From NCBI GenBank assembly GCA_963692915.1, contig OY843584.1, forward strand, positions 1,248,001 to 1,312,000: 64,000 nucleotides of DNA, written 5' to 3'. The notes below the pieces were generated by a model. That model was given only the letters and a program-made list of their open reading frames with translations, did no database searches and was not told the origin of the DNA. This stretch comes from Cenarchaeum sp. GTDB lineage: Archaea > Thermoproteota > Nitrososphaeria > Nitrososphaerales > Nitrosopumilaceae. This document shows, one piece after another, positions 1-64,000 of this stretch (its first letter is position 1; every line of letters starts with the position of its first letter). A program made the position numbers and the translations under genes.

Positions 1-2
1 TT

Positions 3-848
3 CGCATGATCCCGTGCGGCTTTGTCAACAGGGAGACGCGCCTCGGGATAGGTCCCGGCGTGGTAGTCGACCCCGACGTCCTCCTGCGCGAGGTTCGCGA
101 GTTTGGCGCCGAGGGCAGGGTCGTCGTGGACTCGCGATGCGGTGTGATCGACGCGTCGCACCGCGAGGCCGACGCCGGAGGCCACCTGGCCGGCAAGATA
201 GGCAGCACGGGGTCAGGAACCGGACCGGCCAACGCCGAGCGCGCAATGCGCACGCTTCGACTGGCGCGCGACGAGCCCCGCCTAGAGGGCATCACCGGCG
301 ATGTTCCCCTGGAGCTCAACTCGGCGCTAGATGAGGGCAGAGACGTCCTCGTCGAGGGCACGCAGGGGACGTTTCTCTCGCTCTGGCACGGGACATACCC
401 CTTTGTCACCTCAAAGGACGTCACGGCTGCCGGCATATGCGCCGACGTCGGACTCGGGCCAAAACGCGTGGATGAGGTCATCGTCGCCTTCAAGGCGTAC
501 GTCACGCGTGTCGGATCCGGACCCCTCGAGGGCGAGCTTGGGGCCGAGGAGGCAAAGTCGCGCGGTTGGGCCGAGTTTGGCGCAGTCACGGGCAGGCCAC
601 GCAGGGCCGCCGAGTTTGACCATGCGCTAGCCAGGCGTGCAGTCATGCTCAACGGCGCCACGCAGCTTGCCATCACAAAGCTCGACGTCGTCTTTCCCGA
701 GTGCGCAGGCGTGAGCTCGTGGGATGGCCTCGCGCCCGAGGCGCGCGCATTCGTCGAGGGAATCGAGTCCTCCCTAGGCGTGCGCGTCACGCTCATGGGC
801 ACGGGTCCGGGCGCAGGCGATATCGTGGATCGTAGGGCTCACGCCTGA
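3..848 (+). CDS. purA: Adenylosuccinate synthetase (5'-truncated by window edge)
   Basis: KIGSTGSGTGPA, LVEGTQG, GTYPFVTS, AYVTRVGSGP, GAVTGRPRR and TKLD motifs. Confidence 0.96.
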   Translation, partial: RMIPCGFVNRETRLGIGPGVVVDPDVLLREVREFGAEGRVVVDSRCGVIDASHREADAGGHLAGKIGSTGSGTGPANAERAMRTLRLARDEPRLEGITGDVPLELNSALDEGRDVLVEGTQGTFLSLWHGTYPFVTSKDVTAAGICADVGLGPKRVDEVIVAFKAYVTRVGSGPLEGELGAEEAKSRGWAEFGAVTGRPRRAAEFDHALARRAVMLNGATQLAITKLDVVFPECAGVSSWDGLAPEARAFVEGIESSLGVRVTLMGTGPGAGDIVDRRAHA

Positions 849-888
849 CAGGGTAGGTTTAATTTGTCGCAATCTGCCATGCGCACGC

Positions 889-1572
889 ATGGCCACAACG
901 GCGAATGAGACGGACACAAAGCCACGCTATATCGAGGTTAGCTCACATCTCGAGTTCTCACGCATGGTCTGCGCGCTAGAGCGCGTGCCGCGAACCGTCT
1001 TTATGCACGAGCATGACGGCGCACAGGTTCTCTCTGTCCAGATGGACATACTCAACGAAAAACCCGTCATATACTATGTGCAGGCCGACAGAGGCGGCCA
1101 GTACATCTCGTACGGCATACGCGGCAACCGTGAAGAGTCGACCATGACGGACTCGGTCAGCGAGACTGGACGCATCTACTCGCCCATAGTCGGCATAAAG
1201 TCGCTCCCAAACAACCTTCGCGCAGGCAATGGGACTGCAGACAAGTACTTTCCGCTCGAGCTAGACGACCTGTCTAGCCTCGCAAAGCTGAGCTATGGCT
1301 TTGAGGACACGCCGTTTCCGCTCTTTGCGTTTCCGGCCAACGGCAAATGGCTAGTCGGCGTGTTCATGAACTTTAACGAGGACGGCCCATCGTACTTTTG
1401 CCATGTGGCCATGGACTCCGAGCCGGCAAAGCCATTCCTAAAGTACGCGACGTCCAACGGTTCAAAGCCCGAGCTCGTCGATGCGCCAAGTGACCACGGC
1501 TACTCGTACATCAAGATAATACGCCTAAAGGACACACACCCGCTAGTTGACTATGCGCAGCTTCAAAACTAG
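889..1572 (+). CDS. Hypothetical protein
   Basis: 227-aa ORF with host-like codon usage between purA and pyrF; no motif recognised. Confidence 0.8.
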   Translation: MATTANETDTKPRYIEVSSHLEFSRMVCALERVPRTVFMHEHDGAQVLSVQMDILNEKPVIYYVQADRGGQYISYGIRGNREESTMTDSVSETGRIYSPIVGIKSLPNNLRAGNGTADKYFPLELDDLSSLAKLSYGFEDTPFPLFAFPANGKWLVGVFMNFNEDGPSYFCHVAMDSEPAKPFLKYATSNGSKPELVDAPSDHGYSYIKIIRLKDTHPLVDYAQLQN

Positions 1573-2284
1573 GATGCGCGAGGCCGCGCGCGCAGCCGGT
1601 CCCCTTGTCCTTGCAGCAGATATCGTCGGTTCGCCCTCGCGAACCGTTGCGCGCATACAGGCCGCAACAAGACGCGTCGAGGGCAGCGCGTGTGCGATAA
1701 AGCTAAACATGCACGCGCTCCTCCCGCTAGGTGCAGCCGATGTTCGCGACATTGCGCGAACGGCTCACTCGCTAGGCATGCAGGCAATAGCAGACATAAA
1801 GCTCAACGACATTCCGGCTACAAACGAGGCTGCAGCATCGGCCCTCTGGTCAATGGGCATCGACGCGCTGATCGCAAATCCGGTCATGGGTCCGGCGAGC
1901 CTCGCGGCCCTTGCACGCGCGGCGCGGCGAGGGGGGCATGGCGTCATTGCGCTGGGTCACATGAGCGCGCCGGAGGCGCGCGCGACGTACGAGGCACGCA
2001 TCTCGCCTTCGCGACGCCTGTATCACGACTTTGTGCGTAGCGCCGCGCGCGCAGGCGTCGACGGGATCGTCGTTGGCGCGACATATCCGCGGATAATATC
2101 CGAGTGTGCGCGAATTGCGCGCGGCGTGCCGATATACTCTCCGGGCATCGGAGCCCAGGGCGGCAGCGCGCAGCGTGCGGCATCGGCCGGTACAGACTAT
2201 TTCATCGTGGGTCGCTCAATCCTGCAAGCGCGTGACGCGCGAGCCGAGGCCGCGCGCGTCTGCGCCCTCGTCAGCGCAGAGTAG
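1547..2284 (+). CDS. pyrF: Orotidine 5'-phosphate decarboxylase (start may be 1574)
   Basis: LVLAAD, AIKLN, DIKLNDIPAT (DxKxxDIxxT), SPGIGAQGG, IVGRSI. Confidence 0.93.
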   Translation: MTMRSFKTRMREAARAAGPLVLAADIVGSPSRTVARIQAATRRVEGSACAIKLNMHALLPLGAADVRDIARTAHSLGMQAIADIKLNDIPATNEAAASALWSMGIDALIANPVMGPASLAALARAARRGGHGVIALGHMSAPEARATYEARISPSRRLYHDFVRSAARAGVDGIVVGATYPRIISECARIARGVPIYSPGIGAQGGSAQRAASAGTDYFIVGRSILQARDARAEAARVCALVSAE

Positions 2285-2686
2285 GCGGTTTGCAGCCTCA
2301 AGGACACCGCGCGCATTCTCGTACGTGAGCGTATCCATCGCCTGCCCGTACTCTTCCCACGCGTGCGCCCTGTGCTCGTGTGAGAGGCGCACGCTCGAGG
2401 TGTTCGTGCGCGCAAGAAAGAACGAGACCCTCTTGCGTATAAAAACACCTTCGTGCATAAAGTTGTAGCGTATATCTTTTTGAAACCCCTCGACGAACTC
2501 GATATCTGATATTCCCGTCTCCTCGAGCGTCTCGCGCACGACGGTCTGACGATCGTCCTCACCGGCCTCAATCTTGCCCTTGACAAAGTCCCAGTGGTTT
2601 GTGGGATACAGGAGGAGCAAAAAGCGGCGCGCATCGCCATCCCCCGTGAATATGACTGCGCCTGCGGATCTCTGCGTTACTGCCAT
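2216..2686 (-). CDS. NUDIX hydrolase, Ap4A hydrolase-like
   Basis: HWDFVKGKIEAGEDDRQTVVRETLEETG Nudix box; LSHEH. Confidence 0.9.
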   Translation of the reverse strand: MAVTQRSAGAVIFTGDGDARRFLLLLYPTNHWDFVKGKIEAGEDDRQTVVRETLEETGISDIEFVEGFQKDIRYNFMHEGVFIRKRVSFFLARTNTSSVRLSHEHRAHAWEEYGQAMDTLTYENARGVLEAANRLLCADEGADARGLGSRVTRLQD

Positions 2687-2689
2687 TGC

Positions 2690-3478
2690 CTATCTCCCCC
2701 CTCGACGCTCACGGCTCTGGAATGTCCGTATCGCTCGCATCAGGTCTATCTTGCGAAACTCGGGCCAGAGTATGTCCATAAAGACTAGCTCGCTGTATGC
2801 GCTCTGCCATAGGAGAAAGCCGCTAAGCCTGCGCTCACCGGACGTGCGAAGGACGAGATCAGGTGCTGACTGCGGGAGGTGCGACGTGTAAAGGTTGGAC
2901 TCGATAACAGACTTGTCGATCGACGACGCATCAACGCTTCCGTCATCCACCCCGCGCGCTATCTTTTTGACCGCATCGACGAGCTCGTCCTGGCCGCCGT
3001 ATGCCAGCGCAATGTTGAGAAAGCGCCGATCGTATCCACGTGTGGCCTTTTCGAGCTTGTCGAGTGTGCGCGTGATCGACTCGGGCAGGAGGTCAAGCCT
3101 GCCCATTCCCGTGACGCGCATGCGGCGTCGGTGAAGGCGCGAGTCGCCAAGGAGCTTTTCTAGACGAGCGCCGATCAGCGTAAAGAGCTCGTCGACCTCC
3201 GAGTCGCCGCGGTCGAGGTTCTCGACTGAGAGCGCATAGAGCGTGATTATGCGGATGCCGAGCTCCTCGCACCAGTCAAGGAGGCGCTCGACGGCGTCTG
3301 CACCCATGCCGTGCGCATCGCCAGTGTGCGCATTTTTTTCCTTGGCCCACCGCCTGTTGCCGTCAAGTATGAGCGCAATGTGGCCGGGCATCGGCCTTTG
3401 GCTAATCTCGCGCTCGAGCCGCCGCGCGTAGAGGCCGTACAGGCCTCCTGCCCGCAGGAGCACATCCCTTAATGTCAA
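2690..3478 (-). CDS. uppS: cis-Polyprenyl (undecaprenyl) diphosphate synthase
   Basis: HIALILDGNRRWA, YALSVENL, LRTSGERRLSGFLLWQSAYSEL. Confidence 0.95.
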   Translation of the reverse strand: MTLRDVLLRAGGLYGLYARRLEREISQRPMPGHIALILDGNRRWAKEKNAHTGDAHGMGADAVERLLDWCEELGIRIITLYALSVENLDRGDSEVDELFTLIGARLEKLLGDSRLHRRRMRVTGMGRLDLLPESITRTLDKLEKATRGYDRRFLNIALAYGGQDELVDAVKKIARGVDDGSVDASSIDKSVIESNLYTSHLPQSAPDLVLRTSGERRLSGFLLWQSAYSELVFMDILWPEFRKIDLMRAIRTFQSRERRGGR

Positions 3479-3717
3479 CGCGTGCGCGTATGGACGGCAG
3501 TATTATGTGCCTTTGCGGTGACTGGTGGACGCTCATAAAGCCGATAGTGCGCCCTAGAAGGGCATGGGCGCCTCTGGCATGCCCAGGGCATGGATTCCAG
3601 GAATGGTGGACTGCCGATGTGTTTGTCCGGATGACAAAGCCCCATGTTCAGGACGCCGGAGCCACACATGCGCCTAGGCAGCTATTGTAATATTAGAGGC
3701 AATGCGCGGGCTGTCCA

Positions 3718-4545
3718 ATGACAGCAGCAAGCATGCAAGAGGCACGTCAGCAAGAGTTGTCAGACATGAAAAGGCCGATTGAGACGAATAGCATTTATCA
3801 CGGCGACTGCATGGATGTAATGAAGGCCATTCCCGATGAGACAATAGGCACAATAGTCACATCACCCCCATACAACATCAAAAATTCCACAGGGAACGGG
3901 CTAAAAAATTCGAACGGCGGCAAGTGGCCCAATGCCGCACTTCAGAACGGGTATGTGGAGCACAATGACTCGATGTCACACCAGGAATACGTGGGATGGC
4001 AGCGTGAATGCATTTCCGAGATGATGCGCGTTTTAAAGCAGGACGGGGTGATCTTTTACAACCACAAGTGGCGCGTGCAAAATGGAATAATGCAGGGTCG
4101 AGAGGAGATCATAAGGGATTTTCCAGTCAGGCAGATAATAATTTGGCAGAGAGATGGAGGAATAAACTTCAATCCCGGGTATTTTTTGCCCACGTATGAG
4201 GTGATCTATATGATCACAAAACCAAAATTCAAGCTAGTACCCAAGGCAAACAAGATTGGAGACGTGTGGAGAATATCCCAAGAGAGGAACAATCCCCACC
4301 CGGCTCCATTTCCCGTACAGCTGGCGAAAAATTGCATACTTGCCACGGACAATGGGATCGTGATGGATCCATTTTTGGGATCAGGGACGACAGCTATTGC
4401 GGCAAAGACATGTGATCGCGAGTGGATCGGAATTGAGCAATCAAGAGAGTATTGCACGCTAGCAAAACGGAGAATTGGAGAAACATCAACCATAAAACAA
4501 GCATCGTCCAAAGAAATCAACATAATCACGTTGGGAGAAGGTTAA
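3718..4545 (+). CDS. Orphan DNA methyltransferase, N4-C/N6-A beta class
   Basis: TSPPY catalytic motif precedes HPAPFP and DPFLGSGTT SAM motif; visibly more AT-rich than flanks. Confidence 0.92.
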   Translation: MTAASMQEARQQELSDMKRPIETNSIYHGDCMDVMKAIPDETIGTIVTSPPYNIKNSTGNGLKNSNGGKWPNAALQNGYVEHNDSMSHQEYVGWQRECISEMMRVLKQDGVIFYNHKWRVQNGIMQGREEIIRDFPVRQIIIWQRDGGINFNPGYFLPTYEVIYMITKPKFKLVPKANKIGDVWRISQERNNPHPAPFPVQLAKNCILATDNGIVMDPFLGSGTTAIAAKTCDREWIGIEQSREYCTLAKRRIGETSTIKQASSKEINIITLGEG

Positions 4546-4694
4546 GGCGCGGAGCGAATGGGATGCATATTGGTCAGTGCAAGAGCCCGTATCACATAAC
4601 CCGGTAGGCCATGTTCATAGATCTCTCGATCCCGTCGAACAGCCGTGATGCCCCGGTCAGAAGCAGGATGCGCCCGCGTACGCTAGGCGCCGCA

Positions 4695-5840
4695 CTATGT
4701 GCTCTCAACGGTGGTCTCGGCGCCGTCGTCGTGCTGCCTTTTGTAGCGCCTAAAGAGCACAAAGGCCGCAGCTAGCGTGACGCCTAGGCCGGCTAGGAGC
4801 GGGGGGACGAGCGTAAACTCGCTCTCGCCGTTGGCAAGTATGCTCGTAAACTGGGCTAGCGTCGGATAGATCGCGGCGAGGGCGATGATCCGCAAGATGT
4901 CGCCGATCTCGCGGCGCGCGCCAGCAAAGAGGTGGCTGAGCATCATGCCTCCCAGCATGACGCCGATCCCTATCCAGAGTATCGGCAGAGCGCCGGCCAT
5001 GAACTGCCCTGCTGAGACGCGATCCACGATAATGCTGCCAAGCTCGGCACCCTCGACAGGGTCCACAGTCGATATGCCCGCCGGAATCGAGGCGATCATC
5101 AGGACTATGCCGGTGACCATCGTGAAGAGGCGCACGAGTGCTGCGGGTTCGGGTTTTGTCCAGTTGATCCACGCCTTGTCTATGTCAAACGCGCGCGTTA
5201 TTAGCGCGCCGGCGAGTATGATGACGAGAACCGAGACTATCTCCGTGGCGTATCCGAGAACAGTCGCGATGCCCCCTATGAGGAGGAGCACGCCGGGCAC
5301 GCCAAGAAAGAACTTTGAGTAGCGCGCATCATACATTACCATCTTTAGGTACTTGCCAAACACTGCATACGAGTGCTCGATCGTGTGGCTCACCTTCATC
5401 ACGACGCGCTGCACGGACACCACGGGCACGAGGTTCTGTATTACGGGAATGACGGCCTCGTCGTCTTCCCCGTCAGAGACGATTACGGCTCCCGTTGCCG
5501 AGAACTTTTCTAGAACGGCGCGAGTCTCGGCGACTATCTTTTCATCAGCACGCAGACCGCGCCGGCTCTCGCCGGCAATGACTGTGACCTCGGCACTGTA
5601 CCCGCGGCTCACGAGATCCTCGTATGACTTTATCGCTGAAAAGATCGCATTAGAGTCAGCATCCTCGGGATCCTCAAGCGCAAGGCGCTGTGCGGCCTCT
5701 AGGCACGCGTCACGGCCTACGACGGGCGTTTCGATTCCGGCCTTGTCGCCAATGTCATTGTCACGATCAACGCATATGACTAGTATCCTGCTCGACTCCG
5801 AGGCGCCCATCTTGCGCATCTTGTCCATCTCCTGTGTCAT
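4695..5840 (-). CDS. DUF373 family archaeal membrane protein
   Basis: LVICVDRDNDIGDKAG, DPEDADSN, VSDGEDDE followed by multiple TM helices. Confidence 0.88.
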   Translation of the reverse strand: MTQEMDKMRKMGASESSRILVICVDRDNDIGDKAGIETPVVGRDACLEAAQRLALEDPEDADSNAIFSAIKSYEDLVSRGYSAEVTVIAGESRRGLRADEKIVAETRAVLEKFSATGAVIVSDGEDDEAVIPVIQNLVPVVSVQRVVMKVSHTIEHSYAVFGKYLKMVMYDARYSKFFLGVPGVLLLIGGIATVLGYATEIVSVLVIILAGALITRAFDIDKAWINWTKPEPAALVRLFTMVTGIVLMIASIPAGISTVDPVEGAELGSIIVDRVSAGQFMAGALPILWIGIGVMLGGMMLSHLFAGARREIGDILRIIALAAIYPTLAQFTSILANGESEFTLVPPLLAGLGVTLAAAFVLFRRYKRQHDDGAETTVEST

Positions 5841-5912
5841 GCCAGGCCATTGATCCTATCGCCTTATAATAATTCGCACCCGTTACCGTGTAGGACACGT
5901 GGTTTTTGGGCT

Positions 5913-6404
5913 CTATGGGCGGGCACGAATCGACTCGTCGGCCATTGCCTCCGAGGCTCGCAGCGCGTCCTCGAGGCGCTGCGTGTCAGGGGCCACTTCG
6001 CCAGACTCGACTAGCTTTGCGATTACGATCGACTCGGCAATGTACGAGTCGAGCGCGCGCAGCGACTCGACGGCTGCGCCATAGCTGGTGTGCCACTCTT
6101 CGGGCGGATCGGCACGCAGGAGACCGGCGACTTGCGACTTTGCGATGACGGCAGACTCGCGCGCATGCTCGGCATACTCGTCTGCCCCGATCGTGCCGGC
6201 CATGACATCATCGAGGAGCTCCGAGACTCCGGCGGCGAGGGCCACACGACGATCGTCTATGCCGTCAAGGTTTGCGGTATGGTCGGATATGACGACGGTC
6301 CCGCCGGGAACCCCCTGCGGGACAAGCCATATCGCAAAGGACGCCGCCGTCACAAGTACGAGCATTCCGGCCGTCACGGCGAGTCCCCTTTTTGAGGCCA
6401 TCAT
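5913..6404 (-). CDS. Membrane-anchored hypothetical protein
   Basis: N-terminal KRG plus hydrophobic helix; helical acidic body. Confidence 0.7.
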   Translation of the reverse strand: MMASKRGLAVTAGMLVLVTAASFAIWLVPQGVPGGTVVISDHTANLDGIDDRRVALAAGVSELLDDVMAGTIGADEYAEHARESAVIAKSQVAGLLRADPPEEWHTSYGAAVESLRALDSYIAESIVIAKLVESGEVAPDTQRLEDALRASEAMADESIRARP

Positions 6405-6544
6405 GGCCGGTTCTAGAGCAGAAGCTTATAACTGATCGCCGGGATTGGCTTGATTCGAGCCTATGCGCGATCACGCCTCTAGCACGTAGTTAAATAATCT
6501 TAACACATTCTTTCTAAATATCACCATGCGGACGTTTTGCTGCA

Positions 6545-6688
6545 ATGGCACAGGCATACTGCGTAAAGTGCAGAGAGAAGCGGGAGATAAAGAACCCCAA
6601 AGAGACCAAGCTAAAGAACGGAAGGCCAGCAGTCAAGGGCACATGCCCGACTTGCGGAACCAACGTCTTTCGCATAGGCAAGCCCTAG
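6545..6688 (+). CDS. Small zinc-ribbon protein (DUF5679-like), not in ORF track
   Basis: Manual translation MAQAYCVKCREKREIKNPKETKLKNGRPAVKGTCPTCGTNVFRIGKP; two CxxC. Confidence 0.88.
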   Translation: MAQAYCVKCREKREIKNPKETKLKNGRPAVKGTCPTCGTNVFRIGKP

Positions 6689-6754
6689 TGAGACGTCCAA
6701 TACGCTCGCGCAAGGCACAATCCAATTATAGGGAGTCCTGCGCGCGCGCCGTCG

Positions 6755-7177
6755 ATGGCAAGGGACGACTATGTTGCGCTGCTCGATCGCATACGCGACG
6801 GCCTCTCCGATGAGGCACGGCAGGAGGCCGCACGCCTCGAGCTGCCCCCCGTGGATGTCATGTGGGAGGGCCAAAAGACGTTCCTGCGCAACTTTGCCGA
6901 TTTCCCCAAGGTCCTGAGGCGCGAGCCCGAAAAGATACTCCAGTACCTCGCAAAGGAATTCGCCGTGCCGGCCGAGAGGATGGGCGAGAAGGCCATGTTT
7001 GTGGGCAAGCGTGACCCTGACGATTTCACGCGCCTCTTCAAGATATACCTGCAAGAGTATGTCGTGTGCCCCACGTGCAGCAGCCCGGACACGCGCGTGA
7101 CAAAGGAGAACAGGATATCGTTTCTCGTCTGCGAGGCATGCGGCGCAAAGTCCACGTTAAAGGGCAAGTACGCATGA
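6755..7177 (+). CDS. eif2b: Translation initiation factor aIF-2 beta subunit
   Basis: YxxLLDR N-terminus, LRNF, YVVCPTCSSPDT...CEACGA zinc ribbon. Confidence 0.93.
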   Translation: MARDDYVALLDRIRDGLSDEARQEAARLELPPVDVMWEGQKTFLRNFADFPKVLRREPEKILQYLAKEFAVPAERMGEKAMFVGKRDPDDFTRLFKIYLQEYVVCPTCSSPDTRVTKENRISFLVCEACGAKSTLKGKYA

Positions 7178-7470
7178 GTTCCTTCTCCGTAAAGACCGGC
7201 GGGCACGAGGGAAACGCCATCCTCAACATCTGTGATGATGACCTCCTCGGCAGGAGCATAACTGACGGGGCGCGAACCATAGAGATCGGCGGGTACTATC
7301 GTGACAGGCTCGTCGACCGCGAGGAGGCCGCGAGGCTCCTCGTCGAGTCGCAGATAATCAACATGGTCGGCGAGCGGACCGTCAGGCTCGCCCTCGAGCT
7401 CGAGGTTGGCGCCGAGGACGGGATCAGGAGGATAGACGGCGTGCCGTTTCTGCTCGTCTTCAAAATATGA
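7174..7470 (+). CDS. DUF424 family protein
   Basis: ATGA overlap with aIF-2beta stop; LNICDDDLLG, INMVGE, IDGVP. Confidence 0.88.
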   Translation: MSSFSVKTGGHEGNAILNICDDDLLGRSITDGARTIEIGGYYRDRLVDREEAARLLVESQIINMVGERTVRLALELEVGAEDGIRRIDGVPFLLVFKI

Positions 7471-7509
7471 GGCACACAGATATATACAAAATCCTATGGG
7501 GCCGATCCC

Positions 7510-7821
7510 ATGGGAAAGCGAAAGGTTCTCAACGAGAGTGCGCTAAAAGAGGTTCGGCTTCCGCAGGAGGGCGAGCTCCTAGGGCGCGTCATAAAGCTCC
7601 TGGGAAGTGACCAGGTTCTCGTAAAGTGCATGGACGGCATAACGAGAAGGGGACGCATACGCGGCAAGCTAAAGCGCCGCATATGGATACGCGACAATGA
7701 CATTGTCATAATTGCGCCGTGGGATTTCAAGGCGGACGAGCGCGGGGACATTGTGTGGAGATTTACGCTGCCGCAGGTTGACGGCCTCAAGAACAGCGGC
7801 CACCTGCCAAGGGACTTTTGA
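7510..7821 (+). CDS. eif1A: Translation initiation factor aIF-1A
   Basis: VKCMDGITRRGRIRGKLKRRIWIRDNDIVIIAPWDF...GDIVWR. Confidence 0.96.
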   Translation: MGKRKVLNESALKEVRLPQEGELLGRVIKLLGSDQVLVKCMDGITRRGRIRGKLKRRIWIRDNDIVIIAPWDFKADERGDIVWRFTLPQVDGLKNSGHLPRDF

Positions 7822-8600
7822 GTGACGTCGATGACACAACTGATGCGCTAGAGAGGCGCCTTGAGGGCATGCTTACGCCGCGGCAGGCACCGCGCGGCGA
7901 GGGCGGGTTCAAGGGACGAAAGGTCATTGGCGAGGTCTTTGACCGCTCGACGGTTCATGCGATATACGCGATGATCCGCGAGGGCACACTCTTGCGCGTC
8001 AACGGCACGGTCAGCGCCGGAAAGGAGTCAGTCGTGTTCTGGGCGACTGGCGGTGACGGCAGTGACGTTGCGCTAAAGGTCTACCTCGTGGCGACTGCGG
8101 GGTTTCGCCGGCGCGCCGCCTACGTCGATGGAGATCCGCGATTTGGGCGCGTGCGCGGCGGCACGCGCGCGATGGTCTACGCGTGGGCTCAAAAGGAGTT
8201 CAAGAATTTGTGTCGCGCGCGTGCGCGCGGAATTCGCGTTCCCTCTCCCATAGCGGTCAGCAAGAATGTCATGGCCATGGCATTTGTCGGCGAGGGCGGC
8301 GTGCCGGCCCGCACGCTCAACGCGGTTCGCGCGGGTCGTGCCGAGTACGAGGAGACAGTCAGGATCATCGAGTCGATGTGGCGCGATGCGGCCCTCGTCC
8401 ATGGCGACCTCTCCGGATACAACCTCTTTGGCACGAGCGAGGGCGTCATCGTCTTTGACCTCGGCTCGGCAGTCGACACGCGCCATCCGCGCGCGCTCGA
8501 GTTCCTCAAAAGAGATATTAACAATGTCACAAGCCTTTTTGTGAGGCACGGCCTAGAGGTCGAGAACCCCGCAGACGTGCTAGGAAGGATAACGCGATGA
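7818..8600 (+). CDS. rio1: RIO1-type serine protein kinase
   Basis: SAGKESVVF, ALKVY, WAQKEFKNL, LVHGDLSGYN, FDLGSAV, FLKRDI. Confidence 0.93.
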   Translation: MSDVDDTTDALERRLEGMLTPRQAPRGEGGFKGRKVIGEVFDRSTVHAIYAMIREGTLLRVNGTVSAGKESVVFWATGGDGSDVALKVYLVATAGFRRRAAYVDGDPRFGRVRGGTRAMVYAWAQKEFKNLCRARARGIRVPSPIAVSKNVMAMAFVGEGGVPARTLNAVRAGRAEYEETVRIIESMWRDAALVHGDLSGYNLFGTSEGVIVFDLGSAVDTRHPRALEFLKRDINNVTSLFVRHGLEVENPADVLGRITR

Positions 8601-9160
8601 GCTTTGAGAGGAGAGTAAGGATACCAGCAGCGCGGATCGGCTCACTAGTGGGTCGCTCTGGGAGCGCAAAGGCTAGCATCGAGAGCAGGTGCGGCGTGAG
8701 TGTCGAGATCGACGGCGATTCTGGCGAGGTCGTCATCCGTGGCAGCCTGACTGACGAAAAGTCCGATCCGTTTGGCGCATCAGAGATCGTCACGGCCGTC
8801 GGGAGGGGCTTTTCGGCCGAGGCGGCCATGCCCATAGCGAGCGGCCACTCCCTCCACGTCATGGACCTCAGAGACGTTGCGGGCAAGTCGCGCTCGCAGA
8901 TTGAAAGGATTAAAGGCAGAATAATTGGCGAGCGCGGCAGGGCGCGCAGAAATATGGAGGAGCTTAGCGGAACGCGAATATCCGTATACGGCAGGACAGT
9001 CTCGGTCATCGGCCCACCGGAGGGCATCAGGGAGGCAGTCGCTGCGATCGGCGCGCTCTGCTCGGGCAGCATGCACGCCTCAGTCTATCGCCGTCTAGAG
9101 GCCTCGCGCAGGCGCCAGAGGGCCGAGAAGGCGATACTGTGGGAAGATCAGCATGTCTAG
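8597..9160 (+). CDS. KH-domain rRNA-processing protein (Pno1/Dim2-like)
   Basis: Two KH GxxG motifs (IGSLVGRSG; GRIIGERG); conserved archaeal position after rio1. Confidence 0.92.
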   Translation: MSFERRVRIPAARIGSLVGRSGSAKASIESRCGVSVEIDGDSGEVVIRGSLTDEKSDPFGASEIVTAVGRGFSAEAAMPIASGHSLHVMDLRDVAGKSRSQIERIKGRIIGERGRARRNMEELSGTRISVYGRTVSVIGPPEGIREAVAAIGALCSGSMHASVYRRLEASRRRQRAEKAILWEDQHV

Positions 9161-11009
9161 CCCGTCGACCTCGTTCAACCAGATATCGCCAAGCGAGTTC
9201 TTTTACAGGAACCGCGACTTGGCAGGGTTCAGCAATCCGACGCGCTCGCTCTACACGGCAGTCAGGGAGTTCGTCGAGAACTCCCTTGACGCGTGCGACC
9301 GCAGCGGGACGCTGCCAAACGTCCACCTCTCGATAAAGGCAGTCGACCCCGAGGGCACAGACCCACGGCACTATATGCTCACCGTGACTGACAATGGGCC
9401 GGGAATCCCCTCAAAGCACGTGCCCCTCGCGTTTGGAACCGTCCTCTATGGCTCAAAGTTCGTCCTCCAGCAGACTCGCGGGATGTTTGGCCTTGGCGCG
9501 ACGATGGCAATACTCTACGGCCAGATAACTACAAACAGCGCTGTGCACGTAAAGAGCTCGACGGATGGCGAGACGCGCGATGAGTACGAGATGCTTCTTG
9601 ACATACAAAAAAACAAGCCCGTCATACAAAAGCACGTGACAGTTCCGACAAAGTCAAGGGGCCTGAGCGTGAGCATCTGCCTAGAGGGCGATTACACAAA
9701 GGCAGGCGCCAAGATACGCGATTATGTTCACAAGACGGCCATCATCACGCCTTATGCGACGCTGACGTTTGATGACCCAAAGGGCAAGAGGTACACGTAT
9801 CCACGAATAATAAAGTCAATGCCACTACCGCCGACGATCATCATGCCGCACCCCTATGGCGTGGATGTTGAGACGATACGGCGCATGGTCGTCGAGAGCA
9901 TGGTCGGCATCCCCGCGATGGACGAAAAGATGATGGCTCGCCTGCGCCGCGAGCTAAAGGTAAAGACGCTGACACGCGATGCAGTCCTAAAGGCTGCCAA
10001 GCGCAGGTGGAAGGAGATCACGCGCAACACAAAGATTGCAGTTACACTAATGTCGATCCTAGAGATAGAGCCGGCCCGCCTCGACAGAATACGCGTTGAG
10101 GACATCAATATCACGCGCGGCGAGATCACGTACTGGGACTTTGCGACATCAAAGTCAGTGAGTGTAAAGCTGGATCCCGAGGGCGAGTATTACTCGCAGC
10201 TTGCACACATGGTTCAGGGCGAGACGCTAGTCTCGATGCTCACAAAGAGGTTCCAGCGCGTGGGGCGCAAGACGGCCGAAAAATTTGCCACGTTTGCCGG
10301 ATTCAAGCCAGAGGCGCGCCTCGGAAGCATGTCCAACACGGATCTCGTAAAGCTCAGCGACGCGCTCCAAAAGTTCACCGAGTTCAAGCCTCCGGATCCG
10401 CAGTGCCTCGCGCCGCTCGGTGACGATCCCCTCGAGCGCGGCATAAGGCGGTCGCTAAATCCCGATTTTTGCGCCGTCGTCCAGAGGCCTGCCTCGGCGT
10501 ACTCGGGGTTTCCCTTTGTCATCGAGCTTGGGGTCGCGTATGGCGGCGACGTGCCAACTGACGGGCCGAGGGTCTACAGGTACGCAAACCGCATACCGCT
10601 CCTGTACGACGAGGGCAGCGACGTCGTCTTAAAGGTCATCGGGGACATTGACTGGCCACGCTACAAGATAAAGGGGGATCCCCCGCTCGTCATAGTCTCG
10701 CACATATGCTCAACGCGCATACCCTACAAGACTGTAGGAAAGGAGAATGTCGCCGACCGCGCCGAGATAGAGCGCGAGCTGCGACTTGCGCTCCAATACC
10801 TTTTGCGCAAGCTTGCAACATATATGTCAAAGAAGGGACAGGCCGAAAATGCCCGCAAACGGGCAGACCTTTACACAAAGTACATTCCGCTCATCGCGCA
10901 GTTTTGCACCGAGCTGGCCGGGAAAAAGAAAAAGCCCGCATACGAGCAGATGCTAAAGGAGACGCGCGCAGGCATTGATGATCAGGGCGAGTCGACCCCA
11001 AAGTCCTAG
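9153..11009 (+). CDS. top6B: DNA topoisomerase VI subunit B
   Basis: ISPSEFFYRN, EFVENSLDA, DNGPGIP, GSKF..QTRGMFGLG, RYANRIPLLYD. Confidence 0.96.
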   Translation: MSSPSTSFNQISPSEFFYRNRDLAGFSNPTRSLYTAVREFVENSLDACDRSGTLPNVHLSIKAVDPEGTDPRHYMLTVTDNGPGIPSKHVPLAFGTVLYGSKFVLQQTRGMFGLGATMAILYGQITTNSAVHVKSSTDGETRDEYEMLLDIQKNKPVIQKHVTVPTKSRGLSVSICLEGDYTKAGAKIRDYVHKTAIITPYATLTFDDPKGKRYTYPRIIKSMPLPPTIIMPHPYGVDVETIRRMVVESMVGIPAMDEKMMARLRRELKVKTLTRDAVLKAAKRRWKEITRNTKIAVTLMSILEIEPARLDRIRVEDINITRGEITYWDFATSKSVSVKLDPEGEYYSQLAHMVQGETLVSMLTKRFQRVGRKTAEKFATFAGFKPEARLGSMSNTDLVKLSDALQKFTEFKPPDPQCLAPLGDDPLERGIRRSLNPDFCAVVQRPASAYSGFPFVIELGVAYGGDVPTDGPRVYRYANRIPLLYDEGSDVVLKVIGDIDWPRYKIKGDPPLVIVSHICSTRIPYKTVGKENVADRAEIERELRLALQYLLRKLATYMSKKGQAENARKRADLYTKYIPLIAQFCTELAGKKKKPAYEQMLKETRAGIDDQGESTPKS

Positions 11010-12085
11010 CCCATGAGATCCCTTATTGCGAGAAGGAGCCTCGAGTTTGCCTCATGCGTGCCTATCGTCGCGCGCATGCATCCCGTGCGCCCGCCGACCT
11101 TGCCGATCATGCGCACCGATATTCCCTGCTCGGCTAGTGCGGTGTGAACCTGCCTGTGCGCCTTTCCCGCATCAAAGAGGACAAAGTTTGCCTGCGAGCC
11201 AAACGCGTCGATCGCATCATGCGAGGAGAGCGCGCGTGTCACGCGATCCCTCTCGGATATGGTCGTCTTTACGGCATTCCTCATCGCCGCCAGGCTCCCG
11301 TCATCAAGTGATGCTATCGCCGCCTCTATTGAGACCGAGGAGATGGGGTACGGGTACTGGAGCGTCGAGCCAAAGGGTTCGGCCATCTCGCGCGGCGCGA
11401 TCGCATAGCCGACGCGCAGGCCCGCGAGGCCAAAGGACTTTGACATTGTCCTCACGACGATCAGGTTCTCCTGCGAGCGGGCCATCGTGGCAAGCGAATA
11501 GCGCGCAAACTCGGCGTATGCCTCATCAACGATAACGAGACCGTCAAATGACTTGATGAGGCGGCGCAGTCGGCGCTCGGGGAACTGGAATCCCGTGGGA
11601 TTGTTTGGCGAGTCGAGATATATCGCATCGGCCTTGCGCGCTGCCTCCTCGACGGCTCCCATGTCCACAGTCATGTCATGCCCAAAGGGGACGCGATCCA
11701 GGCGCATGCCGTGAAGGGCGCAGCGAGCCTCAAAGAAGGAGAACGTCGGCTCTGTCACTAGTATGCGTGAGCGGCGCGCGAGGAGGTGGGAGACGGCAAG
11801 GTCGAGTATCTGATCAGAGCCGTTTCCAACGATAATGTTCCCTGCGGGCACGCCGACATAGTTGGCCAGAGCCGCGGCAAGTCGCGCAGCACCGCCGTCT
11901 GGATACTCTCGCACGTCAGTCGTGCGACGTGCAACGCCAAGTGCGGCCTGCGGGACTGCTTTTGGGATGACGAAGTTCTCGTTTGTGTCAAGCCTTGCAG
12001 TCGTTCTCTGCGGGCGAACTGCCGGCGTGTATGAGCCGGTCTGGTGTATGGCGTCGATGCGCTTGGCGAGTGCGGCGCGGCTCAG
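11006..12085 (-). CDS. hisC: Histidinol-phosphate aminotransferase; probable CTG start at 12085
   Basis: GNGSDQ, SPNNPTG, VDEAY, RTMSKSFGLAGLRVGY; frame is open upstream of track start 11914 and includes RLDTNEN. Confidence 0.92.
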   Translation of the reverse strand: MSRAALAKRIDAIHQTGSYTPAVRPQRTTARLDTNENFVIPKAVPQAALGVARRTTDVREYPDGGAARLAAALANYVGVPAGNIIVGNGSDQILDLAVSHLLARRSRILVTEPTFSFFEARCALHGMRLDRVPFGHDMTVDMGAVEEAARKADAIYLDSPNNPTGFQFPERRLRRLIKSFDGLVIVDEAYAEFARYSLATMARSQENLIVVRTMSKSFGLAGLRVGYAIAPREMAEPFGSTLQYPYPISSVSIEAAIASLDDGSLAAMRNAVKTTISERDRVTRALSSHDAIDAFGSQANFVLFDAGKAHRQVHTALAEQGISVRMIGKVGGRTGCMRATIGTHEANSRLLLAIRDLMG

Positions 12086-13365
12086 CGTAAGCGCCCCCTG
12101 ACTGCCGCAGAGTGGGCCGGGAGACCCTCTGCTGCGGCTAGCACGTCAATGTGCGGCATTACGTCGCGCAACGCAGCACGCGAGGCTCGTGCAGACACGC
12201 GCAGCTTTACAAAGTCGATCACCGAGAGCGGGCCGCGCGCACGACCACCGCGGCCGGTGGGGAGTATGTGGTTTGAGCCGAGCGCATAGTCGCTTGCCGC
12301 CGAGGGCGTGTCACCTAGGAGAACCATTCCAGCCGAGCGCACGTCAGCAGCATCACGCGCAGCCGAGCGCGTCATGACCTGCACATGCTCGGGTGCCATG
12401 ATATCGGCTAGGCGCAGGGCATCGGCGCGCGACTTGCAGACTGCGATAAACGCGTTCTTTGAGAGGCTTGTCCTGATGATCGCCGATCGGGCTGATGAGG
12501 CGATGGTGTCACCAAGGAGTGCGGCGACCTTGTGCGCGAGACGCTCAGAGTCAGTTGCCAAAAAGCAGCGCGCATCACCACTGTGCTCGGCCTGCGAGAC
12601 GAGGTCAAGCGCGATGTGGCGCGGGGAGGCCGACGAGTCGGCGACTATGCCAAGCTCTGTAGGACCGGCCGTCATGTCTATTGCAGTTGTGCCCGAGACG
12701 AGCGACTTTGCCGCAGCGACGTACGGGCCGCCGGGACCAACAATCTTGTCGACTGGCCGGATAGTGCGCGTTCCGTGAGCCATCGCAGCTATCGCATGCG
12801 CGCCGCCCATGCGATAGATCTCTGTGGCTCCGCAGATGTCGGCGGCCACGAGCGTGAGCGCGTCGATCTCGCCGTCACGGGCCGGCGGCGAGGCGACTGC
12901 TATACGGGGCACGCCGGCTATGCGCGCAGGGACTATGGACATGATGGCCGAGCTAGGATATCGAGCCGCTCCGCCTGGCACATAGCATCCGACGCTCCGG
13001 AGGGGAACGAACTCGCGCCGTACGTGCACGCCGGCCGTGCGCGTCGTGCCTGCACGGAGGAGCCTCCTTGTTGCCGCCTCGGCGGCTCCCAGGCGCGAGG
13101 CCACGGCACGGATCGCCGCAATCTCGTGGCGCGACACGCGCGCGTGTGCGGCGCGAATCTGCGAGCGCGTGACCCTGAGTGCCGCCGGCCGTGCGGCGCC
13201 AAACTTGCGCTCATAGCGCATGATGGCCGTATCGCCCCCGCGAACCACGCCGGCGATTATGGCAAAGACGTCGTGTTCAAGACGCGCGCTGCGCGAAACC
13301 GGCCATGCGTGTGCCGCAAAGCGCTCAACATCACGAACGACGCGCACGGCCACGGGTGGGCGCAC
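12082..13365 (-). CDS. hisD: Histidinol dehydrogenase
   Basis: GCYVPGG..YPSS, KIVGPG, DLVSQAEH, APEH, DYALGSNHILPT. Confidence 0.96.
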   Translation of the reverse strand: MRPPVAVRVVRDVERFAAHAWPVSRSARLEHDVFAIIAGVVRGGDTAIMRYERKFGAARPAALRVTRSQIRAAHARVSRHEIAAIRAVASRLGAAEAATRRLLRAGTTRTAGVHVRREFVPLRSVGCYVPGGAARYPSSAIMSIVPARIAGVPRIAVASPPARDGEIDALTLVAADICGATEIYRMGGAHAIAAMAHGTRTIRPVDKIVGPGGPYVAAAKSLVSGTTAIDMTAGPTELGIVADSSASPRHIALDLVSQAEHSGDARCFLATDSERLAHKVAALLGDTIASSARSAIIRTSLSKNAFIAVCKSRADALRLADIMAPEHVQVMTRSAARDAADVRSAGMVLLGDTPSAASDYALGSNHILPTGRGGRARGPLSVIDFVKLRVSARASRAALRDVMPHIDVLAAAEGLPAHSAAVRGRLR

Positions 13366-13368
13366 GCG

Positions 13369-14394
13369 CTATCGCCTCTTTTTTGCACGCCGGCCGGCCT
13401 GTGGACGCCGACGGGCATGCTCGTGGCCGGTCTCGGCGCGGCTAATCTCCTCGAGCTCCAATATCTGGCGCGGCTCGTGGACGACGAGACCCTGCGCAAG
13501 GCGGCGAACCTTTGGGATTAGCGCGTGGTACTCGGACTTTTTGACGACGGTATTGACGCCGTACCAGCCGTCCTCGCCGAGCGGGCTGATAGTCGGGCGC
13601 TTTAGTGATGGAATTGCCGCAAGGAGCCTAGCCAGGTTGCGCTTTTCGACGTTTAGGTACACGTGAAGGTACTTTTTGCCGTGAACCGCACCGCGCAGCA
13701 TGGTCACAATGTCAAATATCTTTTCGCGTTTTTTTGCATCACGCATAGAGTCACGGTTTGCGATGAGGTGCGCCGTGGACACCAGGACATCATCGCCTAT
13801 CTTTAGCTTGTTCTGCGTCAGCGTCGTGCCCGTCTCGGTGACATCAAGTATCGCATCAACGTCCTCAGGTGGTTTTGCCTCAGTTGCGCCAAACGAGAGG
13901 TGGATCTGGACGGCCTTGTTGGTGCCCGTTCGCAACCACGGTGTGACTATTAGCGGCTCGCGTGAGCCAAAGCGCCTCTTGTATGACGCGCATGACTTTA
14001 CAAACCGTGCCGTGGTCGTGAGGTACTCGGTAGATATGCGCAATGTGCGACCTTTTTTGGCATAGTCGGCGATCATCGAGTCAAGGCCGGCGTATCGCGA
14101 ATTTGGGAATGCGGTGACTAGGCGGACGCGCCCGTACTCTAGGTCAAGGAGCTCCTCCACGTCGGCGCGCGCCTCGCCGACCCAGTCATTGCCCGTGATT
14201 CCGACATCATAGAGACCCTCTGCGACTAGTGTCGGGATCTCTTGAGGGCGCAACATCTTTACTGTTATCTGCGGGTCATCAAGGTATACCCTGTACGTGC
14301 GATCCTTGCGCCTCACGCAAGTCCACGAGCGCTCGAGAAGGCGAAACGTCGAGTCCTCAAGGCTCCCCTTTGGTATGGCAAGTCTTACGGCCAT
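13369..14394 (-). CDS. hisG: ATP phosphoribosyltransferase (long form)
   Basis: AIPKGSL, RPQEIP, DVGITG, GATEAKP, DVTETGTTL, C-terminal ACT-like domain. Confidence 0.95.
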   Translation of the reverse strand: MAVRLAIPKGSLEDSTFRLLERSWTCVRRKDRTYRVYLDDPQITVKMLRPQEIPTLVAEGLYDVGITGNDWVGEARADVEELLDLEYGRVRLVTAFPNSRYAGLDSMIADYAKKGRTLRISTEYLTTTARFVKSCASYKRRFGSREPLIVTPWLRTGTNKAVQIHLSFGATEAKPPEDVDAILDVTETGTTLTQNKLKIGDDVLVSTAHLIANRDSMRDAKKREKIFDIVTMLRGAVHGKKYLHVYLNVEKRNLARLLAAIPSLKRPTISPLGEDGWYGVNTVVKKSEYHALIPKVRRLAQGLVVHEPRQILELEEISRAETGHEHARRRPQAGRRAKKRR

Positions 14395-14417
14395 CGGTGC
14401 CACGGCGATGCGGGCAG

Positions 14418-14812
14418 CTATATATCTAGTGCACGGGCGAGCCGCACCTCGCGCTTCCTCCTCTTGTGCTCCAGCGACGCCGACGGCGGCGGCGTGTTGG
14501 AGTTCTGGTAGTACGACAGCGTGCGCCTCATCGTCCCGACCTCCGCCTCCAGCTCGGCGATCCTCTCGTCCCGCACACCGATCTCGCCCTTCAGCTCGGC
14601 AACACTCTCCTGCAGCTCGCTAATCTTCCTGTCCCGCGCCCTGGCCCGCTCCTCGGAGGCACTGAACATGCCCCGGAGCTGTGCCAACTCGTGGCCTGGC
14701 TCCCCACGCTCGCGCCGTTTGCCCTTCACGTCCCGGCGTGCGCCGCCGCGGTAAATGGATCGGCAGGATCGCGCCTATTTGACCAAAAGGGGAGGAGGTG
14801 CTGACCTCATAC
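14418..14812 (-). mobile_element. Truncated IS66-like transposase remnant (ORF 14418-14729) with possible terminal repeat at 14801-14812
   Basis: Coiled coil followed by YYQNSNTPPPS, as in IS66 transposase N-termini; no catalytic domain; minus-strand GTATGAGGTCAG resembles IS66-type ends. Confidence 0.6.
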
Positions 14813-14831
14813 GCTCAACGTTGTGCGTGCG

Positions 14832-16100
14832 CTAGGCTTCGGCACTGCGCGCAGTGCCGAGTATCTCCCTGGCGCGACCCTCTGATATGTCACCCTCCTT
14901 GACCATCTGTTTGGCAATGGCCGCGGCACGATCGGGGCGTGCGCCGGCCGCAATGGCAAGATTTCTCGCATGGAGGCGCATATGGCCTGCCTGTATTCCC
15001 GTCGTCACTAGCGCACGCATTGCCGAATAGTTCTGCGCGAGTCCCGCGGCGGCCATGATGCACGCAAGGTCGCCTGAGGAGGAGACACGCATGATCTTTG
15101 CGCACACACGAGCAGTCGCGTGAATCCCCGATATGCCACCGATGATCCCGACTGCGAGCGGAATTTCGAGGCGTCCGACGAGGTTCCCGTTCTCATCAAC
15201 TGACCACTCGCTAAGTGACGAATACACGCCGCTGCGCGCGGCGTGCGCGTGGGCCGCAGCCTCGATCGCGCGCACGTCCTGGCCCACTGCCGAGGCGACT
15301 GCGACAATCCCGTTCATGATCCCCTTGTTGTGCGTTACTGCGCGATACATGTCATGCTTTGCGAGCTGGTGGGCGAGTATCATGTCATTTACCGTGCCGC
15401 TACCCCCAACCTCGGACTTTTCAAACACGGCAGTCACGCTAACCGTGCGTCGTGTCGAATAGTTTGAGAGGATTCGCATTAGCGCGCGGCCCTTCGTTGC
15501 GGTCTCGATCACTGGTGCAGCAGCCTCACACATTGAGTTTGTCGCGTTGGCTCCCATTGCGTCGCCGACGTCGACGTCGATCTCGACGACTAGCTGTTCA
15601 GGGCCGTCGGTCTTTACTCGCCGGCACGAGACGGACTTTGCTCCGTGGCCAAGTCGCGGAAGCGTGCGACTCGCCGAGTTTGCCGCATCGAGGATTGCGT
15701 CGGCAGCATCGGCAACCCTCGCCTCGGCATCACTCGCATAGTCGCCAGTCACCTGAACCTGCCCGATCATGTGGGCGTCGCCGGCGCGCGCACTAAACCC
15801 GCCTGTCGCGCGCGCAGCCTTTGCGCCACGCGAGGCCGCCGCGATAACGGAGGATTCCTCAGTGGCCATTGGGACGATCACGTCGCGCGAGTTGACCACA
15901 AAGTTCGTCGCCATGCCAAGCGGAACCCCAAACGTGCCTACGGCATTCTCGACCATCGAGTCGGCCTCTCCAAACGCAATCCCGCCGGCGCCGGACAGGA
16001 CTGCAATGTCCCCATCATCAAGCGAGGCGGCCTCACGGAGCGCCGTGAGGCGCTCGTCGCGATCCCTCCTAAAGAATCCCGGCAGTGACGAGCCGGCCAT
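14832..16100 (-). CDS. hmgA: HMG-CoA reductase, class II
   Basis: ENAVG, PMATEESSVIAAAS, DAMGAN, RILSN, THNKGIMNG, GHMRLH. Confidence 0.95.
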   Translation of the reverse strand: MAGSSLPGFFRRDRDERLTALREAASLDDGDIAVLSGAGGIAFGEADSMVENAVGTFGVPLGMATNFVVNSRDVIVPMATEESSVIAAASRGAKAARATGGFSARAGDAHMIGQVQVTGDYASDAEARVADAADAILDAANSASRTLPRLGHGAKSVSCRRVKTDGPEQLVVEIDVDVGDAMGANATNSMCEAAAPVIETATKGRALMRILSNYSTRRTVSVTAVFEKSEVGGSGTVNDMILAHQLAKHDMYRAVTHNKGIMNGIVAVASAVGQDVRAIEAAAHAHAARSGVYSSLSEWSVDENGNLVGRLEIPLAVGIIGGISGIHATARVCAKIMRVSSSGDLACIMAAAGLAQNYSAMRALVTTGIQAGHMRLHARNLAIAAGARPDRAAAIAKQMVKEGDISEGRAREILGTARSAEA

Positions 16101-16101
16101 G

Positions 16102-17190
16102 CTAGCGAACTACCTCTATGAGGCGGTCATCCTCGTCGTCGGCAAACCCGCCCGAGTCAGTGTTTGACGTTATCGCATAGAGCGTGCCGTCTGGCCCGCC
16201 GGCCACGTCGCGCATGCGGCCCAGGCCGCTGAAAACCGTGCCCTGCTCGCCGGTTCCAAGGTCGATTGCGTGTATAGTTCCGGCGCGCAGCGCGGCCACC
16301 ATCACGTGGCCCTCGTCACCCAGCGCTCCGCCACCATACACTGCAATGCCGCCGATTCCAAGTGCGGGATCAAAGCACGCAGCGGCGCCCGTGTGTGACG
16401 CGCCAGCGCACTCTTCATCGGGCCATCCGTGGTTGGCGCCGGCCTCGACAATGTTGAGCTCGTCATTCTTTGTTGGTCCGGCATCAGCGGCTATCATGCG
16501 CCCGTCGACATCCCACGAGATCCCGCGCACGTCGCGAAATCCCGACGCGTAGACTGGCGAGTCGGCCACAGGGTTGCCGTCTGGCACTGACCCGTCGGGG
16601 CGCACGCGAAGTATCTTGCCGGCCAGCGAGCCTGCATCCTGCGCGAGGCCTGATGAGTCAGACGTCGAGCCCGTCCCGATATACAGCATGCCGTCTGGTC
16701 CGATGGCGAGTGCGCCGCCGTTGGAAAAGTTGGAGCCCGGTATTTGCTCAATTACGGTGCCCACATCAGACGCCCTGCTCCCGTCCTCGCGGATCCACAT
16801 CACCCTGTTCCAGAGCTCGCCGGCCTCCTCGTACGTGACATACGCATAGAGTGTCATGCCGCCGTCGGGTTCGGTGTGCGTGGCAAGACCAACGAGTCCG
16901 GCGTCATGCGAGCCGGCCGCGCGGAGTGTGATTAGCGGGCGCTCAAGCAGCGCGCCGTCCTCAACAACCCTGATCGAACCGCCCCTCTCGGCGACAAAGA
17001 TGCGCTCGGCGTGCGTGGCAATTGCGCGTGGCTCATCGAGTCCGGATGCGAGAACCGCAGCATAGTCGCTGCCTTTCTCCAACGTCGTCGTGGGGGGCGG
17101 CAGCGGCACGCCTTGTGAGGGCGAGAGGAGTATTATCGCCGAGACTGCCACAGCGCCGGCGATTCCGGCAATCCTAAGTCGCCTGTCCAT
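16102..17190 (-). CDS. PQQ-dependent sugar dehydrogenase (glucose/sorbosone family), secreted or anchored
   Basis: Signal peptide; GPDGMLYIGTG, AGKILRV, DELN..GANHGWP, GRMRDV. Confidence 0.88.
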   Translation of the reverse strand: MDRRLRIAGIAGAVAVSAIILLSPSQGVPLPPPTTTLEKGSDYAAVLASGLDEPRAIATHAERIFVAERGGSIRVVEDGALLERPLITLRAAGSHDAGLVGLATHTEPDGGMTLYAYVTYEEAGELWNRVMWIREDGSRASDVGTVIEQIPGSNFSNGGALAIGPDGMLYIGTGSTSDSSGLAQDAGSLAGKILRVRPDGSVPDGNPVADSPVYASGFRDVRGISWDVDGRMIAADAGPTKNDELNIVEAGANHGWPDEECAGASHTGAAACFDPALGIGGIAVYGGGALGDEGHVMVAALRAGTIHAIDLGTGEQGTVFSGLGRMRDVAGGPDGTLYAITSNTDSGGFADDEDDRLIEVVR

Positions 17191-17248
17191 CGTCGAGCCG
17201 CCGGCGCACGTGCGCTCCTATTAATCCCACGCCGCGAGCCGCCGCGTG

Positions 17249-17271
17249 TTTGCGCGTTAATATATGGGAAT
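17249..17271 (+). promoter_or_regulatory. TATA-box-containing element upstream of dnaJ, nearly identical to 30311-30332
   Basis: TTTGCGCGTTAATATATGGGAAT versus TTTGCGTGTTAATATATGGAAT. Confidence 0.55.
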
Positions 17272-17338
17272 TTGGTCACGCACGCGCCATGAGCAGGGCG
17301 TGCCCACACGTGTGGCTTTTGTGCAGGTGTCGTGCGCG

Positions 17339-18415
17339 ATGAGCGCAAAGCGTGACTATTACGAGGTTTTGGGCATCTCGCGCGACGCGCAGCCTGAGGA
17401 GATAAAAAGGCAGTACAGAAAGCTCGCGCTAAAGTTCCATCCAGACAGGAACAAGTCAGCTGACGCACAGGAGCACTTTAAGGAGATTTCTGAGGCATAT
17501 GCCGTCATATCCGACAAGAAAAAGCGCCAGATATACGACACGCACGGCCATGCAGGCATAGACGGCCAGTACAGCACCGAGGACATGTTTAGCGGAGCTA
17601 GCTTTTCTGACATATTCGCCAACACCAACTTTTCTGACATGTTCGGCGGTGGCAGGGGCAGCACGATGTTCGAGTCACTCTTTGGCGGCGGCGAGCCGGG
17701 ACGCGGCAGGGATCTCCTCTGCGAGGTGAGCATGACGCTAGAGGACGTCCTGCACGGCAAGACAGTCGAGCTTGACATCAAAAAAGATGTAGAGTGCGAC
17801 TCGTGCCACGGTTCAGGCTCCAGTGACGGGAGGCGCGAGACGTGCTCGGCGTGCGGCGGGCGCGGAAGGGTTCAGTATGGAAGGCAGTCCGGCTATGCGT
17901 CATTTGTCACGGTGGGCCCGTGCAGGGCATGCGGCGCGTCTGGAACGATCGTAAAGGATCCGTGCAAAAAGTGTTCGGGGGCAGGCAAGAGGCACGGCAC
18001 ACGTCACGTGAGTCGTCTCATCCCGCCCGGAACAACAGATGGCGATTATTACCTAAAGGGCGAGGGCGAGTATGTCCCGGGAGACCAGAGCGGCGACCTT
18101 GTCTTTCGCGTCAGTGTCAGGAGGCATGAGCACTTTGTGCGTGACGGAGCCGACCTTGTCCATGCGCTTGACATATCGATGGTCGATGCGGCACTCGGCA
18201 GCAAGGTTGACGTGCCGACGCTAGAGGGAACCAAGTCGATCAGCGTGCAGGCTGCAAGCCAGCACGGCCAGACCGTGACTGTCAGGGGAGAGGGCCTGCC
18301 CACTGGCCACGGTGGCCGACGCGGTGACCTACTCGTAAAGCTGAGGGTCACCGTGCCAAAAAAGCTCACAAAGGACCAAAAGCGCCTACTCGAGGAGTTT
18401 CGCGCACAGAGCTAG
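17339..18415 (+). CDS. dnaJ: Chaperone DnaJ
   Basis: KRDYYEVLG, HPD, G/F-rich linker, four CxxCxGxG-type repeats. Confidence 0.96.
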   Translation: MSAKRDYYEVLGISRDAQPEEIKRQYRKLALKFHPDRNKSADAQEHFKEISEAYAVISDKKKRQIYDTHGHAGIDGQYSTEDMFSGASFSDIFANTNFSDMFGGGRGSTMFESLFGGGEPGRGRDLLCEVSMTLEDVLHGKTVELDIKKDVECDSCHGSGSSDGRRETCSACGGRGRVQYGRQSGYASFVTVGPCRACGASGTIVKDPCKKCSGAGKRHGTRHVSRLIPPGTTDGDYYLKGEGEYVPGDQSGDLVFRVSVRRHEHFVRDGADLVHALDISMVDAALGSKVDVPTLEGTKSISVQAASQHGQTVTVRGEGLPTGHGGRRGDLLVKLRVTVPKKLTKDQKRLLEEFRAQS

Positions 18416-18585
18416 TCGCCGCACGAGATGCGCAGCTCTATATCGTGACCCTCGCGGACGTGTGAGTTGTGTTGAGACCGTATGACCTCGCCTATGCGCT
18501 CGTCCGTATAGTATTTCCGGTTATAGCGGCCAATGACGCGCTCGCATTCCCTGCAGTATATGATCCTGTACTCGGTTGCGGCCAT
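18412..18585 (-). CDS. Small CxxC/His zinc-binding hypothetical protein, not in ORF track
   Basis: Manual translation MAATEYRIIYCRECERVIGRYNRKYYTDERIGEVIRSQHNSHVREGHDIELRISCGD. Confidence 0.7.
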   Translation of the reverse strand: MAATEYRIIYCRECERVIGRYNRKYYTDERIGEVIRSQHNSHVREGHDIELRISCGD

Positions 18586-18650
18586 CGTCGTGGGCGAATA
18601 TGGCGTGCGGGTTAAAAACGCACTTATTCGGGCCGCCTTGCGGTGCGCGC

Positions 18651-18738
18651 GCGGGGGTCGCCCAGCCCGGTCAAAGGCGTAAGGTTCAGGTCCTTATCTC
18701 TTAGGAGTTCGTGGGTTCGAATCCCACCCTCCGCACCA
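18651..18738 (+). tRNA. tRNA-Leu(CAG)
   Basis: Acceptor GCGGGGG/CCTCCGC, anticodon stem TAAGG/CCTTA with loop TTCAGGT, long variable arm, GGTTCGAATCC, encoded CCA. Confidence 0.96.
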
Positions 18739-18836
18739 TTCTTGCAAGTTATGAGGGGTCAGTGCGCACCCTGTCGCAGGGCACGCGCGCTTGTTTTATT
18801 ACCCCACGCGCCTCGATGCGGGGCATGGGAGGCGGC

Positions 18837-19049
18837 ATGGGCACGCGCGAGCTGCTCTACAAGGGGTCGGCCATCGGGGCGATGATAACTGCGCCGTCGC
18901 TTGCCGCGTTTGCGCTCGTGTGGTGGTACACCGGCGACATGGCAGTAGCTGCCGGCGTGGCAGCCGCAGCCCATGTAGGTGCTCTCGTCATGGCCTTTAA
19001 GATTGCCAGGAAGTTCCTTGTGAAACGCACGACGCCGGAGGGTCGATAG
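18837..19049 (+). CDS. Small two-TM membrane protein
   Basis: Two hydrophobic helices with basic tail; first gene of a + strand run. Confidence 0.7.
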   Translation: MGTRELLYKGSAIGAMITAPSLAAFALVWWYTGDMAVAAGVAAAAHVGALVMAFKIARKFLVKRTTPEGR

Positions 19050-19054
19050 GCGCT

Positions 19055-19438
19055 ATGCGCGCACATGAGAACGTCGAGCGCATCCTCGCCAAGGAGATCG
19101 GCCTAGAGGAGATCTGCTCTCGCATGTACGTCCTGATCGCGACGCGCGGCGCAATGGATGCAGCCGGCATGGCCGGCGAGCTTGGCATCGCTGAGGCCGA
19201 CGCGCTCGAGGCGGCGAACGCGCTAGTCTCGCTAGGCGGCTTTATTGACTATGATAACGGCAGGTTTGAGTCGATGCACCCGCGCTTCTCGATCGTAAAC
19301 ATGTACAGAAAGTCATGCATCGCGCGCGGGCAGGAGCCAACGCAAAACAAGACCATCGACAATGCCGGCGCTGCCCTAGAGAGGGACTATGACCATGCAA
19401 GGGCTAAATATGGCGCACGTGGGGGCGAGGCACAGTGA
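19055..19438 (+). CDS. Hypothetical protein with HTH-like region
   Basis: MDAAGMAGELGIAEADALEAANALVSLGG resembles a winged helix; operonic. Confidence 0.7.
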   Translation: MRAHENVERILAKEIGLEEICSRMYVLIATRGAMDAAGMAGELGIAEADALEAANALVSLGGFIDYDNGRFESMHPRFSIVNMYRKSCIARGQEPTQNKTIDNAGAALERDYDHARAKYGARGGEAQ

Positions 19439-19851
19439 GCGGCGAGGCAAGATGCAAGCACCAGCCCGTCTACTATGGCGTGATAAACATCAATGTTGAT
19501 GAGCGCACGATAGGCTCCGTTGACGTGTGGCACTGCCCTGCGTGCAAGGAGCGCTTTTGCGAGGAAAAGCAGCTTGGAATCGAGTCGATATCAGACGAGA
19601 TCGGCATGCCCGAGCTTGGCAGTGGAGAGCGCTGGGCAGTCATAGTCTGCAAGCTCCAAAAGGGGCGTGACAAGTGGCGCCTCGCACGCCTCGCCGAGTC
19701 CGGCCACGTCGGCCACGAGTGCCTCGGCGAAAAGTCCGTGAACCTTGGCGTGCGCGGCCACGTAATCGATGACGATCACCACTGGAGCTTTTTGGTCGAT
19801 GATCACGTCAACAAGGCCGTCGAGATATCAGGCGGGGGTCTTGGATCTTAG
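19435..19851 (+). CDS. Cys-rich hypothetical protein
   Basis: GTGA overlap with previous gene; CKH, CPAC..FC. Confidence 0.75.
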   Translation: MSGEARCKHQPVYYGVININVDERTIGSVDVWHCPACKERFCEEKQLGIESISDEIGMPELGSGERWAVIVCKLQKGRDKWRLARLAESGHVGHECLGEKSVNLGVRGHVIDDDHHWSFLVDDHVNKAVEISGGGLGS

Positions 19852-20122
19852 TGCCCACGTCGACTCTGTCGACGGCACGCAGATGGCCGCAAAGATAACG
19901 GGCACGTTTGAGCTCGGCGGTGTGACGTACGCGTTTGGCGCAATCGCGTTTGGCAGGATCGGTGGACAGAACATCGGTGCGCAACTTGATGAGGCGACGC
20001 AGGACTCGCTTCGCGCCGCAGGCCACGACCCCGAAGAGGTCGCCATGGAGCTCCAGCGCGCCCTCCTGCAGGGTGACATGAGCATACCGGACAATCTCAA
20101 AAAAGAGTCGTTTCTAGACTAG
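19841..20122 (+). CDS. Hypothetical protein
   Basis: TTG start MDLSAHVD; [15 protein letters not shown]. Confidence 0.7.
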
Positions 20123-20907
20123 AGCGAGGCCGCATCGAGGGCTGCGGCGCACGCGCATGAGGGCTTGGCCGGAACGGCGCGCACGATCTCGGCGAGCATC
20201 GCGCGCATTGCTGATGCATTAGAGGAGACGACGCGGCCCACCTCGTCGGCGCTCACGGGTCGGTCGGCCCAGACGTCATAGTCTGTGACCATCGAGACGG
20301 ACACGTAGCACATGCGAGCCTCGCGCGCGAGCTGGCACTCGGGAACGAGTGTCATGCCGATAACGTGCGCGCCGCATGAGCGAAAGAGCGATGACTCGGC
20401 GCGCGTCGAAAAGCGCGGACCCTCTATGCAGACATATGTCGCATCCTTGTGCAGTGTCGGGCCGCCTGCCGATGCGGCAGCAGTCGCGCACTCTTGGAGC
20501 TCGGGGCAGAAGGGGTCGGCGACGGATATGTGAATGACGCGTCCAATGTCAGAAAAGGAGCCTGCGCGCGTGCGCGTAAAGTCGATAAACTGCGTCGGCA
20601 GCGCAAAGTCGCCCGGCTTTAGCTCCTCGCGCAGGCTACCGACTGCCGAGGGCGCAATGACCCGGCTCACGCCGAGCTGGCGTAGCGCGTCAATGTTTGC
20701 GCGATAGTTTATCATGTGCGGAGGAATGCTGTGGGACTTGCCGTGGCGCGGGAGGAATGCCGTGCGTCTGCCTGAGAACGTGCCGATGGTTATGGGGCTC
20801 GACGTCTTCCCATAGGGCGTAGTGGGTTCAACCTCAATGGTGTCCTCGATCATCGAGGCATCATACATTCCAGTGCCTCCAATGATCGCAATCTCGGCGG
20901 ACTCCAC
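20119..20907 (-). CDS. mtnP: S-methyl-5'-thioadenosine phosphorylase
   Basis: [40 protein letters not shown]. Confidence 0.95.
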
Positions 20908-21419
20908 TAGTAGCGCACCAGCACGTTGACGTCGTACTTTGATATCTTTTTCATTCCTTCAAGGTCGGCAAGCTCAATGATGATCGCAAATCCAGCAACA
21001 CGTCCACCCAGCTTTTCAACGAGGCTTGCAGCCGCTGCTGCCGTGCCGCCTGTTGCGAGAAGGTCATCGCATATAAGGACACGGTCGCCTTTTTTGAGCG
21101 CATTGGTCTGCATCTCCATCTTGTCACGGCCGTACTCGATCTCGTATGAGGCGCTCTTTGTCTTGCCCGGCAGCTTGCCGGCCTTGCGGACCATGACGAT
21201 GCCCTTGCCCATGCGTGATGCTACTGCCGTCGCGACAGGGAACCCGCGAGCCTCGATTCCGGCAACGACGTCGATGTTTCGCGCATTAAAGTGTGCGGCA
21301 AACCCATCGACGGCAAGCGAGAGGGCGTGCGGGTCGCGGAGTAGCGGACCATAGTCGCGAAAGAGTATGCCCTTCTTTGGAAAGTTGGGGTACGAGTCTA
21401 TGCGGTCCTGCAGGTGCAA
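20907..21419 (-). CDS. apt: Adenine phosphoribosyltransferase
   Basis: [37 protein letters not shown]. Confidence 0.96.
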
Positions 21420-21670
21420 CGCGCACGGCTCGAGCCCACCCCGTAAAAACAGTTTGCCGCCCGTGCCCGTCCTGGACGTGCGTGACCCGAGGGGTCATGC
21501 GACAGGCGATCTCGTGCGGAAGACGGCAGCAGGCCAAAATGCCCCCTGGGCGACACGCGGATTGGCTTGGGCTCTAGTCATGGGCACACCCCCCGCTGAC
21601 GTGGCAGGCAGTCAGCGCAGGCGCAGGCACACCAAAAAAACTATAAGGCCTCATATTGGCCACGGCGCGC

Positions 21671-21979
21671 ATGGGCAGAGTTGTCGTAGGCAAAGCATCC
21701 GAGATTCCTCCCGGCGCCCTCAAAAAGGTGCCTGCCGAGGGCGGCGACATTGTCGTGGCCAATGTTGATGGCACGCTCTGTGCGATGGCCGACAAGTGCA
21801 CGCACGCCGGCGCGAGCCTCTCAGAAGGCAAGATAGATGGGGCCAACGTCGTGTGCGGCTGGCATGGCGCGCAGTTCGAGTGCGCCAGCGGCCGCCTCGC
21901 AAAGTTTCCCGCAAAGGTCGCCGACCTAAAGTCGTATCGCGTTTCAGTCGACGGCGATGACGTCGTCGTGGAGGTGTGA
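21671..21979 (+). CDS. Rieske [2Fe-2S] ferredoxin
   Basis: CTH...CGWHG Rieske ligands. Confidence 0.92.
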   Translation: MGRVVVGKASEIPPGALKKVPAEGGDIVVANVDGTLCAMADKCTHAGASLSEGKIDGANVVCGWHGAQFECASGRLAKFPAKVADLKSYRVSVDGDDVVVEV

Positions 21980-21982
21980 CCC

Positions 21983-22252
21983 ATGGCGACAAAGGAGCAG
22001 AACGAGGAATCGCTAAAGAGCGCACTCACGACACTAAGCTCCGTAATGTCTGACCAGTCGGCGCCAAAGACCGTAAAGAAGGGAATATCAGAGCTCGTCA
22101 CCGGTCTAAAGGGCAGTGAGGGCTCGCTTGCGGTTCGTGCGGCAAACGCAATAAGCGCACTTGATGATATTACGCAGGATCCAAACATGCCCTCACATGT
22201 CCGGACAAGGCTCTGGCAGGCAGTCTCGGTCCTAGAGGCCATAAGGGAGTAG
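21983..22252 (+). CDS. UPF0147 family protein
   Basis: VRAANAISALDDITQDPNMPSHVRTRLWQAVS. Confidence 0.92.
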   Translation: MATKEQNEESLKSALTTLSSVMSDQSAPKTVKKGISELVTGLKGSEGSLAVRAANAISALDDITQDPNMPSHVRTRLWQAVSVLEAIRE

Positions 22253-22272
22253 GCCCTGCCGGCAGTGCCGCC

Positions 22273-23055
22273 TTGAAGATCGAGGAGTACATCTCAACGC
22301 TTCCGTCCGGAATAGTCTCAGGCGATGACGTGCAGGCTCCGCCTCATGCGCTTCGCAGGATGCTAACGCTAGCCGGCGCGCGGCGCGGAGACACTGTGAT
22401 GCACCTCGGGTGCGGCGACGGGGCTGGCCTCAGGATTGCGCTCGAGGAGTTTGACGTGGACGCAGCTATCGGCGTCGAGATTGACGCCAAAAAGGCCGAT
22501 GCGGCACGCGCGTCCCTAGAATCGGTTCGCGGCAGGTCTGAGGTCCTATGCGGTGACGCAGTGGGCACAGACGTCTCGCGCGCCGACATTGTCCTCTTTT
22601 GGTTTGCCGACGAGCGCATAGTCGAGGGCCTGCGCGACACGCTCTCCTCGCTGCGCAAGGGCGCGCGCGTCGTGAGCGTGTGGGGCCCGCCGGCCGGATG
22701 CATGCCCGAGCGCGTCGACTTTCCCTTTGTCCTCAGCGTAACGCCGTTCTGCGAGGCGCGAAGCGTGCGCGAGCAGCTCCTAGCGGTTCTAGGCGTGCGG
22801 TGCGTCGACTTTGTCACGGCATGGGAGTACTCGGAGCGCTATACGCGCGCAATAGGGCCTGACGGCAACGAGGGCAACAGGTTTCTCACGATGATGCAGG
22901 CAGTCACGATGTGGATAAGCGCGAAGAACCTCGGTGTGTCATGCACTGCAGAGATGCCCGAGTCGATACGCACGTACATCGGCATACTGCGGACGTACTT
23001 TGGCATAGAAGTCGAGCACCTCCTCGACGCCGACGCGGGCACTAGGAGCCAATGA
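22273..23055 (+). CDS. SAM-dependent methyltransferase
   Basis: HLGCGDG and GVEID class I motifs. Confidence 0.82.
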   Translation: MKIEEYISTLPSGIVSGDDVQAPPHALRRMLTLAGARRGDTVMHLGCGDGAGLRIALEEFDVDAAIGVEIDAKKADAARASLESVRGRSEVLCGDAVGTDVSRADIVLFWFADERIVEGLRDTLSSLRKGARVVSVWGPPAGCMPERVDFPFVLSVTPFCEARSVREQLLAVLGVRCVDFVTAWEYSERYTRAIGPDGNEGNRFLTMMQAVTMWISAKNLGVSCTAEMPESIRTYIGILRTYFGIEVEHLLDADAGTRSQ

Positions 23056-23563
23056 CGTGCTTGGAGTCCGCAGAGGGCACTATGCGCCGCTGCGCGCCGG
23101 CAAACTCGGCGTTGAGCTCCTCGCCGCGTTGCACGCGATCAAGAAATACTGCGAGTGCTGCAATCTCAGAGTGCGGCTGCGCGCCGACTGCGACGTTATA
23201 GTCGGCCGCATCATAGACCTCGCGCGGAACCTTGCCGGCTCCGATGACTATGAGTATTGCCGTCTCGGAGGCTATCTCGGCTACTGCGTCATCGACGCGC
23301 CTACCGTACATTGTCAGGTGTACTATGCGCTCGCCGCGCGATGGCGCATCGGACAGAACCTTGCGCCACGACGGGGTCGGCACTACCTCAAACTCTCCGC
23401 CCCACGAGCGCACAACATCCTCGAGCGTGCGCGGTATCGAGTCGTCAATGTCGCTCATGTATATGCGCCCCGCGCCAAACGCGCGCGCGACTAGGGCCGC
23501 ATGCGTCGTGACGCGGTCATCACGCACGAGCCGCTCGCCGATTCGCAGTACGCTTATCTTCAC
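23042..23563 (-). CDS. tRNA (cytidine56-2'-O)-methyltransferase aTrm56
   Basis: RDDRVTTHAALVARAFGA, VHLTMYG, QPHSEIAALAVFLD. Confidence 0.94.
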   Translation of the reverse strand: MKISVLRIGERLVRDDRVTTHAALVARAFGAGRIYMSDIDDSIPRTLEDVVRSWGGEFEVVPTPSWRKVLSDAPSRGERIVHLTMYGRRVDDAVAEIASETAILIVIGAGKVPREVYDAADYNVAVGAQPHSEIAALAVFLDRVQRGEELNAEFAGAQRRIVPSADSKHVIGS

Positions 23564-24654
23564 GACGCGCCACGTCCCATGACGTCACCGAGGGCCACGC
23601 CGAGCTCGCCGAGCCCGTCATGCGAGAGCGCCGAGACGCGAACCGCCCTTGCGTCCTCGAGTCCGAGGGCCACCTCGAGATCGCCGAGCGTGTCATCATC
23701 GACAAGGTCGGTCTTGTTTAGCGCGACGACCACTCGCGCCGGCTGCACGTCGAGCTCGCCGAGCGTGCGCCGGCATGTTGAGAGCTTGGAGACTGCCAGG
23801 TCTACGGGATCGCTAGCATCAACGACGAGTATGATCGCGTCTGCATGCGTCATCTCCTCGAGGGTAGACCTGAACGCCTCGATCATGTACGTGGGCAGCT
23901 CGCTGATAAAGCCAACCGTGTCCGAGACGAGGTGGGCCGCCCCGTTGATCTCGGCGCGACGAACCGTCGTGGAGAGCGTCGTGAACGGCTCATCGCTACG
24001 CAGGCGATCCTCACCGGTCAGCGCGTTAAAGAGCGTCGTCTTGCCGGCTGACGTGTATCCGGCAAGTGATATGGTGCGCAGGCCGAGGCGCTCGCGCGAC
24101 CTTCGGTGGAGCTCGCGTCGGCGTGCTGCACCGCGCAGGCGGGCACGAACCGACTCCATCCTGTGTCGTATGTCATCATAGTACACGTCAACCCCAAACT
24201 TGCCGATTCCCATGAATCCGGGCTGCTCGCCCATCCTCGCTAGGCGCACGCTCTCCCTTGCGCGCGACATCTCGTAGCGCATCTGCGCAAGTTTCACCTG
24301 CAGGCGAGACTCGTCACTTGACGCACGGAGGCCAAATATCTCCAGTATGAGCGCCTCACGGTCAAGTATGCTCGAGTGAAGGCGCGAGGCGAGGTTGTAG
24401 TTCTGGCTCGGTTTTAGGAGCTCGTCGAGCACGATGACATCAGGGCTCAGGCGGGCGGCGGCCTCCTCGAGGCGCTCGACTGTGCCCTCGCCTATCCCGT
24501 ACTTGGCGCGGCGCGTCGGGCCGCGCTGTATCGTCGTGGCCACGCGGTATCCGGCCGCCTCGCACAGGGAGACGGCCTCCTCGGCCCCGTCACCGTGCGG
24601 GCGCGTGACTAGTATCGCAGACCTCTCGTCCATCGTGCCGGCCCGCAGCCCCAC
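23560..24654 (-). CDS. hflX: GTPase HflX
   Basis: LILEIF, GYTSAGKTTLFN, FTTLST, DTVGFI, FRSTLEE, NKTD. Confidence 0.94.
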   Translation of the reverse strand: MGLRAGTMDERSAILVTRPHGDGAEEAVSLCEAAGYRVATTIQRGPTRRAKYGIGEGTVERLEEAAARLSPDVIVLDELLKPSQNYNLASRLHSSILDREALILEIFGLRASSDESRLQVKLAQMRYEMSRARESVRLARMGEQPGFMGIGKFGVDVYYDDIRHRMESVRARLRGAARRRELHRRSRERLGLRTISLAGYTSAGKTTLFNALTGEDRLRSDEPFTTLSTTVRRAEINGAAHLVSDTVGFISELPTYMIEAFRSTLEEMTHADAIILVVDASDPVDLAVSKLSTCRRTLGELDVQPARVVVALNKTDLVDDDTLGDLEVALGLEDARAVRVSALSHDGLGELGVALGDVMGRGAS

Positions 24655-25701
24655 CTAGGCGCCCCCAAGCGAGGTGGCCTTTTCGATGTTCATGTTGAGA
24701 ACCGTCTCGGCGATGTCACCGGCGTACTCGGAGACGCGCCGAATGTCCTCGGCAACCCTCCTTGCGCGATAGCCCTCCTCGGTGCGCCCGCGCCGCGTCA
24801 GCTCGAGAACCTCCTTTTCGAGCTGCACGAGTCCGGTCGTGTCGACTGTCTGCTCGGCGAGCGCATAGTTGCCAGTAAAGAGTGCCGTGCACGCGTCATC
24901 TAGTGCCGAGGAGGCATGCTCGGCCATCGCGCCAAGCTTGGCTGAGAGTGTCGCGCCGATCGCCGACTTGAACTCTAGTGGGTCGCGCGCAATGGCGACT
25001 GCGTGGTCGCCGGATCGCTCGACGCACTTTACGACAAGGCGGTAGTCGAGGCAGTTGGGCGCGTTGCCTATCCCGAGGTCTCCTAGAACGCCCTCGTCAT
25101 CGACTGCGATCTTTAGCTGCCGTATTATGTAGAATCCAAACCGGTCGACCTCATCATCGGCGCTGATGACCTCGCGCGCAAGTGTTGCGTCATGGGACGC
25201 AACGGCGCTCACGGCGTCAGCTAGCATCGACTTTGAGAGGTGGAGCATGCGCTTGAACGCGCCATTGACCGAGAGAGCAACTGTGTTTACCAGGATCTGT
25301 ATCGTGATCCCGTTGCGCGAGTCCGAGATGATCTCGGCACCGACTAGCCTGCGCCGAACTGTGTCCTTTACGGCCGTGCGCTGCGATGGCCCAAAGGCCG
25401 CCGTCCCGCGCACGACGTGTATTATCGCATATCCGCGCAGGTACAGCGAGATGACCTTGCGCACGATCGACGGCGGTGAGGAGCCCTTTTCAACGCTGAC
25501 GGTGACCTCTGATGCGCCGGCGCCGGCCGAGCCGACGGCCCGCTCGTGGGGGAGTGACACGCGCATTGATGATGCCCCCTGCTTTGTGATGACGACCTGA
25601 TCGCCGCTCTTTATGCCCATCTCCTCGGCCCACTGCTTTGGAAGCGAGACGATGTACGACGAGTTTCCCGTAAATTGGATCTTGCGCGTCTCGCCCTTCA
25701 T
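24655..25701 (-). CDS. AbrB/PhoU-domain phosphate uptake regulator
   Basis: RKIQFTGNSSYIVSLPKQW AbrB-like N-terminus; DDEVDR and ERSGDHA PhoU repeats. Confidence 0.9.
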   Translation of the reverse strand: MKGETRKIQFTGNSSYIVSLPKQWAEEMGIKSGDQVVITKQGASSMRVSLPHERAVGSAGAGASEVTVSVEKGSSPPSIVRKVISLYLRGYAIIHVVRGTAAFGPSQRTAVKDTVRRRLVGAEIISDSRNGITIQILVNTVALSVNGAFKRMLHLSKSMLADAVSAVASHDATLAREVISADDEVDRFGFYIIRQLKIAVDDEGVLGDLGIGNAPNCLDYRLVVKCVERSGDHAVAIARDPLEFKSAIGATLSAKLGAMAEHASSALDDACTALFTGNYALAEQTVDTTGLVQLEKEVLELTRRGRTEEGYRARRVAEDIRRVSEYAGDIAETVLNMNIEKATSLGGA

Positions 25702-25852
25702 CAGGTATATAGGCAGACAGCACTCTATATAGAGTTTCGAGGAATGGTCAGGGCTCGGCGCGGCTGCGCGCAGGAGATGCTTAATAGCCGGACCGGCTCG
25801 TCTTGTGGTCATTGGCGGTGTGCTTTGTGGCAGTGTCACGTGGTGAGGGCGC

Positions 25853-26743
25853 GTGCGCTACCTAGGCATCTCGCACAAAAAGGGCGTGCGCGCAAGGACG
25901 GTCAGGATTCGCGCCGCGGGGGAGACTGCCGAGAGCGTGGCGTACACGGGCGATGCGAAAAACCTGCTTGCAATGATCCCTGACAGGTCCATCAAGCTCA
26001 TAGTCACATCACCACCGTACAATCTCGGAAAGGCCTATGAGAAGAGGAGGAGCATCGGGGACTATGTCGCAGGCCAGGAGGCGATGATAGCTGCGTGCGC
26101 CAAAAAGCTTCGACCAAGCGGATCCATCTGCTGGCAGACGGGAAATTATGTAAAGGACGGGCAGATAGAGCCGCTTGACATACTCCTCTATCCGATCTTT
26201 AGGCGGCTTGGGCTGAGGCTTCGGAACCGCATAGTCTGGCACTTTGGCCATGGCCTCCACTGCTCAAAGCGCCTCTCTGGCCGATACGAGACGATACTCT
26301 GGTTCACAAAGACTGACAAGTACACGTTCAGCCTAAACCCCATTCGCGTGCCGGCCAAATACCCCGGCAAAAAGTACATTCACGGAAGCCGCAGAGGCGA
26401 GCTCTCATGCAACCCGCTGGGGAAAAACCCCACTGATGTCTGGGAGATTCCAAACGTAAAGCACAACCACTGCGAAAAGACTGCCCATCCGGCACAGTTT
26501 CCCGTCGAGCTCGTCGAGCGCCTCGTCCTGTCAATGACGAGGAGGGGCGACTATGTCCTCGATCCCTATATGGGTTCAGGCTCGACGGCAGTGGCCGCGC
26601 TAAAGCACGGGAGGAGCTGCGTGGGTGCCGAGATGGACGCAGAATATTCTGCCATATGGCAGGAGAGGATCAGGCTCTTGGAGCGCGGCGAGCTTGCAAC
26701 GAGGCCAATGGGTCGCCCCATATACGGAACCGTCGCGCAATGA
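25853..26743 (+). CDS. Orphan DNA methyltransferase, beta class, probably N4-cytosine
   Basis: IVTSPPYN, LRNRIVWHFGHGLH, HPAQFP, LDPYMGSGST. Confidence 0.92.
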   Translation: MRYLGISHKKGVRARTVRIRAAGETAESVAYTGDAKNLLAMIPDRSIKLIVTSPPYNLGKAYEKRRSIGDYVAGQEAMIAACAKKLRPSGSICWQTGNYVKDGQIEPLDILLYPIFRRLGLRLRNRIVWHFGHGLHCSKRLSGRYETILWFTKTDKYTFSLNPIRVPAKYPGKKYIHGSRRGELSCNPLGKNPTDVWEIPNVKHNHCEKTAHPAQFPVELVERLVLSMTRRGDYVLDPYMGSGSTAVAALKHGRSCVGAEMDAEYSAIWQERIRLLERGELATRPMGRPIYGTVAQ

Positions 26744-26752
26744 GCCAGCTCG

Positions 26753-27715
26753 TCATGCCGAGAGATGGCGCCATCCCGAGTTGCGGATCGCAATGTTGCC
26801 CGAGTGGCCTGTTGCGCGCACCCCACGGCCGCGCGTGACGCGGCCTATCTCCAGCAAGTCGATACCAAGACCCGCGGCGCGCCGGCGCAGAGCCGCGCGC
26901 GATGACTGCCGGCACGTAAAGACCGTCTCGTACTCTTCGCCGCCATAGAGCACGAGATCCATTGCATCAAGGCCGTTTCGTGCCGCAAACTCGTCCACTC
27001 CGGCGCCGATGGGCAGCGCGTCGATCTCGAGTCCAACGCGACTCTGCGAGGCGATCTCCCAGAGCGTCGCCGCGAGGCCGTCACTAGAGTCCATCGAGGA
27101 CGTGAACGCCGGCGCGCTGCGCACGCAGAACTCTAGCGGCGGTGTTGGGCGCGCAAGTGCCCTGCGCGCCCTGGCCATAAAGCGCGCAGGGCCGACGAGG
27201 CACCGGCGCGACATCGCCACGACGAGACCCGCTGCAGCGTATCCAAAGGGACCGGTGACCATGACTGCATCACCTGCGCGCGCGCCGCCCCTGCGCGGGG
27301 GGCGTGCTGACGCATCACCTAGCATGCATACCGTGATCGACTCGTCAGCTCCCTCGTTCGTGTCACCGCCGATGACCGAGACGCCAAACTCGGCGGCCGC
27401 CGTGGCCAGGCCCGAGGCGAGCTGCCTCACGCGGGCGCGCGGCGTGGCCGGCCGCAGCGTGACTGAGGCCAGGGCCAGGCGTGGCCTCACCCCCTTTGCG
27501 GCAAAGTCGCTCACGCACGAGACGACTGACTTTCTTGCCGCCTCGCGCGCCGTCATGCCCTGTGGCACGTCCGTGCTGGCAACTAGCGTGTCGACCTTTG
27601 CTGCCAGGCGCGCACCGCCCAGGCGCAAGAGCTCGATGTCATCGCCGCTGCCGCCCAGCGCGAGCGCTCGCCGAAACTCGGCTATGACGCCGGCCTCATC
27701 AGGAGCCCTGCGCAT
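26753..27715 (-). CDS. thiL: Thiamine-monophosphate kinase
   Basis: GDD, KVDTLV, SDFAAKG, GGDTN, MDSSDGL, GGEEYE; start MRRAPDE. Confidence 0.92.
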   Translation of the reverse strand: MRRAPDEAGVIAEFRRALALGGSGDDIELLRLGGARLAAKVDTLVASTDVPQGMTAREAARKSVVSCVSDFAAKGVRPRLALASVTLRPATPRARVRQLASGLATAAAEFGVSVIGGDTNEGADESITVCMLGDASARPPRRGGARAGDAVMVTGPFGYAAAGLVVAMSRRCLVGPARFMARARRALARPTPPLEFCVRSAPAFTSSMDSSDGLAATLWEIASQSRVGLEIDALPIGAGVDEFAARNGLDAMDLVLYGGEEYETVFTCRQSSRAALRRRAAGLGIDLLEIGRVTRGRGVRATGHSGNIAIRNSGWRHLSA

Positions 27716-28976
27716 GCCTCTCCACAGCCTCGCTTGCGGCGTGCGCGATCCTGCGCGCACGCTCGGCATTATCAGACTCGACAGAGACGCGCACGGCATC
27801 CTCGGTGTTTGACCCGCGAACCAGGAGCCATGTCGACTCGTCGTCAGTTCCCCTAAAGCCGCCCAGGCCGCCAGTCTCAGAGAACTCGCCGCGCATCTCC
27901 TCTCTGACAGCCTCGACGATGCGCGCGTGCTCTGGGGCGCGTGCACTAACCTTTTGCCGGATGCGATGGAGGCCCGAGACGCCGGCGATCGCCGCATCGA
28001 GCGTGCCGTCAGCTGACATTGATGCGACTATTGCGCCGGCGATCATCCCGTCCCGGCAAGTGTTGAACTCGGGAATGATCAGTCCGGCGCTGCTGCCCTC
28101 GCCTCCGGCGTCGCACGGAGTCGACTCGATCACGTCAACTACGTTGGCCTCACCGACCATTGTCGGATATACGCTCCCTCCAGCATCGCGCACCATTGCG
28201 CCAACTGCGCCACTAGTGTCCTCGCTTATCGCAAAGTTGCGCATTCCGCGTGCAAGCGACCAGGCGACTCCGGCGGCGAGTGTTGCGTCTGGTGGGCATA
28301 TTGTGCCATTGCGCGCAATGACTGCACGATCCCCGTCAAGGTCAAGTGCAACTCCCACGTCGCACTTTTGGCTCGCCTCGGCTAGCGCATCCAGGCGCGC
28401 CGATGTGGGATCCGGCCCGCCGCCAGAGACGACGTCTATGACCGTGCAGCCTACGCCCTCGAGGATGCTGCGCGCCGGTGCGGCCGCCGCGCCGCCACCG
28501 GCATCTAGTGCGACACTAGTGCCGGCAGCCACCCTGCCAAGGAGGCCGATCGCCGCAGTTGCGTATGACGCCTCGAGGTCATCCTCGGTGCCCACGCGGC
28601 CGTGGCTTTTGCCGGCGCGCCCTGTTCGTCCCAGGCTCGAGGCGTCGATGCCCCTCCCGCGCAGCGCAAACTTTAGGCCGTTCCACTCCGGCCCGTTGTG
28701 CGATGCCGTGACGGCAACTCCGGCACCGGCGCTGCGCGACTCGTAGAATATGAGCGGCGTTGGCGCAACGCCCAGGTGGAGCACGTCGAGGCCAGAGGCC
28801 ATCAGGGCCGCAGACGCGGCACGAGTCAGCATTGGGCCGGACTCGCGCGTGTCCATGCCGAGTGCGCATGACGCGCCGGCGGCCACTGCGCCAAATGACT
28901 CGCACAGGGCGGCGACCTCGCCGGGACCCATTCCGTCACCAACAATGCCCCTTGCGCCGGACACGCCCACTCTCAT
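27699..28976 (-). CDS. Phosphomannomutase/phosphoglucomutase family
   Basis: DTRESG, TASHN, DLDGDR, GGEGS, VRGSNTE. Confidence 0.92.
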   Translation of the reverse strand: MRVGVSGARGIVGDGMGPGEVAALCESFGAVAAGASCALGMDTRESGPMLTRAASAALMASGLDVLHLGVAPTPLIFYESRSAGAGVAVTASHNGPEWNGLKFALRGRGIDASSLGRTGRAGKSHGRVGTEDDLEASYATAAIGLLGRVAAGTSVALDAGGGAAAAPARSILEGVGCTVIDVVSGGGPDPTSARLDALAEASQKCDVGVALDLDGDRAVIARNGTICPPDATLAAGVAWSLARGMRNFAISEDTSGAVGAMVRDAGGSVYPTMVGEANVVDVIESTPCDAGGEGSSAGLIIPEFNTCRDGMIAGAIVASMSADGTLDAAIAGVSGLHRIRQKVSARAPEHARIVEAVREEMRGEFSETGGLGGFRGTDDESTWLLVRGSNTEDAVRVSVESDNAERARRIAHAASEAVERHAQGS

Positions 28977-29028
28977 GCGTGGGCAGCCTCAAAGGCTTTT
29001 TATTAACTCTGGTCAGGCACGCGTGTGC

Positions 29029-29102
29029 GCCTCGGTAGCTCAGTCTGGTAGAGCGAGCGCTTCGTAAGCGCTAGGTCGTGGGTTCAGATCCCATTCGGGG
29101 CT
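29029..29102 (+). tRNA. tRNA-Thr(CGT)
   Basis: Acceptor GCCTCGG/TCGGGGC, stem AGCGC/GCGCT with loop TTCGTAA, GGTTCAGATCC. Confidence 0.94.
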
Positions 29103-29525
29103 TTAAAATCAATTCCGGGCGAGGTTATAGTCCTCGATGTCGACCTCGAGCTCTGCGCCGAGATCCTTCCACCATTGTGCTGCCGTATCGCCCATCCTGA
29201 CGCAGGCGCTCAGGCGGGGCCTTTATAGATCTATCGGTGGGTCGCGGATCCGTCCCGTTTTGGCCATGTTTGGCTTTTTTGGCCCTGCGATCACTCGGTT
29301 TTGGGAGTTCGCCGGCTCCACTTGCGGTACATGATGATCCCCAGTGCCCCCAGAGCGCATGACCAAAAGACCGGCCAGCCGGCCGGATCCCGCTGCGCGA
29401 TCAGGCCCAAGTACGCGTATACTGTCCCTGCGATCAGCCCAAAGCCGAGGAGCTCGAGTGCCTTGCCCATGGGGCGCGGGCCAAATCAAAAAGATATATT
29501 GTTTTGGTGCGGCCGCGCGTGCTGT

Positions 29526-29711
29526 ATGGATCGCTACCACATGATAGTCCTCATATTCATGGCCGGCGGGATGGGCATAGCGACGTACAACGCAAACTGG
29601 GTCATGTTCTGGGTCATGGTCGCCGGTGCGGTGGGCATTATCCTCTATAGCTCGTACTCGGAGGGTCGCGAGAGGCGGGCCGAGCGCAGGCGCAAGCGGC
29701 GTGGCCTATAG
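29526..29711 (+). CDS. Small two-TM membrane protein
   Basis: MDRYHMIVLIF...; two TM segments and Arg-rich tail. Confidence 0.65.
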   Translation: MDRYHMIVLIFMAGGMGIATYNANWVMFWVMVAGAVGIILYSSYSEGRERRAERRRKRRGL

Positions 29712-29984
29712 CTCGAGGCCGAATGACTCGGCCATCGAGTGGAACTCGCGGTAGAGCTCGAGGTACTGTATGCCCTTTGGCGTGATCGCAAACGCATGTC
29801 GCCCGTCGCTCTCTATCCTGGCCATGAGGCCGGCGCCGGTGAGGTTGGTCGTCAGCCTTTGGAGTCGCGAGTGCGTAATGTTGGTCTTTATGAGGAGAAG
29901 CGTTGGGGCGATTCCGTCCGAGCCGGACTCCTTGGTCGCGTTGAGCATCGCGGCGATGATCTGCGAGCTGTTGCGATAAGTCAT
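29706..29984 (-). CDS. Winged-helix transcriptional regulator (archaeal ArnR1/HTH_45-like)
   Basis: YRNSSQIIAAML...KTNITHSRL...ITPKGIQYL. Confidence 0.85.
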   Translation of the reverse strand: MTYRNSSQIIAAMLNATKESGSDGIAPTLLLIKTNITHSRLQRLTTNLTGAGLMARIESDGRHAFAITPKGIQYLELYREFHSMAESFGLEL

Positions 29985-30349
29985 TGCCCAGCAGTCGGTA
30001 TAGTACAATATAACGTTATGCGGGGTTTTGCGGCATGGTCTGCGATCATTTTGGCCTTGTGGGGAAGATCCATGACCGTCAGCACGGGGAGGGCAGGTCC
30101 GAGAGTCCCTGCGATCACCGGATATCTCGCAGAGGTCCCTGCGATCATTTTGGCTGCGCTCATGGTCGAACCCCCGGGATCTAGTGCTGGAACGGGCGGG
30201 GTGTGAGTGCGCCCCTGACGGCGCGGGCACGCACCCCACCACAGTCTAGGCACGCAGGCCATCACCACCATTCGGCCTTGCAAAAGTCGACGAACCCACT
30301 CGCGCACGCATTTGCGTGTTAATATATGGAATGTCTGCGCGAGGCGGCC

Positions 30350-30922
30350 ATGGTCGCAGAGCGAATCCCATGGACGAGCGACTTTGTCGGCGTCGCGTAC
30401 CGCTATTATGACCTGCGCATGAACGTCGCGCCGCTCTTTGCGAACCGCAAGGAGGCCGTCGCCGCATGGCATGACACGATACGCTGGTGGATTGATCCGA
30501 CCATACGCGTCAGGTTCATCGAGGCCGGCGACGTCTATTGGTTTGCCATGGGAGCAGACTCGAAAAAGCCAGAGCAGAACGCCTCGTTCTTTAGGACTAT
30601 GCCAATGTCAGAGAACTATGAGAGGTTCAAGCGCGGCTGCGGTGGCGAGGCGTATGTGCGTCTCGGAATGTACGAAAAGAAGTCGCTCTCTGAGTCAAAG
30701 GACGACGACGTCTGCGAGTGCGGCCACGAGGGCGAGGATCACGAGGGCGACTCTTGTCTCATGGACGACTGCAAGTGCGAGTCCTTTGAGACCGTGCGAG
30801 TCACGCTATTGCACAAGAAAAAGACCGTCGGTGATATCGCGTTCCTTGACGTGGAGGCTGCGCGCGAGGACTCGCTTGCGTGGAACTGTATGTGCGCGCA
30901 CCGCCTCGGCGGCGCGTCATGA
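30350..30922 (+). CDS. Hypothetical protein with Cys/His cluster
   Basis: CECGH..EDH...C....CKCESF; TATA element upstream. Confidence 0.8.
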   Translation: MVAERIPWTSDFVGVAYRYYDLRMNVAPLFANRKEAVAAWHDTIRWWIDPTIRVRFIEAGDVYWFAMGADSKKPEQNASFFRTMPMSENYERFKRGCGGEAYVRLGMYEKKSLSESKDDDVCECGHEGEDHEGDSCLMDDCKCESFETVRVTLLHKKKTVGDIAFLDVEAAREDSLAWNCMCAHRLGGAS

Positions 30923-31072
30923 GATGCGCGTGTGCTCGCCCTCATAGTGCTCGCCGATAAGGTACGAATAGCACGCGCCGCACAGCGGGCTGCTGAGGTT
31001 CCATGACTCCATTGGGGCATAGCGCGGGCTCGCCGGCTTTGAGCACCGCGTGCACTTCTCCTTTCTGGCCAA
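30917..31072 (-). CDS. Small zinc-finger protein, not in ORF track
   Basis: Manual translation from TTG: MARKEKCTRCSKPASPRYAPMESWNLSSPLCGACYSYLIGEHYEGEHTRIS. Confidence 0.72.
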   Translation of the reverse strand: MARKEKCTRCSKPASPRYAPMESWNLSSPLCGACYSYLIGEHYEGEHTRIS

Positions 31073-31165
31073 GCGTCAGGGATGCGCGTGTGTTGGTATA
31101 AAAACGGTGACAGATATCCGCACGGTAGCAGAGGGATAAATATGCGGGCGAGGCGGGGCGACCCC

Positions 31166-31987
31166 ATGAAGCGCGTAGCCCTTGTCACCGGATGCTCATC
31201 GGGCATCGGCCTAGAGTCGGCCCTCGCGCTCGCAAGGGAGGGATACGCCGTGCGGGCAGGCGTTCGCGACGAGTCTCGGGCCGGCCCGCTCTCCGAGGCG
31301 GCGGCTGCCGAGTCCCTCGACGTGCGAACCGTTCGCCTTGACGTCGCCGACGGCGAGTCAGTGCGCGAGGCCACCGAGTCGGTTCTCAAGGACGCCGGTG
31401 CCGTCGACGTCCTAGTCAACAACGCCGGCTATGGCCTCTTTGGGTGCGTCGAGGACATCTCGCTTGATGACATGCGCGCACAGTTTGAGACCAACTTTTT
31501 TGGGGCTGTTGCCCTCATACAGCGCCTCGCGCCGTCGATGCGCGCTCGCGGGGCGGGCCGCATAATCAACATCAGTTCCGTGGCCGGCAGGATAGGCTTT
31601 CCATGCTCGCCGGCGTACGTGAGCTCAAAGTTTGCCCTAGAGGGCCTGAGCGAGTGCATGAGGTACGAGCTCGGCCCGCACGGCATTGAGACAGTCATCA
31701 TCGAGCCCGGAGTCATAAAGACGCCGTTCATGGACAACATAGTTGTGCCCGAGTCAGCCGACTCGCCGTACGCCGAGATTACGCAAAAGGTCATCAGTGG
31801 GATCAAGATGATGGCAAGCCTCGGCACGCCGCCATCCGAGGTCGCGCGCACCGTCGTAAAGGCCGCCACCGAAGAGAATCCCCCACCGCGCTATGTCGTC
31901 GGCAATGACGCGAGCATGTTCCTCGAGACACGCGCGTCGATGACTGACGCCGAGTTTGAAGAGTATATCAAAAAAGAGCTCTATTGA
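31166..31987 (+). CDS. Short-chain dehydrogenase/reductase
   Basis: TGCSSGIG, NNAG, YVSSK (YxxxK). Confidence 0.92.
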   Translation: MKRVALVTGCSSGIGLESALALAREGYAVRAGVRDESRAGPLSEAAAAESLDVRTVRLDVADGESVREATESVLKDAGAVDVLVNNAGYGLFGCVEDISLDDMRAQFETNFFGAVALIQRLAPSMRARGAGRIINISSVAGRIGFPCSPAYVSSKFALEGLSECMRYELGPHGIETVIIEPGVIKTPFMDNIVVPESADSPYAEITQKVISGIKMMASLGTPPSEVARTVVKAATEENPPPRYVVGNDASMFLETRASMTDAEFEEYIKKELY

Positions 31988-32111
31988 GGCTGCTCGTCGG
32001 CCGCACTTCGCAAGAGGTTGAGGACGTCGACTTTGACTAGTTGATCAGCTGCGATCCCGTGTTTCTCCTCCAGTATTACTTCAAAGAGCTCTGTTCCTCA
32101 GGCCGACTGAC

Positions 32112-33911
32112 CTATGCAGCGATTGCCGCTGCATCAAGGTCTTTTGTGCGCGTTTCTTCCACAATGGCCTCATCGTGACGTCCGAGGTTGTGCAGTATTG
32201 CGGCCCTGTTTTTGTGCCATACAGAATAGCTAAAATCTATCGAGATCGCGCGGTCTATGGCAACAAGTGCCTCGTCGCTGCGCCCGAGCTCGTGCAAAAG
32301 GACGGCCTTATTGCTATATGCCACATCGCTGTTTGGATTCAGCGAGATCGCGCGGTCTATGGCAACAAGTGCCTCGTCGCTGCGCCCGAGCTCGTTCAAT
32401 AACGTAAACTGATAAGAATATGAATCGGCGTCCGGATTCAGCGAGATCGCGCGGTTTACGGCAACAAGTGCCTCGTCGCTGCGCCCAAGTGAATATAGCG
32501 CAAGCGCTCTGTCCCTGTGCAATACGGCGTTATTTGGTGTCTGTGCGATCATTTTGTCAAGAGCCGTAAGCGCATCGGCATGGCGGTCAAGCAGGTAATT
32601 ATAGATGGATATGGCACCATTGGCATCGTTTGCGCCAACAATGACTGCCGAACCGCTGGCCACAAGGCTGATGTTCAACGAGCCATATGAGATTGAGAAT
32701 CCCTGTGCGCCGTTCTTGTGAACCTTATGACCTAGATCATTTGCCTTTTGAAGGACAACGCCGGGATCAAAGACATAATCCGGCGGCGGCGTTAGCGCAA
32801 ACGTCCGCTTGCCCCTGTTGCGCCCGCAGAGCTCCTCGACTGTCACGCCTCCGAGCTCGTGTACGTGAACGCGCTCCGTGCCACAGACGGTACACTCGTC
32901 GGCGCGAAACGTCCTCGTTGTCGAAAAGTCCATCGTGTCAATGTCAACGTGGAGTAGGCGGCCGGCTAGCGCAGGCTCCTTGCCGGTCAGGAGGCGCGCG
33001 GCCTCAGACGCCTCTATTCCGCCCACGATCGACAGGACTGCGGGGTTTACACCTTCGATGCTGCATGTCGGCATGGCATCCTCGTCGAGCGCGGGGAACA
33101 CGCAGTGATAGCACGCCGTCTTTTCAGGCACTATGGTGAGCGCCTGGCCGCTCACGCCGACGGCAGCGCCGCTGACGAGCGGTATGCCGGCCTCGACGCA
33201 CGCGCGGTTTAGCGCGTATCGCGCATTCACGCTGTCAAGTGCGTCTATAACGACGTCGCAGCCCTCAATGACGCTAGCTGCGTTGGCCGCACTCACCGAG
33301 ACTGCCATCGCCTCGACTGTCACGTCGGCGTTCATGGTGCGCAGTCGCTCGGCGGCGACCTCGACCTTTACCTTTCCCACGTCACCTTCCGTAAAGAGCA
33401 CCTGCCTGTGGAGGTTTGAGAGCTCGATGACATCACGATCGACTAGGCGCACGTGGCCGACGCCCATGCCGACTAGCCGGGCCGCTATCGGGTGACCGAG
33501 GCCGCCGGCGCCGATGATGCACACGCGCGAGGCTCGCAGCTTGAGCTGACCCTCGTAACCAATTCCCTCTAGCATGACCTGGCGCGAGTACCGGTCTAGC
33601 TCGCGGGACGATAGCTCGTCAGAGCCGCCAGCGACGGCCGGCAGGAGATAGACCTCATCACCGTCACTTAGCTTGGTCCCTAGGCCGCCGGAGAACTGGG
33701 CGTTCTTGCCGTTGATGTACATGTTTACAAGCGCGCGTGGCACAGGCTCGGAGGCCTTTGGATCCTCGAGAACCTTGCGCGCAAAGTCCTCGCCCATCTC
33801 GCCTACGGCTGCGCGAAGCGCGTCGCGCAGTGTGGTCGCATCAACCTCTAGCTTTTTCTCGCCGCCGCCGGCATTGAGCACAGAGGGCACGACAAAGCTG
33901 ATCTTGGCCAT
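32112..33911 (-). CDS. MoaD/ThiS ubiquitin-like + MoeB/ThiF E1-like adenylyltransferase fusion with C-terminal TPR extension
   Basis: LPAVAGG, RYSRQV, GAGGLG, SNLHRQ, CYHC, CTVCG; about four TPR-like repeats (LGRSDEAL..IDRAISLNP). Confidence 0.9.
   Translation of the reverse strand: MAKISFVVPSVLNAGGGEKKLEVDATTLRDALRAAVGEMGEDFARKVLEDPKASEPVPRALVNMYINGKNAQFSGGLGTKLSDGDEVYLLPAVAGGSDELSSRELDRYSRQVMLEGIGYEGQLKLRASRVCIIGAGGLGHPIAARLVGMGVGHVRLVDRDVIELSNLHRQVLFTEGDVGKVKVEVAAERLRTMNADVTVEAMAVSVSAANAASVIEGCDVVIDALDSVNARYALNRACVEAGIPLVSGAAVGVSGQALTIVPEKTACYHCVFPALDEDAMPTCSIEGVNPAVLSIVGGIEASEAARLLTGKEPALAGRLLHVDIDTMDFSTTRTFRADECTVCGTERVHVHELGGVTVEELCGRNRGKRTFALTPPPDYVFDPGVVLQKANDLGHKVHKNGAQGFSISYGSLNISLVASGSAVIVGANDANGAISIYNYLLDRHADALTALDKMIAQTPNNAVLHRDRALALYSLGRSDEALVAVNRAISLNPDADSYSYQFTLLNELGRSDEALVAIDRAISLNPNSDVAYSNKAVLLHELGRSDEALVAIDRAISIDFSYSVWHKNRAAILHNLGRHDEAIVEETRTKDLDAAAIAA
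32241..32490. repeat. Three near-identical ~50-bp units (period 102/99 bp) encoding TPRs
   Basis: CGAGATCGCGCGGT..GGCAACAAGTGCCTCGTCGCTGCGCCC at 32241, 32343 and 32442. Confidence 0.85.
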
Positions 33912-35129
33912 CTAGCGTGCCACCGCCTCCATAACCGGCACGGGCGCCGGCGCCTTTAGTAGCGGTGAGAGCGGCTCGATGGCCTTTAGCCCGTTGCCAG
34001 TCACATAACACACGACAGTCTCGTCGCGCTCGACTAGGCCCGACTCGACCATCTTTTTGAGGACCGCGACAGACACGCCGCCGGCCGGCTCGGTGAATAT
34101 GCCCTCGGTCCGCGCGAGGAGGAGTATGGCATCAAGTATCTCGGCGTCGCCGGCCTCCTCGGCGGTGCCCGAGCTCGCCTTTAGCCTGCGCACGACGTAC
34201 GGGCCGTCGCCGGGGTCGCCGATCGCCAGGCTCTTGGCGACGGTCTCTGGCCTCTCAACGGGCACCACACGGCCACCGTTGCGAAACGCCGAGACGACTG
34301 GCGCGCACCCCGTCGGTTGGGCCGCATCGACCTTCATGCCAGAGATCTCGCCGACGAGCGAGTGCTCGTGGAGCTCCTCAAAGCCCTTGCATATCGCGTT
34401 GAGCATCGCGCCGCTGCCAACGGGCACGACGAGGCGGTCGGGAACCTCCCAGCCGAGCTGCTCGGCGGCCTCGTAGGCCAGCGTCTTTGAGCCCTCGACA
34501 TAGTATGACCTCATGTTGATGTTGACGATGCCGTGACCCTCGCGATCACCGGCGCGCGCGGCCATCCTGTTGGCATCATCATACGTGCCGTCAACTGAGA
34601 CGAGCTCGGCGCCGTACGAGAGGGCCTGGACGACCTTTGGCGGCTCGATCTCGGCCGGGGCCCAGACCCTGCAGCGCAGACCAGCGGCGGCCGCATGGGC
34701 CGCAGTTGCCGAGGCTAGGTTGCCTGTTGACGCGCAGCCGACTGCAGGTAGTCCGAGCTCGACGGATTTTGAGACTGCAACGCCGGCGGGCCTGTCCTTG
34801 AACGAGAATGTTGGGTTCATCGAGTCGTTCTTTATGTAGAGGCGATCCAGGCCGATGGCCTCGCCGAGCCTCTTTGCGTGCGTGAGTGGCGTCATGCCGG
34901 CTCCAATGCTGATGATGTTTGACTTTGACATGACGGGGAGCAGCTCGGCGTAGCGCCAGTACGTCGGCTCGCGCGACGCGATGGCCTCGCGCGAGACTGT
35001 CACGCCGCTGTATTTCACGTCTAGTGGCCCAAAGCACGCGTCACACACGTAGCGGAACGTCGGCTCGTGCTCGGCTCCGCACTCGCGGCACACGAGCGAT
35101 ATTGCCCTCTCCATGGCTGCCTTTTTCAT
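33912..35129 (-). CDS. thrC: Threonine synthase (PLP fold II)
   Basis: NPTFSFKDR, ASTGNL, EGSKT, VPVGSG, EPAGG, TGNGLK. Confidence 0.88.
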   Translation of the reverse strand: MKKAAMERAISLVCRECGAEHEPTFRYVCDACFGPLDVKYSGVTVSREAIASREPTYWRYAELLPVMSKSNIISIGAGMTPLTHAKRLGEAIGLDRLYIKNDSMNPTFSFKDRPAGVAVSKSVELGLPAVGCASTGNLASATAAHAAAAGLRCRVWAPAEIEPPKVVQALSYGAELVSVDGTYDDANRMAARAGDREGHGIVNINMRSYYVEGSKTLAYEAAEQLGWEVPDRLVVPVGSGAMLNAICKGFEELHEHSLVGEISGMKVDAAQPTGCAPVVSAFRNGGRVVPVERPETVAKSLAIGDPGDGPYVVRRLKASSGTAEEAGDAEILDAILLLARTEGIFTEPAGGVSVAVLKKMVESGLVERDETVVCYVTGNGLKAIEPLSPLLKAPAPVPVMEAVAR

Positions 35130-35190
35130 GCGTGAACCTCTTAAAAGACGCTAATATCAAGTTTAGTGTCACTTAACAGGCACGCGTGCG

Positions 35191-35838
35191 CTATACGGCC
35201 GCAGACGCGGCCCCGTCGACTGTTATAGTCTGCCCCGAGAGATACTTTACTCGGTTCTCGACGATCCCGCGCACAAAGCCTCCAATCTCGGTGGGCTCGC
35301 CGACGCGACCGGCAGGCAGATCCTTTGCATATGTGTCCACGTCACCGACGAGCTCGCGCAAGCGATCCGTGTTGATCGGTCCGGGCGCAATGTTGATCAC
35401 GCTGACCTGTCTCTTTGCGAGTGTCCTGCTCAAAACCTTTAGCACGCTAGAGAGCGCTGATCTGTACGCGCCAGACATGACAAGCCTCTCGGAGGGCTCG
35501 CGCACAACGCTAGAGCTTATGAGAAATATGTACCCACCGTCGCGAATGCGCACCTCCTTGAGCAGGACGCACATTCCCAAAAAGAGCTGGTTGTGGTACT
35601 TTTGCCATTCGTCGACTGCAATGTCGGCGAACTCTTTTGGCGGTGGGCCGCCCGTGTTGAGAACAAGTATGTCAGTATCAGAGTGCGAGCGCGCAAACGC
35701 CATAACGCTGTCGAGATCAGACGTGTCAATCTCATTCCTTGATGTCGCCGTGACGGCATATCCGGCCGCTTCTAGCGACTCGGCAATTGCGCGACCAATC
35801 CCGCGTGAGCCACCAATGACGATCGCCTCGCCGGCCAT
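35191..35838 (-). CDS. Short-chain dehydrogenase/reductase (atypical)
   Basis: GGSRGIG, NTGGP, PGPINTDR, SGQTITVDG. Confidence 0.85.
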   Translation of the reverse strand: MAGEAIVIGGSRGIGRAIAESLEAAGYAVTATSRNEIDTSDLDSVMAFARSHSDTDILVLNTGGPPPKEFADIAVDEWQKYHNQLFLGMCVLLKEVRIRDGGYIFLISSSVVREPSERLVMSGAYRSALSSVLKVLSRTLAKRQVSVINIAPGPINTDRLRELVGDVDTYAKDLPAGRVGEPTEIGGFVRGIVENRVKYLSGQTITVDGAASAAV

Positions 35839-35841
35839 GCG

Positions 35842-36090
35842 CTATTCCCTCGCGAGCTCCGTTATCTCTGTCACTGTCCCCTTTACGGAGTCCATGCGGA
35901 CAACTGCGCGGCCATCGCCCCAGCCGAGCGCGACGTACCAGTCTCCCGAGTCATCATGGTATTTCGTCTCTAGCGTCTTTACGGATGCCGGCTCGACGCC
36001 CTCGCGGCGCGCTATGGCCGAGACGGCAAGCGAGACGGCATCTGACTCTTTCTCGAGGCGACGCTTCATGAGCCCTATTCCCGGTGCCAT
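35842..36090 (-). CDS. Small hypothetical protein
   Basis: MAPGIGLMKRRLE..; co-oriented with and tightly spaced to the SDR gene. Confidence 0.7.
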   Translation of the reverse strand: MAPGIGLMKRRLEKESDAVSLAVSAIARREGVEPASVKTLETKYHDDSGDWYVALGWGDGRAVVRMDSVKGTVTEITELARE

Positions 36091-36177
36091 GGAATGCGGC
36101 GCCAAGGGGGTCGTATATACACCTTGAAGGCGTGCGTAGATGCGCCTTTATATGATGAATTTTGGGGGGGTGCGCCA

Positions 36178-36774
36178 ATGCTCGGGACGCTCCACAGGAT
36201 TCTCGCCGCGCGGCCACGCGCGCACTCGCTGCTCGGCGCAGCAGCCCTCCTCGCGACGTTTGGTACCTCGCAGACGGTGGCCAGTGGGGTGTGGGATGCG
36301 ATATCGCACATAATGCGCGAGCCAGAGCAGTTTTGGTCCATACAGCACATCGCCGTCTATGCAGGAGTCGCCGCAGTCGCGTGCTCGGCCGGACTTGCAT
36401 ACGCCCTACTCGTGTGGCAGCGCGACTCGCTTTCTGGCCCACAGAGGCGCGCGCTAGCCATAGTCATAGCCGGCGCAATGCTGCAGATAGTCTCCGGATA
36501 TGCCGACTCGGTCTCGCATGACACGTACGGCATCGACGGACTCGTGTCGTGGTCGCACCAGCCCCTTGAGGCCGGCCTCGTGGCAAGCTCGCTTGGAGGC
36601 GTGCTCCTCTTGCGCCATGCCGGCCCGCGCGTGCGTCTCCTGGCTCCCGTCTCGGCAGTGGTCCTCGTCGCCTCCTCGATGTGGCTTGCCTTTAACCTCC
36701 TCCTCGTGCCGGCCGCGACGATGCTCTGCCTTCCGGTCTACAAGGTGTTCCTGTCAGGCTGCGCCGTGATGTAG
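36178..36774 (+). CDS. Multi-pass membrane protein
   Basis: WDAISH..E.FWSIQH, DSVSH...GIDG..SWSH; His-bearing TM helices. Confidence 0.78.
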   Translation: MLGTLHRILAARPRAHSLLGAAALLATFGTSQTVASGVWDAISHIMREPEQFWSIQHIAVYAGVAAVACSAGLAYALLVWQRDSLSGPQRRALAIVIAGAMLQIVSGYADSVSHDTYGIDGLVSWSHQPLEAGLVASSLGGVLLLRHAGPRVRLLAPVSAVVLVASSMWLAFNLLLVPAATMLCLPVYKVFLSGCAVM

Positions 36775-37232
36775 CGCACTATTGTGACGCATGACCACAC
36801 GACAACTGCAACGACACCGATGACGAGTGCGGCTGCCGGATACATTGTCTGCGCAGAGCTTGTCTGGCCAACCTCGAGTGAGACCGTTGATGGGGCAGCC
36901 GAGGCGAGTGTCGCGCGAACAGTGTGCTCACCAGACCTTGTCACCATGAAATAGTCCACAGAGCTCATAGTCGACACAACGTCATCAAAGAGCTCATCAC
37001 CAGTCGGCGAGATGACGGTGATCCTGGCCGCCGTGCGCGGCGAGTCGAGCTTTACCCCAATGAACGCCGTGTCAGTAGCCTCGAGGTTTGCGCGCATCTC
37101 GGCATGGCGACCCTGGCCCAACTGGAATGATCCCAGTGTCGGCTCGCCTGCGCCCATCTGCATGATGGCCACGCCGATGATGCCGGCTGCCATCATGACG
37201 AGTCCCGCATAGAGGAGTGCGCGCATTTGCAT
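36738..37232 (-). CDS. Membrane-anchored hypothetical protein
   Basis: N- and C-terminal TM helices around a beta-rich domain. Confidence 0.7.
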   Translation of the reverse strand: MQMRALLYAGLVMMAAGIIGVAIMQMGAGEPTLGSFQLGQGRHAEMRANLEATDTAFIGVKLDSPRTAARITVISPTGDELFDDVVSTMSSVDYFMVTRSGEHTVRATLASAAPSTVSLEVGQTSSAQTMYPAAALVIGVVAVVVWSCVTIVRYITAQPDRNTL

Positions 37233-37306
37233 GCGGCGCAGGCCCGCAGGCGCACAAATAAACCAAGGGGGCGACGTGTCGTGGCCAGTGCGCCCCAAGG
37301 GGCAGT

Positions 37307-37675
37307 CTAGTGCGGGAGGCTCGTGTCATCAGGGCTCCCCGCCGTTTTGTGGGTGAACCACCCCTCTGGATAGGTTTTGGAGATGGCATGCACGTGCCTG
37401 TGGGAGTAGATTAGGGAGACTGACGGAAACGCGCGCAGGCGCTCCTCACTTGTGAACCTCCGGCCAAGGCGCCTGTCGCACAGGGTGTGCAGCAGGCTCT
37501 CAAAGTAGCCGACAAGATAGGTCGCAACAGAGAGCGACTCGTTGCCGGGCTCGGTGCGTATTGAGAGCGGGCTCGTTGCCCCCCTATCCTTGATCAGGAG
37601 TTCTGCGTGCGAGATCGTGCGCTCAAAGGCGTCACGGACAATGCTGTCAACGGCTTTTTCGTCCTCCAATGACAC
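37307..37675 (-). CDS. Hypothetical protein, paralog of 39255-39623
   Basis: Shares AFxRT, YxVGYFE, HxLC, ER and YPxGW with 39255-39623. Confidence 0.7.
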   Translation of the reverse strand: MSLEDEKAVDSIVRDAFERTISHAELLIKDRGATSPLSIRTEPGNESLSVATYLVGYFESLLHTLCDRRLGRRFTSEERLRAFPSVSLIYSHRHVHAISKTYPEGWFTHKTAGSPDDTSLPH

Positions 37676-37800
37676 CCATACGAGGCAGGTGGCATATATG
37701 TGATAACGCGTCGGTGACCTGCACGCGTGGGGGCCGGACCACAAAACGCACGCCTGACGAAGCGGCAAGTCTTATAGGGCGGCATTGCGCATTCATGCGC

Positions 37801-39180
37801 ATGAGCACAGGGGCGGAGCGTGTCTCGCGCAGGGGCGCCATATGTGGCGAGTTTGACGTGATTGAGAGGGCAGAGAACAGGACGAGGGCCGCAGAGACTG
37901 TGGCCAGCTGCGAGGAAAAGATCAGGCAGAATTCTGCCAACATTGGGGCGCACAGGCTCAAGGCCGCCGCGCTGCATACGCTTGGACGCCGCACTGATGC
38001 CCTCGAAGCCTTTGAGCGCGTGATGGAGCTGGACAGCAGTGACACGATCACGCTTAACAACATGGGAATCATAATGTGCGAGATTGGCCTGCATGGAAAG
38101 GCAGTTGAGGTATTTGGGCGCGCAGCAAAACTGAACCGAGGCGATGCCCAAACGCACATGAACATGGCAATGGCGCTGCACCGCCTGGGGCGCCACGAAG
38201 ACGAGGTCAGGGCAATCAAGCGCGCAATAGATGCAAGTCCCGGCGACCCGCGTGCCCACTTTAACATGGGGCTCGCGCTGGCAGATCTGGGTCGCAACGA
38301 GGAGGCAGCCGACTCATTTGGACGCGCCGCCGAGCTTGATCCCAATGACGCAGTGGCGCACCGAAACAGGGCCGAGCGCCTGATAGAGCTCAGGCGCCAC
38401 GAGGAGGCGCTAAGAGCTCTCAGGGAGGCAACAGCGCAAGATCCCAAAAATGTCAGAGCGCATATGGACATGGCAGGCACGCTGGGAATGCTTGGGCGCC
38501 ACGAGGAGGCGCTAAGGGCGCTCGATCACGTGATCAGCATAGAGCCAGACAATGCGCATGCGCACCTGGGAAGGAGCATTGGGCTGGTGGGGCTCGGGCG
38601 CCATGAGGAGGCGCTAGGGGCGCTTGACCGCACGCTCTCACTAAAGCACAACAATGCGGCGGCGCACCTTAATCGCGGGTATGTCCTGCATATGCTTGGG
38701 CGCCACGAGGAGGCGCTAGGGGCGTTCAAGGAGGCAGCGAGGGGAGATCCCAAGGATCCCAGGCCACACAGGAACATGGCCACCGTGCTAGCAGCACAGG
38801 GGCGGCACAAGGAGGCCGATGAGGAGTTTGATCTTGCAATAGGGCTGGATCCCGGCGAGCCGCGCGCGCATTTTGGCAAGGGCTCGGCACTCTTCAAGCT
38901 TGGATATGCCGCAGGTGCCCTAAAGGCCTTTGAGGAGGCAGCAAGGCTAGAGCCTGACAGCGCCAGGACGCAGCTTGCAATCGGGCACGTCCTGTTGGCA
39001 CTCGGGGATCACGCAATGGCGGGGGATGCCTTTGAGCGTGCCGCAGAGCTGGACTATGACAATGCCGAGACGCAGCTGGAAGTGGGACATGCCCTGGAAA
39101 TTATTGAGCGAGGCAGGAAATCACGCAAAGCCTTTGAGCGCACAGCGGAGCTAGACCCAACAATAAGCGTGCCAGCATAG
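37801..39180 (+). CDS. Tetratricopeptide repeat protein (~12 TPRs)
   Basis: 34-aa repeats AH.N.G..L..LGRHEEAL.A...A..LDP. Confidence 0.92.
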   Translation: MSTGAERVSRRGAICGEFDVIERAENRTRAAETVASCEEKIRQNSANIGAHRLKAAALHTLGRRTDALEAFERVMELDSSDTITLNNMGIIMCEIGLHGKAVEVFGRAAKLNRGDAQTHMNMAMALHRLGRHEDEVRAIKRAIDASPGDPRAHFNMGLALADLGRNEEAADSFGRAAELDPNDAVAHRNRAERLIELRRHEEALRALREATAQDPKNVRAHMDMAGTLGMLGRHEEALRALDHVISIEPDNAHAHLGRSIGLVGLGRHEEALGALDRTLSLKHNNAAAHLNRGYVLHMLGRHEEALGAFKEAARGDPKDPRPHRNMATVLAAQGRHKEADEEFDLAIGLDPGEPRAHFGKGSALFKLGYAAGALKAFEEAARLEPDSARTQLAIGHVLLALGDHAMAGDAFERAAELDYDNAETQLEVGHALEIIERGRKSRKAFERTAELDPTISVPA

Positions 39181-39254
39181 CGGCCGGATCTTGCATGTTT
39201 TGGCCAGGTGCCATGTGCTAGAATTGTAGAGTTGAACCGTTCCAAGTGCCAGAA

Positions 39255-39623
39255 TTACTGAAAACGGCGCGTGTGGGCGAGGCGGACTGGCACATACATG
39301 GCATATGGTGTCCACCCTGACGGATAGTACATCGCCATCGAGTGAATGAGCTCGTCATTTTCTAGAGCGTTTAGAAGCGTGAACGTCGCTTTGCGCTCTT
39401 TTAGCGTTGGAGCCCTGCTAAGATTTTCCATGCACAGATCATGGAATGCGCCCTCAAAATATCCAACAAAATAGTTCAGGATTGCGGTGATTCCAGTGTC
39501 AGGCCCGGCAACCACAAATGATGGCACCGTTGCGTTCTTGCGGCTTCCGAGAAACATTGCCTGTTTCATGGTGCGATCAAAAGCTTCGTGTGCGATATCC
39601 TGGACGCTCTTGCTCGCCGTCAT
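39255..39623 (-). CDS. Hypothetical protein, paralog of 37307-37675
   Basis: Colinear similarity to 37307-37675; AT-richer; TATA-like element near 39648-39656. Confidence 0.7.
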   Translation of the reverse strand: MTASKSVQDIAHEAFDRTMKQAMFLGSRKNATVPSFVVAGPDTGITAILNYFVGYFEGAFHDLCMENLSRAPTLKERKATFTLLNALENDELIHSMAMYYPSGWTPYAMYVPVRLAHTRRFQ

Positions 39624-39760
39624 CAGGACACCACACTCCACACGTGATATATATTTCTAGTTGGCGTCAGCCCCATGGACGGTATGGCCAAATAGACTTA
39701 TTTGGTCAGCGCGTGTACACCCCATGACATGCGCGGGGGGAGCCGGCAGGCCAGCTAAAG

Positions 39761-40240
39761 GTGGGCAGAGTGGACAACACTAGATCTGGAAAACTGCCCC
39801 TCTTTTGCACGGTAGGCGAGTTCATCGGGGAATTTCAGCGGCTAGAAGACGATCTAGTGCGGTGGATAACACTGCTTCAAAATCTCCAGACTGATGGGGC
39901 ACGTAACAAAAAAACAGAACAAGACATACGCACATTACATAAAGCCTTTAAAGACAAATGTGATGCCTTAGAAGAGATCATAGAGCCGCATGTCATTGGC
40001 AACCCTGAAGAAAAGTCCAAGTTGCAGAAGCTTTTAGATCGGATTGATACGATGCGGAGGAAGCGGAACATTGTGGTTCACGCAAGCCAGAAAATAGAGA
40101 CAGCAACGGTCGTGAATAACGGAGAGATTGTCAGTGAGGCGGAAATTATGGAGATGCGCAATGAAATACGAAGCATTTGGGAGGAGTTTGAAGCCCTGAT
40201 CCGTGGGGTGATCAAGCCTCCCACAAACGACTCCCCATAG
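39761..40240 (+). CDS. HEPN-like helical protein
   Basis: N-terminal FQRLE helix and RNIVVH (RxxxxH); AT-rich. Confidence 0.6.
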   Translation: MGRVDNTRSGKLPLFCTVGEFIGEFQRLEDDLVRWITLLQNLQTDGARNKKTEQDIRTLHKAFKDKCDALEEIIEPHVIGNPEEKSKLQKLLDRIDTMRRKRNIVVHASQKIETATVVNNGEIVSEAEIMEMRNEIRSIWEEFEALIRGVIKPPTNDSP

Positions 40241-40327
40241 GATCAGGCAGGTCAAAGGTGCAGTCGAACCGGCCGCCTGTCCCGTCACATATCTCATCTC
40301 GCAGCACATACCCATAGACCTACCAAG

Positions 40328-40402
40328 AGGGCTCGGAGGGCTTCGATCCCTCGATCTGGCGGTCCGAAGCCGCCCGCACTATCCTGACTGTGCCACGAGT
40401 CC
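40328..40402 (-). tRNA. tRNA-Arg(TCG)
   Basis: Reverse complement folds: GGACTCG/CGAGCCC, D stem GCAC/GTGC, stem GGCGG/CCGCC with loop CTTCGGA, T stem GAGGG/CCCTC. Confidence 0.9.
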
Positions 40403-40442
40403 GCCCAAGCGATAATATCAGAGTGCTAAAAGTCTTGCACCA

Positions 40443-41618
40443 ATGAAGGTCTCAAGAAAGGTGATGGGCGTAGAGTATGCCATACGCGACATAGTCGCCG
40501 AGGCCCAGAGGCTAGAGAGCGCAGGCCGGCAGGTCACGTACCTCAACATCGGCGACCCGCCGTGGTACGGCTTTCAGCCGCCGCGCGAGGTTCTCGAGGC
40601 CCTCACGCGGGCCGCACTAGACGGCCACACACACTATGCGCCGTCAGAGGGAATCGCCGAGCTGCGATCCGAGATTGCAAAAAAAGAGGCCGCAAAGGGC
40701 CTTGACTGCGGGCCGGACGACATTCTGGTGACAAACGGCGTCTCAGAGGCCCTTGACATGGTCATATCGTCGATAGTCGAGGACGGCGACGAGGTTCTCT
40801 TGCCCGGCCCGTACTATCCGCCATACGCGTCGTATATCCGCCTCCACGGTGGCGTGCCAGTAGAGTTTGCCACAGACCTCGAGTCCTCGAGTCTGGACAT
40901 TGAGGACATTCGCTCAAAGATAACTGAGCGAACCGTCGCAATCTGCCTCATAAACCCAAACAACCCGTCAGGCACGGTATTTGGCAAGGCCGACCTTGCG
41001 CGCATAGTCGACATTGCCGCCGAGCACGACATGTATGTCATATGCGACGAGATATACGACGAGATAGTATTTGACGGGGAGTTTGCCGGCATCGGCAGCG
41101 TTGCGCGCGACGCCGGAGTCATCGTCCTCAACGGGTTCTCCAAGGGTCACCTCATGACTGGCTTTCGCGCCGGATACATGGCGTTCTCGCGAACCCCAAA
41201 GCTCGACGCAATCCGCGAGCACCTGCCAAAGCTTGCTCGCGTGCGCATTGCCGCATGCCTCCCCGTTCAGCACGCCGCACTAGCCTCGTTACGCGGTTCA
41301 CGCGAACACTTTGGCGAGTTCGTCTCGCAGGTCAAGGAGAGACGTGATGTCATCGTGCGCGGCCTCAACTCGATTCCCGGCATATCGTGCTCTAGCCCGC
41401 GCGGTGCGTTCTATGCGTTTCCGCGCATAGAGGACGAACGGTTTGTCGATGACCGCAAGTTCGTCCTCGGCCTACTCGAGTCAAAGGGCATACTCACCGT
41501 CCATGGGTCTGGGTTTGGCAAGACGTACGGCTCGGGGCACTTTCGCATCGTGTTTCTTGCGTCGCCTAGCACGCTAGAGGGCGCAGTCGAGGCCATACGC
41601 TCGTACATGGCTCAATAG
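40443..41618 (+). CDS. Class I/II PLP aminotransferase (alanine aminotransferase-like)
   Basis: YAIRD, LNIGDP, NGVSE, NPNNPSG, DEIYD, NGFSK...GFRAGY. Confidence 0.92.
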   Translation: MKVSRKVMGVEYAIRDIVAEAQRLESAGRQVTYLNIGDPPWYGFQPPREVLEALTRAALDGHTHYAPSEGIAELRSEIAKKEAAKGLDCGPDDILVTNGVSEALDMVISSIVEDGDEVLLPGPYYPPYASYIRLHGGVPVEFATDLESSSLDIEDIRSKITERTVAICLINPNNPSGTVFGKADLARIVDIAAEHDMYVICDEIYDEIVFDGEFAGIGSVARDAGVIVLNGFSKGHLMTGFRAGYMAFSRTPKLDAIREHLPKLARVRIAACLPVQHAALASLRGSREHFGEFVSQVKERRDVIVRGLNSIPGISCSSPRGAFYAFPRIEDERFVDDRKFVLGLLESKGILTVHGSGFGKTYGSGHFRIVFLASPSTLEGAVEAIRSYMAQ

Positions 41619-42013
41619 GACCACGAGGAGACGTGCTCTATGGATATCTCGATGGCACAGTCGGTTCCGTCAAGCAGCTCGCGCGCGCTCTTCGAGTCGG
41701 CATCCATGTATCTTGAGATGATGCGCCTAGCTATCTCCTTGGCCCTGCCCGGCTCGTCCACAAGTTGTGCGGCGCCAGAGCCGGCAACGCCGCGCACGCC
41801 GGGTGAGCGCACGCCGACGTCAACGCAGAATGCGGCGCGCCTGCTTGCGGCGACGTTCTTTGCCTTTGTTGTGCTCGAGTGCGTCCCTATGCGTATCGTA
41901 TTGCCGTCGAGCTCGTACCAGACTGGAACGACGTGCGGCTCGCCGGCCGAGGATACCGTTGCGAGGCGCATCGTCACACCAGCTCGCAGGAACGCAGCTA
42001 TCTTTTCATCCAT
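41612..42013 (-). CDS. Pyridoxamine 5'-phosphate oxidase-like (split beta-barrel) protein
   Basis: LATV...GEPHVVPVWY, KAKNV. Confidence 0.85.
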   Translation of the reverse strand: MDEKIAAFLRAGVTMRLATVSSAGEPHVVPVWYELDGNTIRIGTHSSTTKAKNVAASRRAAFCVDVGVRSPGVRGVAGSGAAQLVDEPGRAKEIARRIISRYMDADSKSARELLDGTDCAIEISIEHVSSWSY

Positions 42014-42204
42014 CGCCTGCGAACCCCATAGATTGCGAGTGCTGCGCCAAAGGCGGCCATTGCAGCAGACACCTTTTCGTTTGTCAGCTCGCCATTGACA
42101 AGATAGTCATAAAAGAACTCTGGCCCCACCAGGACTAGCTGGCGGGCGAAGACGATGCCTGCTGAGACGATAAAGAGAATTCCCATGGCGACGTGCCAGG
42201 TCAT
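41998..42204 (-). CDS. Small membrane protein
   Basis: Two TM helices; operonic position. Confidence 0.65.
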   Translation of the reverse strand: MTWHVAMGILFIVSAGIVFARQLVLVGPEFFYDYLVNGELTNEKVSAAMAAFGAALAIYGVRRRWMKR

Positions 42205-42234
42205 GCGGGTATGTTCGCCGTCGCGCATTCTCGC

Positions 42235-42909
42235 TCAGACGAGCTTTATTCCAGGACTCTTTAGCTTGTTGCGGATCATTGCGTTGAGGAGAAGCGGTGT
42301 GGCAACTTCGGCCATGTACGCAAGACTGCCGCCGCCGAGGCGCAACGCGCGAAGACCCTCAATGTCCGAGACGAGCGAGCAGACCGCATCAACGCACTCT
42401 GCAGAATCACCGCACACGAATATGTCATAGTCAAGCGCGCGCGCGGGGTCGGCGAGCTTTTTCTCGGATATGACATGAAACGCCGAGACAAGCCTAGTTG
42501 CATCACGCATATGGGCTGCGACTGACTCGTGTGCAGTCTTTTTGCGGTCGCGAAACGGCACAAACTCAAATCCGACATCTGTCTTTTCCATCGGCACGAT
42601 AGGCGATATGACGATGCAAGAGTCGCGCGTGAGGGGAAGGAGGCTCGAGCACACGGCATCAATGTTCTCGTATGGTATCGAGAGGACGAGCGCGTCGGCG
42701 GCGGCTGCGACATCCTCATTGGACGCCCCAGAGATATTGGCCGCTGCCTGCGAGCCCACTGCGTCTCCGGCGATCGTCGCATACTCGGAGGCCGACGCGC
42801 TAGCCCGCTCGGCGTCGCGTGACCCTATGATGACCTCGTGGTGCGCGGCCCACCGGAGCGCAAATCCCCGGCCCATCGCGCCGGTTCCGCCGATAATTCC
42901 AATCTTCAC
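42235..42909 (-). CDS. npdG: NADPH-dependent F420 reductase
   Basis: KIGIIGGTGAMGRG.A.RWA, GSRD, VSAFH; GTG start. Confidence 0.9.
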   Translation of the reverse strand: MKIGIIGGTGAMGRGFALRWAAHHEVIIGSRDAERASASASEYATIAGDAVGSQAAANISGASNEDVAAAADALVLSIPYENIDAVCSSLLPLTRDSCIVISPIVPMEKTDVGFEFVPFRDRKKTAHESVAAHMRDATRLVSAFHVISEKKLADPARALDYDIFVCGDSAECVDAVCSLVSDIEGLRALRLGGGSLAYMAEVATPLLLNAMIRNKLKSPGIKLV

Positions 42910-42966
42910 GGTGCGGCAAGCGATAATCTTATTATTATCTCTAGCGGGCAGGCGAGGTAAGTCCCA

Positions 42967-43590
42967 ATGGCATCTATCGTCTTTATGCGCCACGGGCAGG
43001 CCGAGAACAACACAAAACGCGTGCTCGCAGGGCGCACTGGAGGAGTCAAGCTCACAGAGCTCGGAAGGAGGCAGGCCGAGGGCGCTTCGCGCCTAGTCGA
43101 GGAGATGGGCATCGGCGCGATATACTGCAGTCCGATCGAGCGAGCCCTCCACACCGCCGAGATCGCCGGCGGACGGGCCGGCATACAGCCCACCGTCGAT
43201 GAGCGCCTCACGGAGCTGGAGATGGGCCAGTTCACCGGCATGCGCTATGACGAGATAGCCTCGCTCCACGGAAACGTCTTTTTCAAGTTCTACAGCGGCG
43301 ACGTCGAGATAGCGCGTAGTGGTGTCGAGACCTTTGAGAGCGTCCGCGAGCGCGTGCGCTCGGTCGCCGCCGACGTTGCCGCAAGGCATCCGGACACCGG
43401 CGTCCTCCTCGTGACCCACATGGACCCAATAAAGGCGATGCTTGCTGACACGATGGGCCTGTCTGCGGAACTCCTCACCAAGATGATCATCGCCAACGCG
43501 TCGATGACCGTGTTTGGCCGGGGCACGGACTCGCTTTATGCGCGCGCCGTCAATGTCGTCGAGCCTGCGCGCTATGCGCAGGACTGGTAG
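42967..43590 (+). CDS. Histidine phosphatase family protein
   Basis: RHG, SPIERALHTA, LLVTH. Confidence 0.9.
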   Translation: MASIVFMRHGQAENNTKRVLAGRTGGVKLTELGRRQAEGASRLVEEMGIGAIYCSPIERALHTAEIAGGRAGIQPTVDERLTELEMGQFTGMRYDEIASLHGNVFFKFYSGDVEIARSGVETFESVRERVRSVAADVAARHPDTGVLLVTHMDPIKAMLADTMGLSAELLTKMIIANASMTVFGRGTDSLYARAVNVVEPARYAQDW

Positions 43591-44314
43591 GATCAGGATC
43601 GTCCCCGAGTGCGGCCTCGCCAATCTCGCACATTTGCCGAACCGTGCGAGTCACCTTTTCGCTTGCCATCTCGCGCATCCACGGGCCTGCATCACGGACT
43701 GTTGGAACGCACACGTGCGCGTCTGCGACGAGTATGACGAGGGACTCGGGAATGTCGCCCATGGTCTCTGACCACATGTGCGCATATGCTGCAGCCTGGA
43801 GAAATGCGTCAGGGTGTGCCGGCGCAGTGCCTGCGTTGCGCGGTGGCCTTGCAGGGGCGGTGACGGATCTGCGCGTCTTGTGATCGATTACTGCGAGCTT
43901 GCCATCCCAGAACGCGATTAGATCCACGGTTCCGCCAATCCGGCGAGCCACGCTCACGAGATTCTGCTCGACGGCCTGCACGTCAGCAGCAGAACGGTCC
44001 AGCTCGCGCGCAATGTTTCTTGCAATGTGTGTGGCCTCTGGCGGATCGCCGTCGTGTGGCACCATCTCTGCGCCGCGCGCGTGCTCGGCGACCATCCGGT
44101 GGGTCGCATTGCCGACGCTGATCCTCGCCTTGTCAGGTGCGCGCCGGTGCGCAGTGAACGTGCGCCGTGCGGAGTCGATGCAGAGTCGGCCGGTGAGGGC
44201 ATCGATGAGCGTGCGAACCGTGACGAGGAGGCGCGCATCAGGATCGCGATAAAACCGCGCATCGCCGACATAGGCCATCGTGTGGCCTGCCAGGCCCTCA
44301 ACGCTCTCACTCAT
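43550..44314 (-). CDS. PD-(D/E)XK exonuclease-like protein (RecB/MGME1/phage type)
   Basis: GNATH, VEQNL, GGTVDLI, VIDHKT, LQAAAYA. Confidence 0.82.
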   Translation of the reverse strand: MSESVEGLAGHTMAYVGDARFYRDPDARLLVTVRTLIDALTGRLCIDSARRTFTAHRRAPDKARISVGNATHRMVAEHARGAEMVPHDGDPPEATHIARNIARELDRSAADVQAVEQNLVSVARRIGGTVDLIAFWDGKLAVIDHKTRRSVTAPARPPRNAGTAPAHPDAFLQAAAYAHMWSETMGDIPESLVILVADAHVCVPTVRDAGPWMREMASEKVTRTVRQMCEIGEAALGDDPDPTSPAHSAQARRH

Positions 44315-44443
44315 GGCAGGGCGTGTTGCAGGGGGGTCGGTTATGTGTTGCGGGGACGTGCGGCCGGTCTCCGGCCGCATGGCCTGCTAGGAAAAATAGG
44401 AAAGGGCTTTGAGCCTATTCGTTGACGTATGCGCGCTCGCCGT
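44262..44443. repeat. ~180-bp direct repeat, copy 1
   Basis: Matches 44936-45118 with roughly a dozen differences; contains amt 3' end, spacer and nuclease 5' end. Confidence 0.95.
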
Positions 44444-44533
44444 CAACGTCGTAGAGCCTCGCGTCGTAGACAAGAGCAGCAGCATCCCCTATGATTTCAT
44501 GATCTCATGAGCTGTTATTGACGCACAATAAAG

Positions 44534-44803
44534 TTAGTTGGTCGGATTAACGTCATCTTTGCGCCAATACTTGCCACGGCAAATTGGACAAGCTTTAGAC
44601 GTAGCTAATCTCATTAATGGAAATACTAGAATGGCCAATAGAAAAACCCAGAGGCTAAACCCGCTCAAAATACTCATAGAGAACAGCATGTTAGTAGCAA
44701 TCGCCAGAATAACAATAGTAAGAAACACACCGCCTATTTTTTGTCCTGTCGAAAAATACTTTTGAGGAGCCACGTCTTGCTTGCAATTGTTACAGTATTT
44801 CAT
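44534..44803 (-). CDS. Small membrane zinc-ribbon protein (CxxC-2TM-CxxC, LITAF-like)
   Basis: YCNNCKQ, hydrophobic hairpin, CPICRG; very AT-rich. Confidence 0.75.
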   Translation of the reverse strand: MKYCNNCKQDVAPQKYFSTGQKIGGVFLTIVILAIATNMLFSMSILSGFSLWVFLLAILVFPLMRLATSKACPICRGKYWRKDDVNPTN

Positions 44804-44935
44804 AAGTCAGAGCCCTTAGCGATGGTCAATAGAGGTGGCGTTTTAAGGATATTCTTTAATCATGGCAAGTCACACACTATTGACAAGGAAATGCGAGATC
44901 TCTTGATGCTTTTACGATGTAGTGCATATGCCAAC

Positions 44936-45118
44936 TCGCCGACATAGGCCATCGTGTGGCCTGCCAGGCCCTCGACGCTCTCACTCATGGCAGGGCATGC
45001 CGCCAGGGGGCAGGTTATGTGTTGCGGGGACGTGCGGCCGGTCTCCGGCCGCATGGCCTGTTAGGAAAAATAGGAAAAGGATTTTGAGCCTATTCGTTGA
45101 CGTATGCGCGCTCGCCGT
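44936..45118. repeat. ~180-bp direct repeat, copy 2
   Basis: See copy 1; this copy overlaps the functional amt stop codon. Confidence 0.95.
45033..45086 (-). terminator. Putative amt terminator (pyrimidine tract followed by a 9-bp hairpin)
   Basis: Minus-strand TTTTCCTATTTTTCC after the stop; TGCGGCCGG-TCT-CCGGCCGCA at 45033-45053. Confidence 0.5.
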
Positions 45119-46655
45119 GCTGTGCAAGGTCGAGGCCGAGCTCCTCCTCTTTTGGAGTGACTCGAATCCCGCCAGGCCAGACTGCATCCATGATCTTTAG
45201 GATCACGATTGTGACGCCAAAGGCATACGCGATCGAGATGGCAGCGCCGATTATGCTAATCGCCTGCTGTTCCATCCCTTCGGGAGTGCCCGTCCATGCG
45301 CCTATTCCGTCACCGGTATCCCAGATATGTGGACTTGCAAGTGTTCCTGTCAGTATTGCGCCAGTCAGGCCGCCCATTCCATGGACACCCCAGACATCAA
45401 GTGCGTCGTCCCACTTGCGTGCATTCTTGAAGGAGATGCATGCATAGCAGATGGTACCTGCCGCGATCCCGATGATTATCGAGGCCATCGGGCCAACCCA
45501 GCCAGAGGCCGGGGTGATTGCGACGAGTCCCGCGACTGCGCCTGTTGCTGCGCCGACTATGCTAGGCTTGCCGGTGTGTGCCCACGACATGAGGACCCAC
45601 GTCACTGCTGCAACGCCGGTGGCGGTGTTTGTCACCACCCACGCGCTAACCGTGATTCCGTCCACCATGACCTCGCTGCCGGCGTTAAAGCCAAACCAGC
45701 CAAACCATAGAATCGAGGCTCCTAGGACGACCATCGGGATGTTGTGGGGCTCCATTGGAACCTTGCCAAACCCGAGTCTTCGTCCCAGTATTATTGCTCC
45801 AGCCAAAGCCGAAAAGCCCGACGATATGTGGACAACGGTGCCGCCTGCAAAGTCAAGTGCGTAGCTTGGGGAGAGTTCTGGATTTAGGTCCAGCGATCCG
45901 CCGCCGATATATCCGCCGCCCCATACCCAGTGGGCAATGGGGTCATAGACGAATGTCCCCCAGAGGAGGACAAATATCACCAGCGCGCTGAACTTTATGC
46001 GGTCGATCAGTCCACCAACAATTAGTGCCGGCGTTATGATCGCAAAGGTTCCCTGGAATGCAGCGAATAGCTGGTGCGGGATTGTCCCTGGCCAACTTAC
46101 ACTGCATACCTCGCCTTCCTTGAACTCCTGCATCTGGTACGCGTACGACCAAGTGTCCTCACATGGCCCCGCCTCGCCAATTGGCGCATAGGGTGAGACC
46201 ATATTCAGTCCAACATAATCGAGGCTTCCCATGAACAGGTTTGCGTCGCTGCCTTCCGGTATCGGCCCAAAGGCCAACGAGTACCCAAAGGCAACCCACT
46301 GGAACGCCATGAGACCCATTATTACAAAGGTCATTCCGATGACGTTTACAGCGTTCTTTGATCGTGCGAGGCCGCCATAGAAGAAGGCAACTCCGGGCGT
46401 CATAAAGAGAACCATCGAGGATGCAGTCAGCATCCAGGCGGTGTCACCGGTGTCGATCTTGCATGGCAGCATTGAGCCATCCTCCTCGTACCAGCACTCG
46501 TTTTCGTTGCCCGTGTAGATGCCGCTAGTTCCCATGACATAGCCGTCCATTCCGTCCGTGACTTGCTGCGCATATGCCTGACCCATGGCCGCCGTCGCCG
46601 TTAGGGCGACTGCTGCCACGAGCAGTATCGCATACTTGCGGTTGTGTGTAGTCAT
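45090..46655 (-). CDS. amt: Ammonium transporter
   Basis: GDTAWML, FMTPG..FFYGG, DFAGGTVVH, WFGWFGFNAGS, DDALDVWGVHG, EEELGLD..HGERAY. Confidence 0.97.
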   Translation of the reverse strand: MTTHNRKYAILLVAAVALTATAAMGQAYAQQVTDGMDGYVMGTSGIYTGNENECWYEEDGSMLPCKIDTGDTAWMLTASSMVLFMTPGVAFFYGGLARSKNAVNVIGMTFVIMGLMAFQWVAFGYSLAFGPIPEGSDANLFMGSLDYVGLNMVSPYAPIGEAGPCEDTWSYAYQMQEFKEGEVCSVSWPGTIPHQLFAAFQGTFAIITPALIVGGLIDRIKFSALVIFVLLWGTFVYDPIAHWVWGGGYIGGGSLDLNPELSPSYALDFAGGTVVHISSGFSALAGAIILGRRLGFGKVPMEPHNIPMVVLGASILWFGWFGFNAGSEVMVDGITVSAWVVTNTATGVAAVTWVLMSWAHTGKPSIVGAATGAVAGLVAITPASGWVGPMASIIIGIAAGTICYACISFKNARKWDDALDVWGVHGMGGLTGAILTGTLASPHIWDTGDGIGAWTGTPEGMEQQAISIIGAAISIAYAFGVTIVILKIMDAVWPGGIRVTPKEEELGLDLAQHGERAYVNE

Positions 46656-46754
46656 TGCCTCGTTAAGATGGCGATATTTATTTAAGCATTGGTCAATTTT
46701 ATGGCCATTTTTAGAAAATAATTATATTCTAGTGGATTGTGATACTATGACATC

Positions 46755-47462
46755 ATGGCAGGCACGAGGCGCGGGGGGAGCCCACGGGGGCACCTCTCCG
46801 TGCTAGACGAGTTCAAGACGCGGCGGGGCAAGCCCACGGGGACGGCCCTCAGGCAGAGGGCGATCCTCGGCGCGCTTGCCGCAGGCGGCGAGCCAGCCGA
46901 GAGGACCCGGACCGGCATAGCGCAGCGCGTCACTGACGGGGGCAGCGCGAGGTGGAAGAACGTCTACTCGGGGGTGTTTCAGGACATCGACGGTGCCCTC
47001 ATCCCCCTGGGCCTCGTCGAGGAGGCCGGACGCATCCCGCCACGCCGTGGGCCACGAGCCCTCCTCGAGAGCGGCATACCATACTATCACGTAACGCGGG
47101 CCGGCGCGCTAGTTGCGCTGGCCTTTGGCGATGACGAGGGCCTCAAGGAGCGCGTCGCGGCGTTCTTTGCCGAGTCTGGCGGCGAGGAGGCGCGCATCGG
47201 GCGTGCCTTTACAATCCTGGCAGAGTTTGCGCCGCGCCTTGCGCGCGCTATCCTTATCGGACACGTCAAAGAGTTCTGTGAGGGTCGTCAGCGCCGGCTT
47301 GTTCCCGTAACGACTGAAAAGCTTGGTGCGGCCGCCGGTGCAGAGACGCGCGCAAGCGCAGAGTTTCTCTCTGGCGCACTCGAGCTCGATGATGATGCGC
47401 GCACAAGGGTCATCGCGCTATTGCGCACAATATCTGGCGCAGAACCTGCTACGCACACATAG
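46755..47462 (+). CDS. Hypothetical protein divergent from amt, possible winged-helix regulator
   Basis: TRTGIAQR...LIPLGLVEEAG...PYYHVTRAG resembles a wHTH wing. Confidence 0.7.
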   Translation: MAGTRRGGSPRGHLSVLDEFKTRRGKPTGTALRQRAILGALAAGGEPAERTRTGIAQRVTDGGSARWKNVYSGVFQDIDGALIPLGLVEEAGRIPPRRGPRALLESGIPYYHVTRAGALVALAFGDDEGLKERVAAFFAESGGEEARIGRAFTILAEFAPRLARAILIGHVKEFCEGRQRRLVPVTTEKLGAAAGAETRASAEFLSGALELDDDARTRVIALLRTISGAEPATHT

Positions 47463-47517
47463 GTGCACATTGATATTGGCAATGCAATTCCTGTAAAGCT
47501 AGCGTAGACAGCGTTCC

Positions 47518-48423
47518 TTAACGCAGCGCGTCTGCGAGCAGGCCTGACACGTCTACTGCAGCAGCTGATCCTGGAATTGTGTTTGTCGCGACGACTTTTG
47601 ATATTCCGGCGCGCCTCATGTGCGAGCGCGCCGTGCCGATAAGTAGCGCGTGCGTGCATGCGGCATAGACGTGCGCGCAACCAGATGATCGTAGGAACTC
47701 GGCGGCCTGCGATATGCTGCCTCCCGTGCTTATCATGTCATCAACTAGTATGACGTCACGGCCAGATACTCCATCGGCGCGGCGCGTCGTGATCTTTACC
47801 TTGCCCGTACGGCGGTCGCGCTTTTTGGAGAGTGCGATCATGCTACAGCCAAGCTCACGCGCAAAGAGCGCTGCCCTCTGCTCTCCGCCGGCATCAGGTG
47901 AGACTACGAGCCTGTCGCGCATGCGCATCGACGCAAAGTGTGCAGCAAGTGCCGGCGCTGCCGGCACACTCAGCGCGCGAATCCCAAAGTGCGAGCGTGC
48001 CACCTCGCTGTGCAAGTCGACGGTGAGGAGTCCGGCCGCGCCGGCGGCTCGCAAGAGGCGCGCGATCTCTTTCATCGTGACTAGCTCGCCGGAGAGAAAC
48101 GCGCGATCCTGGCGCGCATAGCCCATGTAGGGCACGACTGCTATCGTGCGGCGCGCCGAGGAGGCAGCAGCCGACACGAGGGTCAGCGCATGGAGGAGGT
48201 TTGTGTCAACGGGCGGGTGCGTCGACTGGACGACGATCGCAGTCGAGCCCCGCGGGATCGCACCGCGCAGCGTTAGTCTCGACTCGCCATCAGAGAACGT
48301 GCGAACCGTCGTGCCAACGTATGTTGCGCGCAGCCTGCGCGCGATACGCCGCGCGAGCTCGGAGGATGCTGGCCCGCCTATCACCGTGCGTGGTTCTGTT
48401 GTGCGCAGCGAGTCGCGCCTCAC
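47518..48423 (-). CDS. prs: Ribose-phosphate pyrophosphokinase
   Basis: FSDGE, PYMGYARQDR, VDLHS, SPDAGG, VDDMISTGGS. Confidence 0.95.
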   Translation of the reverse strand: MRRDSLRTTEPRTVIGGPASSELARRIARRLRATYVGTTVRTFSDGESRLTLRGAIPRGSTAIVVQSTHPPVDTNLLHALTLVSAAASSARRTIAVVPYMGYARQDRAFLSGELVTMKEIARLLRAAGAAGLLTVDLHSEVARSHFGIRALSVPAAPALAAHFASMRMRDRLVVSPDAGGEQRAALFARELGCSMIALSKKRDRRTGKVKITTRRADGVSGRDVILVDDMISTGGSISQAAEFLRSSGCAHVYAACTHALLIGTARSHMRRAGISKVVATNTIPGSAAAVDVSGLLADALR

Positions 48424-50156
48424 TCCTCGCCACCGCCGCGCGAGATGTCGCCGATCCCGTACTCGTCGACTACGGCATTGCGGCTCTTGTCAAGCGAGGC
48501 GATCTCGCCGGCCTCGCGGCGCTCGTCACCATTATAGACGGTCCGTATCGGCCACGGTATCCGTATGTCATATTTCTTGAACTCCTCGTGCATGAACACC
48601 CTCATGTCCGTCTTTGCCTTGAACTGTGAGCCATAGTCGCGCACATAGACCCACATGGCAAAGTCAAGGGATGAGTCGTTGAACTTTGTAAAGCGCACGA
48701 CGGGCTGGTCAATGCTGACGTGGAGGTCGCGATCGCAGCCGCAGCTCGGGCGGTTTACCAGGATGTATGGGCACTTTTTCTGCCTGATGAGGTGCCGCCC
48801 GCGCTCGTCGACGCACTCGACCATTGCGCGCCGGCCCACCTTTACCAGGATCGCCGAGACCTGGCGGGGGTCGTTGAGGTACGACACGCCAACCTCGACG
48901 GTCGCCGGAACGAGCATCGTTTCGCGCGAATAGTTGACTAGCTGCGAGCTGACTAGCTGCCTAGTGGGCACTATGGCGATCGACTCATAGAGCGCATGGC
49001 GCACGTACGTCACGCGCGGCGTGATGCGGTGTATGTAGCCCTCATAGCCGCTCTCGAGCTTTACCCTGTCGCCCTCGACCATTATGCGATCCTTGCGGAT
49101 AAACATGTACGCAAACCAGTTCTGCATCGTCTCCTGCAGCGCAAGGCCAACGCCCACGGCCATGCCGCCTGTCGCAGTCGCCAGAACCCAGAGGTCGACG
49201 CCCCACCAGCTCACAAGGCCAAGTGAGACGCCACCAATTAGCGCAACTCGCAAGAGGCGTGTTGCAGACCTTGGGACGTCCTTGCGTTTTTTTCTTGCGT
49301 GACCCGGCGGCCGCGCGCCGGCGAGAATCGGCACGTATCCCGTGTTGCGCCTTTCTTCTCGCCACGTGTCTATCGCATAAACCTCCTCGTCACGCCGGCC
49401 AAGGCGCAGGCGCTTGCCAGACTCGTTGGTTCCGTCAAGGCACGATGACAGGTATGCGCTGTACTTGGTGCGCTCCATTGCGCGCCATTTCGCAAACGCG
49501 TCATCTACTAGTGACTCGTGGCTTCCGACCTCGGTGCCCTTTTCTGTCCTGTATGACTCGAGGCGTGCCCTGCCGGCATCAGTCTTCATGAGCTCGTCGA
49601 ACTCGGATTCGTCCATGCCCTCAGGCGCATGCTTTGGCGGAACCCACCTAAAGAGCGAATGGAACGCGTCGGCATCATCGTCGGGAAACCCGCGCATGTC
49701 ACGCCATTGCACATAGTCGATCTCTTCCTCAGATGCCTTTTGGCGCTGCATGATAACGATCGGAATTAGCGTGGCTATCGTGTACCCTATGACGAATATG
49801 TTTATCGTGTTGAGCATCTTTGCAAACGTCTCGCGCGGTGAGGACTCATCGGCCTGCGCGTCACCAAAAAGCGCAAATGACTGCGAGTACGCGTTGACCG
49901 AGGAGACTAGCGCGATGGCAAATATCGGCAGGACCGCGACTCGCACAAAGCGCGCAAGGTGCGGTCGGACGTACGTGAAACGGCGCGAGCGCGTCCACGA
50001 CGACAGGCTGCGATACGCCATGCCTATGGCGACTAGACCCACGACGAGGGCGACGAGGGCCGCCTGGAGCGACGGCGAGGCCGAGACAAGCTGCGTGACT
50101 GACTCGATCTGGCCGGCCTGCGCGACGACTGCGTCGATTATCTCGTGCTCGGTCAT
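48420..50156 (-). CDS. Small-conductance mechanosensitive channel (MscS family)
   Basis: GLALQETMQNW, GDRV, EVGVSY, F.DSSLDF, IRIPWP. Confidence 0.9.
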   Translation of the reverse strand: MTEHEIIDAVVAQAGQIESVTQLVSASPSLQAALVALVVGLVAIGMAYRSLSSWTRSRRFTYVRPHLARFVRVAVLPIFAIALVSSVNAYSQSFALFGDAQADESSPRETFAKMLNTINIFVIGYTIATLIPIVIMQRQKASEEEIDYVQWRDMRGFPDDDADAFHSLFRWVPPKHAPEGMDESEFDELMKTDAGRARLESYRTEKGTEVGSHESLVDDAFAKWRAMERTKYSAYLSSCLDGTNESGKRLRLGRRDEEVYAIDTWREERRNTGYVPILAGARPPGHARKKRKDVPRSATRLLRVALIGGVSLGLVSWWGVDLWVLATATGGMAVGVGLALQETMQNWFAYMFIRKDRIMVEGDRVKLESGYEGYIHRITPRVTYVRHALYESIAIVPTRQLVSSQLVNYSRETMLVPATVEVGVSYLNDPRQVSAILVKVGRRAMVECVDERGRHLIRQKKCPYILVNRPSCGCDRDLHVSIDQPVVRFTKFNDSSLDFAMWVYVRDYGSQFKAKTDMRVFMHEEFKKYDIRIPWPIRTVYNGDERREAGEIASLDKSRNAVVDEYGIGDISRGGGEE

Positions 50157-50275
50157 GCGTGCGCGCGGGCGTGCCATGTCGGTATAAGGTTTTTTGCGGC
50201 CTCGCGCCGGATCCCGCGCCCATGCGTGCGCAGAGCCCAACATTTAACACGCCCACCCCGCAAACGCCTGTCCAC

Positions 50276-51613
50276 ATGTCAGTGCAGGAGTGGGAGTGGG
50301 GGACGAGCCCGAGGCTGGCCTCGTACACGCTGGCCAACGTGAGGAAACTCGATCAGGCACGCGCCCTCGGCGAGGACCGCCTCGCCGAGATGGACGTCGT
50401 CGCGCACGTCCTGCCCTTCAAGGCCAACAACTATGTCGTTGACAATCTGATCGACTGGTCACGCGCCGAGTCTGACCCAATGTTCGTCCTCACGTTTCCG
50501 CAGCGCGGAATGCTCAGTGAGGCCAACTATGCCGAGATGGCCGCAGCACTTGAGACCGGCGACAAGAAGCACATAGACGAGACGGCCAACACGATAAGAC
50601 TTCGCCTAAACCCGCACCCCGCCGGCCAGATGGAGCTCAACGTGCCGCACCTGGCAGACGGAACCGCGCTCCACGGCATGCAGCACAAGTACCGCGAGAC
50701 GTGCCTCTTTTTCCCGAGCCAGAGCCAGACGTGCCACGCATACTGTAGCTTTTGCTTTAGATGGCCTCAGTTTGTCGGCATGGAAGGCCTAAAGTTTGCG
50801 ATGCACGAGTCCGAGCAGCTCGTGCAATATTTGCGCGAGCATCCCGAGATAACTGACGTCCTGTTCACAGGCGGTGACCCCATGATAATGCGCGCCGGCG
50901 TGTTTGCGACATATGTCAACGCGCTCCTCGAGGCAAAAATCCCGACACTAAATACCATACGAATCGGCACAAAGGCGCTCTCGTACTGGCCGTACAAGTT
51001 TCTCACTGACGAGGACGCCGGAGACATGCTCGAGCTCTTTGGCAGCATAACGAGGGCCGGAATCCACCTCTCCATAATGGCCCACTTTAACCACCTTGTG
51101 GAGATGCGCACGCGCGCGGCGACTGAGGCGATCGCGCGCATACGCGCAACTGGCGCGCAGATAAGGACACAGTCACCGCTCCTCGCGCACATTAACGATG
51201 ACGGCGACATGTGGGCGAAAATGTGGACAGAGCAGGTTCGTCGCGGATGCATTCCATACTATATGTTCGTCGTGCGCGACACGGGCGCGCAGCACTACTT
51301 TGGCGTGCCCCTCGTGCGCGCGCACGAGATATTCACGCGCGCATACACGCAGGTCAGCGGCCTCGCGAGAACCGTGAGGGGTCCGAGCATGTCAGCTACG
51401 CCGGGCAAGGTCACAGTCGACGGGACAGTCGAGGTGGGTGGCCGGCGCGCCATCGCGCTGCGCTTTTTGCAGGCGCGCGATCCCTCGTGGGCAGGCAGGC
51501 CGTTCTATGCCGAGTACGACGCCGGCGCGGCCTGGCTTGATGACCTAAAGCCCCTAGACGGCGGCGAGTTCTTTTTCGAGGCTCGCCTGAAAGAGATGCG
51601 CGCGGCCCGCTAG
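50276..51613 (+). CDS. KamA-family radical SAM aminomutase
   Basis: HKYRET, CHAYCSFCFR (CxxxCxxC), LFTGGDP, IRIGTK, HFNH, PYYMF, PGKV. Confidence 0.9.
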   Translation: MSVQEWEWGTSPRLASYTLANVRKLDQARALGEDRLAEMDVVAHVLPFKANNYVVDNLIDWSRAESDPMFVLTFPQRGMLSEANYAEMAAALETGDKKHIDETANTIRLRLNPHPAGQMELNVPHLADGTALHGMQHKYRETCLFFPSQSQTCHAYCSFCFRWPQFVGMEGLKFAMHESEQLVQYLREHPEITDVLFTGGDPMIMRAGVFATYVNALLEAKIPTLNTIRIGTKALSYWPYKFLTDEDAGDMLELFGSITRAGIHLSIMAHFNHLVEMRTRAATEAIARIRATGAQIRTQSPLLAHINDDGDMWAKMWTEQVRRGCIPYYMFVVRDTGAQHYFGVPLVRAHEIFTRAYTQVSGLARTVRGPSMSATPGKVTVDGTVEVGGRRAIALRFLQARDPSWAGRPFYAEYDAGAAWLDDLKPLDGGEFFFEARLKEMRAAR

Positions 51614-51689
51614 TCAGCACCATTTGCCAATATGGGCAAAACTAGCTTACCAATGCGCCGTATATGCGCCACGCAGCAGCACGTGCGCC

Positions 51690-53135
51690 ATGGATGCAGC
51701 AGGAGTGATGAAGCGCCTAGGTGATGACGATATCGCGTTTATCGACTTTTGGTTTGTCGACATCATGGGCGAGCTCCACCGCATGGGAATGCCAAGCTAT
51801 GGCGTCTCTGAGGACGACTTTGAGAATGGCCTAGAAAAGCTCGACGCGAGCTCCATAGTGGGATTCGCCTCGGTCAACAAGTCAGACATGGTCATGAAGC
51901 CTGACCCCACGAGCTATTGCGTGCTCCCGCCGGACTATGACAACGGCAAGCGGCGCAACGCGAGGATGTTCTGTGACATCTATGAGGGAAGCACGGATGC
52001 GACGTCGCGCTTTAATCGCGACTCGCGCGGAATAGTGCAAAAGGCCGAGGGCGAGCTCGAAAAATATGGCGTCACGCACGCAATGTTCGGGCCGGAGATC
52101 GAGTTCTTCATCTTTGATGCGATAAACGTCTACCCCTCGCCGTATGCGGCAACGCACTCGTACGGCGGATCCGGATACTCGATCGAGTCAAAAGAGTCGC
52201 CGTGGGCAAAGGGAAACGTGAGCACTGCAATAGACCTGCGCGAGGGATACTATCCGTCGCAGCCAAAGGACACGATGGACAGCCTGCGAAAGGACATCTG
52301 CGATGACCTCCACAACTATTTTGGCGTGATGATCGAGGCCGAGCACCACGAGGTCGCCACGTCAGGCCAGAGCGAGATAAACCTGCGCTATGGCAGCATG
52401 GTCGAGATGGCAGACGCCGTAGTCACCGCAAAGAACGTCATAAAGGTAAAGGCAAAGCGCGCAGGCAAGGTCGCCACGTTCATGTCAAAGCCGATATTTG
52501 GCGACAACGCCTCGGCAATGCATACGCACCAGAGCATCTGGAACGGTGGCTCGAACCTCATGTTTGATTCCAACGACCCGATCGCGCAGCTCTCGCAGGT
52601 GGGAAGATACTATATCGGCGGCCTTCTCGACCACGCGCCGGCCCTCTGCGCGATAACAAACCCAACTACAAACTCGTACAAGCGCCTAGTGCCAAACTTT
52701 GAGGCGCCAGTCAACATATGCTGGGGCGTAGGCAACCGCTCGGCGGCCATACGCGTGCCAATGTACCTGCGCAACCAGGAGAAGAGCAAGAGGATAGAGT
52801 ACCGCGTGCCAGACCCGACTGCCAATGTCTACCTCCTAGAGGCAGCCCTCGTCCTCGCCGGCCTTGACGGCATACGCCGCAAGCTCGACCCCGGCGATCC
52901 CATATACGACAATGTCTACAAGATGAGCGCGCAGAAAAAGCGCGAGCACCGCATAGGCTCGCTGCCGACGACGCTCCGGGGCACGCTTGATGCGCTGGGC
53001 TCGGATCGCGAATTTTTGGAGCGCGTCTTTACTGCGGACTTTTTGGACGCGTACATTGCGCTAAAGTATGAAGAGTATGCGGCGTTTGCGCAGACCCCCA
53101 CGACCTGGGAGGTCTCAATGTACGCCGATGCGTGA
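51690..53135 (+). CDS. glnA: Glutamine synthetase type I
   Basis: DASSI.GF, GPEIEFF, HHEVA..GQ.EI, TFMSKP, NSYKRLVP, NRSAAIRVP, IEYRVPD. Confidence 0.96.
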   Translation: MDAAGVMKRLGDDDIAFIDFWFVDIMGELHRMGMPSYGVSEDDFENGLEKLDASSIVGFASVNKSDMVMKPDPTSYCVLPPDYDNGKRRNARMFCDIYEGSTDATSRFNRDSRGIVQKAEGELEKYGVTHAMFGPEIEFFIFDAINVYPSPYAATHSYGGSGYSIESKESPWAKGNVSTAIDLREGYYPSQPKDTMDSLRKDICDDLHNYFGVMIEAEHHEVATSGQSEINLRYGSMVEMADAVVTAKNVIKVKAKRAGKVATFMSKPIFGDNASAMHTHQSIWNGGSNLMFDSNDPIAQLSQVGRYYIGGLLDHAPALCAITNPTTNSYKRLVPNFEAPVNICWGVGNRSAAIRVPMYLRNQEKSKRIEYRVPDPTANVYLLEAALVLAGLDGIRRKLDPGDPIYDNVYKMSAQKKREHRIGSLPTTLRGTLDALGSDREFLERVFTADFLDAYIALKYEEYAAFAQTPTTWEVSMYADA

Positions 53136-53984
53136 CTATTGCCCGTGCGCGTCCATGCACGCGACCATGCCGCCGAGGCGCAGGATCGCCTCGTCAGCCT
53201 CCCTGACTGTCTCCCAGAGGAGACTGGCATCAAACGTGTACTTTTTCTTGTTTTCGTGAAACGTGTGGCCCGAGACGACGGTGCCCGAGTCATCGACTGC
53301 AAGGCGGACGTGCGCGACTCGGTTTCGGGCCTCGGCTACTGACTGGATTAGCCCCAAGAGCTCGCCATCAATGCAGCCGTCGACTGTCATGACCAGCTTT
53401 AGAAACGCCCACTTTTGCGACATCGAGAGCGACTGGTTATAGAGTGCCTCATAGCACGCCTCAAGCGTCTCGCCGCCCGGCGCGGGCCGGCCCATCGAGA
53501 GGCGCCTGATGATGCAGTCATCCATGGCGCCCTCTAGGTCGAGTGCGCGCGATATGAGCAGGCCGCGAACAAAGCGCGGGTTGCGCCAGCGCGGCGTGTC
53601 AGCTGCCATCGCGGCGAGCGTGTCGGCCGGATCGTCGGATGCCGAGATGCTGACCGTCGAGTTTGCAAGTAGGCGCGAGCGCGCGACCGGATCGAATGAC
53701 TTGCCATAGCAGAGGACATCGAGTGGGTACTGTTTTGCGATCTTGCGTATTGCTGCCTCAAATGCGGGATCGCCGGCCATCTCTGATGAGGCCGCAAGAA
53801 TGTCTGCCCTGTCCGCGCCCATGCTCGCAACTAGGCCGTCGATCGTAGCGTACTCTAGTATCGCCGGCTCTAGGCCGCGCGAGGCTAGGCTGGCCGCAAT
53901 CCTGTCGCGAAGGGCCGCGTCGTGCGAGGCGGCAAGCCACTTTAGCGTAATCGGCCTGCGTGTCTCGTCGGTCTCGCCGCCCAT
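53136..53984 (-). CDS. Degenerate receiver-like domain plus HEPN-like C-terminal domain
   Basis: N-terminal alpha/beta pattern lacking the phosphoacceptor Asp; RGLLISRALDLE...ARNRVAH. Confidence 0.6.
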   Translation of the reverse strand: MGGETDETRRPITLKWLAASHDAALRDRIAASLASRGLEPAILEYATIDGLVASMGADRADILAASSEMAGDPAFEAAIRKIAKQYPLDVLCYGKSFDPVARSRLLANSTVSISASDDPADTLAAMAADTPRWRNPRFVRGLLISRALDLEGAMDDCIIRRLSMGRPAPGGETLEACYEALYNQSLSMSQKWAFLKLVMTVDGCIDGELLGLIQSVAEARNRVAHVRLAVDDSGTVVSGHTFHENKKKYTFDASLLWETVREADEAILRLGGMVACMDAHGQ

Positions 53985-54081
53985 GGGAGAGTGCGCGCGT
54001 CGTGCGTAATTAAAGCGTGCGCACGCGCACAGCCATCGGGACACTCGTGTGGGGGCGGATCCTTGGCATTGGGCACTGGTC

Positions 54082-54318
54082 TCACTGGGGCTTCTTGACA
54101 ACCCTGACTGTAAAGCGCCTGTCCAGATATGACAGCAGAGGAGCAAGAAGGAGAAGGGCAAAGGCAATGTACAAACCCCGATCATCCTGTGACAAAAAGT
54201 TCCACACCGTGGTCGCCTCTGCGGAAAAGGGCGAGGGGACATCCACAAATGCCATAATAAGCAAAACGCCGAGTATAGCACAGACTGACGCGGACAGTGA
54301 AAGGTTTGATATGCTCAA
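54082..54318 (-). CDS. Small two-TM membrane protein
   Basis: TM-loop(ATTVWNFL)-TM; resembles the two neighbouring genes. Confidence 0.6.
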   Translation of the reverse strand: MSISNLSLSASVCAILGVLLIMAFVDVPSPFSAEATTVWNFLSQDDRGLYIAFALLLLAPLLSYLDRRFTVRVVKKPQ

Positions 54319-54332
54319 TTTGCTACTTCAGC

Positions 54333-54896
54333 TCATCGGACGTTCAATGCGTTCTTGACGCCTCCCCATATACCACCAAGACGTGTCCGCGTGGATGGAT
54401 CGGGAGCGCGTTTCGTGGCAGGATCCTCAGATGGCCCGTTCAAGAATGTCTCTAGTTCGTCTAATTTTTCCAGTATAGTCCGGAGAGGCTGCGTGACGCA
54501 GTATATGCCAAGCGCAAGGATGCCAATGCACAACCACATTATGCCCAATTTTAGCCCCGCATGGTTATTTGTCAAGCTGTCCCACAATGTAGGCGCTCCT
54601 GCGAACAGTGGCGCAAAGACATCACTAGAGCCAATTGCCATCAGCATAATACCTGGAAGTATCCCCAGTGCGCATATGAGCTGGACAGGCGTGATCCATG
54701 GAGAGCTCTGGCTCCCAGACGGCCTCAAGGGGCACCACCGGCGAGTCTCACTGGTGGGCGCAGTTTCTGATAACCCCTGTCCCCTATATCCGACCCAACA
54801 GTCCGCATATTCATACTCGCCCCATAGTGTGCCGTATATTAATTTGTGCCGTGCAAAACGTGGTTTATGGTCTCGAAGCGACTGTAATGTGCCCAT
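54333..54896 (-). CDS. Two-TM membrane protein
   Basis: TM-loop(APTLWDSL)-TM; start uncertain. Confidence 0.55.
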   Translation of the reverse strand: MGTLQSLRDHKPRFARHKLIYGTLWGEYEYADCWVGYRGQGLSETAPTSETRRWCPLRPSGSQSSPWITPVQLICALGILPGIMLMAIGSSDVFAPLFAGAPTLWDSLTNNHAGLKLGIMWLCIGILALGIYCVTQPLRTILEKLDELETFLNGPSEDPATKRAPDPSTRTRLGGIWGGVKNALNVR

Positions 54897-54914
54897 GTCT
54901 CAGTTTTGCAACAG

Positions 54915-55060
54915 TTAGGGGTTGGGAGGGGTCATCAACTTGCGAGGACTAGGATTGCGCAAGAACGCGCCGCTGAGCTCGTCACGCGTGCTCACGATAT
55001 AGTCGCGGTCTACTGACTGGTGTGTTGTGTAGGCCATGGCCATGACGGCCTCCACGCGTG
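54915..55060 (-). pseudogene. C-terminal remnant of a paralog of 55651-56220
   Basis: Manual translation ...QSVDRDYIVSTRDELSGAFL... versus LSVDPDYIIGIYDEIKDTFL. Confidence 0.6.
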
Positions 55061-55654
55061 TCATGCCGGGTCAGTAAAGTGCGCGTGTTTGGCTGTCGGA
55101 GACAGGCGTCTCACAATATCCCGTGATTTCTTAAAATGATGCAGGATGAACTGTATGTCTTGCCTAGAGATCTCGCCTGTGGAAAACATGTAAATCGCAC
55201 GATCAACGGTTGCTAGTGGTGATGTTTTGTTAGAATCTTGCACGCGAAGGTTGATGATCGAGGCCCGTATGCCATGCATATTAGTCACTATGGCACTGGC
55301 ATTTTGGGGTGTGATGGTACGAGCTCCACTATCAAACTCTGCAAGTAATAGTGAGCAATGATGAGTAGCGAGATCCAGTAAGCGATCCAATGATTGCATC
55401 TCTGTGTTTCCATAAATGTCCCTAGCAACAATAGTCTGGACTATGTGATCTACGGCTTTTCCAATCTTGCTGTTCGTGTAATAGCCGAATATTGCAAGTG
55501 CGGCACCAAGCGGCCCAATCTGTAAGAAAAGGCCCCAGAACGACGTCGTATCAACATAAAGCAATGCAAGATCGCCAATAAAGGCAACCATAACAATGGC
55601 AAATGCCACTATGCTGCCAAAGATCAGCACGCTAGCAGGTATTGTGCTGGTCAT
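55061..55654 (-). CDS. Membrane protein, two N-terminal TMs plus helical domain
   Basis: ATGA overlap with upstream gene; loop DTTSFWGLF; AT-rich. Confidence 0.7.
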   Translation of the reverse strand: MTSTIPASVLIFGSIVAFAIVMVAFIGDLALLYVDTTSFWGLFLQIGPLGAALAIFGYYTNSKIGKAVDHIVQTIVARDIYGNTEMQSLDRLLDLATHHCSLLLAEFDSGARTITPQNASAIVTNMHGIRASIINLRVQDSNKTSPLATVDRAIYMFSTGEISRQDIQFILHHFKKSRDIVRRLSPTAKHAHFTDPA

Positions 55655-56220
55655 CTGCAGTTACCTCCACGGTAAGAGCTTGACATGGGAAGAAACGTGT
55701 CCTTTATCTCGTCGTATATGCCGATGATATAGTCTGGGTCGACTGACAGGTATCGCAATTCGGCCAATCGAAGAATCCAGGTGCGCCGGTCCTGGCCGCC
55801 GGTGGGCTTTGAGTAGCCCTCGTTGACTATATCGTTGAATCGCGACAGGGACGCGGCCATCTCGATCCAGTTCCCGTCATGGTTGGCGGCGAACCTGCGA
55901 AACTCGTCGATGCGCGGCCAATAGCTGTGATCGGGCGGAGGTGCGGCGAGTGCGTCGTCGATATAGTTAAGATCGCCGCACAGACCCAATGCGCACGGAC
56001 CCTCCTCAAAGAGTGAATACATGTACTCTAGTCCGGGATGGCCAAAGTGCCTCATCGCAAAGTACGCAAGGTGCTGCACCCTTTTGCTTGCCCTGAGGTC
56101 CGGCTCTACGACAGGCCTATTGCCGTCTATGATGCCCTCATCGCAGAGGAGCCTGACGAACGGGGCGAGATCCGGGCTATAGGCGACCTTTGGTCTTTGC
56201 GGCATCATGTCTGCGCCCAT
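55651..56220 (-). CDS. YwgA/Panacea (SocA-like) antitoxin-fold protein
   Basis: KRVQHLAYFA...YSLFEEGP...WIEMAASL resembles QKLxY..GP..WLELAA. Confidence 0.6.
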   Translation of the reverse strand: MGADMMPQRPKVAYSPDLAPFVRLLCDEGIIDGNRPVVEPDLRASKRVQHLAYFAMRHFGHPGLEYMYSLFEEGPCALGLCGDLNYIDDALAAPPPDHSYWPRIDEFRRFAANHDGNWIEMAASLSRFNDIVNEGYSKPTGGQDRRTWILRLAELRYLSVDPDYIIGIYDEIKDTFLPMSSSYRGGNCR

Positions 56221-56315
56221 GGGCGCATGCGAACGCGGTACGCCATATTACTGTTAACTGTGGTATGACTTTAAGCGTAGATTTGGCCGACTCGTGCCTA
56301 GATCGCCTGGCCAGG

Positions 56316-56323
56316 TTTAAATA
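56316..56323 (+). promoter_or_regulatory. TATA box of tfb
   Basis: TTTAAATA ending ~26 nt upstream of ATG 56349; preceded by palindrome CCTGGCCAGG. Confidence 0.6.
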
Positions 56324-56348
56324 CCACATACTTAAGAGGGTCGTCATT

Positions 56349-57344
56349 ATGGTTGCCCAAGGCATACGCGCCAAAGAATCCTGCCCACGTTGCGCAAAGG
56401 GCAAGCTCGTCACGGACAACGAGTCTGGCGAGCTCTTTTGCTCAAAGTGCGGCTATGTGATAACCGAAAAGATTGAGGAGTCCGGTCCGGAGTGGCGCTC
56501 GTTCACGCAGGATGACCACGGTGACAGGGCACGCGCCGGCGCGCCAACGTCACTCACGATGCACGACATGGGCCTTGCCACGATAATAAATCCCGTCAAC
56601 AAGGACGCATCAGGCCGTCCGCTTGCCGCATCGATGAAGTCCACGATCGAGCGCCTCCGCACATGGGACAGCCGTAGCCAGGTTCACGAGCCAGTCGACC
56701 GCAACTTTAGGCAGGCATTCTCGGAGCTCAACCGCCTAAAGGACAAGCTCGCGATATCAGATGCCGTGATCGAAAAGGCAGCATACATTTACAGGAAAGC
56801 ACTGGAGAAGGGACTCGTTCGCGGCAGGTCAATATCCGCACTCATGGCATCTGCGCTGTATGCGGCATGCCGCGACACGGCGACGCCGCGAAACCTAAAG
56901 GATGTGGAACACGCGGCGAACATAAAGCGAAAGGACATTGCGCGCTGCTACCGCCTCCTCGTAAAGGAGCTCGACCTAAAGATGCCCGTGACTGACTCTG
57001 TCCAGTGCGTCTCGCGCATCGCAAGCAAGATCGGCATTGCCGAAAAGACAAAGCGCCACGCGACTAATGTCCTAAAGCAGGCAAAAAAGAACGAGGTCTC
57101 CGCCGGCAAGGATCCGATGGGCCTGGCAGCGGCCGCACTGTACCTTGCGTGCGTAAAGAACAACGAGGACAAGACGCAGCGCGACATTGCCGAGGCGGCA
57201 AACGTGACAGAGGTGACGATACGCAACCGCTACAAGGGCCTAAAGCAGTCGATCGACGAGGCCGAGGGCGTCTCTGGGGACACTGACGCAAAGAAATCCA
57301 CGCCGGCCAAGGCAAAAAAGGACGACAAAGGCAACGACAAGTGA
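56349..57344 (+). CDS. tfb: Transcription initiation factor IIB
   Basis: CPRC...CSKCG zinc ribbon, GPEWRSF, HDMGL.T, GRS, GKDP, VTEVTIRNRY. Confidence 0.97.
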   Translation: MVAQGIRAKESCPRCAKGKLVTDNESGELFCSKCGYVITEKIEESGPEWRSFTQDDHGDRARAGAPTSLTMHDMGLATIINPVNKDASGRPLAASMKSTIERLRTWDSRSQVHEPVDRNFRQAFSELNRLKDKLAISDAVIEKAAYIYRKALEKGLVRGRSISALMASALYAACRDTATPRNLKDVEHAANIKRKDIARCYRLLVKELDLKMPVTDSVQCVSRIASKIGIAEKTKRHATNVLKQAKKNEVSAGKDPMGLAAAALYLACVKNNEDKTQRDIAEAANVTEVTIRNRYKGLKQSIDEAEGVSGDTDAKKSTPAKAKKDDKGNDK

Positions 57345-57399
57345 GGCGTGCCGGCGCATTTTTGGCGTACACGATTTCTGCAATTCTGTGTCTCTATAT

Positions 57400-58842
57400 C
57401 TAGACTGACTTTGGCGGAAAGCCAGACTCCTCGGTCTCGGCGTCCTCCTTCGGCTTTGGCGCATCAGGCTCTGGCGTGACAAAGCCGCCCTCATCGGGGT
57501 CAGGCGGTGGTATCTTTTTTGCGCCAGCAAGGCCCACAGTCGTGATTATGACCGTCGAGAGTATGACAAAAAATGCGACTTGCGGATAGGCCTCGGCGTT
57601 TGGCAGGCCGTACGTCAGGGGCAGCGTGGCGAGGACTGCGGCGGCGAGGCCGCGCGGGATCATGACAGAGGTAACCTTGCGATCAAGCCTTGAAAAGCTG
57701 TTCAAGAGTATGACGCGCGCCAGGATTATGCGCGCAATGTATATCGCCACTGCTGCGGCGATCCCAAAGGCCGCAAGGCGCCAGTCGCCAAAGCTCGCCA
57801 ATAGGCCCACAAAGACGAAAAAGAACGCGCGCACGAGAAACGTCAGCTGGTTGTGCATCGAGTCATCGCGCTCTATGGGAGGCATCTTGAAGCGAAAGAG
57901 GCGCGCAATGCGATCCTTGTTGCCCAGGAGAATTCCAAAGACGAGGGCCGTGAGCGCGCCGGACTCGCCGAGCGTGTTGGCCAGGAAAAAGAGGAAAAAG
58001 AGGACGCCTAGCGTGAGCATGTACCCGTGGCGCGCGTTTGCAAGCTTTGCCGTGATGAACAGCCATGGCAGTCCGACGACGAGGCCCAGTGACAGCCCGA
58101 CTGCAAGATTGTGGGCGACTGACTGGGTCAGGCCCTCTATGGTCAACGAGTTGGCCATTATCGCGCCAAACATGATAAAGGCGATGATGGTTGAGAGTAT
58201 GTCAGTTATTGCCGACTCGAATGACAGCATATTCTTTGCGCTCTCAGAGATGCGCAGGTTGCGCACGAGGCCAAAGACGATTACAGAGCTAGAGCCGCCG
58301 ACTATGGAGCCCAGGAGAATGCTGCTGTACCAGTCCCAGTCAAGCACAAAGTGTGCCAGTACCGTGACGATAAACACCGAGATGACAAATCCAATAACGG
58401 CGAGTAGTATCGCAAAGTGAGCCGTGCGGATCATGTGCTTTAGGTCGAGGTTTAGGCCGCCGTCAAACATGATGATGATGAGCGCAATGGCCGCAAAGTA
58501 TGGCACTATCTGCGTGACAATGTCAGGCTGGATTATGCCAAGGATTGGCCCAAAGATGACGCCGAGCATCATCAGAAAGGCGACATCGGGTATTCCCGTC
58601 TTTTTAAAGAACGTCTCGCCTATAACTCCAAAGAATATCGTGACTGCAGCCGCAAGGAGGACGACGGGTGCCGAGGCGATTCCCGCGTCGCTTCCAGAGA
58701 ACGCGGCAAAGGCCTCCTGCAGCCTAGAGACCGCACCGGCGAGCGGTTCGATTCCCGTCGAGTTGGTCAGCTCGCCGGCCGCCGAGAGTGCCCTCTCGAC
58801 TAGGCCGTCGCCTACGGCTAGGGCCACAAAGGGCACGTTCAT
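57400..58842 (-). CDS. Cation:proton antiporter (CPA1/NhaP-like)
   Basis: IIMFDGG, FESAITD, FFFVFVG, PRGLAAAVLA; multiple TMs. Confidence 0.9.
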   Translation of the reverse strand: MNVPFVALAVGDGLVERALSAAGELTNSTGIEPLAGAVSRLQEAFAAFSGSDAGIASAPVVLLAAAVTIFFGVIGETFFKKTGIPDVAFLMMLGVIFGPILGIIQPDIVTQIVPYFAAIALIIIMFDGGLNLDLKHMIRTAHFAILLAVIGFVISVFIVTVLAHFVLDWDWYSSILLGSIVGGSSSVIVFGLVRNLRISESAKNMLSFESAITDILSTIIAFIMFGAIMANSLTIEGLTQSVAHNLAVGLSLGLVVGLPWLFITAKLANARHGYMLTLGVLFFLFFLANTLGESGALTALVFGILLGNKDRIARLFRFKMPPIERDDSMHNQLTFLVRAFFFVFVGLLASFGDWRLAAFGIAAAVAIYIARIILARVILLNSFSRLDRKVTSVMIPRGLAAAVLATLPLTYGLPNAEAYPQVAFFVILSTVIITTVGLAGAKKIPPPDPDEGGFVTPEPDAPKPKEDAETEESGFPPKSV

Positions 58843-58937
58843 GCGCCACGCGCGCCCCGCGTGCGCTTAAAAGGTGCCCGTGTCAAGAGTTGGAGCGCGA
58901 CGGGTTATAACGGAGAGAGTGTGCACGTCGCGCGGCA

Positions 58938-59492
58938 ATGGGAGCAACTGACCTCCTGCGCGAGGACCACCGCCTAGCCTGGCGCCTTGAGGCCGTTATC
59001 GTGTCATGCTGCGAGCGCCTCGAGGGGGGCCGCGACGTTCCGCTAGATGACATTGAGGCGATCTCGGGTGTCATTGACGGCTTTTTGGACAGCGTGCATC
59101 ACGCGCGCGAGGAGGGGACGTACTTTGCGTGCGTCGGCGCGTACGGGATGGGTGCGGACATTCGCAAGTTTCTCATAGAGCACGAGTTTGCGCGTCGCGT
59201 TGCCGCAAAGGTCGCCCATCACGTCTCGCGCTGGCGGGCCGGCGAGGACAGTCGCGAGCCTGTCACGAGGTTTCTGCGCGCGTATGCGGTATTCCTGCGC
59301 GACCACATGACAAAGGAGGAGGCGTTCTTTGAGGAGGCCGAGGCGGCCCTCTCTGCCGAGGAGGAGGCCGAGATGAAGGAGTATCTAGTGTCTGTGGCCT
59401 CTGACGCAAGGACGGTCCGGCGCGCCGAGGCCGAGATTGCAGCACTCGAGGTGGCCGGATGGAATTGCGCCGTGGGTGGCGAGCCAGAATAG
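58938..59492 (+). CDS. Hemerythrin-domain protein
   Basis: LREDH, HHAREE, EH, HMTKEE. Confidence 0.88.
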   Translation: MGATDLLREDHRLAWRLEAVIVSCCERLEGGRDVPLDDIEAISGVIDGFLDSVHHAREEGTYFACVGAYGMGADIRKFLIEHEFARRVAAKVAHHVSRWRAGEDSREPVTRFLRAYAVFLRDHMTKEEAFFEEAEAALSAEEEAEMKEYLVSVASDARTVRRAEAEIAALEVAGWNCAVGGEPE

Positions 59493-59602
59493 CGATCTCT
59501 TGTGCGGTGCGATCTAGGGTTGGTTACAATCTATGGTAATTCTGGGATGATTGTGCTCGAGATCTAACGTGAGCTTTATTAGAAGGCGCTTGGAGCGACA
59601 GT

Positions 59603-60139
59603 ATGTTGACGATCAGGCGGATTCGGTCAGATCACATAGACTTGCGACTAATCAAGTGTGGTGAAACGGAGGCAAGGCAGGCCGAGATCAATGTCGGTCT
59701 TGATGAATTAACGTCTAGCATTGTCAGATATGGTCTTCTAAATCCCGTCTTGCTAGTGGAACACGGAAAAAACGAAACTTATGAGCTAATAGTTGGCCAA
59801 AGGAGACTTTTGGCGTATCAAAATCTAGCAGAAACGGATCAAAGTTATTCAAAAATTCATGCGACCATATATGAAAACACCATGGAAGAGTGGGAAAAGA
59901 GAGCCATCTCGATCAGCTCAAACATCACGCAAGAGCCATTGAAGGAGATAGACAAGATAAACGCCATCACGGCAGTTTACAGCCACTTTGACAGAAATAT
60001 TCCAGAGATGGCCAGAACAGCCTGACTGCCGCCTGATATGTTGGGGAGGCACGTCAAATGCGTAAGGTTGCCAAGGCGAATTGGTTGGCCAGAGGCGCCA
60101 AAAAGCTCAGTCATTGTGCGTGAGGGTAGCGCGATTTAA
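59603..60139 (+). pseudogene. ParB/Spo0J-like protein with premature stop at 60023-60025, truncated
   Basis: LDELTSSI..GLLNPV...YELIVGQRRL; HTH-like sequence continues in frame past the TGA (MARTA*LPPDMLGRHVKCVRLP). Confidence 0.72.
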
Positions 60140-60223
60140 CGAGTTATTGTACAACATGCCACCTAAACATACTTCCAAGACAACGTCAATAACTCTATAA
60201 GGGTTAAAACGTCGCAGGCTCGC

Positions 60224-60391
60224 GTGAGAGACAAGCTCGGAGACCGTCCCTACGACGTCATCAAGGAGAGCGGCAAGTACACACTGCGGTTTTTCCCGCA
60301 GACGCCCAACGCAAAAAACCCCGACACAGTGCTCTTTAGAGTGACCCTCTCAAAGGACGATCTCAAAAAGCTCTGCAAGCTGTCAGGCTAG
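60224..60391 (+). CDS. Small hypothetical protein, not in ORF track
   Basis: From GTG: MRDKLGDRPYDVIKESGKYTLRFFPQTPNAKNPDTVLFRVTLSKDDLKKLCKLSG; host-like codons. Confidence 0.65.
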   Translation: MRDKLGDRPYDVIKESGKYTLRFFPQTPNAKNPDTVLFRVTLSKDDLKKLCKLSG

Positions 60392-60405
60392 ACGCTGAGT
60401 CTGCC

Positions 60406-61482
60406 ATGCAGGATATCGACTCTATCGAGTGGGAGGGCAGCACCGATGATGATCTCGAGTTTATCAAGATGTTCGGCTCGTTTGCGCGTGGCAAGATGTC
60501 AAGCACGTACAAGCCGGTGTTCCTAAAGTGCCTTCTCGACGTGCGCCATTATGTGTCTGGGCAAGCCAATGACAAGCTTGTAGGCAGTAAGTGGGTTCAT
60601 GTAAAAGGCGACAAGATCATTCTGGATCTAAACTTTATAGCGACACGATTCCTAAAGTATTATTGGGATATGGAGTATAGCTTCAAGTTCAAGCAGTCCA
60701 GTGATCGTCAGGATGCCAACATTCGCAGAATAGTCCAGCGTCTAGGAATAAGAAAAGACAAGAAACCGCCAACGAGGGCTCAGCTCGCAAATGACGAAAA
60801 TGCAACCCTGCGGCAAGAGGTGATACGCAAGAGCATAAAGCCCGAAGTCATGATTCACATAAAAACAAACATGGAAAATCTGTTCCAGACAGAGGGACGC
60901 TCAACGTGCATCACGCTAAACCGCAACATAATAGACTTTTTCAACAGACATTATGGCGTGGTCTCCAACATCATAAACCACAAGATGGTGACCGAGCTCG
61001 AAAAGTACAACAAGATGACTCCGCGCATAGCGACAAAGGTTAGCCATGACACCGTGATGCGCCCGACATTGCCCAAAGGGGACTCGGAGCTCATTCTGTG
61101 GAACCAGAGTGATAACCGCTGCTTTTACTGCAAGAGACCTCGCGAGCAGACCCACTTTGACCATGTGATTCCCTTCAACTATGTCTATTCCAATGACATT
61201 TACAACATTGTCGCCTCTTGCCAAAAATGCAACTGTGCCAAGCATGATAGGCTCCCCGAAGAGGATCTGTTTGGGCTGGTGATAGACCGCAACAGTGACC
61301 TAGAGTCCATAGTCAGAGAGCACTCCCTAGGAACCACCGATATCGTGAGCGAGATGGACTTTGGGAGGGCGCTCTCTGGCATGAGCGAGTACACAGAGGA
61401 CCAGTACAGGGCGCTCTATGACAGCTGTGCGGCAACGTACAGCGGGCGCGAAAAGTTCAGGCCAGACCTGATCGCAGGCTAG
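60406..61482 (+). CDS. HNH endonuclease with large N-terminal domain
   Basis: CFYC...DHVIP...N.VASCQKCN..K; N-terminal STYKPVFL and FLKYYW. Confidence 0.9.
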   Translation: MQDIDSIEWEGSTDDDLEFIKMFGSFARGKMSSTYKPVFLKCLLDVRHYVSGQANDKLVGSKWVHVKGDKIILDLNFIATRFLKYYWDMEYSFKFKQSSDRQDANIRRIVQRLGIRKDKKPPTRAQLANDENATLRQEVIRKSIKPEVMIHIKTNMENLFQTEGRSTCITLNRNIIDFFNRHYGVVSNIINHKMVTELEKYNKMTPRIATKVSHDTVMRPTLPKGDSELILWNQSDNRCFYCKRPREQTHFDHVIPFNYVYSNDIYNIVASCQKCNCAKHDRLPEEDLFGLVIDRNSDLESIVREHSLGTTDIVSEMDFGRALSGMSEYTEDQYRALYDSCAATYSGREKFRPDLIAG

Positions 61483-61638
61483 GCTGCCGGACAGGCGATG
61501 GCCCCCGTTCCCCACACGTCCCATGGCGCGCCTGATCGCAGGCTGTCTCACAGATCGCCTGTTGGGAGCATTTTGGGCGACCGTATTTAAGAAAAGCCAC
61601 GATCCAACTAAATAGCCCCAGGTTTCCGATCCGTCGAG

Positions 61639-62730
61639 TTGGCTGAAAAACATACTTCCAGCGTGAAAACCGCCGAGGGGGGGGGGCAACCCGGCCACCC
61701 GGAAGCCAACGTACATTCCTTTGAGGCCATACGCGGCAAGCAGGGCAAGAGAACATTCTACCTAGCCGTCTGCACAATGAAGGCAGCCGCCAAGATATTC
61801 ACCTTTGTGGACGCAAGCACGCCGGCTGACTTGCGCGCGCAGCGCACACTGCGCAAGAGCCGCATACCACGCATACGCGACTATATCATCGGGAATCCGG
61901 ACGACTATATCTTTTCGTCGATTACGGTCTCGGTCAACGGCAAGATCAAGTTTAGCCCATTCAGCGACTATAGCCCCAACATGGGCCTCGCGTCATTCTC
62001 ACAGGACGCATCTGTCCTCATAAACGACGGCCAGCACAGGGTGGCCGCAATAAAGGACACGCTAGAGCAGATGGCCGACTTTGCGCACGACAAGATATCT
62101 GTCGTGTTCTTTGAGGACATTGGGCTAAAGACTAGCCAGCAGATGTTCTCTGATCTCAACAAGAATGCAGTAAAGCCGACAAAGTCCCTAAACATCCTGT
62201 ATGACCGCAGAAACAAGTTCTCAAAGTTTGTAGTCGAGCTGACCGAGACCGTCGAGGTGTTCAAGGGAAGGACAGAGTTGGAAAAAACGACGATCTCTAA
62301 TCGCTCGATAAAGTTCTTTACGCTCAACGGCGTGTTGGAGGCGACAAAGGCATTCCTCGGGCGCACGACAAAGATAACAGACGAGGATAAAGAGCTGACT
62401 GCCGAGTTTTGGACGCACGTGGCAAAAAACATACCAGAGTGGCGTGGCCTAGTGGAGAAAAAGATCGTCCCTGTGAGCATCCGAAACGAGTATGTCCACG
62501 CAAATGTCAACATGCTCGTGACCCTCGGCATCGTCGGCAGAAAGCTTGTGGAGAACTATCCCACTGCCTGGAAGGAGATGCTCGGCGCACTCAACACGAT
62601 AGACTGGCGCCGCTCAAACCACGACTGGGAGGGCAAGGTGGTCATCAACGGCAAGATGATAAAGCACAAGGAGGGAATCGACAGGGCCGTAGAGGCCATA
62701 ATGGGCCGGTGCGTCACGGAGGGGACCTAG
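61639..62730 (+). CDS. dndB: DNA sulfur modification protein DndB (DGQHR domain)
   Basis: AIRGKQ, RAQRTL..RIP.I..YI, YIFSSIT.S, NDGQHR, QQMFSDLN, S.KFFTL. Confidence 0.92.
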   Translation: MAEKHTSSVKTAEGGGQPGHPEANVHSFEAIRGKQGKRTFYLAVCTMKAAAKIFTFVDASTPADLRAQRTLRKSRIPRIRDYIIGNPDDYIFSSITVSVNGKIKFSPFSDYSPNMGLASFSQDASVLINDGQHRVAAIKDTLEQMADFAHDKISVVFFEDIGLKTSQQMFSDLNKNAVKPTKSLNILYDRRNKFSKFVVELTETVEVFKGRTELEKTTISNRSIKFFTLNGVLEATKAFLGRTTKITDEDKELTAEFWTHVAKNIPEWRGLVEKKIVPVSIRNEYVHANVNMLVTLGIVGRKLVENYPTAWKEMLGALNTIDWRRSNHDWEGKVVINGKMIKHKEGIDRAVEAIMGRCVTEGT

Positions 62731-62731
62731 C

Positions 62732-64000
62732 GTGGCAAAATCGTTCTTTGACTCTAGGACGCTCGATGACCTCTATGCCGAGATTAGAGACGTGTATCTC
62801 TCTGATGAGCGCCCGTGGATACTCGGGTTTAGCGGGGGCAAGGACTCTACATGCATGATACAGATCGTGTGGAATGCGCTCTCTGGGCTTGCGCGCGAAA
62901 AGATCACAAAGCGCATATACGTCATATCGTCTGACACGCTAGTCGAGTCGCCAAAGATTGTGGAGACCGTGACTGGTACGCTGCAGAGCATGGAGGAGGC
63001 CGCAGTGCGCGCAGGGCTGCCCATATCGACAAACCTCGTGAGGCCGGTTCTCGCTGAGACGTTCTGGGTCTGCCTCCTTGGCAAGGGGTATCCGGCGCCA
63101 TCCACGACGTTCAGGTGGTGCACCGACCGCCTAAAGATCAGCAGCGCCAACCGCTTTATCAACGAGCGGGTGTCCGAGCATGGCGAGGTCGTAATGCTCC
63201 TCGGCTCCCGCAGCGACGAGAGCAGCACTAGGGCGCAGGTCCTCAGCCTTCATCGCATCGGCGAGACGCCGCTCTCAAAGCACGATTCGCTCACCGGCGC
63301 GTTCATCTATCCGCCGCTGCGCGACTTTACGACGCAGGACGTGTGGAACTATCTCTTGCAGCATTCGCAAAACCCGTGGGGCGGCAACAACCGCGACCTC
63401 CTTGCCCTCTACAAGGACGCCAATGCGGCCGAGTGCCCCCTCGTCGTCGACACGAACACACAGTCGTGCGGCAACAGCAGGTTTGGGTGCTGGACGTGCA
63501 CGGTCGTAGAGCGCGACAAGTCCATGGAGAACATGATCGACTCGGGCGAGACATGGATGGAGCCGCTCCTCGAGCTGCGCGAGGAGCTAAAGAGAACGCA
63601 AGACCCCGAGGTCAAAAAGGAGGTTCGCGAGCTGAAACACCGCAACGGGAGCATTATATTCTGGAAGGGCCGCGTGGCCATGGGCCACTACAAGCTCGAC
63701 TATTGCAAGGGGTTCCTCGAAAAGCTCCTCGTCGCCGAAAAGAGCGTGCGCGAGAACGGGACAGACGCGCAGATGGAGCTCATCGGGCGCGATGAGATTC
63801 GCGAGATACAGCGCATATGGCGCATGGAGCGCGGTGACTGGAAGAACTCGGCATACGCCATACTCGAGGAGGCCACCGGCGAGAGGATTGGCGGCGAGCA
63901 CGACGATGCCGGAACGCTGGGCGCGACCGAGCAGAGTGAGCTCGAGGCCGCATGCGCCGAGCGGTCAATGCCGCCGCTCCTGCTCTCCAGGCTCATCAAT
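62732..64000 (+). CDS. dndC: DNA phosphorothioation protein DndC (PAPS reductase family), 3'-truncated by window; absent from ORF track
   Basis: Manual translation from GTG: PWILGFSGGKDST, SDTLVESP, FWVCLLGKGYPAP..FRWCTDRLKI, DVWNYLL, NPWG, ECPLVVD..SCGNSRFGCWTCTVV.DKSM. Confidence 0.95.
   Translation, partial: MAKSFFDSRTLDDLYAEIRDVYLSDERPWILGFSGGKDSTCMIQIVWNALSGLAREKITKRIYVISSDTLVESPKIVETVTGTLQSMEEAAVRAGLPISTNLVRPVLAETFWVCLLGKGYPAPSTTFRWCTDRLKISSANRFINERVSEHGEVVMLLGSRSDESSTRAQVLSLHRIGETPLSKHDSLTGAFIYPPLRDFTTQDVWNYLLQHSQNPWGGNNRDLLALYKDANAAECPLVVDTNTQSCGNSRFGCWTCTVVERDKSMENMIDSGETWMEPLLELREELKRTQDPEVKKEVRELKHRNGSIIFWKGRVAMGHYKLDYCKGFLEKLLVAEKSVRENGTDAQMELIGRDEIREIQRIWRMERGDWKNSAYAILEEATGERIGGEHDDAGTLGATEQSELEAACAERSMPPLLLSRLIN

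Follow-up and report, generated by a model that had tools for sequence, protein, structure and literature searches.

Several described systems resemble the locus reported here. In the IscS-DndBCDE-DndI system of Salmonella enterica Cerro 87, published as a phosphorothioate (PT)-sensing defence system, a dndBCDE-type writer adjoins DndI, a protein with DUF262 and DUF1524 domains (PMC11662687; structure 9JFL); the same report describes DndI and DndFGH as toxic without the restraint of host PT. The type IV enzymes ScoMcrA, SprMcrA and EcoWI (SBD-HNH or SBD-SRA-HNH; NF045808) join an N-terminal winged-helix reader, the sulfur-binding domain (SBD), to a C-terminal HNH nuclease (PMC6224610; PMC7461809). 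Those SBD-HNH enzymes that have been solved cleave PT-DNA instead of sparing it (PMC7461809), and in bacteria SBD-HNH genes rarely lie near dnd (fewer than 3.6% according to Lutz et al.; PMC7461809). Krishnan et al. (NAR 2024; PMC10853773) describe wHTH(SBD)+SAD(SRA)+HNH proteins in dnd loci without DndFGH, across 698 taxa, and propose them as an alternative restriction component. In haloarchaea, PT-based defence takes the form of DndCDEA-PbeABCD (PMC6459918), a module whose name contains no DndB. Finally, thaumarchaeal dnd clusters with DUF262/DUF1524 genes have already been described (PMC7848895; PMC6790972).

We analysed a 64,000-nucleotide stretch of archaeal DNA (the window), the end of which is the left part of a ~13 kb defence island in a Nitrosopumilaceae-type ammonia-oxidising archaeon. 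The locus represents a variation on these known systems and no novel type of defence.

Results

The original prediction was of a co-oriented run of a ParB fragment, a 55-aa ORF, a 358-aa HNH nuclease (HNH-358), dndB and dndC, and all five lie where it placed them (Table 1). As it also proposed, dndC is open at the window end; the genomic copy is full-length, at 471 aa. The dndB gene matches PF14072 (E 1e-110), the PADLOC DndB model (E 1e-120) and TIGR03233 (359 bits, cut-off 328); the part of dndC within the window matches TIGR03183 (474 bits, cut-off 290), and the full-length gene matches PADLOC DndC at E 3e-176. The prediction left dndD, dndE and dndA to be found downstream; all three follow dndC beyond the window, intact, with E values of 3e-159 (DndD), 2e-32 (DndE) and 4e-153 (DndA). 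Next come a DndI-like gene (-) and two further HNH genes, HNH-343 (+) and HNH-404 (-); dndD, dndE, dndA and the GmrSD_N/GmrSD_C protein encoded by the DndI-like gene occupy positions 5732-15385 of the retrieved locus L002. The dndB and dndC genes are adjacent, overlaps occur at dndC/D, D/E and E/A, and from DndB to DndA the scores are far above thresholds and the frames unbroken. Judged by its genes, the core is thus a complete PT writer, consisting of the dndB regulator, dndC, dndD, dndE and the dndA cysteine desulfurase, and the host DNA would presumably carry PT. An AT-rich TATTTAAG element 47 nt 5' of the dndB start is a possible archaeal TATA box.

Table 1. Features at the end of the window
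Feature	Position	Strand	Remarks
Truncated ParB-like gene, N-terminal ParB_N half	59603..60025	+	140 aa; GC 0.437
ParB-like remnant past the stop codon	60026..60082	+	same frame; tblastn, three-frame translation
Conserved 55-aa dnd-associated ORF	60224..60391	+	ends 14 nt before the HNH gene
HNH-358, whole gene	60406..61482	+	358 aa; Pfam HNH
HNH-358, N-terminal reader-like domain (residues 1 to ~220)	60406..61065	+	winged-helix based, SBD-like fold
HNH-358, C-terminal HNH (beta-beta-alpha-Me) nuclease domain	61066..61482	+	motif residues present
AT-rich TATTTAAG element, putative	61584..61591	+	read from sequence; in the 156-nt HNH-dndB spacer
dndB, DGQHR/ParB-like regulator of PT modification	61639..62730	+	363 aa
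dndC, first 423 of 471 codons	62732..64000	+	gene end 147 nt beyond the window

The two small features at the head of the run differ in kind. The ParB fragment matches ParB_N (32.3 bits, cut-off 26.3) and TIGR00180 over model positions 7-128 of 186. Its frame is ended by a stop at 60026, past which homology runs on in frame as far as ~60082 and is then gone; in tblastn, residues 13-155 of a 278-aa relative from L006 align across the stop. Full-length ParB-like relatives in other dnd loci have 273-312 aa, and the only one scanned (273 aa, L021) carries both ParB_N and HTH_ParB, which supports the description of this gene as a pseudogene. The 55-aa ORF, which has no match in Pfam, PADLOC or NCBIfam, is by its conservation a real gene: among 40 dnd loci from related genomes, 15 contain a homolog, which in 12 cases is the immediate 5' neighbour of dndB. 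Its pairing with an HNH gene recurs in L057, where the gap is 13 nt.

The original prediction had the HNH protein standing in for a recognised partner module. This proved wrong, because a 620-aa DUF262-DUF1524 gene of the DndI/SspE type lies directly after dndA, convergent with it. Its product scores 121.6 bits with GmrSD_N and 70 bits with GmrSD_C, and its best PDB sequence match is DndI itself (9JFL, E 6.6e-17). Like DndI as described, a single protein of ~600 aa, it joins a ParB-like NTPase domain with DGQQR (75-79) to an HNH-like DUF1524 domain (E-H ... N); P-x-Y-Q (20-23) is also present. It is likely to be the cognate effector of the dnd module. In contrast to the published Salmonella system, the host is archaeal, dndA lies inside the cluster rather than iscS elsewhere, and the PT sensing is putative. 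Moreover, similarity to DndI is limited to the N-terminal 250 residues and the gene is strongly AT-rich (GC 0.332 against 0.594 for the genome), so it may have been acquired recently, without adaptation to the local dnd genes. DUF262-DUF1524 genes occur in 13 of the 40 dnd loci. Other partners were, as predicted, not matched in the window's genome (G000): it has no second PbeC/DndD-type gene, and the DndFGH models dnd_assoc_1/2/3 gave no match there, in a search in which no positive control scored. This genome thus differs from the haloarchaeal module, as it does in having dndB, whereas relatives resemble that module in carrying PbeC-like DndD paralogs (15 of 40 dnd loci, three checked with PADLOC).

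HNH-358 has a C-terminal nuclease domain with a clear Pfam HNH match (residues 239-282, 34.9 bits, cut-off 21.4), and a search with the family profile finds the Gme HNH structure 4h9d (E 9e-10). C239, C242, H253, N267, C275 and K279 are invariant across 41 family members, including HNH-343 and HNH-404. These two genes, beyond the DndI-like gene, encode paralogs of HNH-358; the three share the two-domain reader plus HNH architecture, are 45%, 28% and 25% identical over nearly their full length, and all lie no more than 12 kb from a single dnd cluster. The reader domain behaves as a module: among ten longer proteins that contain it, it is joined to HNH_2 in seven and to a McrB-type AAA_5 domain in one, and the other two lack an assigned partner. 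In relatives with the same reader, the nuclease half resembles the C-terminal half of NF045808 (PT-DNA_restrict; E 5e-18 and 6e-13).

Is the reader a sulfur-binding domain? In structural comparisons with two models, solved SBDs took ranks 1-5 of 48,161 chains each time, in alignments of 117-134 residues that cover nearly the whole SBD. Cdc6/ORC winged helices, however, were within 1 Z unit of the SBDs, so the two count as tied. Foldseek returned nothing for the reader at E <= 0.001, and a PDB search with the reader profile (E <= 10) retrieved none of the SBD chains. NF045808 found nothing in the window's genome at E <= 10, in none of 151 genomes of the taxonomic family at its cut-off, and in none of 401 genomes of the phylum at E <= 1e-18. 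The canonical sulfur-cavity residues of SBDs, H-R/K and a conserved proline (PMC6224610; PMC7461809), are not kept as such in the HNH-358 family, which instead has Y35-K36 and Y86-W87, invariant or nearly so. The link to SBDs that the models suggest is weak and confined to the level of fold.

The linkage of the family to dnd is mixed. Family members lie directly 5' of dndB and co-oriented with it in five of the 40 loci (five genomes, three genera) and within the retrieved stretch in eight; elsewhere this slot is held by the 55-aa ORF or, in G071 and G089 (L005, L006), by reader-only proteins (297 and 306 aa) in which no nuclease domain was found. The family occurs in 20 of 31 DndC-positive and 12 of 120 DndC-negative genomes, a contrast inflated by genome relatedness. 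By our own tally, in genomes having both, ~11 of ~65 copies lie within ~12 kb of dndC, against a chance expectation near 1-2% per copy. The co-occurrence that the original prediction proposed to check thus held for the closest relatives (67-68% identity), which again adjoin dnd or dnd-associated genes (L058/L010, L057), and failed for most others: of the 32 genomes that encode the family, 12 gave no DndC match, and only two of the 11 loci whose 10-kb flanks are complete contain dnd. Among the nine solitary loci, in L060, L062 and L069 the gene is neighboured by a transposase or a further HNH-type ORF.

Discussion

Intact dndD, dndE and dndA, the lack of a PbeC or dnd_assoc match, the dnd-linked closest relatives and the SBD-like fold make a PT-coupled nuclease a reasonable reading of HNH-358, as originally predicted, although most of its relatives are not linked to dnd. 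The further idea of an uncharacterised archaeal PT variant is supported in part, in that the dnd module is intact, but reader-HNH nucleases in dnd neighbourhoods and thaumarchaeal dnd clusters were already published. Compared with the proteins of Krishnan et al., as described, which have recognisable SBD and SRA domains and mostly lie downstream of the modification genes, HNH-358 has a reader of a different sequence family and no SRA, lies upstream of dndB behind the 55-aa ORF, and has two more paralogs downstream. The family may nevertheless be listed in the supplementary datasets of that paper.

How such a nuclease would be coupled to PT is a separate matter. One alternative treats PT as a mark of self, as Krishnan et al. 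propose and in line with the PT-coupled effector of the original prediction: the reader would bind host PT sites and so restrain the nuclease, only unmodified invader DNA would be cut, and HNH-358 would act as another cognate effector alongside the DndI-like gene. The recurrent position 5' of dndB, the retained pairing with the 55-aa ORF (gap 13-14 nt) and the reader fold all agree with this. But an enzyme restrained by host PT should be toxic without dnd, so the dnd-less copies weigh against it, as does the cutting of PT-DNA by SBD-HNH enzymes, and we consider it unlikely. It is doubtful, though slightly more likely, that the family does not read PT at all, its winged helix recognising a modified base or plain sequence and its proximity to dnd reflecting only the clustering of defence genes in variable islands. 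This accords with the structural tie to generic Cdc6/ORC winged helices, the absence of a sequence link to SBDs, the location of most copies away from dnd, some of them next to transposases or other HNH nucleases, and the description of sponge-associated thaumarchaea as generally rich in restriction genes (PMC7848895); the recurrence of the slot in three genera, the three paralogs around one cluster and the excess of copies near dndC speak against it.

Alternatively, the reader might serve the dnd operon as a DNA-binding regulator or accessory factor, adjusting modification by binding to the operon's promoter or to PT sites, with the HNH fusion secondary. Because nuclease-less reader proteins hold the position 5' of dndB in two genomes, a regulatory role fits better than restriction, which also counts against the reading favoured below, and the 55-aa ORF otherwise holds this slot. 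Yet HNH-358, HNH-343 and HNH-404 retain every nuclease motif residue, and eight of ten longer proteins fuse the reader to a nuclease or a McrB-type ATPase, as is typical of restriction enzymes rather than regulators; overall, we regard a regulator as quite improbable.

We tentatively favour, with slightly less than even confidence, a DndBCDEA-DndI-type system accompanied by reader-HNH nucleases that are type-IV-like and probably recognise PT. The family resembles the SBD-HNH enzymes in architecture and in its many solitary copies, as expected of type IV; it differs in its lack of sequence similarity to SBD or NF045808 and of an SRA domain, and in the subset directly 5' of dndB. The genomes without a DndC match and the solitary loci favour this type IV reading over restraint by host PT. 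A PT-dependent nuclease beside a PT writer does risk self-cleavage, which counts against it. By analogy with Salmonella DndI, the ParB-like NTPase domain of the DndI-like protein would sense PT on host DNA and restrain the C-terminal nuclease on self DNA, while unmodified invader DNA would be nicked. HNH-358, HNH-343 and HNH-404 would be stand-alone, modification-dependent nucleases, most probably binding PT-DNA in sequence contexts unlike the host's own, and would cleave incoming DNA marked with foreign PT patterns.

A complete dnd module with a DndI-like partner

The window corresponds to C1:1248001-1312000 of its own genome (G000), a single contig of 1.64 Mb; the 20-kb stretch that continues past its end (L002) is converted to window numbering by adding 57000. 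The original prediction described a co-oriented run of a ParB remnant, a 55-aa ORF, an HNH nuclease, dndB and dndC at the right end, and our ORF list for 56000-64000 bore out all five frames. In L002, the open dndC frame extends to 471 aa (PADLOC DndC, E 2.6e-176), followed by dndD (673 aa; PADLOC DndD, E 3.2e-159), dndE (145 aa; PF08870 at 67.9 bits against a cut-off of 25) and dndA (396 aa; PADLOC DndA, E 3.8e-153, and Aminotran_5 at 252.7 bits). dndB and dndC are adjacent, the junctions dndC/D, D/E and E/A overlap, and all five genes are intact and contiguous, with family-model scores that assign DndC, DndD, DndE, DndA and DndB to their families. Loss or breakage of dndD or dndE, which would have undermined the prediction, was thus not found; both are present and unbroken past the window. 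In window numbering, the island extends from about 59600 to about 72400. It is preceded by ordinary genes (hemerythrin, Na+/H+ exchanger, TFB), and past HNH-404, the last of three reader-HNH genes, come a TPR protein and then housekeeping genes.

Coordinates of island features and of related genes in fetched loci (L002, continuation of the window; other L numbers, loci from related genomes)
Feature	Location	Strand	Details
ParB_N fragment	window 59603-60025	+	140 aa; 32.3 bits vs cut-off 26.3
55-aa ORF	window 60224-60391	+	no family match
HNH-358	window 60406-61482	+	HNH 34.9 bits vs 21.4, residues 239-282 only
dndB	window 61639-62730	+	363 aa; PF14072 E 1e-110; TIGR03233 359.3 bits vs 328
dndC	window from 62732, frame open at window end	+	TIGR03183 474 bits vs 290 (423-aa window part)
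DndI-like gene	L002:10767-12629	-	620 aa; GmrSD_N + GmrSD_C (DUF262 + DUF1524)
HNH-343	after DndI-like gene	+	343 aa
HNH-404	after HNH-343	-	404 aa
55-aa ORF, other loci	L008, L011, L014-L018, L021, L022, L024, L025, L030, L033, L036, L057
Intact ParB-like genes near dnd	L006:18262-19098, L014:15508-16446, L021:6080-6901, L022:2897-3718, L031:12498-13370, L039:17144-17485		~275 aa
PbeC-like paralogs	L004:4029-5975, L011:419-2521, L013:14862-17009 + 12 further loci		PADLOC PbeC E 1e-74 to 5e-103 (three checked)
HNH_2 proteins	L005:15272-16153, L011:4982-5842, L013:11689-12552, L017:9284-10180 (also L024, L035)		~290 aa

The original prediction also held that the HNH nuclease headed the locus instead of a recognised partner module. 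This was wrong: a DndI/SspE-type gene combining DUF262 and DUF1524 lies directly after dndA. Its product scores 121.6 bits for GmrSD_N (cut-off 33.2), with DGQQR at residues 75-79, and 70 bits for GmrSD_C (cut-off 23; residues 467-603), where the E508-H509 and N547 region is present. The best PDB sequence match is 9JFL (E 6.6e-17), over residues 10-256 only, and the next is SspE (E 3e-07, residues 18-87); the top PADLOC models are HEC-06, 'Orf5' and SspE. 9JFL is the DndI of Salmonella, a DUF262 plus DUF1524 protein that forms a defence system with IscS-DndBCDE (Tang et al., PMC11662687). According to the same source, phosphorothioate (PT) stimulates the DndI ATPase through a hydrophobic patch at Y25, and in the absence of PT the DndI nuclease is toxic. 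The archaeal protein carries a P-x-Y-Q stretch at residues 20-23 and an E-H ... N pattern in its C-terminal domain; judged by motif rather than by alignment, the former may be the counterpart of DndI P23/Y25/Q26. The protein differs from Salmonella DndI in that the similarity is confined to the N-terminal domain.

To place the locus among its relatives, we mapped 40 fetched DndC loci, which represent all DndC places, with local HMMs; several are cut by contig ends, and counts over them are lower bounds. DUF262-DUF1524 genes occur in 13 of the 40. The one in G000 has a GC content of 0.332, against 0.594 for the genome, and ten other dnd-adjacent homologs (L007-L057) are likewise all much more AT-rich than their loci (0.28-0.38 against a locus GC of 0.32-0.55); these effectors look frequently exchanged. 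An AT-rich spacer of 490 nt follows the gene in G000.

No second PbeC-type gene exists in G000, where the PbeC model PDLC02756 matches only DndD and one 25-residue P-loop stretch elsewhere. Among the related genomes, PbeC-like DndD paralogs stand beside dnd in 15 of the 40 loci; as judged from this one gene, Pbe-type modules seem common in Nitrosopumilaceae and not a property of haloarchaea alone. TIGR03236, TIGR03237 and TIGR03238 (named dnd_assoc_1/2/3), which we take to be DndFGH, had no match in G000 at E <= 0.01, and likewise none in 14 control genomes; no DndF-, DndG- or DndH-type gene was found among the island ORFs.

Conserved writer genes and variable surroundings

The dndC, dndD and dndE genes are host-like in GC (0.60), unlike the ParB fragment (0.44), HNH-358 (0.50), HNH-343 (0.51) and the DndI-like gene (0.33), a difference that suggests a conserved writer with swapped accessories. 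In the 156-nt gap before dndB, an AT-rich TATTTAAG lies 47 nt before the start codon, and dndBCDEA may therefore have its own promoter.

The ParB fragment corresponds to the N-terminal half of a ParB-like gene some 275 aa long; the full-length relative in L021 carries both ParB_N and HTH_ParB. A stop at 60026 cuts the gene; homology continues in frame to about 60082, and the remainder is gone. The ParB-like gene recurs in seven other dnd loci and, in L021, lies directly 3' of dndA. Contigs from four public runs, examined over window 59300-62000, revealed only coexisting strain variants with many transitions and cross-mapping of the HNH-404 paralog, and no informative joint. A minority of contigs have a 1-nt deletion at 60032, and at 60081 and 60420 the contigs also run on into a different sequence; within the population, the island seems to vary at its left edge.

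Members of the conserved family to which the 55-aa ORF belongs occur in 15 of the 40 dnd loci, 12 times directly 5' of dndB. In G000 and in L057, a contig from a bacterial bin, the HNH gene is placed between this ORF and dndB, starting 13-14 nt behind the ORF. The 55-aa protein has no match in Pfam, PADLOC or NCBIfam; the ESM Atlas returned unnamed 55-aa clusters at 0.81-0.82, and a word-index protein search four close unnamed relatives. It is possibly a dnd-associated gene that has so far been overlooked in ammonia-oxidising archaea.

HNH-358 combines a nuclease with a putative reader domain

HNH-358 ends in an HNH nuclease with its catalytic residues in place. In an alignment of 41 members, C239, C242, H253, N267, C275 and K279 are invariant and D252, C272 and N276 nearly so, with four conserved cysteines; on the N-terminal side, Y35 does not vary and T34, K36, Y86 and W87 hardly do. 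The paralogs beyond the DndI-like gene are diverged: HNH-404 is 45% identical to HNH-358 over 349 columns, and HNH-343 is 28% identical to HNH-358 and 25% to HNH-404. An all-against-library search recovered 187 family representatives at E <= 1e-10; hardly any of the closer homologs carry a name, two being labelled 'HNH endonuclease' in Cenarchaeum symbiosum. The NCBIfam scan of HNH-358 gave Cas9/IscB-type HNH matches only. We rejected an RNA-guided nuclease of the IscB/Cas9 kind, since these matches cover the HNH domain alone, at 22-23 bits against cut-offs of 175-375, and likewise a homing endonuclease or mobile-element gene, there being no integrase or transposase within the island.

The N-terminal reader domain, a winged-helix part of about 220 residues, had no match in Pfam, NCBIfam or PADLOC, and no family covering it emerged when 71 family members were scanned against Pfam at E <= 1; the Pfam copy did not contain PF26340 (DNA-SBD_ScoMcrA), which makes it uninformative on sulfur-binding domains (SBDs). 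Ten longer proteins start with the reader domain: seven end in HNH_2, one in a McrB-type AAA_5 ATPase, and two have no assigned partner. In proteins of about 300 aa, the reader domain is joined to a coil and nothing else.

AlphaFold modelled HNH-358 with a pLDDT of 87.9 overall and 90.9 for the N-domain. Foldseek searches of the PDB with the full and N-domain models gave nothing at E <= 0.001; above that threshold the full model listed Cas9-type HNH rows, and the N-domain weak unrelated rows (IpaD, P450s). After solved SBDs, the next rows in the structural ranking of the reader domain were Cdc6/ORC winged-helix domains, at 6.2-6.3. Searched against PDB sequences at E <= 10, the reader-domain profile gave chance-level rows only and no SBD chain. 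NF045808 (PT-DNA_restrict, cut-off 180 bits) gave no hit anywhere in G000 at E <= 10, and none in 401 genomes of the phylum at E <= 1e-18; in 18 of the 151 genomes of the taxonomic family it matched the nuclease half only, with none reaching the cut-off. The ESM Atlas returned unnamed clusters at 0.91-0.92; one with PF26340 in 30% of its proteins scored only 0.78, a link that we treat as a lead, not as evidence.

The canonical sulfur cavity comprises H116, R117 or K, and P165, conservation being highest at P165 and H116 (PMC6224610), and has been summarized as 'HR or HK and YP' (PMC7461809). The family alignments contain no conserved H-[RK] or x-P pair, and the canonical residues are not kept as such. 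The conserved Y-K (Y35, K36) and Y-W (Y86, W87) pairs of the reader family occupy linear positions roughly comparable to those of H116/R117 and Y164/P165, to which they may correspond. With SBD-HNH type IV enzymes (ScoMcrA/SprMcrA/EcoWI), HNH-358 shares the C-terminal HNH nuclease; it does not score against their family model, NF045808.

Linkage of the HNH family to dnd

The HNH family occurs in 32 of 151 genomes of the taxonomic family and DndC in 31; 20 have both, 12 the HNH family only and 11 DndC only. Expressed differently, the HNH family is found in 20 of the 31 DndC-positive and 12 of the 120 DndC-negative genomes, a link overstated by kinship between genomes. At least 8 of the 40 dnd loci encode a protein with the reader domain within the stretch retrieved. 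In at least 5, from three genera (G000, G059, G014, G071 and G089), it is directly 5' of dndB and co-oriented, and in two of these genomes, G071 and G089, it has no nuclease domain.

A pattern scan of species-representative genomes found 22 loci, nearly all labelled Nitrosopumilaceae or Thaumarchaeota; its narrow reader query recovered close relatives only, under-sampling the family. dnd genes are in the flank of four (L058, L061, L063, L067), and in L057, whose HNH protein is 67% identical, the orf55-HNH pair stands beside a homolog of the DndI-like gene before the contig end. Full 10-kb flanks were available for 11 loci, of which only two have dnd. From these counts, linkage to dnd marks the closest relatives of HNH-358, and most of the wider family stands alone. 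The solitary loci L060, L062 and L069 adjoin a transposase or another HNH-type ORF.

Three contigs from bacterial bins, L057 and L067 (both labelled Deltaproteobacteria bacterium STY1_bin_8) and L071 (Hyphomicrobiaceae), contain close homologs of the archaeal island. Among these are the orf55-HNH pair at 67% identity and the TPR/HNH-404/HNH-343 synteny, and the three are probably mis-binned thaumarchaeal contigs.

Four related loci have, immediately 3' of dndA, a second dnd-linked kind of reader-HNH, of about 290 aa. Its N-terminal domain is unassigned, and its HNH_2 nuclease aligns with NF045808 over the C-terminal half of the model alone; the island studied here has no copy.

Discussion

Thaumarchaeal dnd clusters and their neighbouring DUF262/DUF1524 genes are already published (PMC6790972 and PMC7848895, which cite Ahlgren 2017). 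Reader-HNH nucleases in dnd neighbourhoods have been proposed as restriction components (Krishnan et al., PMC10853773), and SBD-HNH enzymes have been characterised biochemically (PMC7461809, PMC6224610). In the literature that we searched, we did not find this reader family, its position 5' of dndB behind the 55-aa ORF, or its triplication; the supplements of PMC10853773 may list the family.

The best-supported reading is a mechanism of two layers, one formed by dnd and the DndI-like nuclease and the other by type IV-like reader-HNH proteins. By analogy with known systems, and judging here from architecture, dndBCDEA would write PT and the DndI-like nuclease would use it to tell self from non-self. 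The three reader-HNH proteins would act like type IV enzymes against marked foreign DNA. Foreign PT patterns are a plausible target, dnd being present in a fifth of the sampled genomes, and a set of three diverged readers would broaden the range of targets and leave the host's own motif untouched. The family thrives in dnd-free genomes, which fits enzymes that attack marked foreign DNA.

That same distribution bears on the idea that HNH-358 is an effector restrained by host PT as a mark of self, like DndI and DndFGH, both toxic without PT (PMC11662687). Its position at the head of a dnd operon is compatible with such a role, but a family that thrives without dnd argues against it, and we consider it unlikely. 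Three points count against the type IV reading in turn. The structural evidence is weak. A PT-dependent nuclease beside a PT writer runs a risk of self-cleavage, and such pairs occur in under 3.6% of cases (Lutz et al.; PMC7461809). Reader-only proteins in the slot upstream of dndB suggest instead that the reader domain is a regulator, an interpretation that we regard as very improbable. Somewhat less improbable than either is that the HNH family reads something other than PT, and we hold this to be a doubtful but serious possibility.

Equally tentative is a more far-reaching proposal. The reader domain could be a previously unrecognised class of PT-reading domain, either extremely diverged from bacterial SBDs or convergent on them, with a Y-K / Y-W pocket in place of H-R/K / Y-P. 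With the 55-aa protein, the domain would make up an archaeal effector module coupled to PT at the head of dndBCDEA. The three paralogs would read different PT sequence contexts, enabling the cell to distinguish its own PT marks from the patterns borne by dnd-positive strains nearby and by the viruses of these strains.

Nearly all that is established about PT-based defence comes from bacteria and haloarchaea. Ammonia-oxidising archaea are abundant worldwide, dnd is common among them, and their dnd modules are mixed with DndI-like nucleases, PbeC-like ATPases and two kinds of reader-HNH protein. If the reader binds no PT, the locus reduces to a defence island of the ordinary kind. If it does bind PT, sulfur-reading domains would gain a second sequence family, one useful for PT mapping, for example by EcoWI-seq, and the finding would bear on how PT-dependent nucleases coexist with PT writers.
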